Source of the DNA: Lytechinus pictus
Taxonomy: Eukaryota
Length of the DNA: 64,000 bases
Direction: 5' to 3'
Assembly: GCF_037042905.1 (NCBI RefSeq)
Contig: NC_087245.1
Span: forward strand, 38,006,001-38,070,000
Below, piece by piece: positions 1 to 64,000 of the stretch. Made by a program: the position numbers and the translations under genes. A model generated the notes under the pieces. That model saw only the letters and a list, made by a program, of their open reading frames with translations, did not search any database and had not been told where the DNA came from. Position 1 is the stretch's first letter; the number at the start of each line of letters is the position of its first letter.

Positions 1-796
1 ACAGCCATTAAAGATAAATGCCAGTGGTGGTAACGATTTGAAAATGAGTTCGCACAGAATCAAATTAAAATAACCACAAAAGTGTCGGTATGTATGCTGA
101 AGGATTCTCAAAAAAATTGTTTAACTACTGAGAAATGAGCAAAATAAGGATGATATTCCATGAAATGTTGGTTCTTTTTCCAAGCAATAAAAGAAACCGT
201 GTGCTTATCTCTGTTGGTAATCTTCAGTGCGATTGTTTTTCAGCTTAGATTTTAAAGATGTCACAAACTTCAGTTATCTAACTGTACCATATTTTGATCG
301 GATGATATTTTGACTATTGAGTTGACCTTAGTTTTGTAGACTTTCTCATGAGATTAGTGTTTACTGCAACTACTTTCATTATTATCTCAGTCCCTCCAGG
401 ACTTTACACATGGTGTACCTCAAACCACTTCCGCAAATACTTTCATTCATCTTTAAACATCGGTAGTTAATGTAAACATCTGTAAAATGAATTTAAAAAT
501 CCTTTAAAGATACTCAATCTTTTCTCATAGTATTATACCTTCATTCAAATGCATCATGTGACATAGCCTGAATAAAATAAAAAAAAGGGGGGGGGGGGCA
601 CACAGTGACTGAGCATTCATGCCTCCCTCAAGTTCTAATTACTTTAATAATCTTAAATGAAAAATTTGACCAAACATCCATTCAATATTCATGTAATTTA
701 TATTGGCTGCAAAGCAAAAGATACAGTGTATTAATTAAAGCACAACGATGATTTTTACACATTTTTAAAAATGCTTTCTGATTGATTTTATTGTAG

Positions 797-3700
797 TCCC
801 ACATATGACATCGCATGTGATGTGCAGACTGAAGATGGCAAGGAAACCAGCAGTGATCTCCTACTGGCTCAGATGCTTCAGCTTCAGTATGACCGAGAGT
901 ACGATGCTTCACTCACAAGAGAGGAACAGAAATACAACAAAGATAGCAAAGGTGAGGCTATATGAAGTCAAGGGGGACTGTTTCACAAAAAGTTAAGTAT
1001 GACTTAGAGTAGCACTTAAATGCCTAGTTGCGTGCGGTATAAAAGGCATGGCCGCATTGGTCAGATCATGCCAAGAAAAACGCGTACTATTGCGCATTGA
1101 TCAATAAGATTGTGCGTTGCATATCATGTACGTGTCTGTATTTAAGTGCGACTCTAAGTCATACTTAAATCATTCGCAGCTCAGTGAGTGTGGTTTATTC
1201 CTATTTAGAAGAATTCTGATTAAAGTGAGAGTTTCAAAGCAATGTTGAAGTTGAAAAAAAAATATATATATAAAATGTAAAGTTAGGTAAGATGGAAGTG
1301 GAGTTGACTAATTTTGCTTACTTTTATTTCCTCCTTTGTATTAAAGTAAAAGCACCTGACCAATAATAATAGCTGTATCTTTTCATGCTGGAATCTTGCA
1401 AGTAGTGTCGGACAATATTTTTTATATTATTGAAATTATGCGATATTGAAAAAATATTGAATATATGATAATAGTGTTATGATTTTGGTGATATAACGTT
1501 TCCACGTTATATCACCAAAATCATAACACTATTATCATATATTCAATATTTTTTCAATATCGCATAATTTCAATAATATAAAAAATATTGTCCGACACTA
1601 CTTGCAAGATTCCAGCATAGGCATCGGGCGATAAATACTCGCTCTCAAAAACCATAGACACCATATTCCCAAAATATTGTTTATCATGAAAAGTTGATCA
1701 CTCTTTATTGACCACAAATGCTGCTGCATATTGCTTTAAATCAACTCAGTACTTGGTACATGTAAGTTAGTACCCATTTCCCCCTTTCCTGCTCTCACGG
1801 AATTGCAGCTTACAATGAATTTTCAGATTCAGCGATATTTTCTGGTGGTAATTAACTAAAATTAAAATAAAATATCGACAAGCTCTACTTGCGAGCATCT
1901 AGTCATCTGTAATCATGATTTTGCACCTCTTATTAAAAATAGAAATAAAATTGGGAATGCAAGAAAGTCTTTTTAAAAGATACATAGCCTCTTTGAATGC
2001 TGATATAAGGACTGCAGCTGTTCCATATTTATTCATTTATTTTAATTTTGTGTGTGTTTAGTTCAATTCTGTGAACAATTTATTTTTTGTCTTAAATGAA
2101 TTATAAAGATTTAGTACTTAATGCTGCAATTAAAACATCTTCACCCCCCTTCCATTCAACAGTGAGCATTTCTTTCTCAAACTACCGTTCTGTCCACCCT
2201 GCATATGATGACGACGACGACGATGAAGACGATGATGATTTTCAAGAAGAATGGATTCTCGGTGATGAAGGTAAATAAGATAAAACTTGGCTTTACCTGC
2301 TTTCTCTTCATTCTGTTTGGTTTCGCCCCACATGGTGTAACTATGCGAGTTCATCTGCAACCAGCTCGTCTCTTAGCCATTTGATCAAATTGCCATTAAG
2401 CCCATTTACCATTTTGTCTAATTTACAGTTAGGCCATACTCATTTTGTCTAATATCCATTTGGTTTAATGCCATTTAGCATATATTATTAGACTAATGTT
2501 TATGAATCAAATCTCAGATTACAAAGTGCAAAGTGATGATAAGTAAACAAAGTGGAAATTTGACTGTGTGGGCATTCGACTAAAAAAAGGACAATTAGCC
2601 CTTTTACCCTTTTGTCTCATTACCAATTAGGTTATCATTGTGTGACAATAGGTCTAAATGACATTTAGTCTGAATGGGTAATAGTCTATGTGTAGTAGGC
2701 CTATAGTTTTTTTTTCTTCAGTTTTTAGTGCTGTTTTATTCTTTTTCTTTTTTTTTTAACTTGAAAGAGAGTCAATGAAAAACAACTGTTCTTTGTTTTG
2801 CAAAAGAAGTGATGATTTTTTTTTATGGTAGCCAATCTTAAACATTTCCTTGAACATCTAAAATAAAGATGAGTTTTGAGTCTATGTTTCAGGAATGCAT
2901 TAGGTGTACTAAGTATACATGCAAATTATGCATGTTTTGTAGGTATAACATCAGTTTTTAAGTAACAATGCTGTAAAGGGAATCTCTAAACATCTGTCCC
3001 AAATTTTCAGGAAGAGAAGCAGAATTACTTGGAGCTGGAAGCACTCCCGCTGGACAAAAGAAGTCTATCGTTACCAAACATGACGCACAAGTATGTGGAA
3101 GGAAGAATGCCAGTCGAGTGATGGATCAGGTAGGCAAGCCATATTTGATTTTTTTTTAATCATTATTTTTTTAATAGCAAGAGACATTTTAGCTCCAGGC
3201 CATCGGCGATATTATTTTGTTCGTTTGTTATTAGCAATTTTTAATTGATGTCACTTACTTGTACTATCTAGATTTACCATTTTTAAAAGGAATCTGTTCG
3301 TGCCAGTCATTGGTTTGTTTGCAATTTTCCAGAGCTACAATTAAAGTGACTGGTTAACATTGGTTTGACTTTTAAAAAATCTGAGCTAGAAGGTCACACT
3401 TGTCACCTGTGTCTGTGATATGTTACAAAAATGAAGCCAAGAAAAAATTGCGTTCGAAAATAATTTTTTAGTGCTTCAAAAATTGAAATATAAAGTGACC
3501 GAAAACACCTTCTGAATTTCATCCCATAAACTTATGTGTACTATTTAGGCGTCTATAAGACGCCTATTTACAAAATCGGGGTTTGCCTCGTAGTTTTAGC
3601 TTTTCATTCTCAATAATGGTTGTTTTCAGGGTTTATTAGTTCTAATACGTGCACTTGTACACATGTTTCATCTTGGTTTGATAATTTTTTAAATCGGCTG

Positions 3701-6700
3701 CTCACAAAGTTAAACAATACCTTTAATGTATAGATGATGACTCTTGCTTTTATGAAATGTATTAAATGATCTGAGTTATGTAAGGATTTAATCACTCTAT
3801 TCATATTATCTAATGTAAAAGAGAGGGAGAGAACAATTGAAAAATTAAAGAAGAGTTCTCTATTTAAGCATCTTTACTTGATCTTAGATCTTATGTCTTT
3901 CCTAATTTCCCATCACCTTGTTAATGATGTCAATTACTTGCACTTTTTCACCAGAATGCTCTTTGGGATGTAAAGATTATGAAACGTTAAAACATGCGCT
4001 ATGGAATCGTAGCTACGTACAAACAATTTGGAATGAATTCAAAGTTTATTTATCAATGTTTGATTTTTCTAATATGAATGAACAGACCGTCATTATAGGA
4101 TTTTTAGAAAAACAACAAGGTATTAAGATAAAGGATCATATCTTATTGCAAAAAGATGTATTTACACAAGTATGAATTGTGATAATAAGCCAAGCATTGA
4201 CTGTTTTAAAAGAATGTTATTTTCTTCGGTATACAGAAGAAATGCACATTGCTATTAAGGGAAGGAAAATTGTATCTCTACCAAAGAAAATGGAAATGTG
4301 TTATGCCAAGGCTCCACATTAACTTTTTTTGGTGGTGGCCCGTTCGGGCCACCAAAACCATCAAATAATTTTTTTTGGTGGCCCGATATTAAAGTTTGGT
4401 GGCCCGAAAAATATTTAAAAAAAAACATTAAAAATGAATAAAACAAACTTCTGAAATATTAATTCTGCAGCCACTACCACTAAGTTACTTTCACTTTATA
4501 CATCTTGTATGTAAACCTTGTTTGCTGTTATTTTACTTTGCTAATTGATAATTGTTTCTATCGTTGTAAAAATGAAATGATTGAAAGTGAATAAATGAAT
4601 TGTATTGTTCGCAGGTTGTGTGGACTTTGTTTTTAATCTCTGTATAGAGATAATGGTATAGTAAATAAATAGTGCATAGCAAACTCAGATAGATGTACAA
4701 AACAATGGTTTTTCCTTCCTTCCTCTTTGAATCCTAAAACCTAGATTATGCATGCCCCAAATCCAGTTTATTTCTGTTTTCTCTTTTGCAGCATATTATA
4801 GAAGGAGAAAATCACAGAAAAATATGCTGCAAAATTAGAACAATGCATAAAAGGGGTAAACAAACGAAAATAATTTTCAAAAAGTATATAACAAAAAGAA
4901 AACAAAAATGATAAAAGAAATTAGTGAAATAAAACTAAAGAAAGAAAATGAAAAAAACAAAAAAACAAAGAACAGGGGAAAAAAGAAAAAAAGAAAAGAA
5001 AAAAATTAGAGAGAAAAAAGAAAAGAAAATGAAAGAAAAATTAATAAAACAAAGTTAATGTAAAACTGGGGAAAAGGGGAAAATTAAGAAGCCATTACAT
5101 TATTTTTTAACAGCTGTGGCAACAGTCTATTCTGACTGGAATATAATTAAAAGCCAAGCAAATAATTTTCACTTACCTTTTGGGAATGGCACATTTCTAT
5201 TTTTATATCCTTTAGTTTGTATTATTTTATTTTCAGTAGAAACATATTTTTTAATCAGGCATATTCAATGGGAAGGGGTATAAATGGTTTAACCACTGTC
5301 AAAAAAAAATGAAAGAAAAAAAAAAGAGAACGGCAAAAAATATATCTGGAAAAAAAGTGTGAGAAAAGTCCTTCCCTATATTTGCCAAAATGTTGGGAAA
5401 AAAAATCACATTTCATATCAATGAAATGCCTTCCCAAAGTATTTACTTTCTCAAGAGTGGTTTAAGAAGTCATTTATAAACAAGAAAGAAAGAAACTGTC
5501 TGTTTGTTTAAGGCTAGAAAATACACAGCTTCGAAAGAAACCAAGTATCAACATACATACAAATGCACACGTGGGACTGTGATGTACTCGCCTATGTGTT
5601 TTTATGTGTATTAATTCATGTGGAAATCGGTCTTTTTGAGTCAAAAGAGAGGTCATAATTCCTCTTCTTAATACTTGCAAATAATCAGGGTACACCAGAT
5701 TTTCGTAATATAGACTGTAGAAGGGCATTTCATTGGTGTAAAAGGTGACTTTGACTTAGATTTTCAAAGTTCTGTGGAAGATTTCTCAGCAGCAACATTT
5801 TTTATCGCAGCTCCCCGAGTCTGAATAGGCTGAGCTAGATCTAGAGCACAGCTGTATGCAGTGGCTTCATGCAAAGTTCACGCCAGCCGGCCGGCGCGGT
5901 TGGCTGGATAATAGCTGCTGTATGCTATAGCTGTAGGCCTAATATGCAAACTTTGTGTGTGTGTATTTGTGTGTAAATCAACAAAAAGGGCGCATGACAA
6001 ACTGGCTTGCAATTTGAGCTGTAGAAAGTTGATAAATGCTTGCAAAATTGGGAGGAAAATTGCGCTACTTTGAAAATTATTGGTTGCCCGATTCGGGCCA
6101 CCAAAACTTAACATTTTATCAATAATGGTTGCCCGAGGTGAATTTTTGGTGGCCCCGGGCCACCGGGCCACCGCTAATGTCGAGCCTTGGTTATGCCATT
6201 ATTTGCTTCTAGTCACTGCTAAAAATGATTGGGAGTTATTTCGGTTTATACCTACGTTTTCTTCTTATATTATACAGCATTCCTATACTTATTTTGTTAT
6301 ACACATTACTATGTATAAATGCAAAATGTATGAATGTATCCTTATCGATTTATATTTGTATAAGTATCAATAGATATCATTGAAATATAAAAAAAGAATT
6401 GCACTTTTTCTTTCAGTTTCCCCCTGATTTTCCGAGTGGTAATAGCTTTGGGATGGATATGAAGCTATCAAACAGCGTCTACAACGTCCTTAAGATTCAC
6501 TCACAGAAAGAAGAGAGTAAAGCACAGAGATTACACGAGAAGAAAGAACATTCAACTGCCGTAAGTCTTGCGTATAAAGTTACTGTATCAGCAAACTCCT
6601 GATTTTAGGCTTTGCTTATTTACCTATGGAAATAAGTGGTAATAGTGGTTCCAGATGAACTTAAATAACAATATTTCAAGTCATTGTTTTATCAATTGGG

Positions 6701-9700
6701 AGCTAAAGATTTCACAGCCTTCCCATGACATGGAATCTTTTAACCCTTAACACTGCGTCTGTTGAATATCATAGCCCAATCAGAGGTGATACTTTATGGG
6801 GAAACCTTGTATCTAACCTCTCTACACTTTCGATGCCCACTTGAATTCTTTGCTGTAAATGTCATCTGTTAAGCAAACATGTTTAAATTGTACCAAACTA
6901 TTGTAAAACAGAAATGGATCAATTTAGGCTGTTGTGTTCAGTGATCATATGACATAGCAAGAAATATATTCCTGATAAATTGATAGGAAATGTTAATTTT
7001 TTCATTGTGCACAAGCTGAAATTCTTATCAATTTTACATGTCCACCATTGTCCAATTTCCACTTCTGAATATATGTCAATTTCTGCACATGTCATAAAAA
7101 TTGTGAATATTATAAAATTCACAATTGTCTATAATATGATAATATAACATCTTCTTACAACTCTAAATATATTAAACAAAACAAAATCACATTTGCCTAG
7201 AGTAAATAATGAAAATGAAATGAAAAAAAGAAATGAAAATAAAATGAAAATGAAATGAAATAATACGTATGTACCTATTAAAGCTTCTTTATTTATTTAC
7301 TATCTATTGTCCACGGCAGACTGCATCAATGAGTCAGAAAGAAGAGGATCGAGGGTATTTGTATTCCAGTTCATCGTGACTTAGCCGTGAACCAGAATAG
7401 CCTGGTGGTTGAGTCACTGCCTGGCAAGCAGTAGATGGCAGGTTCAAATCCCACTGGTTCCAATTTTTTCTGACTTATGATTTTCATTACAGATTGAGCA
7501 TGCGATCTTAAACAATTAGGAGTAATGCAGAAAATTTGTTTACAAATACGTATGTACTTTATAATATCCGTAACTCTTCATTTCCCAACTCTTTATATTT
7601 GATTTAATTAGGAAATGGCTGTTGATTCTCGTACCAGAATCATGTTGTATAAGCTGGTCAATAATGGTCTTCTAGATTCCATCACTGGTACCATCAGTAC
7701 CGGTAAAGAAGCAGTCGTCATCCATGCATACGGAGGACAGTAAGTAACATGCCCTATTAGAAAGCCTTCTCGGTTCCATCACATTTGCTCCGGCGACGAT
7801 TGCTCTGATGGAAAATCTGTGCGTTAAGCCAAACCTAGAACTTAACCTCCAAAACCAAATAAACCCATATCCTAATCTTTACAATATTCCGAACAATTAC
7901 ATTCCTGACTCTGCCCCCATGCCCCCTGAGATCAACATACCTCGTGTCACCTCCTTTTCAGAGTGTAGGGTAACCATGCTGATCTGTAATAAGTAAGATG
8001 TACCAATTTAATTCAAGATATGATAAATGGTAAATACTATGGACTAGCATTGAGAGAGATGTAACATTTATTACACCAACTAGAACTGTATTACCCTGAG
8101 TCGAAGATGAGGGCAATACAACTTGACTTCATAAGGCAATAATTGTTGCATGTCCCCAAAGTATATAGTCTGTAGTAATTTTGGAACTAAATTCACGATG
8201 ACCGAGTATGCTCTTCTGAAGTTGGCTCAGTCGGTTAAGTGTCTGCCTGTTGAACCAAAGATCGTGGTTTCGAGTCCACCCCGGGCGGATGACTGAAGCC
8301 AGTGCATTGTGTGTAAAAGTCTCTCCCCTGTTTCATAGATGCAGGCTATGTTACAGTGGAAAACACTCTGTCCCTTGAATAGGACGTTAAATGGAGGCCC
8401 TGTGTAGAGGAGTGTCACCACCTTTGCACGTTAAGAGCCCACTGCACTATTCGAATAAGAGTAGGGGGAAACCCTGATGTAGTGGTCCACCTGCATTCCC
8501 CCAATCAGTTATATCGGGAGGAGAGACCTGCAGGTCACAGTTCTGTGTGCGCGCCCTTCTAGGCGACCCAGATTGGCTGGCTCCTCCAAAAATGCACCTT
8601 TGAACGTCTTTGACAGATATATGGCGCTATACAAATGCTGTGCATCATCATCATCATCAAGTTGCAAAGCATTCATAATTGCCACCCCCTCCCCCCCCCC
8701 ATTTCATAATTTCAAAACATATAAATCTTTAAAAATTGAAGTGATTGATTCTATGCTTTTTCACTCCAAACGTGGCTCCAATAAATTTTCTCATTAAAAA
8801 AAAAAGATAATAAAAATGTAAGCAAAACAAAAGAAGTCATGATAAATTTTTTTCTTACAAAAAATGAGATATCAGATTTCATTGTATTCTTTTTTGGTCT
8901 GTTTGATTAAATAACATTACACAGAGCACAATTACCCAAATTGACCATATTAGGAAATAAGTGTTAAAGAGCATATAGCCTATAGTTAAAACTCACCTGG
9001 CTAAAGTGACCAGTAGCCATTAATGAAGAGAATACACTAACAAATATCTCCACAATATCTAGGCAATGAAATTAATAATGCTGAATAAGTAATGAAACGA
9101 TTTTGTAGCAGAGCTGTTACAATTTAATTGATCGCTTAACCCATTAATAACTTTCATCATGTAATTCATTTAGGCTTTATACAAGGACTACTTGGTTATT
9201 GTAGGAAACTTGTTGAAGAATGAATTAGAAACAAAACAAATTCTAATCATTATTATTTTGTTTTCTAACTAGGATGGACGACCACATTATACCAGCCGAG
9301 TGTGCGTTGAAGGTCTTCAAGACGACGCTAAACGAGTTCAAGACAAGGGATCAGTATATCCGCAACGATTATCGGTTCAGAGCTAGGTTCAAGAAGCAGA
9401 ACCCTCGAAAGTTCATCCACATGTGGGCTGAGAAGGAAATGCATAATCTCAATAGGTAAATGATATACTTAGTAGATAAATGTAGCAGTAATAATCTTGT
9501 CACATCAGTCCATACTATGCCTGGGACGAATACGTTTGCCAGGGTAAACAAACAAATAGTTCTATTAATCGAGATTCCTGGATTGTCAGAAATCACAAAG
9601 AGGTTGACCTACATGTATTGCATGACATTGGTCACACATAATAATAATAATGATACACAGTTCTTGTATAGCGCATATCACAATTATGAATAATGTCTCT

Positions 9701-12700
9701 ATGCGCTTCCAAAGGACTTGGATATTATTACCCCAGCTGTAGCTTGTCAGCCGTAATTACTAAGATTACAGCGCACACGCATTTCAAGGAATAAATTCCT
9801 GCCAGGTACCCATTCACCTCACCTGGGTTGAGTGCAGCACAATGTGGATAAATTTCTTGCCGAAGGAAATTACGCCATGGCTGGGATTCGAACCCGCGAC
9901 CCTCTGTTTCAAAGTCCGGAGACTAATCCACTGGGCCCAACGCTCCACACGAATAATGATCGAGCTGATTCAGTAAAGTGTCCAAGTACAATGCTTGTGA
10001 CATGCACATCAATACAGCTGAATGATGTGGCAGCGATGCCTAAAGTTACAACAATGCATTACTTACACATTGAAATAAATGTTTTGAATGTGACGGGGCT
10101 CTCTGTTAGCGCTCTGTAAGGCTAACAACGTTTTTGTGCGGCCGGCACTGGTGTTGACTAACAATTTTTTTATTTATCATTTAACATGCCTTTCTTGATA
10201 ATACTCTACTTTCTAACCTTCCTCTTTCTCGCCTATCCATTTCACTTCTACGATGTTCTACCTCTATCCACTTTTCTCAGTCCATTCAAGACTCACCACA
10301 TGGTGTACCGTAGACCACTTCTGCGGTTGTCCATACCACTATGCAAACTTCCATCTAATCTGATAATATCTTGTACACCCTTTCTTGTCCAGGATGCGAG
10401 AAGCTGGGATCAGGTGCCCGGAGGTGGTGTTGCTACGGAAACACATCCTGGTGATGTCATTCATCGGTAAAGACCAGAAGGCAGCTCTCAAACTGAAGCA
10501 TGTCAAATTCTCAGTCAGCGAGGCGCAGTGTGTCTATGAAGAATGCCTGGAGGTAGGGTTCATCCAAATCTTTAATGATTATGATAAGAATCAGTGCTGT
10601 AGCAATGCTGGTTGGTGTCAGGCGGGCCCGCCCAGTGCTCCGAATTTGAGCCCAGCATGCCCCCCTAAATTGCTTGAGAATTTGCAAAATTTACCCCTCA
10701 ATTTGATGACTTTAGCCTCTTAAAAGTACTAAAACCCTGGACCCCTGCCATTCAGACAGATCTCATAACTTATATATTATGCTAATAAATGCATAAAATT
10801 ATATTTTTTTGCTCTAAGAAGCCCCAAACTGCTATCTTTTCATTCACAAACTCTCTGTAGGATTCTGATCAAATGTACTTAAAGAAGAAATAATATTTAT
10901 TTCTTATGTATTTTATTGTAATTTTTTCTTTCAATGGAAATCGTCAGTGACTTTATTCAGATCATAAACAAGATGCACTTAATTGAGTTTAACCCTAATA
11001 GTTCTTGGGTATTTTTTATTCTTGTCACTCCAGGGGGGGGGGGGGGGGCTTAATGGCCATAATGATGTCGGGCAGTCTTAAGAAAACCTTTTCAATCATT
11101 AGTCCTTTATTCCCATTTGATGGATAAAAGCAATTTATTTGATTTTCTATATGATTTTCTATTTTGTCTCTCCGTAGATGATAGAGAAGTTATACCGCCA
11201 GTGTAATCTGGTCCATGCTGATTTGAGTGAATATAACATCCTGTGGCATGAAGGTCATCTATGGTTCATCGACGTCAGTCAGTCGGTAGAGCCAACGCAC
11301 CCTCATGGTTTGGAGTTCCTCCTCAGGGATTGTACAAACATCAGCAACGTAAGTAATAGAGGACATTTTCACGAAGCTACTTAGACCCTGTTCACATCTA
11401 CTTCCTTTAACCAGTTTAGTGGAAACCAGTTTTCCGCTTAGATTTTACGATTTCACAAAGTTCAGTTAATGTAACTGTACCTGGGGGGTGTTTCACAATG
11501 ATTTAACTTATTTAAGTATGACTGAAAGTCGCACTTAAATGCCGACGCTTACATTATATGCAACGTGCAGTGTTATTGATCAATAAGCAGTAGTGCGTGT
11601 CCTTTGGCATGATCTGACCAATGCGGCCATGCCTTTTATACCGTGCGCAACTAGACATTTAAGTGCGACTCTAAGTCATACTTAAATCTTTGTGAAACAC
11701 CCCCAGATCTACTACATGTAGATCTACAGTGATAGAGTGACAATAGGCCTTTGTTTTACAAACTTTGTCATGAAATTAGTGTTAAATGAAACTACTTAGA
11801 TTTATCTTTAAAAATGAAATCATGTAGGTGCTCTCCTTTCTGGAGTCTTTTTTTCGTATTATGATAATTATGGTAAAATTGATTTATGTCTTGATGAAAT
11901 GGAGCCCTAGATTCTTTGATTAGAGATGGACCTACCATGATTAGAGTCATGGGTAATTAAAAGCAAGCAATAGGTTACTGACAAAATAAAAATCCAGACA
12001 TATAAACTCTTTCATGGAGTGTTGTGGCCCAGTGGATTAGTCTCCAGACTTTGAAACAGAGGGTCATGGGTTCAAATCCCAGCCATGACGTAGTTTCCTT
12101 CAGCAAGAAATTTATCCACATTGTGCTGCACTCAACCCAGGTGAGGTGAATGGGTACCTGGCAGGAATTTATTCCTTGAAATGCCGAGCGCTGGAAGCTA
12201 GCTGCTTGAGCTACAGCCGGGGTAATAATATCCAAGTCCTTTGGAAGCCATAGAGATGTGTGGAAGCGTCGTGGTGTAGCAGTTCTGACTCTCGCCTTGT
12301 AATCAGAGGGTCGTGTGTTCGAATCCCACCATGGCCTAGCGTCTTTTGGCAAGGTGTCAATCCACACTTTGCCGCTCTCACCCAGGTGCTAATTGGGTAC
12401 CGGTAGGAAACAACCGTCATTGTGGTTGGTTTAGTAAGTGTGCGCCTAACAGGCTGCTTGAAATGCTATGAATCCAGTGACCGGGTAATAATAATTGTGA
12501 AGCGCTTTGAGCAGTCGTAGATTGATAAAGTGCTAAATAGATGCCAATTATTATTATTAGATGTTATTCATAATGTGTTATGCGCTATACAAGAACTGAC
12601 TATTTATGATTATTATTATTTCAACCTATTATCCTATGTCTGATCTTCCTATGTAGTTTTTCCGTAAGCTTGGTGTCCATGGTGTTCTGAAGCCGCATGA

Positions 12701-13317
12701 ACTGTTTAACAGAGTCACTGGATTGGATCTACAGTACGGCAATGAGCAGGAGTTTCTAGGCCAGGTATGTGTGCATATGGTGTATTGATGAACTTAATCA
12801 GTGACTAACACTTTTTGAGGGGATTTACCATAACTCAAAAGGGACCTTAACCAGAAAAGGCCACACAACATCGCAACATCTGCAGCTGCTCTTCCAAAGT
12901 TATGCAGCATTTTGTAAGTGCATGTCAGACCCAAAATTGCTCCAAAATGTTCAAGTCTGATTATCTTTCTAGCTAAAATTCATGAATTCATCATTATTGT
13001 ATTTGTCTTGCATGAGATCTTGCCAGGGAGGGGGGGGGGCATTTTGGGGGCTAAGCTTTAGTATAACATGTAGATATTTTGAGGTTTTTTATTGTGTGTT
13101 TTGATTTTAGATTGAAGCCCTTCAGCAGAGTCAGAAGTTCAAACCGTCTAGTCCGAAGGAGAACAACTTTGCTTTTGATTACTTCTTTGACAAGATCAAG
13201 GGGGAAGATGCGTCAACACAAGAAGAAGAAGAAGAAGAAGAGAAGATAGGAGGAGGAGAGAATCAAGCTGATGATGGGAGCAGTGTTCAAGCTACGGTTT
13301 CCTCAAAGAAGGATTAA
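797..13317 (+). CDS. RIOK3: Serine/threonine kinase RIO3 (5' exons lie outside the window)
   Basis: GT-AG exons in consistent phase: 797-951, 2163-2270, 3011-3129, 6417-6560, 7612-7739, 9273-9455, 10393-10552, 11178-11348, 12657-12764, 13111-13317 (TAA). The translation has RIOK3 motifs SSDLLLAQMLQLQYDREYD, VSISFSNYRSVHP, TKHDAQVCGRKN, ISTGKEAVV, KVFKTTLNEFKTRD, WAEKEMHNL, the catalytic loop LVHADLSEYNIL and IDVSQSVEPTHP. Confidence 0.96.
972..1171. mobile_element. Harbinger-type MITE (family also at 11481-11706, 17194-17517, 23670-23885)
   Basis: Shared TIR GGGGG(T)GTTTCACAAA..TTAAGTATGACTTAGAGTCGCACTTAAAT. Confidence 0.7.
1385..1618. repeat. Perfect palindrome with 115-bp arms and a 4-nt loop
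   Basis: 1385-1499 is the exact reverse complement of 1504-1618; loop TTCC. Confidence 0.93.
3341..3726. mobile_element. Kolobok-type MITE
   Basis: TTAA-flanked imperfect TIRs AGTGACTGGTTAACATTG / CAAAGTTAAACAATACCT; a related end occurs at about 63528. Confidence 0.55.
3830..6397 (+). pseudogene. Decayed L1/Tx1-type LINE 3' fragment split by the TIR element
   Basis: Degenerate ORF2 C-terminal zinc-knuckle region (C..C..ETLKHALWN..VQTIW..IIGF) at 3918-4175; the 3' UTR resumes after 6196 and ends in an A-tail at about 6388. Confidence 0.55.
4307..6189. mobile_element. Non-autonomous TIR element with a 7-bp TSD (P/Galileo-like or hAT-like)
   Basis: TIR CAAGGCTCCACATTA / TAATGTCGAGCCTTG, TSD GTTATGC, subterminal GGTGGCCCG repeats. 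Confidence 0.75.
8221..8659 (+). mobile_element. tRNA-derived SINE with a (CAT)n tail
   Basis: A box TGGCTCAGTCGG, B box GTTTCGAGTCC, and 3' end GGCGCTATACAAAT followed by (CAT)n. Confidence 0.8.
9640..9950 (-). mobile_element. tRNA-derived SINE (Gln-TTG-like head)
   Basis: Minus strand TGGGCCCAGTGG..GGTTCGAATCCC, core CAACCCAGGTGAGGTGAATGGGTACC, and an (ATT)n tail. Confidence 0.82.
11481..11706. mobile_element. Harbinger-type MITE
   Basis: CTGGGGGGTGTTTCACAA ... TTGTGAAACACCCCCAG inverted ends. Confidence 0.8.
12014..12620 (+). mobile_element. Same SINE family, with a second SINE nested in its 3' part (about 12260-12558)
   Basis: Homologous to 9640-9950. The nested element has its own A/B boxes (TGGTGTAGCAG, GTTCGAATCCC), the core CACCCAGGTGCTAATTGGGTACC, an (ATT)n tail and AGATGT flanking repeats. 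Confidence 0.8.
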
Positions 13318-13499
13318 TTCTCACGATTATGTCGCGCGTGAGGAGATGGAGGGGTTCGGGATTAGTTTGTGTTGAAATATCCAGAAGTAGATTTAGGCGT
13401 AGATGACAGTGGCTTTCACCAGAGGTTTTTTTATTACAGAGCTATTTTTATTTTGTCTTTTAATATATTCTTGCGTTCCCTCTAAGTCTTAGTACCGTG

Positions 13500-13835
13500 G
13501 TGTTCTTTCCTATCTCCCACTCTTTCTTTCTGTGTTTTCTCTTTCTTTATCTCTTTCACCCCTCCTATTTTTTCCACCTTCTCTATCCCCCCTCTCTCTT
13601 CCCTGTTTCTCTTTCCGTCCCATCCCTTTCTCCCTCTTTTCCTTTCTATCTTGCTTTGTCTCTCTTCACCCCTAGTTCTTTTCTGCTGTCTGTCTATTTT
13701 TCTTCCTCTTGTTTCCCCCTCCTTCCCTTTCCCCTCCTTTTCTCCCTCTTTCTCTTCCTGTATTCACCCCACCCACAATCTTTCTCTCTATCCTCATATC
13801 TCTATCCTCACATCTCTATCTTCATCTTGCCTTTA
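13500..13835. repeat. Polypyrimidine low-complexity tract downstream of the RIOK3 stop codon
   Basis: Almost entirely C/T on the + strand. Confidence 0.85.
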
Positions 13836-13898
13836 AATCTATTTTTGGATACTATTTCACTCATCATGTTAGACCGAGTATGTAATTCAAATTGAATT

Positions 13899-14170
13899 CC
13901 AGGATCCCATCTCACAAAGAGTTGCGATTGATTCAATCGATCTCAACTATATGGAAATCCATCATTGTCACAATTTTCCTACTAAAATTTTGCATGAAGT
14001 TCTTTTGTGAGCAAAGAGGAGCACAGCAATTTGTCAAGACAACAAGGAATGTTGTAGTATACGTTTATCTGGTAAACTTTTAAACAAAATGCATTGTAGA
14101 TGTTGGCGGTGCTGGCTTTCCATAGTTGTGGTTGATGGGATCAATCGCAACTCTTTGTAAGACGGGGCCT
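13899..14170. mobile_element. MITE (second copy at about 23930-24196)
   Basis: Long TIR ..CTCACAAAGAGTTGCGATTGAT / ATCAATCGCAACTCTTTGTAAGACGGGGCC. Confidence 0.75.
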
Positions 14171-15611
14171 AAAGGAATGGTTATGTTAAAAACTGAGCTG
14201 TTCAAACTTCTAGACGGGCTGTACGATATGGTAAATGATATAAAATATTGATACATTAAAACTTCAATGAAAAGATGATATTGGGTCCATAGTATATTAT
14301 GTCTCATATTACTGCATTGTAAAATAGAATAAGGTTTTTGTATGTTTGATGTCTGCTTTGAAATGCTACAGTGAACCAAGGTCATGAATATTACCCCCAT
14401 TACACTGTCAAATTTGCCAAGAATTGAGGCATCAAAGGCTGTGAAAAGATCAACCCGAACCATTCCTCCCTCATCTGTTGCACCTGGGCTCTGTTGCATA
14501 AAAGTTACTATTATGGTAACTGCCACCCAATGGTAACTACCATGGTAACGCTGATCACCAGCCAATCAAAATCAAGGATTCCATGCAAGTTACAATTGCA
14601 TGGCCAAGTTACCATAATGGTAACTTTTATGAAGAAAAGGTGGTTTATGAACATTATTTGACAATGGTTGACAATTATTCAATCAGGGAATGATTTATCG
14701 CCTTGGTTTTTCAGCTGGTGAGAATACCCAAATATGTTCCACTAATATCAGAAATATCAACTGTTCGTTCTTTTTAGTCATTTTTTACTGTCCTTTCATA
14801 CTGCTGGTTACCTATAAGAATTCAAAATAGTATTATTTACATGTGCATTGCAAATAACCTTGAAATTATCTTTTCTCACCCACAATACTTATAACAGCCC
14901 TCAAAATACTGTGATTTTATATTATGTTAACCGTGTAGTATCGTGCAGCCCTGATTGTGAGTAATATTATACATTTTGCCACAACTTGATGAAATAGAAA
15001 GAACAGTTTGTAATGTTTATCCGGAAATTAATTGCCAAATATGCATGTTTTAATAGACTATTTTTAAAGGGTCTGTCTTGTTATTAGATTTTGAATTCCT
15101 CACCCTAGTACAATGCAGTTATATTGATTGTCTAATGAATGGAAAGAAAAAATTGGACATTTCATACATGTACACCTGAATGACTGTATTTTTAACTTTT
15201 AAGACTTACTCAACACTTCAATTAATTATCTTAGGCCTTTGTTTTAAATAAATACCTGACTTAGATTTACATGTATAATAACTTTATGAATATTTTATTC
15301 ACATTTCTCCCTCATGTTCTCGTTTAATTGTAGAATTATTGTTTTTAATTCAATGACAGCTTTTAATTCTGTTCTGAAGCATTTTCAAACTCAGATGTTT
15401 GAGAGAATTTAAAATGTGCATATTAATTTGCAGGTACAATCTATACATGGGCAGAGGAAAGTAATGGATGACAAATGTGATGCGTTGAGTATTGTAACAA
15501 GGGCCTGCCAAATGTCGCTGTCTAATGATGTCATCCAAACAATGAGTGTGTATGTTTATATGACTCTCGCTCAGTCTTCATTGATGTCAACAGGATGTGC
15601 TTCTAGTTTTT

Positions 15612-15793
15612 CTGGTGGGTGTTTCATAAAGCTGTTTGTAAGTTAAGAGCGACTTAAGAATGACTGGTGATCCTTTCTTGTGGTAAATGGTATATTCATT
15701 GGCGATGATTTTAAAGCGTGTAAGAAAGGATCACCAGTCGTTCTTAAAGTCGCTCTTAACTTTATACGAACAGCTTTATGAAACGGCCCCCAG
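15612..15793. mobile_element. Palindromic MITE
   Basis: GTTTCATAAAGCTGTT..AAGAGCGAC..TGGTGATCCTTTCTT is mirrored at the right end. Confidence 0.78.
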
Positions 15794-16073
15794 TTCTGTT
15801 ATTGTAACTCCTATAGGAACTCAGTAGATCAGCTTACTGCAGGTATAATGCCAAGCTGGTATATAACCAATTTCATAGGTTTATGTCTAAGTTAACCAGG
15901 CATAGTGTTATGTTTTTCTCTTTTTATTGAAATCAACTTATTTTTTAAGGGGGGATTTGTCTTTTAAGGTTTGCTCATACATTATGCCCGAGAGTAAAAA
16001 TCGGGTAGACCACTTGGATAGCCCATACACTATACCTCATGTAATTCATTATTTAATTCGTTATACCGAACAA

Positions 16074-17053
16074 TTTTTGTCTCACCTGCATAGCAGAGTG
16101 AGACTATAGGCGCCGCTTTTCCGACGGCGGCGGCGACGGCGATGGCGGCGGCGGCGGCGACGGCGTCAACACCAAATCTTAACCTGAGGTTAAGTTTTTG
16201 AAATGACAGCATAACTTAGAAAGTATATGGACCTAGTTCATGAAACTTGGCCATAAGGTTAATCAAGTATTACTGAACATCCTGCCTGAGTTTCATGTCA
16301 CATGACCAAGGTCAAAGGTCATTTAGGGTCAATGAACTTAGACCATGTTGGGGGAATCAACATCAAAATCTTAACCTAAGGTTAAGTTTTTGAAATGTCA
16401 TCATAACTTAGAAAAATATATGGACCTAGTTCATGAAACTTATACATAAGGTTAATCAAGTATCACTGAACATCCTGCATGAGTTTCACATCACATGACC
16501 AAGGTCAAAGGTCATTTAGGGTCAATGAACTTTGGCCGAATTGGGGGTATCTGTTGAATTACCATCATAACTTTGAAAGTTTATGGATCTGATTCATGAA
16601 ACTTGGACATAATAGTAATCAAGTATTACTGAACATCCTGTGCAAGTTTCAGGTCACATGATCAAGGTCAAAGGTCATTTAGGGTCAATGAACTTTGGCC
16701 AAATTGGGGTATTTGTTGAATTACAGCCATAAATTTGAAAGTGTGTTGGTCTAGTTCATAAAACTTGGACATAATAGTAATCAAGTATCACTGAACATCC
16801 TGTGCGAGTTTCAGGTCACATGATCAAGGTCAAAGGTCATGTAAGGTCAAAGAACTTTGGCCACGTTGGGGGTATTTGTTGAATTGCCATCATATCTCTA
16901 TAAGTGTATTGGTCTAGTTCATAAAACGTGGAAATAAGAGTAACCAAGTATCACTGAACATCTTGTGCGAGTTATAGTAGTTTTCAAAATCAGCACTGCT
17001 GCTATATTGAATCGCGTGATGCAGGTGAGACGGCCAGAGGCATTCCACTTGTT
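16074..17053 (+). mobile_element. Helentron-associated (HINE/Tsp/Pearl-like) element with internal tandem repeats
   Basis: Subterminal IR GTCTCACCTGCAT/ATGCAGGTGAGAC, (GGC)n microsatellite, ~160-190 bp core repeats containing AGGTCAAAGGTCA, and T-rich ends. Confidence 0.8.
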
Positions 17054-19989
17054 AATTGATCCACCTTGTATTAGTTCTTGTATTTGCTATATGATACCAT
17101 CAATGCTTGCATTGACATTTTTAATTCCCTTATATTGTTATGGTGATAAAATCTTAGACAATTTACAACTTTTTAGGAGAGTGTGAAAACAAACTGGGGG
17201 TATTTCACAAAGATTTTAGTACGATTTAGAGTCACACTTCAACGCTGACGTGTACATGATATATAACGCGCAATCTTATTTATCAACTCTTTGAGCAGCG
17301 CTGGGTCATGAGCTCGTCTGTGCTTAATTATTTTCAGGGAGGGAAACAGTGGATTGTTTGTTTCAGCATGAAATGCGAAGTTCATGTGGCACTGTTTGTG
17401 CATTGGTGTGAGGTACACTTGGAAAAGGTTAATATGCAGTAGTGTATCTTTTTCGCATGTAATGCATGTAAGTGCGACTCTTGAGTCATAATTGAATCTG
17501 TGTGAAACACCCCCCTGGTATAGTATTGTTCTCTTCATTACCAGAGTAATAGGCTAGCATTATTTTGCACTTTGAAAGTGTAGACTTAAGGAGCATGATA
17601 TAGCTCAGAGAATGATATATGATTTTCAAAGAGATTCAATTACTAGGTCCCATATCATTGTGGTGAGTGATAGATATTTTATTATTGATTTTCCAATCTA
17701 TTTATCGTAATTCCATCAATTCGCTATTATGATAACATGACTAGTCTCATAACCGATTGTTGTGTATATTTCAGTGTTATAATGAAATTGAATTTCTGTC
17801 ATAATATTTTGAATTTAAATGTGGGAATTTGCATATTTCAAGGGCTAATCAATTATATGGACATTGTTCTCTGTCTTGAACAGGATAAATTCAAATAAAA
17901 TTCTATAAGGACAGCTTCAAAGGAAAATCAGAGTTGTATATATTTATTTTCACTCATATTCTCATTTCCTATGTCAGTTCTTCTCAGCTTTTTTTTTTTC
18001 CTCGGGGGCCCTGTGTGGTTTTATTGATATTTCCAGGCATTTATCTTATTTTCTTCTTATAGAAACACATCAAATAATCACTTTATTTTCAATAGGTCTA
18101 ATTCGTCTAATTACCAACTCGCCTGCTATCGTTTGGTCTACCATCTGTTCGTCAACTATCCACATGGTCTCATTCCCATTTTGTCCACTCACCATTTCGT
18201 CTGATAACCGGTTGGTCCAATAGCCATTTAGTTCATATACCATTTGGTCTAATTAGACTGAGTGTTAATTGGGCAAAGTGAATGAAAATGATAGGTATTA
18301 GATGATGTGGTCATAAATGATTATTGGACCGAATGGTTGATAGATTAAATGTTGATGGATGAAATGGCTTTAAAGTAAATGAAGGTGGACCATATGATGA
18401 GTGGACGAGTTGGCGATAGATGAATTGGAAATTTACCAAATATTCCTAAGACACAGGTGAGAACTTGCAGTTCATATTTCTAAAAGTTAAATCAATACTA
18501 AACAATGCCTTCAACCCTATTCGAAGTCAATCAAACTGTTCTTTCTTTGTTAGAACGGTCCATTTTCAGGTAGACTTAATGAGCTTGGAAAACTTAACTG
18601 CTCAAAAATTAATCATCTCAAAACCAACCATAATCACCACTCACATTCATACATGAGCCAAGCTCTAAGTTGTGAGAAAAAACACCAAGAACAGACAGCT
18701 CGAAAAAAATCTTTTTCAGGTGACCTTTGGAGTGCACTGGACACTCATTCAGAAATAAAAAGAAAAAAAACATTCAAACAATTGGAAACTTCAAATTTTT
18801 TATTCAACAATCACAGGTAAATATATATATATCGTTCAAGAAATATGTCGAAAAGTCCATGAATTGGCATAAAACAATAAATAATGAAATTTTCAAACAA
18901 AGTAAATGGCAAAAACACATTCACTCATTGACTTTCATTATTTATCGTTATTTTACAAAATACAGACAGGCATGTTAAGTTCATATATAATTTGTCATCA
19001 AACCAATTTTAAGATCATGCATAATACAGGTATGGCATGATAGATTGATTATTCATGGTTAGTCTAACGTAGAGTGAGATTTAAAAAAAAAAAGAATACA
19101 GCTAGATTAATGATGTGCAGACAGCACCCGCATCCATAATATTGTTATATCGAGAGTAATCTTAACTTGTAAAAAAAATTGCCAAAAAGCTGTGATTTTT
19201 CTTAAATAGAAAGTAGAGCATAATAAATTCTTGTAATAAACATAGGTATCACAGCCATATACACATACTCAAACTTTTAAACTGAAATAGTTGCTTCCTA
19301 AACAAACTTATATAAAATAGTTCTCATTATTTTATGTCTGGTGTCGGACATAAAGGAGGAGTGAAAAGCAAACTAAATCATTACGACCCGCGGGTCTCTC
19401 ATCCCAGCATAACTGATTCCCCTATCTTGTAACCTGAATACATGTATCTAAGGTATAGTTTTTTGGTCATAATTCTCATATTCCAAGACTTACGGACAGA
19501 TGGAAGCTATTATGTAGTCCATACCTGCCAACTCTGATGGTCAAGAAATAGGAACAAAACACTAAGAAATTCCCAGAAATTTGAACATTCTTAAATTTTT
19601 ATTCAATACTACTATAGATAATTTTTCACAGAAATAGGAAAACATGGAGAAAATGACTATTTTCTTTTTCTCTCAAATAGGGATGTTCCTATTTAACAGG
19701 AACACTGGGCAAGTTTGGTTATCTAAACTGTAGGACTTGCCAATTTCACATTATAAATAAATACTTGAATGTAGGGGACACAAAATAAACTAATTGAACA
19801 TGGTAAAGTAGTCCAAAATCACATTTCAATTTCATTCACATTCTCAAATATACATAATTCATCACACAGATTTTGCTGAAAGAGCATTCAGTAAAGCAAG
19901 GGTTTAACTGGTGTCCACAGCAGAATCTATAAACTCAATCACAGCTCTAGCTAAGCAAAGTATTCATTCAGAAAGCATAAAAAGACTGG

Positions 19990-20625
19990 GTCCTCATGTT
20001 TTTGTTGACCTCTGGTATACTGGGTTCATCTTCAATTGAGGTGGCTTCGGGGAGTGGTTCACTTAAGTCTGGTCTTCCCCCGTGTATCCTCCAGAAACTG
20101 ATATGACCAATCCACCAATCAAATGGTACAATGAGAGAAGATGCTCATGAAACTGGTGCTTTGTCAACCTCAAGTATCTTGAGTTCATCTTTTGATTGAG
20201 ACAGCTTTTGGAGTCTGCAATATCCCCTGTAGGTCCTCATGAAACTGTCACTTTGTCAACCTCAGGTATATTGAGTTCATCTTCAGTAGAGGCAGCTTTT
20301 AGAGTCTGCAATATCCCCCAGTAGGTCCTTGTGAAACTGGTGCGAACAAGTAATAAATCATATATTACAATGAGAGTAGACACTTGTTAAACTGGTACTT
20401 TGTCAACCTTGAGTTCATCTTTTAATTGACACAGCTTTTGGTGTCTACAATCTCCCCAGTAGGTCCTCATGAAAATGGTGCGACCAAGCAATGAATCAAA
20501 TATTACAATCAGAGAGTACGGTAGACTCTCATGAAACTGGCACTTTGTCGACCTCAGGGATGTTGAGTTCATCTTCAATGGAGGCAGCTTTCGGGAGTGG
20601 TTCATCAGAGTCTGGTATCCCACCA
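19990..20625. repeat. Degenerate tandem copies of the UQCC1 C-terminal coding end in its 3' UTR
   Basis: CATGAAACTGG..CTTTGTC(A/G)ACCT..TTGAGTTCATCTT recurs at about 19994, 20146, 20238, 20386 and 20530. Confidence 0.85.
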
Positions 20626-21764
20626 GTGTAAGGTTGCCATTTGATCCGACCAACCTGAAGAAGTTTACTGCTGTCTAGACTGTCGAGGTATTGAACCTGT
20701 CAAGCGTAGAAACAAAGACAATGTAACATTAACCGAGTGAAACATAAAATGGCATGTCTAGATGCAGTATATATAAAAAACAAGTGAAATGCCCCTGGCA
20801 GTCTCACCAGCATTTATGCATTTCAATATAGCAGCAGCAGTGTTGACTTGTGACATTGGAATATAAACAAGTGGAATGCCTCTGGCCGTCTCACCTGCAT
20901 CACGCGATTCAATATAGCAGCAGTGCTGATTTTGAAAACTACTATAACTCGCACAAGATGTTCAGTGATACTTGGTTACTCTTATTTCCACGTTTTATGA
21001 ACTAGACCAATACACTTATAGAGATATGATGGCAATTCAACAAATACCCCCAACGTGGCCAAAGTTCTTTGACCTTACATGACCTTTGACCTTGATCATG
21101 TGACCTGAAACTCGCACAGGATGTTCAGTGATACTTGATTACTATTATGTCCAAGTTTTATGAACTAGACCAACACACTTTCAAATTTATGGCTGTAATT
21201 CAACAAATACCCCAATTTGGCCAAAGTTCATTGACCCTAAATGACCTTTGACCTTGATCATGTGACCTGAAACTTGCACAGGATGTTCAGTAATACTTGA
21301 TTACTATTATGTCCAAGTTTCATGAATCAGATCCATAAACTTTCAAAGTTATGATGGTAATTCAACAGATACCCCCAATTCGGCCAAAGTTCATTGACCC
21401 TAAATGACCTTTGACCTTGGTCATGTGACGTGAAACTCATGCAGGATGTTCAGTGATACTTGATTATCCTTATGTATAAGTTTCATGAACTAGGTCCATA
21501 TATTTTCTAAGTTATGATGACATTTCAAAAACTTAACCTTAGGTTAAGATTTTGATGTTGATTCCCCCAACATGGTCTAAGTTCATTGACCCTAAATGAC
21601 CTTTGACCTTGGTCATGTGACATGAAACTCAGGCAGGATGTTCAGTAATACTTGATTAACCTTATGGCCAAGTTTCATGAACTAGGTCCATATACTTTCT
21701 AAGTTATGCTGTCATTTCAAAAACTTAACCTCAGGTTAAGATTTGGTGTTGACGCCGCCGTCGC

Positions 21765-21795
<31 letters not shown>

Positions 21796-24700
21796 GTCGC
21801 CGTCGGAAAAGCGGCGCCTATAGTCTCACTCTGCTATGCAGGTGAGACAAAAATCTTTCTCAGTTACCCATTGAATAACTTAATCCAAGGCCAAAAATGA
21901 CCAAGGCTATGGGTGCCCAGTTGACTTGGCTCTATCCAGATCTACATTTAATTGGTTCTGGAAATTTTGGTGGCGATTTAATTTTCCTCATTTGTGTTAG
22001 AATTAAATAATTCTAAATTAAGCATCATTTGTAATAGCAGTTAATTATGTATGCGTGTGGGGGGGGGGATTTAGGATGGTAGAAGTTATTCTTGATGAGG
22101 AAAATGGTTAGATTGATAGCTGTTGCCTGATATATTGACTGTGTGTGAGCATGAATGAGAATGGTAGAGGGTATTCTTGGTAAGGAGAATGATTAGATTG
22201 GTAGCTATTGGTTGACATAGTGACAGTGTGTGTGGGTGGTAGAGGGTATTCCTGATGAGGAGAATGGTTAGATTGTTGCCTGACAAACTGACTGTGTGTG
22301 TGGGTGGTAGAGGGTATTCTTGATGAGAGCACAGATTGGTAGCTGTTAGCTGTGTGTGTGTGGGTGGGTGTGGGTGGTAGAGGTTATGGTTGAAGAGGAG
22401 AATGGTAAGATTGGTAGCTGTTGCCTGACATATGGACTGTGTGTGGGCATGAATGAGAATGGTAGAGGGTATTCTTGGTAAGAATGATTAGATTGGTAGC
22501 TGTTGGCTGACATAGTGACTGTGTGTGTGTGTGGGTGTTAGAGGGTATTCCTGATGAGGAGAATGGTTAGATTGATAGCTGTTGCCTGACATATTGACTG
22601 TGTGTGAGCATGAATGAGAATGGTAGAGGGTATTCTTGGTAAGGAGAATGATTAGATTGGTAGCTGTTGGTTGACATAGTGACAGTGTGTGTGGGTGGTA
22701 GAAGGTATTCTTGATGAGGAGAATGGTTAGATTGATAGCTGTTGACTGATATATTGACTGTGTGTGAGCATGAATGAGAATGGTAGAGGGTATTCTTGGT
22801 AAGGAGAATGATTAGATTGGTAGCTGTTGGCTGACATAGTGACAGTGTGTGTGGGTGGTAGAGGGTATTCTTGATGAGGAGAATGGTTAGATTGGTAGCT
22901 GTTGGCTGACATAGTGACTGTGTGTGTGTGTGTGCATGTGGGTGATAGAGGGTATTCTTGATGAGGAGAGTGGTTAGATTGGAACTTGTCACCTGACATA
23001 TTGACTGTGTGTGGGTGGTAGGGGGTAATCTTGATGGCGAGAAAGGTTAGATTGGTACCTGTTGCCTGACATATTGACTGTGGGTGTGCATGTGGGTGAT
23101 AGAGGGCATTCTTGACAAGGAGAGTGGTTAGATTGGAACTTGTTGCCTGACATATTGACTGTGTGAGGGTGTGGAAGGGGGTGTGTGTGTGTGGGTGACA
23201 TTGTTGATGAGGGGAATGGTTACCTGTTGCCTGACATATTCAACCATATTAGCCAATCGCTCTGGATCATCACAGTTTCGAAGGAAAAGGTTCCTCCACA
23301 ACGCAGCTGCTAATACCTTGTCATTTGACAGTAATCCCTAAAAGAGAGAGAGAGATAAAAAAAAAGGATCCATCAAAGTACATCTGGGAGGATCAAGGAA
23401 GGTACAACCAAAGAAGACATGGAAGGAGCAAGTGAAGGACGAGAGTAGGAGGGTTCTTGGGTTGAGGATGGGGGATGCATCAAAATGAGCAGAGGAGATA
23501 AGAGATTGCTCCTAGTGGAAGATAAATCCAGCCATCTCTTTTCACAGGACACAACTAGATTCAAATTTGATTTTTACTTGATAAACTCAGTTTGTAAATA
23601 TATGGTCCAAACACAAATAAATAAGTGATGCAAGACCTATGACTGCAGACAAAGAAGTTCTATTCAAATAGACCTGGGAGGGATTTCACAAGAGGAAAAG
23701 TGTGACTTAAAAGAGTCTTGCTTAAATGCAACACGAAAACAGTATCTAACATGCGATTTCATTGATGACAGCAAGACAGTGCATGTTCTCTGCGCATGAT
23801 CTGACCAATGTGGTGATGCGTTATACACCATAGGCAACTGGAAATTCAAGTGCCATTTTTAGTCACACTTATACCTCTATGAAACGAAACGTCCCTATGG
23901 ACAGAAAAACTTTCATGCATTAATTCAAGTAACAAAGAGTTGCGATTGATCCAATCAACCACAACTATGGACGCCCAGCAACGTCAACATCTAAAATGCA
24001 AGTTAGTTCAAAATACTTTCTAGATATGATGTTCATTCATACATCCATCATTCTCTTGAAAATATTCAGTGTGATTCTCTTTGTTAAAGTAGGAGTTTGT
24101 GCAAATTTCCTGTAGAAACAAATTATAGTATGGATGGATTTCCATGAAGTTGAGATTGATTTGATCAATCGTAACTCATTGTAAGACGGGGCCCAGATAA
24201 TTAATAGTTTTATTCTTACCTCATCATAGGCAAAGAGGGCACCATTGAACTGCTCGACCATCTTAGACAAACTCTCCTTCATCTTAACTGATGGAATCTA
24301 GGAAGAAAAAAAAAAGATTCTCAATTTATGAACCTTTGATACCTAATCCATGGAGCGGATATAATTTCAATTTTTATTTCTTTTCATCAATATCTATATT
24401 TTCAGTGGTTGGGGGAGTGGGTTTAAAGTATAAGGGCTGCATCCATTTGCACTGACATACATGTATATATCTCATCTACCCTAAAAAGAGAAAACTGTCA
24501 CTAATAAAAATAACATGCAATAATTACATAGATTTTAATACAATGTTTCCAAGTGCTGCTTATTATAACCCGGCTTTAGCATGTCTACCCTGATCGGGCA
24601 CTCAAGCATTCAAGGAATTCTTTCCTACCAGGTATCCATTTATTTCACCTAGATGGAGATTGGCAAATGTATATAAATGCCTTAACAAAGGATGAGTGCT

Positions 24701-27700
24701 GTGGTGAGAATTGAACCCTAGAACTTGTGGTCCTAAGTCTAGAGACTTATCCACTCGGCCACAGCACCTCTCTAATAAGCAAGAAGAGAATAGTACTTAC
24801 CCCCATGAGCTTCCCTCGAGCCTGAATATCGTGCCACATTGAGAGGATAAGATAGTGAGTCATGTATTTCCCTTCACGTCCTTCTTGCTTTAATCTCACC
24901 ATGCACATCCTATAAATAGAACAAAAATAAAACAAATAATGTATCATGCCATTAGTCAAAGCAGTACCAAATAGTTTAATGTTGGAGAATTTATGGGAAA
25001 TTCATTTGTTTCTGTGTCGATCTGAATGTAGCTATCAGTCCAAAGTGAGGTTGAGTGTGTCCATTCATTTTACTGAGGAAGTGATAGTCTATCCATCCGC
25101 TGCAACCATAAGGCGATTATTTGCTTTATAATCCACATTTGGGATTGAAACTAGAGCATTAAGACTTAAATTAAAGGGAAAAATAAACTTAAAATTAATC
25201 ATCAAGTTGAATTCAGGCAGAGCTAAGAGAGTTAAATTTCTTTTCGAAGTACTTCCATGTGTGCTTTTAGTATTTTTTCAACATATGATGGCAGACACAT
25301 CGAAACAAATTAACCCATACGACATCATTGATATCAAGTCATCTTGCTTTCAAAGAAACAATGAAGCTCCAATGTACAGCACGGAGTACATCCTCACCCA
25401 CATTTCTTTAATTTTGCATTTTTTTGTCGTTAGATTCACAAATGATCCAAAATAAATTAGCGAACAATAACAAAAGATTGCACCATTATACACAAATATT
25501 CCCCAGCTCTTTAATCTGACATATCGGTAGGTGATTTAGAGAAGAAAGAGAATGAAAGATTGAATGAAATTTTTTTTTTCACTGGGTAGCTTACCATACA
25601 TGAAGCTCCATGATTAAGAACCATGAAAATAGAGTATCAGGCATGTTGCATGCTGTGGGTTGAACAATACAGACAAAATGGTCAAGTATCAATCATCAAT
25701 CGTAGGCTACTCATTTAAACATAAGTGCAAGTTGTGGTAACAATCTAAAAATTACTTAAAACAGAATCCAATAAAATGATCCCCCAAGTGTTTGTATATG
25801 CCTAGTCATTCAGGTAGAAAATGTGTAATTTCTTTATAGAAATGGTGTAAATGAACATGGTATTTCAACCAGGTGTTGGATCTTTTTTCCAAGCAATACA
25901 GTAATAATACACTGTCCCACACAATGCTCATGATCTTCATAATTGATAATTTTTCGGCTCAGATTTCATGATTTTGCAGAGTAATGTTAAAACATTTACA
26001 GGGGAAAGCAAAATTAAATGTTGCAATATTTATCAAATACGATTTTTAATTACTTGAGTGGCCGCATGTGGCCTAACTGTGACACTTAACACAAATAAAA
26101 TATTCCCCCCAACCTACTCTTGGAAGTGTGTGGAAATTTGTAAAATGCTGATTTGAAAATTGTCAAATTCTGGGGTTTTTCACTTTAAAACTGTTAACAT
26201 ACAATATTTCAGCCAATATCAGGACACAATAATGCTCTGAGATATACTTCTTGATGTGTTCAATAACCACATTTCAAAATTGAAATTTAAAATGTTACTA
26301 TTTCTCAATGATCTATTTTAACACAAATAACCCTCCCCATGAAACTGGCGGCATCACATGTCGCCACCACAGGCTACAGTGCATGTATTCTTTTGTACTT
26401 CTTTAGAAATTCGAAGCTACATGAAATAATTTGCAGTTTGTTATCACTCCACGTGTAAATGAATCCGATCTAGATCTACAAATTATGACATGGTGAAAAT
26501 TAACCTTGATTTTAAAGACTTTCTTATAAAATCATTCTGTTGCAACTACATGTGTTTAGCTACACTTTTATCAAATCATTAAATATATATTTTATTTAAC
26601 ATCCTCTACATTATAGGCATGCACATTCATGTAATCTATAAATTGGAATGGGTCTAGAGACATGAACTTTGGGGATTTACAAAAACTGAAGATACATGTA
26701 AGCTTTAACTTTACTCACCTCTAAATAATGTTATAGGGCATACACATTCAAGTAATCTATGAATTGAAATAGAGACATGTACTTTGGGGGATTTACCAAA
26801 ACAGAAGATAAGCTTTACTCACCTCTAAAGAATGTTTCAAAATCATACCCATCTGCACAAGCTTGATACATATTCAGTCCAGCAACTCTCATTTTCTGTG
26901 AAAATAATGAAAATAAAACTGACACTGACATGATCATTTTCCTTCAATATGTATTTTAGTACTTTTTTTGCATTTAAGTTGATGACCTACTCATTAATAT
27001 TAACTATGTGCATGTGTGTGTGTGTGTGTGTGTGTGTGCATGTATGTGTGTTTGTAAATAGTTTTCCATTCTAACATCTTAACCTTATTTTATTTTGTAG
27101 ATTAGTACATCCTACTGAAGACGGACAGTCAACCTATCCGAAACGTCGAGTCTCTCTACTACTCATCATCTCTACTCGCCGACGCAAGCCAGCATCTCCT
27201 CACTAGCTCTACTACTCAAGCTGTTCTCTACTACTCAATCTTTCCTGGTTTACAGTCCTTTTCAGGACTACTTTCAAGAAAGAATACTCTACTCTCAAAT
27301 CTCCACTTTCTCGCCTATCCATTTCTTCTCTCCTTCTATCCACTGTTTCTATAACACTCCACATGGTGTACCGTAAACCACATCAGCGATAACCATATTA
27401 AGTATTCCAAGGCCCCACTCATAAGCCTTGCTTTTATATGGGTCCTAAAACCAATTTGTCTATAATCTAATTGATACGTGTTTATGTACTCATTTGCATT
27501 GTATAAATATTTATTCTGATTAAAATCTGAATTTTTTGGGGTTTTAAATAAATAAACTTGAACATTCAAACAGCTTTCGCAGCATGATTCTTTTTCCACA
27601 TTTTCAATGGGTGCAGTATTGCTAAATAGAGCTGAATTTCTGAAAAGACAAGTCCACCTCAGAAAAATGTTGATTTGAATCAAAAGAGAAAGATCAAACA

Positions 27701-30558
27701 AACATAATGCTGAAAATTTCATCAAAATTTGGAAGTAAAATAAGAAGTTTATAACATTTAAAAGTTTTACTTAATTTTTACAAAACAGTGATATGCACAA
27801 CTCAGTGATATGCAAATGAGAGAGTTGATAACATCAGTCACTCACAATTTTTGTCGATACTTTCAGCTTCCCATCATTTTAGCTAGCAAGTTAATCTTGA
27901 CATCAGAATACAGGTTTACAATGTATGTCTTTTTAATACAAGAAATTGAGTCAGGAGCAATCGTCGTAAGAACAAATATCAAATCATCCATTAAAACAAT
28001 AAAACTGTCAACATTACATAAAATTAACAGCTGGAGAGAAAGGAACTCACAAATCTGTTGAATCTGAAATTCCCACTTATCCCAACTGAATCTAACATTC
28101 GAGTCATTATTCCTGGTTTCTCCTCTGGAAGTAAGGTAGACCTCTTGGTCAAGGCCTGGAGAGAGAAAAAAGAGAAGTGTAGATTGTAAAAACAGCTTTA
28201 ACCATTTTTCTTTATAATACAGAACAAGCAGAACATTCCTAGAGTGTCTGTATAGTGAAGTTTATGAGTATTCTTTCATGTAATCTTCAAAGTAATCTAC
28301 AGCCAACTACAATGATTTTGAATACCTTCTACATGTATTTTTTAAGATTTTTTTTTCTATTGGGCATTATATTCAAAATGCATACTGAGAATTGTGCTAT
28401 AGGATTGGTCAAAAGTCAATCCACATGATAAAATGTAGTATCTCCATTAATCATCCCTTACAGCGATGGAACTGTAGTGTTTCTCTGATCATTGCCGCCA
28501 ATAGAGTCTCAAAATAGCTAATTCAATGAATATTTATCAAATGGTAGATAATTTTCTCCTCTTTGCTTATTATCTGTGATGTGATATGAATTCCATAAAA
28601 GGCCATTTTCACAGAAAATCGAAAATGGTGTAACTTAAGCATTTTTAATATCATCAGATATTAAGATAATATATATTCTATAATTCAAATATTTTCAGAC
28701 ATTATGACCCATTATAAATGGGAATTTGTGGAATTTATAATACAAGCCCTATGGGGCAGCTGATGGCACTTTCAGGGGTGTGAGAGAGCTCAAATGAAAA
28801 TAGTTGAATTTGTACTTTTGTACAATCAAATCAGGCCTACACAAAAAGCTAAAGTCACACAACTTTGCATATGACGCCACAATATTGTAATTTCAAAAAT
28901 TCAAAACTATCTTATAATAATTATCTGATTGATTTAGATCAAACCTTGACTGAATTTTATTCTCTAACGTCTATTGTTTCTATTACTAGGCCTTTGTCAG
29001 GGTGAATTTCCTCTTGAGTGAATATTTACATTGCATGGGCTTGATGTTCCTAAGAATCTTTGATGACATGATTGAGATACACAATGGTCTAAGGACAGAC
29101 ACGACACTCGACAGAAGTTGAGAAGTGACGTTGATGCCTCTACTCTGCTTATCATTGGTCTTTGAGTACAATGCTGTTGAAATATAAAAAAAAGAGGGAA
29201 AAAAATCACATTTTATTCATATTTTCAAACATGTTTTTTTTTAAGTACAATTACAATTAAACTACAATTAACCAAATATAATACTTGCTTATCTACAAAA
29301 TAATCAAATGGGTCTTGATGGATCTTGATTTGACAAACCATCAGCATAATATAAAGTACAACTGCCTACAAAAGTATTTAATAACAGTCAATTCTTGTGA
29401 AGCTCGGACATATTTCTTAACATTTAGCCTACTTTCTATGAAATTCCAAAGGGACTTTATGATTATGTAATTTAACCAAGACAAGGTACCAATTCTTTCA
29501 CAAACAAAATACTAGTTTGACCTAGTATTTGATGTTAATGTGTATGTCATCCGGCCAACCTAAAGAGGAGAAGGAATTTGGAACTGAATACAGTCATAAT
29601 GACTTCGTTCAGTATATTCCCGAACAAGTATCCGAAGTATAAAAAGAGATACATGTATTGTTGCCTTGTACTTATCAAACAGATCTAATTCATTAAAGAT
29701 AGCTAGATTTTAATAGGATATCAGAAAAATAATGTTATGTCTTGCTCTGAACTAATTTCTGTATTCCCACAGAATCTAGAAGCACTTTCAATATATTTTT
29801 TAATTGTTTCAGACTGCTGCAACAGCTTTATACACTAAAATTTATGAAAGAAAAAAATAGGGGAAGGAAAAAGGAAATGAAGAGAAAAAAAAGAGAAAAC
29901 GTTAGAACAAATAGGAGAAGAGTCGAGTGTTTGTGACAAAAGCTTTGACATTTCAACTTGATTCTTGCAAGACATTGCTCAACTTCCTCTTCTTCATAAA
30001 TAAGATTAACATACCACATGTGGTGTAGTATTGTTTTTGTTCTCCTGTATGGATTGGATGTCAAGTGCCGAGTATCCAGCATCCATCATATGGTGACTTC
30101 CCCAAAGGCAACATATGTACGTATATGGTACATGAATATTTACAAGAGTGAGGTATAGTCTGGGCCTTCTCATTTAAACTAACAAAAAACACCTTTCTTT
30201 CAAGTTATAAAAATTAAAATTCATAATTATCAATATCATTTTCTTTTTTCAATAAATATTTTATAAGTATTCTAAAGTCCAAGTCTAAATATTAATTTAC
30301 ATAACAGTGAGATATGGTCCATTAACAAAAACGACTTTCTTAACGTTTAATCTACAAAAATGTACATTTACTAACAAAGTAACGAGAGCATGAAAACCAA
30401 AGACCACGGACACGGCTGGAAGCTTGAGCGTGCGGTCCCTGGATAGGGATGAACGGCGAAGCGCTGGCTGAGACTGAACTGCTGAATGTGCTGGAGCCGC
30501 TGACAAGTCTTCCCAAACTCGGAGCCAATCGGCCCGGTTGTCCCGCAAAATTAAGCAT
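20529..30558 (-). CDS. UQCC1: Ubiquinol-cytochrome c reductase complex assembly factor 1 (Cbp3 homologue), ~343 aa
   Basis: Phase-consistent exons: 30558-30376, 29173-29030, 28155-28051, 26895-26823, 25652-25595, 24909-24801, 24297-24220, 23337-23224, 20696-20529 (TGA). Motifs MPDTLFSWFLIMELHVWMCMVRLKQEGREGKYM, AYDEGLLSNDKVLAAALWRN and VEYVRQQVQYLD match UQCC1. The S/R-rich N-terminus resembles a mitochondrial transit peptide; exons 1-2 are less certain. Confidence 0.93.
20866..21853 (-). mobile_element. Second, near-identical HINE copy in the last UQCC1 intron
   Basis: Reverse complement of 16074-17053 with only a few substitutions and a microsatellite length difference; an older 3'-end remnant lies at about 20779-20850. 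Confidence 0.85.
22070..23240. repeat. ~55-65 bp minisatellite with (GT)n, derived from the UQCC1 exon 8/intron 8 junction
   Basis: Unit GAGGGTATTCTTGATGAGGAGAATGGTTAGATTGGTAGCTGTTGCCTGACATATTGAC(TG)n contains the last 17 nt of exon 8. Confidence 0.9.
24560..24770 (-). mobile_element. Degenerate SINE of the same superfamily
   Basis: Minus strand TGGCCGAGTGG..GGTTCAATTC head and a degenerate core. Confidence 0.6.
27100..27392 (+). mobile_element. Penelope-like pseudo-LTR remnant (3' part also at about 10205-10330)
   Basis: Hammerhead-like core near the 5' end; shares TTTCTCGCCTATCCATTTC and CATGGTGTACCGTARACC with 10225-10318. Confidence 0.6.
27111..27151 (+). ncRNA. Minimal type I hammerhead ribozyme motif
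   Basis: CTGAAGA-C-GGACAG(TCAAC)CTATCC-GAAA-CG-TC; stem II has one mismatch and stem I is weak. Confidence 0.6.
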
Positions 30559-30559
30559 T

Positions 30560-30870
30560 ATCGAAGTAAAAATTCACTGCAAGATGGATAGAAGTCACAT
30601 CTAACCTCCTGTGCTTAAATCGCCACTTTACGCGGATCAATTAACTGTTGTTTTAGCGTGAAAATTTACAATTTTTAACCGGTTTCACAGCATAGACATC
30701 GCCATTTTCAGACACCAAAAGTTGCATAAGATCAGTGCGCAAGTGTTACGTAATCATGTCAGCTGGTGGTAAGCTGTGCCTGTGATTTGGCCTCTCAACA
30801 ACCCTTTTCCTTGGCCTTGCTGTCATCACTGGCACGGTGGACAGAAAGAGAGACGGTACAGTATGTTAGT
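30560..30870. promoter_or_regulatory. Probable promoter of UQCC1, possibly bidirectional with LDAH
   Basis: CpG-richer region immediately upstream of the UQCC1 ATG. It has a YY1-type CGCCATTTT (30700-30708), a bZIP palindrome TTACGTAA (30746-30753) and + strand donor-like GTATGT/GTTAGT at about 30861-30870. Confidence 0.5.
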
Positions 30871-31198
30871 TCTCCATTACATATTAAACATTTTCAAGGG
30901 AAGTGGATTTGGTTTGGAATGACTGGTGATATTTATTAACTGGAATTGGAACAGAGCTTCTTATTGCGTACCACCTATTGATAATTGTGTCATGTTTTGT
31001 AATAGTAAAATCAACTACGGTATAAATTGTAACTAAAGTAATGACGTAGTAGAGACAAGCACTAATTCTATGTACATGTATCATGTGAACACTTCCCTTA
31101 ATCTTGATTGTATACTGTGTGAACACAGCCTCTACTATAACAACAGACATTCCCCTCTCTTGGATACAAGATGTTAATGTCAATGCATCCCTTGTATT

Positions 31199-32330
31199 CC
31201 CAGAAGGAAAAACCAGTTCCACTGGACCATTTAGACCAGTAGAATTTTAACTGGTAACTCTGGAAATTGGTTTACTGGTCTAACTGGTCATACTGGTCCA
31301 GTTAAAATTTTACCGGTCCAGTTAAAAATTAAACTGGTCTTGAATTACTGGAATTTTATACTGGTCTTATTTCTGGTCTCACTGGTCTTCATACTGCTAT
31401 CCAATTCAAGCTGGCCTTTACTGGTATTTTCTACTGGTCTGATTGGTCCTCGAACTGGTCCTCGTACTGGCCTTAACTGGATCAATTTATTACATGCATG
31501 TGGTTTGTTATATACCATGTTCAGTGAAATGTGATAGAAAAGATGGTTAGTAAATTAATCTTTCAGCTGTTATTTTAAATGTGATGAAATTACACATTTT
31601 CATTGTGAATTAGTTCACACACTCATTTGGAAATTTTTTAAACAACAATGAGTGCCATTGCAAGGATATTCCATTCTATATCCTGATTTTTCTTTTTAAA
31701 ATAGGATATGCAAATGAGGTAAACCACGTGATCAGCATCATCAGAATTACTGGTATTACTGGTCTTGACCAGTTCAATTTCAAACAATGAATTACTTTAG
31801 ACCTAGTTGACTATATCAGAGGAATATATCTTGCTTTGATCTTAATCATAATTAAAGGAAATAATTATTTTAATGATAATGTTAATACTTGATAATCATG
31901 ATAATATCAATAATAATAATTACAATATCAATATCAATGATAACAGTAATAAGAATGATAACAACAATGATCATAATAATCATAATAATAATAATCATGA
32001 TAATTATAAGAAGAATGATGATAACAATAATAATGATAATAACTTTCTCTAAATTGCAAGATTCATTTTCCATAATTCGTCAAATGATCTGACTTGAAAT
32101 AAAGTCATTATTTTGGACCAGTAACACCAGTTTGATGAAAAACAATTTAACTGGTATTACTAATTGCTTCAACTGGAATGCATTTGTTTGAACTGGTCTC
32201 CAGTTGATTTTTAATTTACTGGTCCAGTTAAAAATCAACTGGTCCAGTAAAAATATACTGGAAACCAGTAAAATTCTACTGGAAACCAGTAAAAAGTTTT
32301 ACTGGTCTTATACTGGTTTTTCCTTCTGGG
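31199..32330. mobile_element. Non-autonomous EnSpm/CMC-like DNA transposon inserted 6 bp inside the outer 5' LTR
   Basis: Perfect 19-bp TIR CCCAGAAGGAAAAACCAGT, 2-bp TSD TT, dense subterminal ACTGGT/ACCAGT repeats and an internal (ATA/ATC)n tract at 31860-32041. Confidence 0.8.
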
Positions 32331-32712
32331 TTATGTTAGCTTTAAGCTGCTGCAATGGGCAATTTATAGGGCTCTATTATAACATCATGCCTTGCTCACC
32401 CATGCTTGGCAGTAACTCCTAGTAAGGCATAGGGTATAAATAGGAGACAGTTTTTAGTTAGGTTAGTTGTTATGAGTTGTTATTGAGTGTGCATGGATCC
32501 ACCGCTGAAAGCGTACCAGCCTGAGGAAGCACCATACCCCGGCAGCTACACTACAGCTAGGACCCAGAGCGCTCTGCAACGACCTCTTCGACTTCATCTT
32601 CCTGAGCATTCCAGGCCTTCATCGACTTCGAGATCCATATCTTAAGGTTAGATTTATAGCGCATAAGTTATCATAGTTTACAGTCTAAGTTTATAGGCCA
32701 CGATACAATAAA

Positions 32713-32726
32713 TGGCGTAGTCGGCA
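32713..32726 (+). other. Primer-binding site complementary to the tRNA-Ser(AGA-type) 3' end
   Basis: TGGCGTAGTCGGCA is the reverse complement of ...TGCCGACTACGCCA and starts 5 nt after the LTR end. Confidence 0.85.
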
Positions 32727-33137
32727 TTAGAATTTGTTAGGGGAGGGAAAGGTAAAGGAATGTAGTTTAATGATAGGTACAGTAGTTTAAGGACGTTCCA
32801 CAGTTATGTTTGTGCGCATTATGATCTGCGCATATTTTACACTCTGCGCGCTGACGTCACAATGGATGAACAGGCGATTAATTAGCTGTGGTTATGAGCT
32901 GATTTTTCTCATCATCTGCATGCTAACTACAGATCCGATGCGTTATTTTATGAAGCTAAAAAACTGGAATTATTCCATGGACCATTTTTAAAAATATGTC
33001 TACAATTTTGACATACTTTACTCTGCAATGCTGCCAAGAATCACGAATATGACCCCGAGTTTGAATAAATGGTAGAGTGGTTTTGTTTTTTGTCTTCACA
33101 TAGATACAAAGCATTTGGCACATTTTTGGTGTTTTAG

Positions 33138-34164
33138 AAAGCACATTTTCTCTAATAAAAATACTGATAGTTTGAAAACAAGCACATGAACCCCTATTTT
33201 TTAATGTTTGCACCTCTTATGTATACCTTCCTCTACAACTTTGCAAATTTTGGTGAAAATGACATGGATTTTGAATAAAGTGCAGCATTTTTTGTACTTT
33301 TGTAGTTTGTTATTGAAATTTCACATTTTTGAGATTGGGTTTTTGTTATCTCTTACGCCATTTTTAAGAACTGACAGTGCTGTTAGACTTAAAATTGCAA
33401 ACAAATAGTACTATAAATAGATTCTCCATTCTAACAATACAATGATTAACTCTCTTGCAAAATTTGATGACTTTTTCATGTATTTTGACTGAGTAATATA
33501 GGTTTAAACTCAATGGCCCGTATTCTGATAGCAGGTTTAATTTAACCCTAGTCTAAAGTTAACCCTGGTTTAACTAAACCTCCTCTAAACCTCACCTCTG
33601 GTCTAAGTGTAGTTTAATTATTTTGGTATTCTGATAGCCGGGTTTAACTAAAGCACATTTTCTCTAATAAAAATACTGATAGTTTGAAAACAAGCACATG
33701 AACCCCTATTTTTTAATGTTTGCACCTCTTATGTATACCTTCCTCTACAACTTTGCAAATTTTGGTGAAAATGACATGGATTTTGAATAAAGTGCAGCAT
33801 TTTTTGTACTTTTGTAGTTTGTTATTGAAATTTCACATTTTTGAGATTGGGTTTTTGTTATCTCTTACGCCATTTTTAAGAACTGACAGTGCTGTTAGAC
33901 TTAAAATTGCAAACAAATAGTACTATAAATAGATTCTCCATTCTAACAATACAATGATTAACTCTCTTGCAAAATTTGATGACTTTTTCATGTATTTTGA
34001 CTGAGTAATATAGGTTTAAACTCAATGGCCCGTATTCTGATAGCAGGTTTAATTTAACCCTAGTCTAAAGTTAACCCTGGTTTAACTAAACCTCCTCTAA
34101 ACCTCACCTCTGGTCTAAGTGTAGTTTAATTATTTTGGTATTCTGATAGCCGGGTTTAACTAAA
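33138..34164. repeat. Exact 512-bp tandem duplication
   Basis: Identical ORF-track peptides at 33208 and 33720 (offset 512); the sequence appears identical on reading. Confidence 0.92.
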
Positions 34165-37100
34165 CCTGGGTTAAACCCGGGTTTAAAATTCTTTTTGGAA
34201 ATAATAACCCTCTTTTAACCAAGACTAGCACCTTTTTGGTAAATTACTGCTGCAGAGTGCAGGGATGATTGCAACAAAGTTGAAAAAAATGTTATTAAAG
34301 TTGTTTTTTCTTAAAAATTGGGATTTTATGGAAACTAATGACAACTATTGTAGTGAAAAAAAGCATTCATCACCCATATATGGTAAGAAATTTTCATTAA
34401 ATTTTTCTTTATTTTTGTTAATTACTAAAACATTTCAACCCCAAACCGAGTGACTTGCACAGTTTTTTGTGTATCAGTCCCATTCATTGCTTTTCATGTT
34501 TGTCAAAATCTAAATTGAATAGATTCCCCTCAACCATACTCTACTCTCTAGACTAGAGTCTAGACTCTAGTCCTAGATCTAAAACAATAAGTTAAGAGGT
34601 CGACGTCTTTATTCTAACTTTAAGTAAGGGAATTATTTTTAACTTTTGAGAGAAGTCTTGGGTCTAACATTAGGCCTATAGGCCTAGTTAGATCTAGCCT
34701 AGGCCCAATTGTTTGGAGGAGAATTGAACATTGTTTTGAGTTTGACAGTTACTTTACTGAAGCAAAACGTGTCTACGATACGTAGTCTAGTGAGTTAGTG
34801 GAGCAACCGAGACTGAACTGAAGATAAATATTGGTCTAGGCCTAGAACAAAATTCAGGACTTGTCTTAGGCTGGCTTGCATGTAGCTTAGGGACAGGGAT
34901 AGATATAGATTATTATTCTAACCTTAAGTGTAACAAAGTTAGTGGAATACGAATAGATCTGATTTGTCTTAGAGTTAGACTTAGACAAAAAGCTTTGAAC
35001 AGTCTCTGGGTCTGGGACAGGGATAGATATAGATTATTCTAACCTTAGATCTAGTGGAATAGATCTGATACTCTTAGACAAAAAGCTTTGAACAGTCTCT
35101 GTATTGGTTGTTCGCTGAACTATGACAGTCTATGTTGGCCTCTCTCACCAAGGCAATGTGATACGACAGTAAAATGTCAGAATTTTTAAAATAAATCCCC
35201 AGAAACAACGGTTATTCCTGTCTGCACTCTGCAGTGTTAGATCTGACTATCGCTGCATTGCTTGCCAAGTAACTAGGCCTGGCTAAATTTAGAATTAGTC
35301 CTAGACATCTATCTACTCCTGTTTTAGGTCCATATCTGTTTCTTTGAAGAGTTTTTTATTTAAACATTTTTTTGGGACTCGTTTAGGTTTCCAGATCCAG
35401 GACTAGAAAACAGGCCTAAACCTAGACCAACAGCTCATTCTTGACTAGACTAGGCCTGGCCTAGATTTATGTGAGAATTTAGATCTTGGCCTAACGTTTG
35501 TCTGTGCTATCTATTCTTTCTAGATTCTATTTCTAGCCTAGCCGGTAGCCCTAACATTAGGACTGGCTGATCTAGTCTACTGTATGATCTAGAATGTCTA
35601 ACGCTGGCCTAGATCTAGTTGACTAAATAACTTAGACTAAAAGTTAGACCCTATCTAGACCTAGAACTAGATCTATATCAGTCTAGGTCTACATGTAATA
35701 GGTCTAGATCTAGAGGTTTGTAGACTCTCAACATGCTCAATGTAGATTCTAAAAATAAAAAAAGTAAATGTAGGCTAGTCTACAGTAGATCTACTCATCT
35801 AACTTTAGGCCTTTAAAGGAAGTAGGCTACAGATCTGTTGGATTATTTCTATTACTAGATCTAAAAAGGATCTAAATCTAGGCCTAGATCTAAAGCTAGG
35901 GACTGTAGTTCGAGATCTAGAGGTCTAGCACTCCCTTAAAATAGTACTAAGCCTACAGCTACATGTACTATGTAGTTCTCTGTGTAGCCAAACAACAGTT
36001 AGCATTGTCGTAATCTTATTTTGGTGTGTGTGGTTACCATACAAACACATATTTTGATGAATGAGAAAATGTGCCTTGCAGATTATTTTACCTCAAGTCA
36101 AAACCTAGTGTTCTAAATTTCATGAGCATAGGCCTATGTCACAAAATGAAGAAGTAGTTCAATCCATTAGATGTGATTACACATTTATTGATTTAATATG
36201 CTGTCACCATGGCAACACAGTTTCCAACACATGTATACAAATATATGTCTTGCAGATCTATACCTCAAAACCAATGTGTGAGCCAACTTTTATAAGAATT
36301 GGTTGAAAACTAATGAAGGAGTTCAGATTTTCACCTAATTTCATTATGTAATATGTTGTTACCATGGCAACATGATTTCTGATACATACAAAAATATGTC
36401 TTGCACATCTTCAACTCAAGACTAATTTGTGTGCCAAATTTTATGAGCATTGGTTGAAAAAAGATGAAGGAGTTCGAACTACCAAATTTTCACCTCATTT
36501 TTGTTATTTAATATGTTGTTACCATGGCAACACGATTTCTGATACAGACAAAAATATATCTTAAACATCTTCACCTCAACATTAATGTATGTGCCAAATT
36601 TTTAAGGGAATTGACCACTTGGAAACTGATTAAATAGGTCAAATCACTAGATTTTCATCTAACTTTGATATTTGATTTGTTACCATGGCAACATGATTTT
36701 TTTTATAAATTCATAAAATATATTTTGCACATCTTCACATCAAGACTAATGTTTGTGCCACATTTCATGAGAATTGGTTAAAACTGGGGAAGTAGTTGGA
36801 ATTACAAGTTTTTTCCATAATTTTTGCCATAATATACCGTTACCATGGCAACACAATTTCTGACACATGCAAAAATGTGTCTTGCAAATTTTCACATAAA
36901 GACTTATGTCTGAGCCAAATATCATGAGAAATGGTTTAAAAATTCTAAAGTAATAAAAACCACAAGTTTTTCACCTAATTTTCGATATTTAATATGTTGT
37001 TACCATGGCAACGCAATTATATACTTAAGGCATAGAATATGTTTTGCACATCTTCACAATAAGACTAATGTATGTGCTAAATTTCATGAGAATTGGTTAA

Positions 37101-37662
37101 AAACTGAGGAAGTAGTTGGAACATCAAGATTTATGCGTAGCTTTTGCCATAATATTCCGTTACCATGGCAACACAATTTCCGACACATTAAAAAATGTGT
37201 CTTGCACATCTTTACCTCAAAACCAATGTGTGAGCCAACTTTCTTGAGAATTGGTAGAAAACTGATGAAAGTATTTTAAACGGCAAAATTTTAGCCATAA
37301 TATACTGTTGCCATGGCAACACAATCTCTAAAAAAGGGGATTTTTTTTTTACACCTCCTTACCTTGAGAACAATGTGTGTTCCAAATTTCATGAAAATCG
37401 GTTAAAAACTGAGAAAGTAGCTTGTAATGCAATATAGGCATAAATTCTAAAAAATTGTTGGCCATGATTTGTTGGATTTAAACCAGGCTTAAACTACCCC
37501 CTGCGCGAGTTTAACTTTTTGAGGATTTATTACCACACTTAGACCAGGGTTAACTTAAACCTTGCTATCGGAATACGAAACTTAAACCTAGGTTTAAATA
37601 TGGCAGTTTATTACCACACTTAGACCAGGGTTAAGTTAAACCACGCTATCAGAATACGGGCC
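33515..37662. mobile_element. ISL2EU/Harbinger-group non-autonomous element nested in the Kolobok element (left end duplicated at 33515 and 34027)
   Basis: TIR GGCCCGTATTCTGATAGC / GCTATCAGAATACGGGCC flanked by AT on both sides; subterminal GGTTTAA/TTAAACC repeats. Confidence 0.72.
36040..37430. repeat. ~160-bp tandem repeat array, each unit carrying GTTACCATGGCAAC
   Basis: Motif at 36203, 36358, 36518, 36679, 36839, 36999, 37159 and 37307. Confidence 0.9.
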
Positions 37663-38574
37663 ATTGTAGTGATATTGCGAGGTCTAAAAATGCCAAATTC
37701 TTTTGAATGCGCAATTCTTAAGAACATCCATTTAGGTGAACTTTGAAGCTCTATAGCAAAAAATCAAGCACATGGACCTATGTTAATTTTTGCATATTTC
37801 GAATATTCAGGTTCTAAAGTATCTATGTGCAAAGTTTGGTGAAAATGACATGGATTTCACTTTAACTGTGGAACGTCCTTAAGTGATAGGAATTCCCCAT
37901 TAGTAGGTAGCCACACCCAAATCCACCATCTTGGTTCCATAGGGTTGTGTGTTATAATATTTTGACAAGTACAGTACTTTAGTGATAGGAACTTTCCATT
38001 AGGGACACATGTAGCCACGCCCAAATAAGCCATCTTGTTTTCATAGGCTGTGTGTATAGTGGTATTTTTCCATTCCTTACAAATCTTTCCATGGTTCATT
38101 TCAGCTTATGTTTTTGAACCCTTTACCATAATTTTTTGTTATAGGTTCTTTTTCGATTTTGTTAGTCATTTTCATTATTGTACTCAAACTTTTGAAGTAA
38201 CTTTTGAAGCCGATTTCTTGGCTCTCTTATGAATGACTTGGTCTCCAATGCTCTACTTAACCATACACTGACACATTCTGTTATATATTGAGGTTCAGTC
38301 TTCAGATTTTCTTGGCTCTTTACCAGGTTTTCTTTGTAGAATACTTAAAACTGAGAAATAAACTGTAATTGTTAGGAATGAAGATGATATTAGTGTTAGC
38401 CAATTTAATTGTCAGTGACTTGAAGTTAAGGATGAGTATGTTCTTCGACTTGAATCTACTGGAGCTTGGGAAGTGAGTAGATCCAAGTTGACGAATTAGG
38501 CATCAATTGTTAGTTGCTTGCTACTTTTGCTAGGATACTTTTTACTTTGACCTGAATCTTCTCGAGCTTGGGAG

Positions 38575-38858
38575 GTCGAATAGATCCAAGTTGATTGATT
38601 AACTAGAGTATGATAAAGTTATCGTAGTTTAAGATGATAAGGTAGTCTAAGCTTAATCAAACCTCCACTTAGTCGAATAGATCCAAGTTGATTGATTAAC
38701 TAGAGTATGATAAAGTTATCGTAGTTTAAGATGATAAGGTAGTCTAAGCTTAATCAAACCTCCACTTAGTCGAATAGATCCAAGTTGATTGATTAACTAG
38801 AGTATAATAAAGTTATCGTAGTTTAAGATAATAAGGTAGTCTAAGCTTAATCAAACCT
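38575..38858. repeat. 97-bp tandem repeat, about 3 copies, in the retroelement leader
   Basis: Units begin GTCGAATAGATCCAAG at 38575, 38672 and 38769. Confidence 0.92.
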
Positions 38859-39263
38859 TACCTTCCACCCATTATAAAGTTGAATGAATTTGAATTCAGC
38901 AATTGAAATAAGAATTTAAGATTACAATCTTAGGTAACTAATTTGTTGAAAGTATCAGAACAATAATTTATATTTTTTATGTAGATTTTAGATTAATTTC
39001 CCATATTTCTGTTAAAATTATTTGTTCAGCATCTGGACAAAGTTTTAGATCATAATTTTATATTTTGTGTGAGGATTGACTTGTATATATCTAGAACTAC
39101 ATGTATATGCAACAAATTTTAGGAATCCTTGTTCTGATTGTTGGCCTGACATTTGTCCAACAATTGCACTCATAAGTCTGAATAGGGAAGACATTTATTT
39201 TTATTCAAACTGAAATAAAGGTTGAGCAGTTTTCTTAGATTTCTGATCAATGCCGTCAAGAGT

Positions 39264-40112
39264 ATGGCAACTCCCAGGAAGATAAAATTCATAAAAATCA
39301 ATTTTTGTGGCTCTGAGGATCTTCTTGCCGTGTGTAGTCGGCGCTCGGCACAAAAAATATTGAATTGGAGGGAGCGATGGGGTGACTTGGATAGGCATAC
39401 ATTTTTGCATTGCCCTGGTCTTTCTCGAGCAGCCGATTTAGTTCACTGTTTTGATTTTGAATTTGCAGGGTACAAGCCTCTTGTTTATAGAGGGAATTCC
39501 AACTGGAAAGTTTTTATTAGTAGGTTTGAGAAATATGTCGACAAGGCTGGCTTAACTGCACAGGAGAGTACAGATGCACTCTTATTGTGTCTTGAGGACC
39601 AAGCCGCAGAATATTTCCTCAGCCTGAAGAAGGATGCTGGAATTACCAGCTATCACAGCATACTATATTGGATGCAATACCGTTTTAAGAATACATTATT
39701 TTCGGGTAGGGGTAGTGGTAGGACTCAATATTCCAGAACGCCGCTTCGTAGTCCCATCATGACGGCTTCTGGCCCAGGGTCCAGTAGTAGTACTTCCCCT
39801 ACACACACTAAGTCCAAGAATTGCCCTCCTATCAATAGAGTCAACACTATTGTGAGGCAGTTGCAACAGTCTGTGAGGGAGTCGCAACAGTCTGTGAGGG
39901 AGCTGCAACAGTCACAGAAGGAGATGCAACAATCACACAAGATAATCGTTGAGAAATTTGAGACACAAAAGAACGATATAGAAAAACTGCGCTTCTTAGT
40001 AGAAGGTCTTGCAAAAGAAGTAAGGAAGTTAACTTGCCAGCAAGATTCGGAAAACGCAGAGGGATCGGGGAACGAGGCCAAGCTCCGATCCAAAAAGAAA
40101 ATGGCCATTTAA
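39264..40112 (+). CDS. Gag-like protein, 282 aa: N-terminal HhH-like domain, capsid NTD, S/R-rich linker, coiled coil
   Basis: ATG in good context (agtATGG). IKINFCGSEDLL..SAQKILNWRERWG..HCPGLS resembles the ComEA HhH pattern. YRGNSNWKVFISRFEKY..LLLCLEDQAAEYF..YRF is a Gypsy capsid N-terminal pattern. Heptads VRQLQQS/VRESQQS/VRELQQS follow. Confidence 0.8.
   Translation: MATPRKIKFIKINFCGSEDLLAVCSRRSAQKILNWRERWGDLDRHTFLHCPGLSRAADLVHCFDFEFAGYKPLVYRGNSNWKVFISRFEKYVDKAGLTAQESTDALLLCLEDQAAEYFLSLKKDAGITSYHSILYWMQYRFKNTLFSGRGSGRTQYSRTPLRSPIMTASGPGSSSSTSPTHTKSKNCPPINRVNTIVRQLQQSVRESQQSVRELQQSQKEMQQSHKIIVEKFETQKNDIEKLRFLVEGLAKEVRKLTCQQDSENAEGSGNEAKLRSKKKMAI
40049..40106 (+). promoter_or_regulatory. 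-1 programmed ribosomal frameshift signal (slippery heptamer plus H-type pseudoknot)
   Basis: G GAA AAC in gag phase (40049-40055), then a 6-nt spacer. Stem 1 is GGATCGGGG (40062-70) with CTCCGATCC (40083-91). Stem 2 is GGCCA (40076-80) with TGGCC (40102-06). Loop 3 is A-rich, AAAAAGAAAA. Confidence 0.8.
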
Positions 40113-40693
40113 ATAATTGTACAAAGGAATCTAGGTTTCTAGCTAATGTACATGTAAATAATGTGAATGTATCTGATCTTTCGGCTTGTAATCCTGATAG
40201 TCTTGATAACTCTGATCTTGATTTTGCCGAACATGATCCGTGTGTTCAGAAGAGTTTGGATCTGCACGAGGAGGTCGCGAACAGTTTGGTGAGCAGTGGT
40301 CCCCCATGTTATAACCCTTTTTCAGTTTGCAATATTAAGTTTAGGTCGATTGTGGACACTGCTGCTAGCCTGGCTGACTCGTGGCCTGAACCAGACTCTC
40401 AGTCCGCCGGTGTCTGGCGAACTACATGTACTGCGGCCTCGATGGCTACTGAGCCGTCTAGAACAGAGTGGTGCGAGATGAAGGGAGATCCCGTCCCTTC
40501 ATCTATCAAAGGGTTAGGTCTCTCATCATCTTTCCCCAATAGGTTAGTCCCAATATGGCCCCCCCGAATTGTATTTGACCGTGGTAAAATTTATGATATC
40601 CAACAGGTAGTACTAGTTAGGAGTTATCTCTCATCCTTAGCTATTAATAGTTTTCCTGCTATTTTTCCATGTTGGCGGATGAAGGAGATGTAA
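40055..40693 (+). CDS. -1 frame ORF (pol remnant) with a truncated aspartic protease motif
   Basis: Open for ~212 codons in the -1 frame of gag. It contains FRSIVDTAAS (retropepsin D-T-A) and VFDRGK, but no RT, RNase H or integrase motifs. Confidence 0.6.
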   Translation, partial: RRGIGERGQAPIQKENGHLNNCTKESRFLANVHVNNVNVSDLSACNPDSLDNSDLDFAEHDPCVQKSLDLHEEVANSLVSSGPPCYNPFSVCNIKFRSIVDTAASLADSWPEPDSQSAGVWRTTCTAASMATEPSRTEWCEMKGDPVPSSIKGLGLSSSFPNRLVPIWPPRIVFDRGKIYDIQQVVLVRSYLSSLAINSFPAIFPCWRMKEM

Positions 40694-41599
40694 GATAAAG
40701 CCAACATTGTCTGGCTGGCCAGTTCTATGTGGCTTCAGACTCCTAACTTACCCCATACCATGGAGTACCTCAGTTATAACTCCGAATTCAGTGTGATCTA
40801 AGCTAATAGATAGGGAATGTAGGTCACATTGATATTTCTATAATTGGTCCTAAATAATACTTGTCAACAATTTTAGTATAACAACTATTAATAGATAAAT
40901 TTATATTCATAGTCAGTGATATTTGATCATTGCTGATCATAATTAATATTTTTCAGGTTCTGAATTAATAACTAAATTCATTCATAGCGATTAAATATAG
41001 GAATAATTGATAGGTGGCAAACTACATTAAGTTTACTTTAGGAACTAAAATAGTTGCCAAGCTAAATGTGTACTTTAACTTTACAATGTAATCATCACAA
41101 CTACAAGGTTAGGGATGGTATTTATACCAAAACTTTAAGGATATGAATAAGACTCGAGTATGATTTGTAGGTACATCATGTAGGAATTCGCATTTTTTAA
41201 CAATGTTTCACTTGTCAAACTTCATCTGTGAATAATACTAAAAAATTAAACTTTGAATTGTGACCTGTTTAATGAACGATTGATTTACTTAAAACAAAAA
41301 GTGTTACCGATTGTTGTTACCACCTATAACTAAGTTAATTCATGAACAAATTTAGGGAATAACCATAGTGGCAGACCCGAGACATCGCTTCTTATGGATG
41401 GTGTTAAACAGACTTGTCTGAAATACTATTCCCCATATAATACAAATCCAAAACTCCAAGTTTATAGGGCTGTTAGGCATTTGGGAAGGCAGTCATCTAC
41501 CTGTAAGCCTTCAATTCTTGGATGGTACCTGAAAAGTTCAATCATGCCCTTTAAAAAACCTCTTTGCCGAGAAGTCTTGGCTGGAAATAAATTAAACTT

Positions 41600-44500
41600 T
41601 GTCACGAATTCGTAAGTTCTGACACGTTGTTGCAATGAACTACAAGGAAGGCGTCTGTGAACTATATGCTCCCATTTATTAGATTATGTCTAATAACATT
41701 GTAGTGTTCAGTTATTCAACAACTGTGTGAGATTCCTGTAAATAAACAATAAAGGATAAACATATCTTAGTAAAGAAAGCATTTCTGTACATGTATCATC
41801 ATTCTTTCCCAAAATATTCATTAAGACATAAGGAATAATCAATCATGCCCTTTAACCATTTTGCTGTCAAAGGTAGAATTTAACTGAAAGTAATAAGAGA
41901 GAATTAATGAAACTTTCCTAATTCAGTCTTAATATCATTGTTTCCCAATTCCAACAAATCTACCCTATATGATAAGATATCATAATTATCTAGCAACAAA
42001 CATCTGTGAAAAATATATTTGTCTTCAAAATAACAAGGTATAGATTTAATCAGTTAAATCTCTAAAACTGTAACAGAAAATTCCTATTGTTTTGTTTCCC
42101 TTCTGAATCAATAAAATTCACTTGAAAAACAATTATCAATATTAGTGGTGATTGAATTATTATTTCACGAATTTTGTGTAAGCAATGTAATTTTAAAGAC
42201 ATCAGTTCTAAGTAACAAGAATTAACTGTAAGACAACATTAACTATCACTACTGAAAGATAAACAATAACGTCATGAAACCCTGCTATAACACGTGTAAA
42301 CTCCGGGCGGCGGATCACACCAAAATTCCTGGAAATATCAATCCGCGAGCCAACTCGCACGTAAGTTTGTGACCATACCACATCAAATGAGTAGGAAAAA
42401 TAGTGCATAACTAAACTGGCTTGTAAATATGTTAAACAACAATAAATCCTATAAGCTTGGATTTAAGAAAATACTCTAAATTCGTAGAGTCATAATCATG
42501 AGTACATCTTAAGAATTGCGTGTCACAAGACAACATTTTGAAGATATCGACCGCAGAGAACTTATGCGTGTATTCAAGATACGCAAGGTCCTTCGTTGGA
42601 AAGTGTGATGGATTTTCAAAGTATAATCTAAACCTAAATCTCTTCAACAAGGTATTTAAAAGAGGAATACAAAGATATTAATAAACTACACATTCTCATT
42701 AAATCTACAAAAGTTTTTGAGCAAATCTCAACATACCTTGCATAGCATAAAGCGTGAAAACTAAGGAAATCTTGTGATCAATTGAATGAAGCAAACTGCT
42801 GTGATTTTACGAACTCGATCGTGTTGTTCTAACTAGTCTACGTACAAGGACACGCGCAAGCGCACAATTTAAAAATACACATATACTTCAACATGTCATG
42901 ACATCCCATCCCCCCAAAGGTGACGGAATGTCACTGAATACACATACATTGTAAACATAACAATACTGAAAATATCACTGGTGGTTGTTCATATAAAAAT
43001 GAACAAAACAGTTAATAGAAGTCCAGAGTTCAAGGTTCGAAATTCAACACTTAGATTTCGATGAAAAACGTCCAAAGTTTGATGTTGATGCACTCAAGTT
43101 CGAAGTTAGATATACTAAGAGTCTGGTGAAAATATCCCAAGGTGAAAATATCTCAAGGTGAAAATTTGGCAGAGTTCGGTGTCACCCAACTACTAAAGCC
43201 TAAAACGTTAATCTATGAACGTTCAGATTCCTTCATAAGCAGAACAAGCTTTGTCACAGGTCTTTTCAGTTTTGTACCGTCTGCGAATCTCACGTCCACT
43301 ACTCTGACGAGGTCATCTTTTCCTGGGTAGACACACGTGACTTCCGCCATCTTCCAGGAGCCGCGCTTCAGGTTCTCACCGATGACGAGTACGATGTCCC
43401 TCTCTCCTAAGTTCTCAGCAGATTTCTGCCACTTCTGGCGTGGTGAGAGTTTGTGGATGCACTCCATCCAACGTCGCCAAAACCCATCTACCATGAAATT
43501 GCAGATCTCCCTACGTTTCCGGTGGTTTCCTTTGTATTCTTCACACGGGACTTCGGGGCATGGCAAGTCACCTCTACCTATCAGGAAGTGGTTTGGCGTT
43601 AGTGGAGGATGATCCAGGGGTGACGATGATTTTGCAGTTAGGGGTCGACCATTGATCAGGCTGGATATCTGGCAGAAAACAGTCTCCCACTCGACGAAAG
43701 TCAAACGATCAGCTTTCACCAGGTGTCTCATACCTTTCTTAACTTCTTGGACCAATCGTTCAACGGCCCCCTGGTGGTGAGGTCCTCCTGGAGGTCCGAA
43801 TTTCCACTGAACATTGTACCGTTGGCAATGGTCCTTCAGTACTGTCTGATTCAGTTTCAAGTTCAGTTCATTGATGGTGTTATCAGCTCCTCTGAAGGCA
43901 GTGCCATTATCGCTGACCAGCAAGGATGGCGCCCCTCTGATGCTTATGAACCTTTCTAGTGCCTGTAGGAACGCTTGTGTAGACAGGTCTTGAACACAGG
44001 TGAGGTGCACGGCTCTGGTCACTGCACACGTGAACACAGCACAGTAGCCCTTTGTCGTGGTATTCCGGTTCAGCTTTACATTCACTGGTCCAAGGTAATC
44101 AACCAATGTAGTCTTGAATGGGGGTGAGCAAGGAGTGACTCGGAATTCTGGCAAGTCAGCCATCTTCTGTTGAATTGGCTTGCCTCTGTGTCTCCTGCAT
44201 ACGACACAGTCGTACACCACGCGTTTGGATATGTTCACGTCTCCGACAATCCAGTAACGCTTCCTAACTTCTGTTGCCGTTCTCAAGTGACCCCCGTGAA
44301 GGGCATGTGCATGTCTATCTCTCACGATCAGCAGACTGATGTGGCTCTTCTTAGGGAGAAGATAAGGATGTCGCACATCATATGACAATGGAGCCCTGTC
44401 AATTCGTCCGCCAACACGGAAGACTTGGTCTTCTTCATCGAAGAATGGGTCCAGTTTCATGATGTTAGGATCCTGGAAGTCAACATCTCGCTGTGCTTGT

Positions 44501-47500
44501 CTTAACCAGTATAATTCAGCCTCCTTGACAAGTTTTGGAGAAGGGTACATAGAGATCTGTTTTGCGAGCTGCTTCAGCCATTGGTTCTTGGGCAGTTTTT
44601 TCACGGAGAGAACTCTAGCGGTCACCATCTTTAACCTGCACCAGCTGGAGAACTTGGTTGAGTCAACTATCGGAGAAGGCTTAGAGACGACGTTGATTCT
44701 GAGAGCCAGTGTCTTGGCATTCCGGACATGGAATTTTTTCTGTTCTTCGTCTCCAAGGCTCACAGGAACATTTTCTGGTGTCTTTGGCCAAAACGTAGGT
44801 GATTGCTTCAAGTACACTGGTCCCTCAATGACTCGTCTCATTTCATTGGCAGTTCCTCCTCTGGAAACCAGATCGATAACATTCTGATCTGATGGTACAT
44901 ATGCAATGTCCTTGATGGGGTCGAACTCTGTTGTGATCTCGCCAACACGATATGCGACGTAGGACCGGAAGGACTTGGATTGACCTCTTACCCAGCTAAT
45001 GGCAGTCATGCTGTCTGTCCAGATCTTGGAATAGGCGATGTTGAGCCGCAAGGCTTTCTTCACAGTAAGCATGAGCCTCGACAACAGAAGGATCGCCTGA
45101 AGTTCCTTTCGAGGAATGCTAGACTGCTTCAGTGGAGTGAGTTTGGCTTTTGCACATACAAATGATAGATGTGCTTCAGTGTCCTCAGGGTGAGACCATC
45201 GTAGCCAAACACCAATACCCATGGCATCTTCTGAAGCATCGCTCGCTCCGTGCAGGGACACTTCTGGTAAAGGCCTTATCCCCTTGAAAGGCTCTGGGAT
45301 CAAGCACCTTGGAATCTCAATGCTAGCTACCTCCTCCAAGTCTCTATTGATGTCTCGTAGAATGGCACAAAGTTCACCCTTGTCGTTGAGAGGGGTATCC
45401 CAGTCTAGGTTTAGCTGCCATAGCTTTTGTAGGAGAATCTTCGGTCTAACGAGGAGCCCAGATAACATGCCAAACACATCGTAATACGAAGCAGTTTGGG
45501 CCAGGATATTGCGCTTGGTAGGAACAAGTAGAGTCGACTTCACCTCCTTTACCCTCAACGTGTCTTTTGAGAGGTTCCATTTAGTGCCCAGGGCAGTAGC
45601 ATCTGTGCTGTCTTCTGTTTCGTCGCAGGCTTCTGTCGCATTCGATTGCCATTTTCTGATGGTGAAGTTGCCTTTCTGAAGAGTCTTGCTAAGCTTAGAT
45701 TTGAGCTCTAGAGCCTCTGGGACATTAGTGACAGATTCATTGAGGTCATCAACGTAGAACTGCCTGGCAACCACTTCCTTGAGTTTGTCGTCTTCCGGTG
45801 CATGTTCATCTACCACATGTCTAAGGGTGACTATAGCGGCAGTTGGTGAGGGCTTGTCCCCAAAGGTGACAGTTGTCAGTTCGTAGACTTGAATTGGGTG
45901 GCTAGAATTCTCTCGAAACACAAACCTGTGGAATCGAGCATCATCAGATTTGATTTTTATGGCTTGATACATCTTGCTGACGTCTGCAATGATGCCCACC
46001 TCGTTCTCCCTGAACCTCAGGGCAACTTCAAAGAGATCAGAGTTGATATTCTCACCTTTCATGAGGTAGTCATTCAATGAGTGGCCCTGGAACCTGGCCT
46101 TCGCGTCATATACCACTCTGACAGGAGTTGTCTTCGAGTCCTTGGTGACAGCGAAATGTGGCAGGAACCACATCTTTTTTCCAGTGCTTCTGTCTCGCTG
46201 TAGCTCCTCTTCTGAGACATGGCGCGAAACACCCCTCTTTAACTGGTCTCTCATCTGTCTACAGTAGATGTCCCAATCTTCATGCCTGTTTTTGAACTGA
46301 TTCTCAAGGCTTCTCAACCTTTTGACAGCATAGTTGTAGTTGTCCGGCAGGTCATCGGGTGACTTCCTCCATGGCAGTCTGACTTCGTACGATCCATCAG
46401 AAAGCTGAGTTACGCTCCGTTGCATTGCCTCAGTTGCTTCTTTGTCCAATACATCTGAGGAGCACTTACACTTCTTGGGTTCCAGACCCACAGTCTCCAG
46501 ACCTATGAACTCTTCCAATGGTCCAATGGCTGACACATTGATGTAGTTCAGCAGTGAAGTTGAACTTGTAGACCGTCCTCCTTGAACAAACCAGCCAAAG
46601 GGGCATCTTACAGCGACAGGATCATCAAACTTTTCGCCAAGGATGTATTCTTCCCAGATCATCAAGTGTGTGTTGTCCACACCAAGGAGTACGTCGATGG
46701 TTTCGGATGGGGCAGCATGGATATCAATGGCGCTCAGATGCTCATACTGCCGAAGCTGTTCTGGTAGTACAATAGGAGTATCACCGCAGGGTTGATTTAT
46801 CTCTGTCATGGTTAAAGGACATGACCAATTCCCTGCAATATCTTCAATGTAGCAGTCCAACAGTCTCAATTTCCTTGTTATCTTGCTGCCACCAACAAGA
46901 CTCAGATCATGGTCCTGGAAAAGGCCTCTCTCTGTCCTTGGAAGAATCCCTTCCCTTAACAGTGTAGCTTGGCTACCACCATCCAACAGGATGCGCACCA
47001 GGTGCCGGACATCGCCACATCGTAGATAACCAACAACAGTAGGTAAAGTGCTTTGAAGCTTCCCTGTCTCGTTGGTGTGGGCTGTTGTCACGTTGATTGA
47101 GGTTGAACGTGGAGATTCCATAGTGTTGCGTGTTTGGTTTGCAGGACCTTGACCACTCTCTCCGTATATGACAGGGCAGACAGCTGCGAAGTGTGAGTCA
47201 CTGCCACACGTTTGGACTCTGCATGGAGCAACAAACTGACAAGAGTTTTGGTCATGTGGAGGCTTGCCAGCAACACAGTTGTTATGCCCACATCGGTAAC
47301 AGATACCATTCTTTCTCATTACTTTATATTTCTCATTCTGTGGCAGGCTCTTGAACTTGTTGCAGGTCTTCAAGTAGTGCGAGTCTGCATTGGGGTGGAT
47401 GGCACACTTGGCGACCCCGGAGTGTCTGGCCTTGCTTGGTTGGCTCTGGTTATCAGAAGTATATGAAGCAGCACTTGTAGACTTATACACCTTATGTTGT

Positions 47501-49831
47501 CTTTGCGGAGGGCTAGGCGAATTGTCCCCACTGTTAGGCTTCGCCTTCTCGAGCAGCAAAAGTTGGCTGTATAACCACTTGACCAGACCGGTGAGGGAAT
47601 CATCAATCCTGTCATCTCTAACACCTTTATAATATGCGATGCGGTGTTCCTCTGGGAGCTTCTGCTTAATCTGACTCAACATGATCTTACTGTTAAGCTC
47701 TCCAGATAGGCCAATGGTCTCAGCTTGGGTTTCGAAGTTTTGAAGAGTCTGGACAAAATGACCCATGGCGGGGAGGTTTGTTTTGCCTTTGATCTCGTAT
47801 GTCCTCAGGTTCTCTAGATCTTTTAGTAGGCTGTCTACTACTTTGTCCTGATCGCCCTAACACTCATCAAGTACCTGCCAGGCTCGTTCAACACTAATGC
47901 ACCCTTTGATTTTGTTGCGTTCTTTGACATTAATCATTGATTCGGTCAGTTGATGGAAGCATTCCATCTCTGTTAACTCTGTTGCACAGTGGGTGAACAA
48001 TTCTTTGAAACGCTTGTAGTCTCGAAGGTTCCCATTGAAAGTTGGGAATCTCATTCTTGCCATTCTTGGAGCAGCCGACGTAGCGGTGTGGGGCATAGGA
48101 GATGGCGCATATGAAGCTGGACTGGATCTTGGATGTGGAATTGTAGGTGAAGAGGGGAGAAACTGTTGATTGTCCAGGGGAGATTGAGACTGACGGTCGA
48201 CGACCCTCCTTCCCCGTATTAACACCTGGACGTACTCATTTTCACATTCTCCCATCCATTTCTCCTCCACCTCATACTCTCTCTGATCTTCGATGATATC
48301 CATCAGCGCCGAATGTTTCTCTTCCACTTTCTCAAATTGTTGCTCAGCTTTAGTGATGTATTTCTTTAACATGTCTAGATCACCAACGGCATCTGTTGTA
48401 AGGCTGTCAATTGTCGATAATGTTCGCGTCAACTGACCCTTGATGTTTCGTCTTGATAGCTTCAACTTGTTGACGTCAGCCATGATGTAAGTTGAAGCAG
48501 GTTGATATACACTATAGTTGTTGAAGATGTCACGAATTCGTAAGTTCTGACACGTTGTTGCAATGAACTACAAGGAAGGCGTCTGTGAACTATATGCTCC
48601 CATTTATTAGATTATGTCTAATAACATTGTAGTGTTCAGTTATTCAACAACTGTGTGAGATTCCTGTAAATAAACAATAAAGGATAAACATATCTTAGTA
48701 AAGAAAGCATTTCTGTACATGTATCATCATTCTTTCCCAAAATATTCATTAAGACATAAGGAATAATCAATCATGCCCTTTAACCATTTTGCTGTCAAAG
48801 GTAGAATTTAACTGAAAGTAATAAGAGAGAATTAATGAAACTTTCCTAATTCAGTCTTAATATCATTGTTTCCCAATTCCAACAAATCTACCCTATATGA
48901 TAAGATATCATAATTATCTAGCAACAAACATCTGTGAAAAATATATTTGTCTTCAAAATAACAAGGTATAGATTTAATCAGTTAAATCTCTAAAACTGTA
49001 ACAGAAAATTCCTATTGTTTTGTTTCCCTTCTGAATCAATAAAATTCACTTGAAAAACAATTATCAATATTAGTGGTGATTGAATTATTATTTCACGAAT
49101 TTTGTGTAAGCAATGTAATTTTAAAGACATCAGTTCTAAGTAACAAGAATTAACTGTAAGACAACATTAACTATCACTACTGAAAGATAAACAATAACGT
49201 CATGAAACCCTGCTATAACACGTGTAAACTCCGGGCGGCGGATCACACCAAAATTCCTGGAAATATCAATCCGCGAGCCAACTCGCACGTAAGTTTGTGA
49301 CCATACCACATCAAATGAGTAGGAAAAATAGTGCATAACTAAACTGGCTTGTAAATATGTTAAACAACAATAAATCCTATAAGCTTGGATTTAAGAAAAT
49401 ACTCTAAATTCGTAGAGTCATAATCATGAGTACATCTTAAGAATTGCGTGTCACAAGACAACATTTTGAAGATATCGACCGCAGAGAACTTATGCGTGTA
49501 TTCAAGATACGCAAGGTCCTTCGTTGGAAAGTGTGATGGATTTTCAAAGTATAATCTAAACCTAAATCTCTTCAACAAGGTATTTAAAAGAGGAATACAA
49601 AGATATTAATAAACTACACATTCTCATTAAATCTACAAAAGTTTTTGAGCAAATCTCAACATACCTTGCATAGCATAAAGCGTGAAAACTAAGGAAATCT
49701 TGTGATCAATTGAATGAAGCAAACTGCTGTGATTTTACGAACTCGATCGTGTTGTTCTAACTAGTCTACGTACAAGGACACGCGCAAGCGCACAATTTAA
49801 AAATACACATATACTTCAACATGTCATGACA
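41600..49831 (-). mobile_element. BEL/Pao LTR retrotransposon, full length, very young
   Basis: 1304-bp LTRs at 41600-42903 and 48528-49831 appear identical (TGTCA..TGACA). TSD AACTT (5 bp). PPT GGGGGATGGGA on the minus strand next to 42904. Confidence 0.96.
43213..48483 (-). pseudogene. BEL/Pao gag-pol polyprotein interrupted by one in-frame TAG (47857-47859)
   Basis: ORFs 48483-47857 and 47766-43213 share a frame with an open linker (VLDEC*GDQDKVV). Three Cys/His knuckles, protease LLDGGSQ, RT FYVDD, RNase H DASED, integrase HHCC and VDYLGP..SDNG..ER. Confidence 0.9.
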
Positions 49832-51430
49832 AACTTGATGAATGATATTTCATCACTTTTCACTGGTAAATAATAAGGTGCTTGTAACCAGTATGAGGGA
49901 TAATTTAAAATGAGGTTGAACAGGTATTAATTTCAATCCTGTTACAACTACAATAAACTGCCATATGAAATGAAATCAGCCACTATTCTGTTAGGCACTG
50001 ACCAGGATTAAATCAATGCTCCATTCTTAAACTAGGAACAATGACTCTATCACTTTATGTTTATAACGCACCTTTGTTGGAAGTTAAAGATTCATGTTTT
50101 TCTTGAAACAATAATTCATGTTCCCTTGGAGTTATTTAAAGCAAAATTGTACGAGTGACCTGTATGAGTGTAACTTCCATTCAGATATACTTTGGCCTTC
50201 AAGGCACAAATATCATTCAGCTGAAGTTTCAAATAACATGTCTTTGGGGTGTTTGTTAAGTAGGACTCTTAATCTTTAATATATTAAGTAGGACTCTTAA
50301 TAATCTTTAATATATTTACAGAACATCTCACCAAAGGTTCCTTTGAAGCCTGCCCTTCACTTCGCTGCCGGCAAGCCTGGCTGCTGTGTCTTGTTAGATA
50401 AATCAAGTAACATGATATGGTAATTGTGCTACGTTAATGAGTAAAAGTTAAACTATTAATATTATCATAAAAAAGTACATCAAGGGCTGAGCATACACAG
50501 CCAAACTTAAAATTATTCCAAGTAAAAGATATAGGTTTAGAACTATCGTTCAGGTAAAATAAATGTTAGGTAAATAACTTGGGGAATAATTTTATATTAA
50601 GTTAAAATAATATAAAGTCAAGTAAAGGGGTAAAAAAATTTGAAAGTAGAATAGCAGTGAGGTACTTAATCTTTAAAGTATAATTATTAATTGTAAACCA
50701 TAAACTAGTAATCTATTAAAATTTAACATGGATTTACATGTAATTAACATGAATTCATTTGGCTATTTAAAATTATAACTGAGACGAACACAATTCAGAT
50801 ATCAAGCCATAGAGATTTATATTTCCCATAAAGGTACATAATCTCAATTAAGACCCCTCTGTTGTAACGATCCTAATACATACAGCTGACACAAATTCAG
50901 TGAAAATGAAATCAACCTCCGTTATCAAATGGAAAGCCATCTTGCATAATCTGTTCCATTTTCAGGCAAATCCTATCATACCATTGGTCAAGCCTACAAG
51001 TTCATTTACACCTTTACTATAGTACTGCCATTCAGGCATGAGTGATTGCAAATAATGCGAACTCATTTTCCTTTTAATTAGAAACTGTTTACTACTTTCA
51101 GATCCATTCTCCAGAGTTTAGATATTTTCCAGGTCTACATGATTAAAGTTTATCTCAGAATCTCGGATGCAATCAGTTTATTTTAAGACATTCATCGTCC
51201 ATCAATTTTGAAATCCTTAAATTTACAGAGTTACAGCTTATTGTGAGGTACCGTAATATTGGAACTCATTGTTATCCCCGTGAAAAGGGACAATAAGCCA
51301 TGAGTCATGACTGCCGACATAGCATATTAGAATGACAATATGGGTCCTCACATCTCAAAGTTTGGATTCCAGGTTGAATAAGTATGCCGTCGTGATGGCC
51401 TACTTTCTTATATGGGAATTCTCGCCTATC

Positions 51431-54400
51431 TGTAACATCTGGAGATATTTTCCTTTATGTTTGTATATTGAGGGACACACTATCGAAAGACCAAAGTATG
51501 TATCTTGGAGTTGATGTTTATATGATGTATCTTGGAGTTGATGTTTATATGATCTGTTGGAATACACAGTATATTTCATGGTGGCAGCGGTGGGATCTGA
51601 TCCCGCTAGTGGTGACATTAGACTGTGATGATGCCCTACGGAAATGTGAAATGATAGGGAAGGAACTTTGCGATGTCTGTGCGATGTCTGCCTGAGCCGT
51701 CGCTGTAGTCCCACATATACGGATCGCGGTGAGTTTTCACTGTACTTACAGCCCCATTCTCTGTGCTTGCAGCTTAGTGAATTTGTGCAGCTGTGTGTGA
51801 CCGGTGAACTAAAACGTCAATATGAATGACTCCGTCGTGCCAAAATTGTCCTGGGAAGATGAAGATCTCCCAGGAGCCATTCAAATATTCAAACAGCAGT
51901 GTGAATTGTACTTCTCCGTGAAAAATGTCAGAGAGGAGAAACAGGTGGATCACATTCTGCTTTTCATGGGCACCCCTGGCCTCCGCATGTATAATTCATG
52001 GGACTTAGCAGAAAGAGACAGGAAGAACATCGCAGTTGTGTGGAATCGGTTTGAAAAGCAGCTTAAACCAAAGTCCAATTTCAGAGTCGCCCGCCTATAC
52101 TTACAGAGATTTCGCCAGCAAGAGAGTGAAACTGCTGATAGTTTTGTGTCCAGACTGAAACTACATGCACAGACTTGCCAATTTCGCGATGACAGAGAGT
52201 TCGCTGACAGAGTCGTTGAACAATTCATTGCTGGCACGCGCCACACAGAGCTCCAAAAGCAGTTACTGGGGCAAGATGAACTGAATATTCAGCAGTGCTT
52301 GGACTACGCAAGAACTCATGAAGCTTCTATCTCGCACATGCAACAACTCGCAGGTGTGCGTTCGCAGTTGTCCCCAGCAGTCCACGTAATCCAACACAAA
52401 CGAGATTGCAGGAACTGTGGGAGGAGCCATTCTTTCTCGTCACGTGAATCTTGTCCAGCGTATAATACGACATGCAACAGCTGTGGTAAGAAGAACCACT
52501 GGTCAAAGATGTGCCGATCAAAGCAAGGTGTGCAAGCATCTCGTGGTCGACAACAGCGTGATTCAAGCGGTCGCGATCGCGAACGTCGACAACAGACACG
52601 GTCCATCTCGCATAAGCGTGGGAAGCAGAGGAGTTCTTCTCGCAATACACGGACAGCTACTCGTGATGTGCACTACACTGATGCGCACACACCGCCTGCC
52701 AAGGATGACACAGGTAGTGAGAGTTTTGACCAGCTGTCATTAAATGCTATCTTCACTTCGCTTGATGCGATTTCTGACCAAAGTGATGACGAAGCATTTA
52801 CACGCATACAGATCCGTCAAGATGAACAAGAACGTATTATAAACCTCCTTGTTAAGGTTGACACCGGCTCGCAGGTGAACACGATACCTCTACGCGTATA
52901 CCGCCGCATGTTTCCCTCAAATCTTGATGCCGATGGTTTTCCCCGAAAAGGCCATCTAAAGGATACCAGCTGTGTCCTGACAGTATACAATGAAACGGCG
53001 ATTAAACATTATGGAACAGTCACATTACCCTGTCGTCATGGTAACACTGGGTGGATTAATGCTGACTTCCACGTTTGTGACACCAGCAGACCAGCAATTC
53101 TCGGTTTACGCACATCAAAAGCGCTTCAACTGGTGGCCCTCACTTTCTCCATAGATTCGCGAAGTGTACAAGACAACACACAGCGTGACCCCATCCGCTC
53201 GGTAGCTGACCTGAAGTCGCAATACCCGCAACAGTTTGACGCGATCGGTGATTTCGCTGGAGAGTACCACATTGTACTAAATGATGGCGCCCATCCTGTG
53301 GTGCATGCTCCCCGTAAGTGCTCAATCCATATCCGCGACGAGCTGAAAGCTGCACTCGATGACATGGAAAAACAAGGTGTCATTCGCCGAGTCACTGAGC
53401 CCACCGACTGGGTCAGCAGTCTAGCCATCTCGCGCAAGGCAAACGGTCAGCTACGCATATGCTTAGACCCAAAGGACTTGAACAGTGCAATCAAACGGTG
53501 TCACCACACTACACCTACCGTCCAGGAAATTACGCACAAGCTCACAGGAGCCACGGTGTTCAGCAAACTGGACGCAAAACATGGGTATTGGTCAGTGCAT
53601 TTGGATGCAGAAAGCCAACTGCTGACCACGTTCAACAGCCCGTTTGGAAGGTATAGCTACAAGCGTATGCCATTTGGCCTAGTGATGAGCCAAGATGTGT
53701 TCCAGCACCGAATGGACCAGATCCTAGAGCAGTGCACTGGCGTCATCGGGATCGCAGATGACATTGTCGTGTTCGGGGACTCACAGCAGTCACATGATAG
53801 AAATCTGCACGCCTTGATGGAGGTTGCAGCTAAGTCAGGTCTGAAATTCAACAGCAATAAGTGCTCCATCAATCAGGAACGAGTCGTTTTCTTTGGCATG
53901 GTCTATGACAAACATGGTGTCCATCCGGATCCAGCAAAGGTCCAGGCAGTGAGATCTATGCCAACTCCACGCGACAAGACTCAACTCCAGGAATTTTTGG
54001 GGATGGCTACCTACCTGAGCCCGTTCATCCCCAATCTCTCTAGCCGTACAGCAGATCTTCGTGAGCTTCTTCGGCAAGACAATGAGTTCGTTTGGTCTGA
54101 GAATCATCAGCGAGCTATGGATGACATACGCGATCAGATCTGTGAGAGTGCTACCCTACGTTACTTTGACCCCAACAAGGAGAGCATTGTACAGGTAGAC
54201 GCATCATCTCGCGGATTAGGAGCTACACTTCTCCAAGATGGAGAACCCATCGCGTTTGCATCAAAAGCGCTGAGTGATGCTGAGACCCGATATGCCAACA
54301 TTGAACGTGAAATGCTCGCGGTCGTCTTCGGATGTGAGCGGTTTCATATGTATGTCTTTGGTAAGCATTTCACAGTCGAATCCGATCATAAACCGTTGCA

Positions 54401-56392
54401 AATGATCCACCAGAAGCCGCTTACCTCAGCGCCACCGCGTTTACAGCGTATGTTACTACGCCTCCAGCAGTACGATTTTAACTTAATCTACCGCCCAGGG
54501 AAGGAAGTCCCAATTGCTGATAGTCTGTCGCGGTCTCCAGGAAATGACAACACGCATATCGCACTCGACATGCAAATCAACCACATCCAGTTCACAGAGC
54601 AACGAATTGCAGATGTTAAGCGAGAAACCGACACGGATTCAACACTATCGCAGTTGAAATGTATCATAGGCCAAGGATGGCCAGAGCGTATGAAGGACCT
54701 TCCATCTCAGCTCAGACCGTATTGGTCATTCCGTGATGAGCTGTCAGTTGAAGATGGAATCATCATGAAAGGTCCCCGTGTTGTAGTGCCAAAGTCAATG
54801 CATGAGTATGTGTTAGGAAAGTTGCATGAAGGCCATCAGGGTTCTACGAAAACGAAGCTACGTGCACGCGATTGTGTATATTGGTTGAATATCAATAGCA
54901 ATATCGAGAGTGTCGTAAACCAGTGCGCGACATGCCAAAAGCACCAGAGATCACAGCCTAAGGAGGAGCTACTCCCTCACGAGCTTCCAACACGACCTTG
55001 GCAGATTTTAGGCACAGATCTGTTCCATTTCGAAGGTCGCGAGTACCTGATCATAGCAGATTATTACTCAAAGTTCCCATTAGTTCGCAGAATGCCCGTC
55101 GAGTGTACAAGCAAAGCTGTCATTGAAGCTACGCAACAAATCTTCTCTGAGCATGGCATACCCGAGAAGGTTGTAAGTGACAATGGTCCGCATTTCGCCT
55201 CCTCAGCATACAAGGAATTCGCTAGCAATTGGAATTTCGCGCACGTCACATCGTCGCCACATTTTCCTCAGTCGAATGGATTCGTTGAGCGAGCAATACA
55301 GACCATCAAGCGTACATTAGCGAAAGCGACATCGTGCAAGCAGAATATCAACATGGCCCTTCTCTGTTTACGCACAACCCCAATCGACAGCGAATTGCCT
55401 AGTCCAGCAGAGCTTCTTTGTGGTAGGAAGTTCAAAAGCAACCTGCCCCTAGTGATACACAACACATCATCGCGCAAGGAGCAACATTACCAGCGTCTAC
55501 AACAGCGACAAGATCAACAGAAAGCGTATCATGATCGATCTGCACACAATCTGCAGCCGTTGAGACCCTCACAACGCATTATGGTCCAAGATGCACGCAC
55601 GCATTTGTGGATTCCGGGACAAGTTGAAGAATGTTGTGATGAGCCTCGTTCGTATACAGTCGTTACCTCCAATGGTCGTGAGCTACGTCGCAATCGACAA
55701 CAAATTCGCGATCTTGAGCCAGCTAAGAAACGCGTAACTTTTGATGAAACCCCCCACTACGCTAGCACTCCTGAAACGCGGCAACGCGAACAGACACATG
55801 AACAGCAGTCACGTGATACTAGACCACGTGATCCCAAAGTTGTAGAGAACAAACACCAGCAAATGACCAGGTCTGGAAGACTAATCAGACCCCCAGACAG
55901 GTTTACCATGTAAATTTGCATATTCGATACACAGTGATGTTCATGTGTTGGTTTTTATTCATGTTCAAATGTCCTTTGATATTACTATGTTCATGTACAA
56001 TATATGTGATTCAAGATGCAGTGTTAAGTTGCAAAATGTGGAATCCGTGTAATAACATTTAAAATGTTACACGTTATACATTCTTTTTTTTTTTTTTAAT
56101 GTCTTTGTGTACTCTGAAACAAAGGTGACCATTCTCAATTGTGAAGATGTTATTTTTTTTCATAAATAGAGAATAAGTACTTCTCAGTCAGAGTGTTGTG
56201 TATGCATTCCTTTTAAATAGTTGCCAAAAAAAAATTAGACATGTGTGAAGAATTGATATAGTTGTGGTTTTTTTACCTAAGGGACAGATGTTGTACATGT
56301 ATGTGTTTAAGTTGTTTGACACTTTAATGTTACCAGAATAACCATGTGAAAAGCATGACATGTTATTATTCAGTTTTAGATACTGAAGGTAC

Positions 56393-56423
<31 letters not shown>

Positions 56424-56894
56424 TAACCAGTGCACATACCAAATATCCCATCTTTGCAGTAAAGTTATGAAGAAAACAGTGTTTGAACCATTTTACACAA
56501 GTTAGTACCGACTGAGTGAATTATGATAATAGAAGTGTATAACAACAGTTGCTTATTATACAGGACATAATTAATGTGAAGTCAGTTATGCAAATTACAC
56601 ATAGATATTTGTTCAGTTTTATTACAACCATAGTAATGATATGGTAAAAATCAATTCATATGGATGTTTAATTGCCTGATGGTGCACACAAGGTTATATA
56701 TAAATTAGAAAGGTTATCTCACTCTTATTCTTAAAAAAAAGGGGGATGTAACATCTGGAGATATTTTCCTTTATGTTTGTATATTGAGGGACACACTATC
56801 GAAAGACCAAAGTATGTATCTTGGAGTTGATGTTTATATGATGTATCTTGGAGTTGATGTTTATATGATCTGTTGGAATACACAGTATATTTCA
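51431..56894 (+). mobile_element. Ty3/Gypsy Mag-clade (SURL-like) LTR retrotransposon, intact
   Basis: Identical 148-bp LTRs at 51431-51578 and 56747-56894, TSD CTATC, tRNA-Leu PBS TGGTGGCAGCGGTGGGAT at 51579-51596, PPT A8-GGGGGA before 56747. Confidence 0.97.
51822..55913 (+). CDS. Gag-Pol polyprotein (1363 aa) of the Mag-clade element
   Basis: Two CCHC knuckles (CRNCGRSH..C, CNSCGKKNHWSKMC), protease VDTGSQ, RT IADD, RNase H VDAS, integrase HEGH..CATC with D-D-E, and C-terminal TRSGR. Confidence 0.96.
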   Translation: MNDSVVPKLSWEDEDLPGAIQIFKQQCELYFSVKNVREEKQVDHILLFMGTPGLRMYNSWDLAERDRKNIAVVWNRFEKQLKPKSNFRVARLYLQRFRQQESETADSFVSRLKLHAQTCQFRDDREFADRVVEQFIAGTRHTELQKQLLGQDELNIQQCLDYARTHEASISHMQQLAGVRSQLSPAVHVIQHKRDCRNCGRSHSFSSRESCPAYNTTCNSCGKKNHWSKMCRSKQGVQASRGRQQRDSSGRDRERRQQTRSISHKRGKQRSSSRNTRTATRDVHYTDAHTPPAKDDTGSESFDQLSLNAIFTSLDAISDQSDDEAFTRIQIRQDEQERIINLLVKVDTGSQVNTIPLRVYRRMFPSNLDADGFPRKGHLKDTSCVLTVYNETAIKHYGTVTLPCRHGNTGWINADFHVCDTSRPAILGLRTSKALQLVALTFSIDSRSVQDNTQRDPIRSVADLKSQYPQQFDAIGDFAGEYHIVLNDGAHPVVHAPRKCSIHIRDELKAALDDMEKQGVIRRVTEPTDWVSSLAISRKANGQLRICLDPKDLNSAIKRCHHTTPTVQEITHKLTGATVFSKLDAKHGYWSVHLDAESQLLTTFNSPFGRYSYKRMPFGLVMSQDVFQHRMDQILEQCTGVIGIADDIVVFGDSQQSHDRNLHALMEVAAKSGLKFNSNKCSINQERVVFFGMVYDKHGVHPDPAKVQAVRSMPTPRDKTQLQEFLGMATYLSPFIPNLSSRTADLRELLRQDNEFVWSENHQRAMDDIRDQICESATLRYFDPNKESIVQVDASSRGLGATLLQDGEPIAFASKALSDAETRYANIEREMLAVVFGCERFHMYVFGKHFTVESDHKPLQMIHQKPLTSAPPRLQRMLLRLQQYDFNLIYRPGKEVPIADSLSRSPGNDNTHIALDMQINHIQFTEQRIADVKRETDTDSTLSQLKCIIGQGWPERMKDLPSQLRPYWSFRDELSVEDGIIMKGPRVVVPKSMHEYVLGKLHEGHQGSTKTKLRARDCVYWLNINSNIESVVNQCATCQKHQRSQPKEELLPHELPTRPWQILGTDLFHFEGREYLIIADYYSKFPLVRRMPVECTSKAVIEATQQIFSEHGIPEKVVSDNGPHFASSAYKEFASNWNFAHVTSSPHFPQSNGFVERAIQTIKRTLAKATSCKQNINMALLCLRTTPIDSELPSPAELLCGRKFKSNLPLVIHNTSSRKEQHYQRLQQRQDQQKAYHDRSAHNLQPLRPSQRIMVQDARTHLWIPGQVEECCDEPRSYTVVTSNGRELRRNRQQIRDLEPAKKRVTFDETPHYASTPETRQREQTHEQQSRDTRPRDPKVVENKHQQMTRSGRLIRPPDRFTM

Positions 56895-57349
56895 CTATCC
56901 ACCCATCCTTTTGATGATCATGCCATTGCCGTGATTTGTGGCTCTAGGTATATCATTCATTCAACCTTCTTGTTTTCTAAGATTGCTCAACTGCTTAACC
57001 TGTATGAATGCTTCTCATGATAACCAAATTCTGAAATTCTAATAATCAAAGTTTCAACACATTCAAGAACCTCTGTAGGTTTAGTAACAATATAGGCTAC
57101 CCGTATATAGACAGAAAATAACAGATAATTATGTTTTGGATTGTCCATTCTGATCTAGTTTAAGAAAGACATTGTATTACAATGTCAAATCATGTACACT
57201 CGTAGTTGTACCGATGTAGTTGTAGTGAAATATTCTATTCTCTATACATGCATGATAACTTCACAATGATGTACCCAGTATCATATTTAATATACCATAG
57301 GTTCCTTGTAGCTTAAACTATGACTGTTATAAGTGCATGTATTGTTTCC

Positions 57350-57500
57350 NNNNNNNNNNNNNNNNNNNNNNNNNNNNNNNNNNNNNNNNNNNNNNNNNNN
57401 NNNNNNNNNNNNNNNNNNNNNNNNNNNNNNNNNNNNNNNNNNNNNNNNNNNNNNNNNNNNNNNNNNNNNNNNNNNNNNNNNNNNNNNNNNNNNNNNNNNN
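57350..57500. other. Assembly gap
   Basis: Run of N. Confidence 1.
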
Positions 57501-57802
57501 AAAATACAAAAGTAAAGAAAAGAATTCAAATGAAAAGAAGAAAAAAATAAACGAGAGAACAAAAGAAAATGTAGAAAAAAAATAAATGGATGATGTATGT
57601 AACACATGTACTGTAAAGGAATATTTTAATTTTATCTTGATAATTGCATTTAAGTAAGATTAGTTTGTTAGGTTAAATGTTAAAGTTTGAGTGGAGGTTA
57701 GGGTTAGTATTATGTTAGCTTTAAGCTGCTGCATTGGGCAATTTATAGGGATCTATTATAATATCATGCCTTGCTTACTGATGCTTGGTAATGACATAGC
57801 AG

Positions 57803-58395
57803 TGTAGGACTGTTATTTTGACATTTGGTTTCCTGTAATAGTTTAGTTATTTGTAGTTCAAGCTTTGGTATTTAGTTCAGCTTTGTTTAAATTCTCCATG
57901 CTTCTGTTGTCATCCATTTATATTCGACTTTCAACCTACTTCTCCTGTCATTCCTTTCCTATTCAGATGTGTTCATTAATTACATTCCCACGTCTGATTC
58001 TTTTGTTCAACATTCTTATTATGTAATCATCCCAACATCTTATTCATCTCCATCCTCTATCTCTTATTGGTTATTTTTATGAATTAGACTTTTCCACTTT
58101 CAGTTGGCTCCTCCATTCTCTTGATTTTCATTGGTTGATTTTGTGTAATTTAAATATATGCTAATTTTGTTATTGCCATTATGAGTTTAGCTGAGGCAAA
58201 TTAGCCCAGCAAATAAAACAGTGCACTACCAGACTTCATCGAGTTAAGTTCCATTTTGTTCCTGTGTCATCGAGTTTAGTTCCCTCTTCTCCTCTCCGTT
58301 TGCTTCTGTTAGATGTATGATTGAGCTTATGTTATTCCCTTCTTCAGTTGAACATTTATTTTCCCCCATAAACTGTATCATTTTACAACCCCACA
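57803..58395. mobile_element. Solo LTR (593 bp) inserted in the outer 3' LTR
   Basis: TGTAGGACTGT...ACAACCCCACA termini and a 4-bp TSD GCAG; the sequence is absent from the 5' LTR copy. Confidence 0.72.
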
Positions 58396-58900
58396 GCAGT
58401 ATTTAGTAAGGCACAGGGTATAAATAGGAGACACAGTTTTAGTTAAGAGTTGTTATGAGTTGTTATTGAGTGTGCATGGATCCACCACTGAAAGCGTACC
58501 GGCCTGAGGAAGCACCATACCCCGGCAGCTACACTACAGCTAGGACCCAGAGCGCTCTGCAACGACCTCTTCGACTTCATCTTCCTGAGCATTCCAGGCC
58601 TTCATCGACTTCGAGATCCATATCTTAAGGTTAGATTTATAGCGCATAAGTTATCATAGTTTGCAGTCTAAGTTTATAGGCCACGATACAATACTAACTT
58701 TGAATAATAGTGTTACTTGGCGGGGACTTTTGGGGCTTGGGATTTGAATTTAATATCTATTTTGAACAATGTTAAATGATGTATGTAGTAGTATGTGTTG
58801 ATATCGTCTGATCGTTGCTTATACTTTATTTATAGAATCTAGCTCCTCACTTTTTTTTAACTATTTTAGTGAACACTTGATTGAATGAAGAATAATCGAG

Positions 58901-61900
58901 ATGGCAACAACATCTTCCATTTCATCATCCGGGGTTTCATGCGAAGAAGATCCTCCTGTCATGATAGAAGACGTCCTTATAGATGAGATGCCAACTAGAC
59001 TAATTAAGGTTGGAGGAGAGTTTTCAGAAACCAGCAATGGTGTTTTTCCAAAAGTTCTCTTCCTAGTCATTCCAGGTAACTTCATTTGATTAACATAAAA
59101 AATAACATTAGAAACATTTTATAAATACAGTTCTCTAAAGATATTTCACTTATCTAACAATTCAAGATAGAAGGAGATTAATCCAACTATTTCGTGCAGA
59201 ACATCAACAGATGCTTACCTGACTTATAATTTGTGATTGACTATGACTTTGATACGATTTTTATTTTACCTTCTTTTTTGTGTGTTTAATATCTAATTAT
59301 GAAAAATATAAATTAATCTCATCTTCATTCATAATCTTTAAGTTCATTCTGAAATTTTCTTTGATTTTTAGGGCAATTCCATTCCAACAAAAACTTGATT
59401 TAGATCAGAATGAAAAGAGAAAAAGCAAAATCGAATGTGAATTTTAAGAAAGTTATGACATTTCAAGGTTTTGCTTAATTTCACAAAAACAGTTATATGT
59501 AAATTGTACTTGATATGAGGCTGGGTCTGATGACATCACATACAGCCATAGCCTCTCACTATTTTTGTTTTGTATTATATGTAAATTCAAAATATCTTTT
59601 TCCCCTCATTACAATGTGAAACATATTGTGATTCAATGAAAATACCACCTCATTGTCAAATCTGCAAGAATTAAGAATATTAAATATATTCAAAAATAGT
59701 GTGTGACATCGACTCTCATTTACATACAATCCATGTTGTGCATGTTCTGTGAAAATAAGCAAAACATATATAGTTATGACTTATGACATTATTTTCATCC
59801 AATTTTTATGAATTTTTCAGCATTAAGCTTCCTTGATTTTCTTTTATTCAAATCCACTTTTTTTGGGTGGACTTAGCTAAATTAAATCACATTTTATATG
59901 GCTCTTTTTTTGGGGGATCAGAATTTATTGTAGCATCATTATATTTAAGATATTAAGTCTCACATCACAGGTATCATCTTTATTGTCNNNNNNNNNNNNN
60001 NNNNNNNNNNNNNNNNNNNNNNNNNNNNNNNNNNNNNNNNNNNNNNNNNNNNNNNNNNNNNNNNNNNNNNNNNNNNNNNNNNNNNNNNNNNNNNNNNNNN
60101 NNNNNNNNNNNNNNNNNNNNNNNNNNNNNNNNNNNNNNNNNNNNNNNNNNNNNNNNNNNNNNNNNNNNNNNNNCATTTATTTGTTTACTTATTTATGTAC
60201 TTATTTATTTATCATGTATTCATTTATTTTTTATACGCCCGTCCTAGATGGGACGTATTATGGTATCATGCTCGGTGTCCGTCCGTCTGTCTGTTCGTTA
60301 ACTTCTCCTTGTAAACGCGATAACTTCAGTTTGACTTAACCTAGGCTCATATAATTTGGTGTATACGATACTAGCATAGATCTCAGCAAGATCGATTTTG
60401 AGGTCAGAAGGTCAAAGGTGAAGTCACCACTTTCCACTTTTCTTGCTTGACAAATAACTCCATTTTCCATGTTACAGGCGGGCGTATTATGTGCTCGCCT
60501 TAGCGACACTCTTGTACATTTATGTATTTGTTAATTATATATTCTTAATATGCATTCGTTTATTCATTATATTATTTCTGGTTTTTTTTTTTTTTTTTGG
60601 GGGGGGAGCATTTTGAGTTTTGGTAGAGGTATGATGTAGGTCAATGTTACTTTCATAGCTATGATAATAAGATCTTTGTGTCCAATGTTTTGTCCCGACC
60701 CCGTCATTCTTAAACAGCTATGAGTCATGACTACTCATATCATTATGTTATATGTGAATGTGTAATTCTTTTATATTCATACTTTGTTCCTTCCTTCCAT
60801 TAAGATTGATTTGGCCACCGAAATACAAAATCTGAATTACCAACTCCCTATTCTATTCAAGATTATACTTAGCGAGTTTGCGGTATTAATCATACAAAAG
60901 AGAATTAAGCCATATCTGTTTCTGCATATTGAAATGAAACGCCAAGTGATACATGTACATACTTGTATAAATAATCATTTCTTTGTTGTATTTACACAGG
61001 CAATCCTGGTGTAGCAGAGTTTTACGAGGTATTCTGTCAGACGCTATACAAGGCAAGCAGCTACACCATTCCTGCATGGGCAATATCTCATGCAGGGCAC
61101 AGTGAGGTTCCATGTAGCTTACAGGAAAAACTAAAAGGTACAAGGGGGGGGGTAGGCTGAAGGGTGATGCAAAATAATATTAGATGGTGATTGCTCCTAT
61201 TAGTAATTACGGAAGATCATGAAATTGAAAAGATAAGCATTTGCTAATGATATAGTTCATTTCATTTCTTGATATCTTCTATAATTACAAAAATATTGCA
61301 TGGTGGAAACTTTGTTTACTTCTTTAGATCATCTTATGAATATTCTCCCATCATTCCCATTATTTATGTATGCTATTATTTTTGCAAATGTCAAATGCAA
61401 AAACCTGGCAGAGAGTTTTTTTAGAACTGGCATGCGATCAACATTTATTTTCATGTAAAATCGCTTAATTTCATATGCTCCACATCCTAACTGTTTTGGG
61501 GCATATATGTATTCATATCGTCTAGTAGAAGTAGTAATGAATTGTAATCGTCATAGTCACATTTTGATGGTGTAGCAGGTTTCACGCTACACCATGTATC
61601 TTTCTTGGGCAAGTGTCGGGACTGAAAAGGACCACCCAATCTCGATGTATGGACAAGTGTGTTCTTGTCGTCCTTAGGAGAAGTGTGTTCTTGCCTTCAG
61701 GAGAATGATTTCTCCTGAATTCTCCTGAATACGTCAAGAACACACTTGTCGAAACGTCGAGATAATAATAATAATAATAGTAACGGCAGCGGAAGATTGG
61801 ATGGTGCTTTTCAGGACCAACACTTGCCCTAGAAAGATACATGGTGTACTGTGAAACCTACTACACTATTCTTCTTCGCCAAGGAAACCTTCAGAAGTTG

Positions 61901-63473
61901 CACGTTTCGATGGATTTACCTAAGCTAGAGACAGTCTTTAAGAATTAATTGCAAGTACAAAGTTTCTTGAGTACTGAGATTTTAGAATACATTGTGACAG
62001 GGGCGGATCCAGGATTTTCCAAAGGGGGGGGGGGGGGGCAAATTTATCGGAGGAAAATTTTGACAAGCAAAAAAAAAAAGGTATTTTTTACATTAAAAAT
62101 TTTAATTTTGCTTCTCAAAAGGGGGGGGGGACATGTGCCCCCCCCCCTTGGATCTGCGCCTGCATGGTGATTACACCTCCAAACAGATTCCTCATCTTCT
62201 TTCTTCTCTGTTTCATTCCCTCAAGCAACAGACCGTGATGATGAGGTTTATAATCTCCAGCAACAGATAGAACATAAAATGGCTTTCATCGAAGACTACA
62301 TTCCTCCCGGGGTCAAGCTTATTCTGATAGGTCACTCAGTAGGTCAGTACATGGTTAATATCCAGCCTTGTGCTTGATATTCCTCTTCAGCCAAATGGCT
62401 GTTCTTCTAACGGTTCCATTTCACAATTTACTGCCAAGAAAGTATGTTATTATTTGTCAAAAAAGGAAGAAAATTTTCAAATTTTTGTGATACAGCTCAG
62501 CTGCTTAATTTTTTTTCCATCATGTGATGATGAATTCATGAATGTTTAAACATAAATGAAAGTAAAGTGATATTTGAAGCCTCTGATCACATTACAAATG
62601 TATTTCAAAATAATTCCATGTTAATAATAATAAATTTAAAAAAAACCAAGAGAATGCATGCTGTAACCAGACTTCAATTTTCATTGTATTCATTAGGGAT
62701 CTATAGGAATTATTTTGCATTTAGTTTGGGTTATTTTCACACGATGCCTGTATTCTCTCTTTCTGTTTATTTTTGTTTTGTTTATCTGTGTGTTTCTTTA
62801 TATTTCGTCCCTGTTTGCTTGATAAAAGTTCCTTGAATACTTTTGTGAAAAGAAAGATTAACTTTGAAAATATGCATGTCTCTCTCTCTTTCTCTCACTC
62901 TGCCACCTTCTCTCTATATACCATTGTGTTGGTTCAGTTGGTAGAGCGTCCGTCTCACAACCGGGAGGTCGGGAGTTCAAACCCTGGCCGCGTCCGACCA
63001 AAAGACCTTAAAAGATGGGAGTTGCTGCTACCCTGTTTGGCGTTCAACGATTAAAGGGATAGAGCCTCGTCGATCTGGCGCTGCACAGCGGCTGCCCGGC
63101 CCACGATCAATTGGGCAAAGCAAATTTTCGGAGTATTTCATTTCATGCCTATTTCGAATAATAAAATATGGATTTTCATTTTTTTCATTTTCATTCACAC
63201 TCTCTCCCTCTCTTTCTCAACTGATATTTCTCTGAAAACTCAGGATGCTACATCATTGTGGACCTCATCCGTCGCATGCCCAAACTCAACCTGTTGAGGG
63301 CGGTGTTGCTGTTCCCTACTGTGGAGCATATATGGGACACCCCAAACGGGCGGACGATAGGGAGTATGGTGGTTTACCTGAGGTGGGCTGCCATAGCGCT
63401 GTCATATATCAACTACTACCTCTCTGATTGGGTCAAGTGGAGACTCGTACAATGGTGGTTTCGAGGCAGAAAA
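58901..63473 (+). CDS. LDAH: Lipid droplet-associated hydrolase (alpha/beta hydrolase), continues past the window
   Basis: Exons 58901-59075, 61000-61137, 62226 (or 62232)-62342 and 63244-63473 give LVIPGNPGVAEFY, WAISHAGH, QQIEHKMAF, the nucleophile motif GHSVG and LLFPTVEH..DTPNG. A splice acceptor at 58868-58869 precedes the ATG, implying an upstream non-coding exon. Confidence 0.92.
59988..60173. other. Assembly gap
   Basis: Run of N. Confidence 1.
60226..60515 (+). mobile_element. Short HINE-type element of a different family
   Basis: Subterminal IR ATACGCCC/GGGCGTAT, (GTCC/GTCT)n microsatellite, AGGTCA core and a 3' CTTGT end. Confidence 0.7.
61570..61866. mobile_element. Palindromic Penelope-derived element with two back-to-back degenerate hammerhead motifs
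   Basis: Imperfect ~110-bp inverted arms. + strand: TCTC-CTGAATA-C-GTCAAG(AACACA)CTTGTC-GAAA-CG-TC-GAGA at 61721-61762. - strand counterpart at 61640-61681. Confidence 0.68.
61998..62163. mobile_element. hAT-type MITE
   Basis: TIR CAGGGGCGGATCCA / TGGATCTGCGCCTG with poly-G/poly-C subtermini. Confidence 0.7.
62922..63196 (+). mobile_element. tRNA-derived SINE with a (TTTCA)n tail
   Basis: TGGTTCAGTTGG A box, GTTCAAACCC B box, non-tRNA body and (TTTCA)n tail. Confidence 0.78.
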
Positions 63474-64000
63474 GTGAGTTAATCCAGCTTATGAGACAGG
63501 TCAAAATTTAAACCCACCTATTTGGAATTAAAGGTATCATTTTAATGTGTGAGCAGCAGATATTAGACAAAAATTCTCAAACTAAGATGAAACATGTGTA
63601 TGAGTGATTGTTTTTGTCCTTAAAAAAGATGAAAAACACCATATACATGTATAGAGGATGACAAACTACAATTTAAAAAAAATTGTGATTTTGTGATTTT
63701 TTAGCCTGATTTTCTTCTTTGGGTATACTGCCCAACGCCCCACAATGGGAGCCAACCAGGCAGGAAGTGCGCAGATGTTGATGGCACAGAGAGAGAAGAT
63801 TTTGATAGCCGTCTCTGAGACACATTTAGCTCATAGCCAGTTTTCTCAAATTCAAAAATTCTGTTGACTGCCCTCTGTTGGGTTGACTTTTACACACAGA
63901 GTTTGGTTCAGCACTGTGCATTGTACATACACACTATTGTTCATGCTGGGTTCATCCAGAGTTCATGCGTTGTAGTCCAAATTTGCTCTATACACACAGT

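What the first reader, a model, noticed from the sequence alone, without database searches (positions are those of the whole stretch)
39264..40693. Pol-less LTR element keeps an intact -1 frameshift pseudoknot that fuses Gag to a non-enzymatic ~210-aa ORF
Seen: slippery G GAA AAC in gag phase, a 6-nt spacer, a 9-bp stem 1, a 5-bp stem 2 and an A-rich loop 3, followed by a stop-free -1 frame to 40693. That frame has only the first strands and D-T-A motif of a retropepsin plus VFDRGK; no RT, RNase H or integrase is visible. Known: this is the canonical gag-pol recoding architecture. Inference: both frames and the signal are intact even though the LTRs have diverged and at least five elements inserted elsewhere in the scaffold. 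The element may therefore be a TR-GAG-like parasite, or a domesticated locus making a fixed-ratio Gag/Gag-ORF2 pair with a new function.
Basis: partly seen in the sequence, partly recalled or inferred. Interest (0 to 1): 0.8.

Follow-up and report, generated by a model that had tools for sequence, protein, structure and literature searches.

The report
Dead gag-only retrotransposon keeps frameshift signal
This is an old, broken copy of a small family of pol-less Ty3/gypsy retrotransposons that still carries its ancestors' conserved -1 frameshift pseudoknot; the frame behind it is a leftover stub of pol, not a new gene.

Summary
ORF1 runs 39264-40112. G_GAA_AAC sits in gag phase at 40049-40055, followed by a 6-nt spacer, a 9-bp stem 1, a 5-bp stem 2 and an A-rich loop 3. 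The -1 frame is open to 40693.

The signal is real and inherited. Autonomous Ty3/gypsy relatives in the same genome carry it in the same phase. A second family (F2) has C_CCA_AAC with the same pseudoknot, and 4 of 9 stem-1 pairs differ on both sides yet still pair.

The "new function" reading does not hold.
- ORF2 is the N-terminus of pol, cut just after the protease D-T-A motif.
- ORF1 is itself a reduced Gag, lacking the capsid C-terminal half and the CCHC knuckle.
- The three other copies end ORF2 at a TAG (window 40604-40606). A change private to this copy opens the frame to 40693.
- ORF2 evolves neutrally (dN/dS 0.7-2.9).
- The other copies have broken ORF1.
- This copy is split by five insertions and has lost the stretch holding the polypurine tract (PPT).
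- Three RNA-seq runs gave essentially no reads.

It is not a one-off deletion: the same deleted structure lies at 3-4 separate loci.

The scan noted another gag-pol pseudoknot elsewhere in this genome (s1-327754).

The parts
31049..32710 (+). 5' LTR of the element. It is split by a 1.1-kb foreign insertion at 31199-32330.
   Evidence: It matches both LTRs of the uninterrupted copies on C19 and C3. LTR relatives are listed.
32792..37878 (.). Nested insertion 2 (5.1 kb), between the LTR/PBS region and the leader. It has 13-bp terminal inverted repeats and a TTAA(G) target duplication, and it contains a ~160-bp satellite array.
   Evidence: It is absent from the C19 and C3 copies. The junction sequences are and the repeats.
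37879..39263 (+). 5' leader of the element, with three 97-bp tandem repeats at 38575-38865.
   Evidence: Collinear with the C19, C3 and C15 copies.
39264..40112 (+). ORF1: a reduced Gag of 282 aa. It keeps the N-terminal domain, the start of the capsid-like domain and a coiled coil of LQQS repeats. It lacks the capsid C-terminal half and the CCHC knuckle.
   Evidence: ORF. tblastn to the 522-aa gag of the autonomous C17 element covers aa 8-64, 153-225 and 379-515. The alignment is.
40049..40055 (+). Slippery heptamer G_GAA_AAC in gag phase.
   Evidence: Seen directly. It is identical and in the same phase in C17, C3b, C28, C29, C19, C3a and C15. Family F2 has C_CCA_AAC at the same place.
40062..40091 (+). 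Stem 1 (40062-40070 paired with 40083-40091, 9 bp) enclosing a 12-nt loop.
   Evidence: Fold. In the 14-sequence comparison 95% of cells pair and 4 of 9 pairs are changed on both sides.
40076..40106 (+). Stem 2 of the H-type pseudoknot (GGCCA 40076-40080 paired with TGGCC 40102-40106) and the A-rich loop 3 (40092-40101).
   Evidence: Both GGCC tetramers are invariant in 14 of 14 sequences, 10-11 nt after stem 1. The helix is extended differently in different lineages: 5 bp here and 7 bp in C17.
40055..40693 (+). -1 frame after the slip, 212 codons in this copy. It is a pol N-terminal stub: the pre-protease spacer, the first part of the protease with D-T-A at 40355-40363, a deletion of the rest of the protease, and VFDRGK at 40571-40588.
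   Evidence: tblastn to C17 pol covers aa 9-116 and 260-281. The alignment is. There is no Pfam hit and no relative in the representative library.
40604..40606 (+). Position of the family's ORF2 stop. It reads TAG in the C19, C3 and C15 copies and CAG only here, which extends the frame to 40693.
   Evidence: Codon alignment of the four copies.
40694..41595 (+). Internal non-coding region, part a.
   Evidence: Collinear with the other copies. It has no pol or ORF3 similarity.
41596..49829 (-). Nested insertion 3: a BEL/Pao LTR retrotransposon with an open 1517-aa ORF (43213-47766).
   Evidence: Absent from the other copies. Pfam finds Peptidase_A17, RVT_1, rve and DUF5641.
49830..51430 (+). Internal non-coding region, part b.
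51431..56894 (+). Nested insertion 4 (5.5 kb): an unrelated gypsy-like fragment with RT, RNase H and integrase similarity.
   Evidence: Absent from the other copies. tblastn to C17 pol gives 27-33% identity at 53235-55337.
56895..57699 (+). Internal region, part c, containing an N run at 57350-57500. The ~195 bp that in the other copies hold the polypurine tract and the first ~150 bp of the 3' LTR are missing after 57699.
57704..58696 (+). 3' LTR, truncated at its 5' end and split by a 0.6-kb insertion at 57804-58391.
   Evidence: Identity to the 5' LTR is 96.6% over 292 bp and 92.4% over 79 bp.

Best explanation
The window holds one old, dead copy of a low-copy, non-autonomous Ty3/gypsy family. 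The uninterrupted element is 7.5 kb and here spans 31049-58696.

Shown: the family's ancestor was a gag-(-1 frameshift)-pol element of a clade still present in the genome (gag ~520 aa; pol ~1420 aa with protease, RT, RNase H, integrase and a PHD finger). Internal deletions removed the capsid C-terminal half and the zinc knuckle of gag. They also removed everything in pol beyond the first part of the protease, apart from a short segment that includes VFDRGK. The gag-pol junction was spared, so the clade's recoding signal survives: G_GAA_AAC, a 6-nt spacer and an H-type pseudoknot.

Inferred: if this RNA were translated, a fraction of ribosomes would slip at GAA_AAC and make a 476-aa fusion, 264 aa of Gag plus 212 aa of pol stub. 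That fusion would be a by-product, not an adapted protein. The deleted element was copied to at least 3-4 loci, which must have used enzymes supplied in trans, perhaps with its own reduced Gag contributing.

Shown: this copy later took five nested insertions, lost the stretch that in the other copies holds its polypurine tract together with the start of its 3' LTR, and has drifted at about the neutral rate. Its two frames are most likely still open by chance.
For: Structure and copies:
- blastn against the copies on C19, C3 and C15 defines the element and its five insertions.
- The flanks differ between loci, so these are separate insertions.

Ancestry:
- ORF1 and ORF2 match the gag and the pol N-terminus of the autonomous elements on C17 and C3.
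- The LTRs are 73% identical to the C17 LTRs.

Signal:
- It is present in the same phase in every clade member.
- Stem 1 covaries and GGCC/GGCC is invariant.
- G_GAA_AAC has been proposed as a -1 slip site in toti-like dsRNA viruses (PMC3832450, PMC4881467).

No constraint on ORF2:
- dN/dS is 0.7-2.9, and 1 of 11, 1 of 6 and 6 of 24 changes are synonymous.
- All six substitutions private to this copy in ORF2 are non-synonymous or remove the stop.
- The family stop lies at 40604-40606.

Decay:
- LTR identity is 96.6% and 92.4% here, against 98.5% and 99.25% in the C19 and C3 copies.
- About 27 private substitutions in 1356 aligned sites (2.0%) fit the LTR-based expectation of about 1.75%. Simulation gives roughly 0.25 for no stop arising.

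No expression or gene model:
- Depth is zero over 38008-41549 except for a few reads that carry the letters of other copies.
- No protein relatives were found.
Against: - This is the oldest of the three similar copies, yet it is the only one with both frames open. That is mildly unexpected.
- Private substitutions inside ORF1 plus ORF2 proper (11 in 1077 sites, 1.0%) lie at the low edge of the LTR-based neutral expectation.
- ORF1 shows an excess of synonymous change between lineages (P about 0.02; 0.003 against C15), so Gag was probably functional in the active family.
- A second family, F2, keeps a non-enzymatic -1 ORF open in 12 of 15 copies, and all six indels between its subfamilies are multiples of three. 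A useful Gag-X fusion is therefore not absurd in this clade.
- RNA sampling was shallow: about 6% of each of three runs, from unknown tissues.
Confidence: 0.85

Rival explanations
1. Semi-autonomous parasite. While the family was active, both the reduced Gag and the Gag-ORF2 transframe protein were needed in a ratio fixed by frameshifting, for example to enter particles built by an autonomous partner. The window copy is then a recently inactivated member that still encodes both.
For: - The same deleted architecture was propagated to 3-4 loci.
- ORF1 dN/dS is 0.3-0.5.
- ORF2 up to the family stop is open in all three similar copies.
- The sister family F2 keeps a 288-336-codon -1 ORF open in 12 of 15 copies, with only in-frame indels.
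- The frameshift signal has stayed intact.
Against: - ORF2 changes are almost all non-synonymous, in the master lineage as well as after insertion.
- ORF2 being open in three copies is a single inherited state, not three independent observations.
- The older C15 copy has frameshifts and stops in ORF2 and has lost the 3' arm of stem 1.
- The protease is truncated and Gag lacks its nucleic-acid-binding knuckle.
Confidence: 0.1
2. Domesticated host gene. The locus has been co-opted, like PEG10, and makes Gag and Gag-ORF2 for a cellular function.
For: Both frames and the signal are intact although the copy is old. PEG10 shows that a gypsy-derived gene can keep -1 frameshifting (PMC2800197, PMC5009743).
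Against: - No RNA reads from this copy.
- Substitution is neutral and the stop loss is private to this copy.
- The LTRs are still present and the 5' LTR is now 6.5 kb away behind two insertions.
- No protein in the public collections resembles either ORF at this length.
- Paralogous copies are decaying.
Confidence: 0.03
3. One-off artefact. This copy alone suffered an internal deletion of an autonomous element, or the structure is an assembly error.
For: The region is heavily nested and has two N runs.
Against: The same gag and pol deletions and the same 3.3-kb non-coding tail occur at C19, C3 and, in an older form, C15, each with different flanks. Contigs from an independent run carry the family sequence.
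Confidence: 0.02

Closest known systems
Non-autonomous LTR retrotransposons that keep only GAG/PROT remnants (the TR-GAG / LARD continuum, described mainly in plants; PMC13570524)
   Same: It has LTRs, a gag-derived ORF and a protease remnant, but no RT, RNase H or integrase. Several copies share the same deleted structure, and no close autonomous partner is in the genome.
   Different: It is an animal element of 7.5 kb with a 3.3-kb non-coding tail. Its gag is itself reduced (no CCHC, partial capsid domain). The remnant is reached through a retained -1 frameshift signal rather than sitting in one frame.
Retroviral and Ty3/gypsy gag-pol -1 frameshift signals with an H-type pseudoknot, such as MMTV gag-pro and SRV-1 (reviewed in PMC5009743). 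The MMTV pro-pol site G_GAU_UUA is recalled from my own knowledge.
   Same: A heptamer in gag phase, a 6-nt spacer, a 9-bp G+C-rich stem 1, a short stem 2, an A-rich loop 3 long enough to cross stem 1, and a -1 frame that overlaps the gag tail.
   Different: The heptamer G_GAA_AAC is non-canonical at the P-site (GAA onto GGA). No Rfam family matches. No frameshifting has been measured.
G_GAA_AAC slip sites proposed for toti-like dsRNA viruses (PMC3832450, PMC4881467)
   Same: The identical heptamer, placed shortly before the ORF1 stop, with a -1 ORF2.
   Different: Those are RNA viruses whose ORF2 is an RdRp. They are unrelated in sequence, and the site is only predicted there as well.
PEG10, a domesticated Ty3/gypsy gene that makes RF1 and RF1/2 by -1 frameshifting (PMC2800197, PMC11299033)
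   Same: A gypsy-derived Gag plus a Gag-protease-region fusion made through a heptamer and a pseudoknot, with no RT or integrase.
   Different: PEG10 is single-copy, expressed, conserved and has an intact protease. The locus here is one of several decaying copies, its protease is truncated, its evolution is neutral and no RNA was detected.

Membership tests
Ty3/gypsy LTR retrotransposon (derivative) | Flanking direct LTRs | tested here: met
   The 5' and 3' LTRs were identified through the uninterrupted copies. LTR pairs are 98.5-99.25% identical in C19 and C3, and 92-97% identical here.
Ty3/gypsy LTR retrotransposon (derivative) | gag and pol homologous to elements with the order PR-RT-RH-IN | tested here: met
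   ORF1 and ORF2 match the gag and pol N-terminus of the C17 element. Its pol carries Asp_protease, RVT_1, RT_RNaseH, Integrase_H2C2 and rve in that order.
Autonomous LTR retrotransposon | Own RT, RNase H and integrase | tested here: not met
   tblastn with C17 pol and ORF3 finds nothing beyond pol aa 281 in any family copy. No ORF of 120 aa or more lies in the 3.3-kb tail.
TR-GAG | A complete GAG ORF as the only coding capacity | tested here: not met
   Compared with the 511-522-aa relatives, ORF1 lacks the capsid C-terminal half and the CCHC knuckle. There is no Pfam gag hit. A pol stub is also present.
TR-GAG | Several copies with the same non-autonomous structure | tested here: met
   Copies lie on C1, C19, C3 and C15, plus solo or partial LTRs.
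TR-GAG | Size within the spectrum proposed for the class | tested here: inconclusive
   The element is 7.5 kb. PMC13570524 notes that GAG/PROT-retaining families often exceed the proposed size range, so size is a weak criterion.
Programmed -1 ribosomal frameshift signal | Slippery heptamer X_XXY_YYZ in the zero frame | tested here: inconclusive
   G_GAA_AAC is in phase. The A-site slip AAC to AAA is canonical, but the P-site slip GAA to GGA has a G:U at the middle position. The sister family F2 has the canonical C_CCA_AAC at the same place.
Programmed -1 ribosomal frameshift signal | Stimulatory structure 5-9 nt downstream | tested here: met
   There is a 6-nt spacer and a 9-bp stem. Stem 1 covaries and the stem-2 tetramers are invariant.
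Programmed -1 ribosomal frameshift signal | Measured frameshifting, or a detected transframe product | not testable with these tools
   This needs a reporter assay, Ribo-seq or proteomics.
Domesticated gag-derived gene (PEG10-like) | Purifying selection on the coding sequence | tested here: not met
   ORF2 dN/dS is 0.7-2.9. The substitution rate private to this copy is about neutral.
Domesticated gag-derived gene (PEG10-like) | Expression of the locus | tested here: not met
   Subsamples of three RNA-seq runs give no reads specific to this copy over 38008-41549. Depth was limited.
Domesticated gag-derived gene (PEG10-like) | Orthologous single-copy locus in related species | not testable with these tools
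   No relatives of this genome are available to the tools.

The most novel reading that the evidence does not exclude
In this animal genome a clade of gypsy-derived, pol-less elements (the window's family and the commoner F2 family) may form a class of semi-autonomous parasites. They would use the clade's conserved -1 frameshift pseudoknot to make a knuckle-less Gag and a Gag-X fusion with a non-enzymatic tail in a fixed ratio. The window copy would be a decayed example of that strategy, not merely a deletion relic.
Probability: 0.15. Interest if true: 0.55.

Novelty: new member of a known kind. Interest (0 to 1): 0.3.

Why it matters
For this locus, little. It should be annotated as a nested, dead, non-autonomous Ty3/gypsy copy and not as a gene.

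The comparison gives two useful by-products:
- A recoding element for an animal gypsy clade that is supported by covariation and matches no Rfam family. It shows G_GAA_AAC and C_CCA_AAC as interchangeable slip sites in front of one pseudoknot.
- A lead that pol-less relatives, especially F2, may keep a frameshift-dependent non-enzymatic ORF. That lead is testable and bears on how non-autonomous LTR elements exploit their partners.

Tried and rejected
- Pfam on ORF1 and ORF2 gave only sub-threshold coiled-coil noise.
- Rfam on 37879-41595 gave no frameshift family, only chance sub-threshold hits.
- Searching ORF1 against 5.8 billion proteins found nothing. Searching ORF2 against 1.84 billion representatives also found nothing.
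- Thermodynamics alone did not help: the signal region folds no better than shuffles, so I relied on comparison.
- TSDs of the family copies: a possible 4-bp CTTC for C19, but no clear duplication for the window or C3 copies. Left unresolved.
- I tried to fetch further elements with related LTRs (C2 50.07 Mb, C19 2.22 Mb, C9, C27) to look for a closer autonomous partner and for the ends of F2.
- dN/dS in the two wrong frames of ORF2, run as a control, gave low values in the gag phase (0.16-0.35). That phase has 7-9 stops there and the counts are small, so I treat this as noise.
All comparisons are between natural copies.
Full report
**1. What is there**

The sequence and ORF list show ORF1 from ATG 39264 to TAA 40110-40112 (282 aa). 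A second frame is open from 40034 to 40693. Codon starts are congruent to 0 and 2 modulo 3 respectively, so the second frame is -1 relative to ORF1.
- GGAAAAC lies at 40049-40055, with GAA and AAC as gag-frame codons.
- A 6-nt spacer follows, then a 9-bp stem: 40062-40070 paired with 40083-40091, with one G-U.
- ViennaRNA finds the stem (centroid -14.5 kcal/mol). The 86-nt segment folds no better than shuffled sequence (z = -0.30).
- GGCCA in the stem-1 loop (40076-40080) can pair with TGGCC at 40102-40106, across a 10-nt loop with 9 A.
- This gives an H-type geometry: L1 5 nt, S2 5 bp, L2 2 nt, L3 10 nt.

Whether it means anything had to come from comparison.

**2. The element**

DNA searches of the window's own 812-Mb genome found three more copies: C19 (92%), C3 (92%) and C15 (84%). 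Aligning the window to them shows one element spread over 31049-58696.

It is interrupted by five insertions:
- 31199-32330;
- 32792-37878, a TIR element with a TTAA(G) duplication;
- 41596-49829, a BEL/Pao element;
- 51431-56894, an unrelated gypsy fragment;
- 57804-58391.

The uninterrupted C19 copy is 7.5 kb. It consists of a ~0.54-kb LTR, a 1.4-kb leader with 97-bp repeats, ORF1, ORF2, a 3.3-kb tail and the second LTR. The tail has no ORF of 120 aa or more and no similarity to pol.

The flanks differ between loci, so these are separate insertions and the deleted structure is not a one-off. LTR searches add a handful of solo or partial LTRs. The family is small.

**3. Ancestry**

Protein searches of the genome led to autonomous relatives on C17 and C3.
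- Their gag is 522 or 511 aa and carries Retrotrans_gag and a CCHC knuckle.
- Their pol is 1426 or 1421 aa with protease, RT, RNase H, integrase and a C-terminal PHD finger.
- Their LTRs are 73% identical to the window's LTR.

The window's ORF1 aligns to gag aa 8-64, 153-225 and 379-515. It has lost a disordered spacer, most of the capsid-like domain and the zinc knuckle. The older C15 copy still has the knuckle.

ORF2 aligns to pol aa 9-116 and 260-281.
- It keeps the pre-protease spacer and the start of the protease, including the clade's D-T-A-A active-site motif.
- It then skips the rest of the protease and keeps PIWxPRIVFDRGK.
- Nothing further of pol remains.

"Non-enzymatic" is therefore right, but the ORF is a relic stub, not a novel protein. 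It has no Pfam hit and no relative among 1.84 billion representative proteins.

**4. The frameshift signal is real and inherited**

The motif GGAAAAC-N6-GGATCGGRGARCGAGGCC occurs 9 times in the genome, against 0 for the reversed control. The sites are the four family copies, the autonomous C17 and C3 elements, two relatives of the latter, and one degenerate copy. It is always in the same gag phase and always has the -1 frame open behind it.

Among these, stem 1 changes only in ways that keep pairing: G-U, A-U or G-C at one position, G-C or G-U at another, and U-A or U-G at a third. Stem 2 is extended differently in different lineages: GGCCA/TGGCC here and CGAGGCC/GGCCTCG in C17.

A covariance model of the slip site plus stem 1 then found a second, commoner family, F2.
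- Its heptamer is the canonical C_CCA_AAC and the spacer is again 6 nt.
- Its stem 1 is GGGTTGAAG/CTTCAACCC.
- The loop keeps GAGGCC, and GGCC follows 11 nt after the stem.

On a sequence-only MAFFT alignment of 14 distinct sequences:
- stem 1 is 95% paired and 4 of 9 pairs are changed on both sides;
- both GGCC tetramers are invariant;
- sliding the partners drops pairing to 21-62%;
- no shuffle reaches the observed covariation score.

The caveat is that most double changes sit on the single branch between the two groups, so the shuffle count is not a probability.

G_GAA_AAC is not a canonical X_XXY_YYZ. It has been proposed as a -1 site in toti-like viruses (PMC3832450, PMC4881467). From my own knowledge, the MMTV pro-pol site G_GAU_UUA has the same GGA P-site re-pairing. 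No Rfam family matches.

**5. Is ORF2 maintained?**

No.
- In all three other copies the -1 frame ends at a TAG corresponding to 40604-40606. Only the window copy has CAG there, which adds 29 codons.
- Pairwise dN/dS for ORF2 is 0.7-2.9, with 1 of 11, 1 of 6 and 6 of 24 changes synonymous.
- The six substitutions private to the window copy in ORF2 are five amino-acid changes and the stop loss.

ORF1 behaves differently. Its dN/dS is 0.27-0.55, with a synonymous excess at P about 0.02 (0.003 against C15). This suggests the reduced Gag mattered while the family was replicating. The counts are small and transition bias was not modelled.

The other copies are broken in ORF1. C19 has a 14-bp deletion, C3 a 536-bp insertion, and C15 many lesions plus loss of the 3' arm of stem 1.

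**6. Is the intactness of this copy remarkable?**

Its LTRs are 96.6% and 92.4% identical, against 98.5% (C19) and 99.25% (C3), so it is the oldest of the three. It carries about 27 private substitutions in 1356 aligned ORF sites (2.0%). That is close to the ~1.75% expected from the LTRs. Random substitution at that level leaves both frames open in about a quarter of simulations. Indels would lower this somewhat. This is unremarkable for one of four copies.

The copy cannot function as a transposon. Its 5' LTR is split and lies 6.5 kb from gag. The ~195 bp that hold the polypurine tract and the first ~150 bp of the 3' LTR are missing.

**7. Expression**

Three ribo-depleted RNA-seq runs of the same species were sampled at about 6% each, roughly 8 million reads per run. 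Depth was zero across 38008-41549 except for a few reads at 40164-40625. Where informative, those reads carry the letters of other copies (T at 40434, A at 40559). A contig from a fourth run also matches a non-window copy: T at 40604 and the 3-bp gap at 40611. The sampling is shallow and the tissues are unknown, but there is no support for expression.

**8. Context from F2 (outside the window)**

F2 copies have a 202-237-aa knuckle-less gag, the homologous signal, and a -1 ORF of 288-336 codons.
- That ORF has no Pfam hit and no similarity to pol beyond the first ~15 residues.
- Both ORFs are open in 12 of 15 copies.
- Between subfamilies, ORF2 differs at ~12% of sites and by six indels, all multiples of three. 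Simulation gives about 0.05 for no stop arising.
- ORF2 dN/dS is 0.6-0.8 and gag dN/dS is 0.3-0.56.

So in F2 the reading frame behind the frameshift does appear to be maintained. It does not rescue the window locus.

**9. Verdict**

This belongs to a known kind. Non-autonomous LTR retrotransposons that retain GAG/PROT remnants are described in PMC13570524. Gag-pol -1 frameshift signals are reviewed in PMC5009743, and PEG10 is the domesticated comparator (PMC2800197).

The scan has noted a gag-pol heptamer-plus-pseudoknot elsewhere in this genome (s1-327754). It has also noted the missing zinc knuckle of this Gag (s1-329258). I confirmed the latter.

Noticed in passing
L031, L033-L042 and L044-L047 (for example L044 = G000:C2:48952961-48956176; gag 1429-2127, slip 2082, -1 ORF 2085-3056): A second pol-less family, F2. 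It has a 202-237-aa knuckle-less gag, the canonical C_CCA_AAC heptamer and the homologous pseudoknot. Its -1 ORF is 288-336 codons, non-enzymatic and contains repeats. Both ORFs are open in 12 of 15 copies, and all indels between subfamilies are in-frame. The element's ends and class are unknown.
   Followed up: partly
G000:C17:4274056-4285201 (L052 + L057): An autonomous Ty3/gypsy relative whose integrase ends in a PHD finger. Between pol and the 3' LTR it carries a third ORF of 693 aa with a TatD_DNase domain (Pfam E = 3.9e-31). That ORF is absent from the related C3 element.
   Followed up: partly
window 32792-37878: A nested 5.1-kb element with 13-bp terminal inverted repeats and a TTAA(G) target duplication. 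It holds a ~160-bp satellite array (36184-37437). Its last ~180 bp (37700-37880) are very abundant in RNA-seq reads (depth 60-140), with many different downstream continuations, as a dispersed SINE-like repeat would be.
   Followed up: partly
window 43213-47766 (-): The nested BEL/Pao element has an uninterrupted 1517-aa gag-pol ORF with Peptidase_A17, RT and integrase. It is likely a young insertion.
   Followed up: partly
window 31198/32331 and 57699/57704: The insertion point in the 5' LTR and the truncation point of the 3' LTR both fall at about LTR position 150. I have no explanation for the coincidence.
   Followed up: no
window 40607-41150 compared with 37879-40606: Substitutions private to the window copy jump from about 1% upstream of 40606 to 6-9% downstream. 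Gag and ORF2 of F2 copies also show discordant similarity. This suggests mosaic (recombinant) subfamilies or a hypervariable tail.
   Followed up: partly
window 39264-39470, and many loci listed: The first ~66 residues of this Gag are conserved in the autonomous relatives. They also match ORFs of ~770-790 aa at more than 20 other loci, at ~44% identity. Another note (s1-329258) reads this domain as a helix-hairpin-helix. I did not test that.
   Followed up: no
window 38575-38865: Three 97-bp tandem repeats in the element's leader. Alignments to the other copies are gapped and inconsistent across this array.
   Followed up: no
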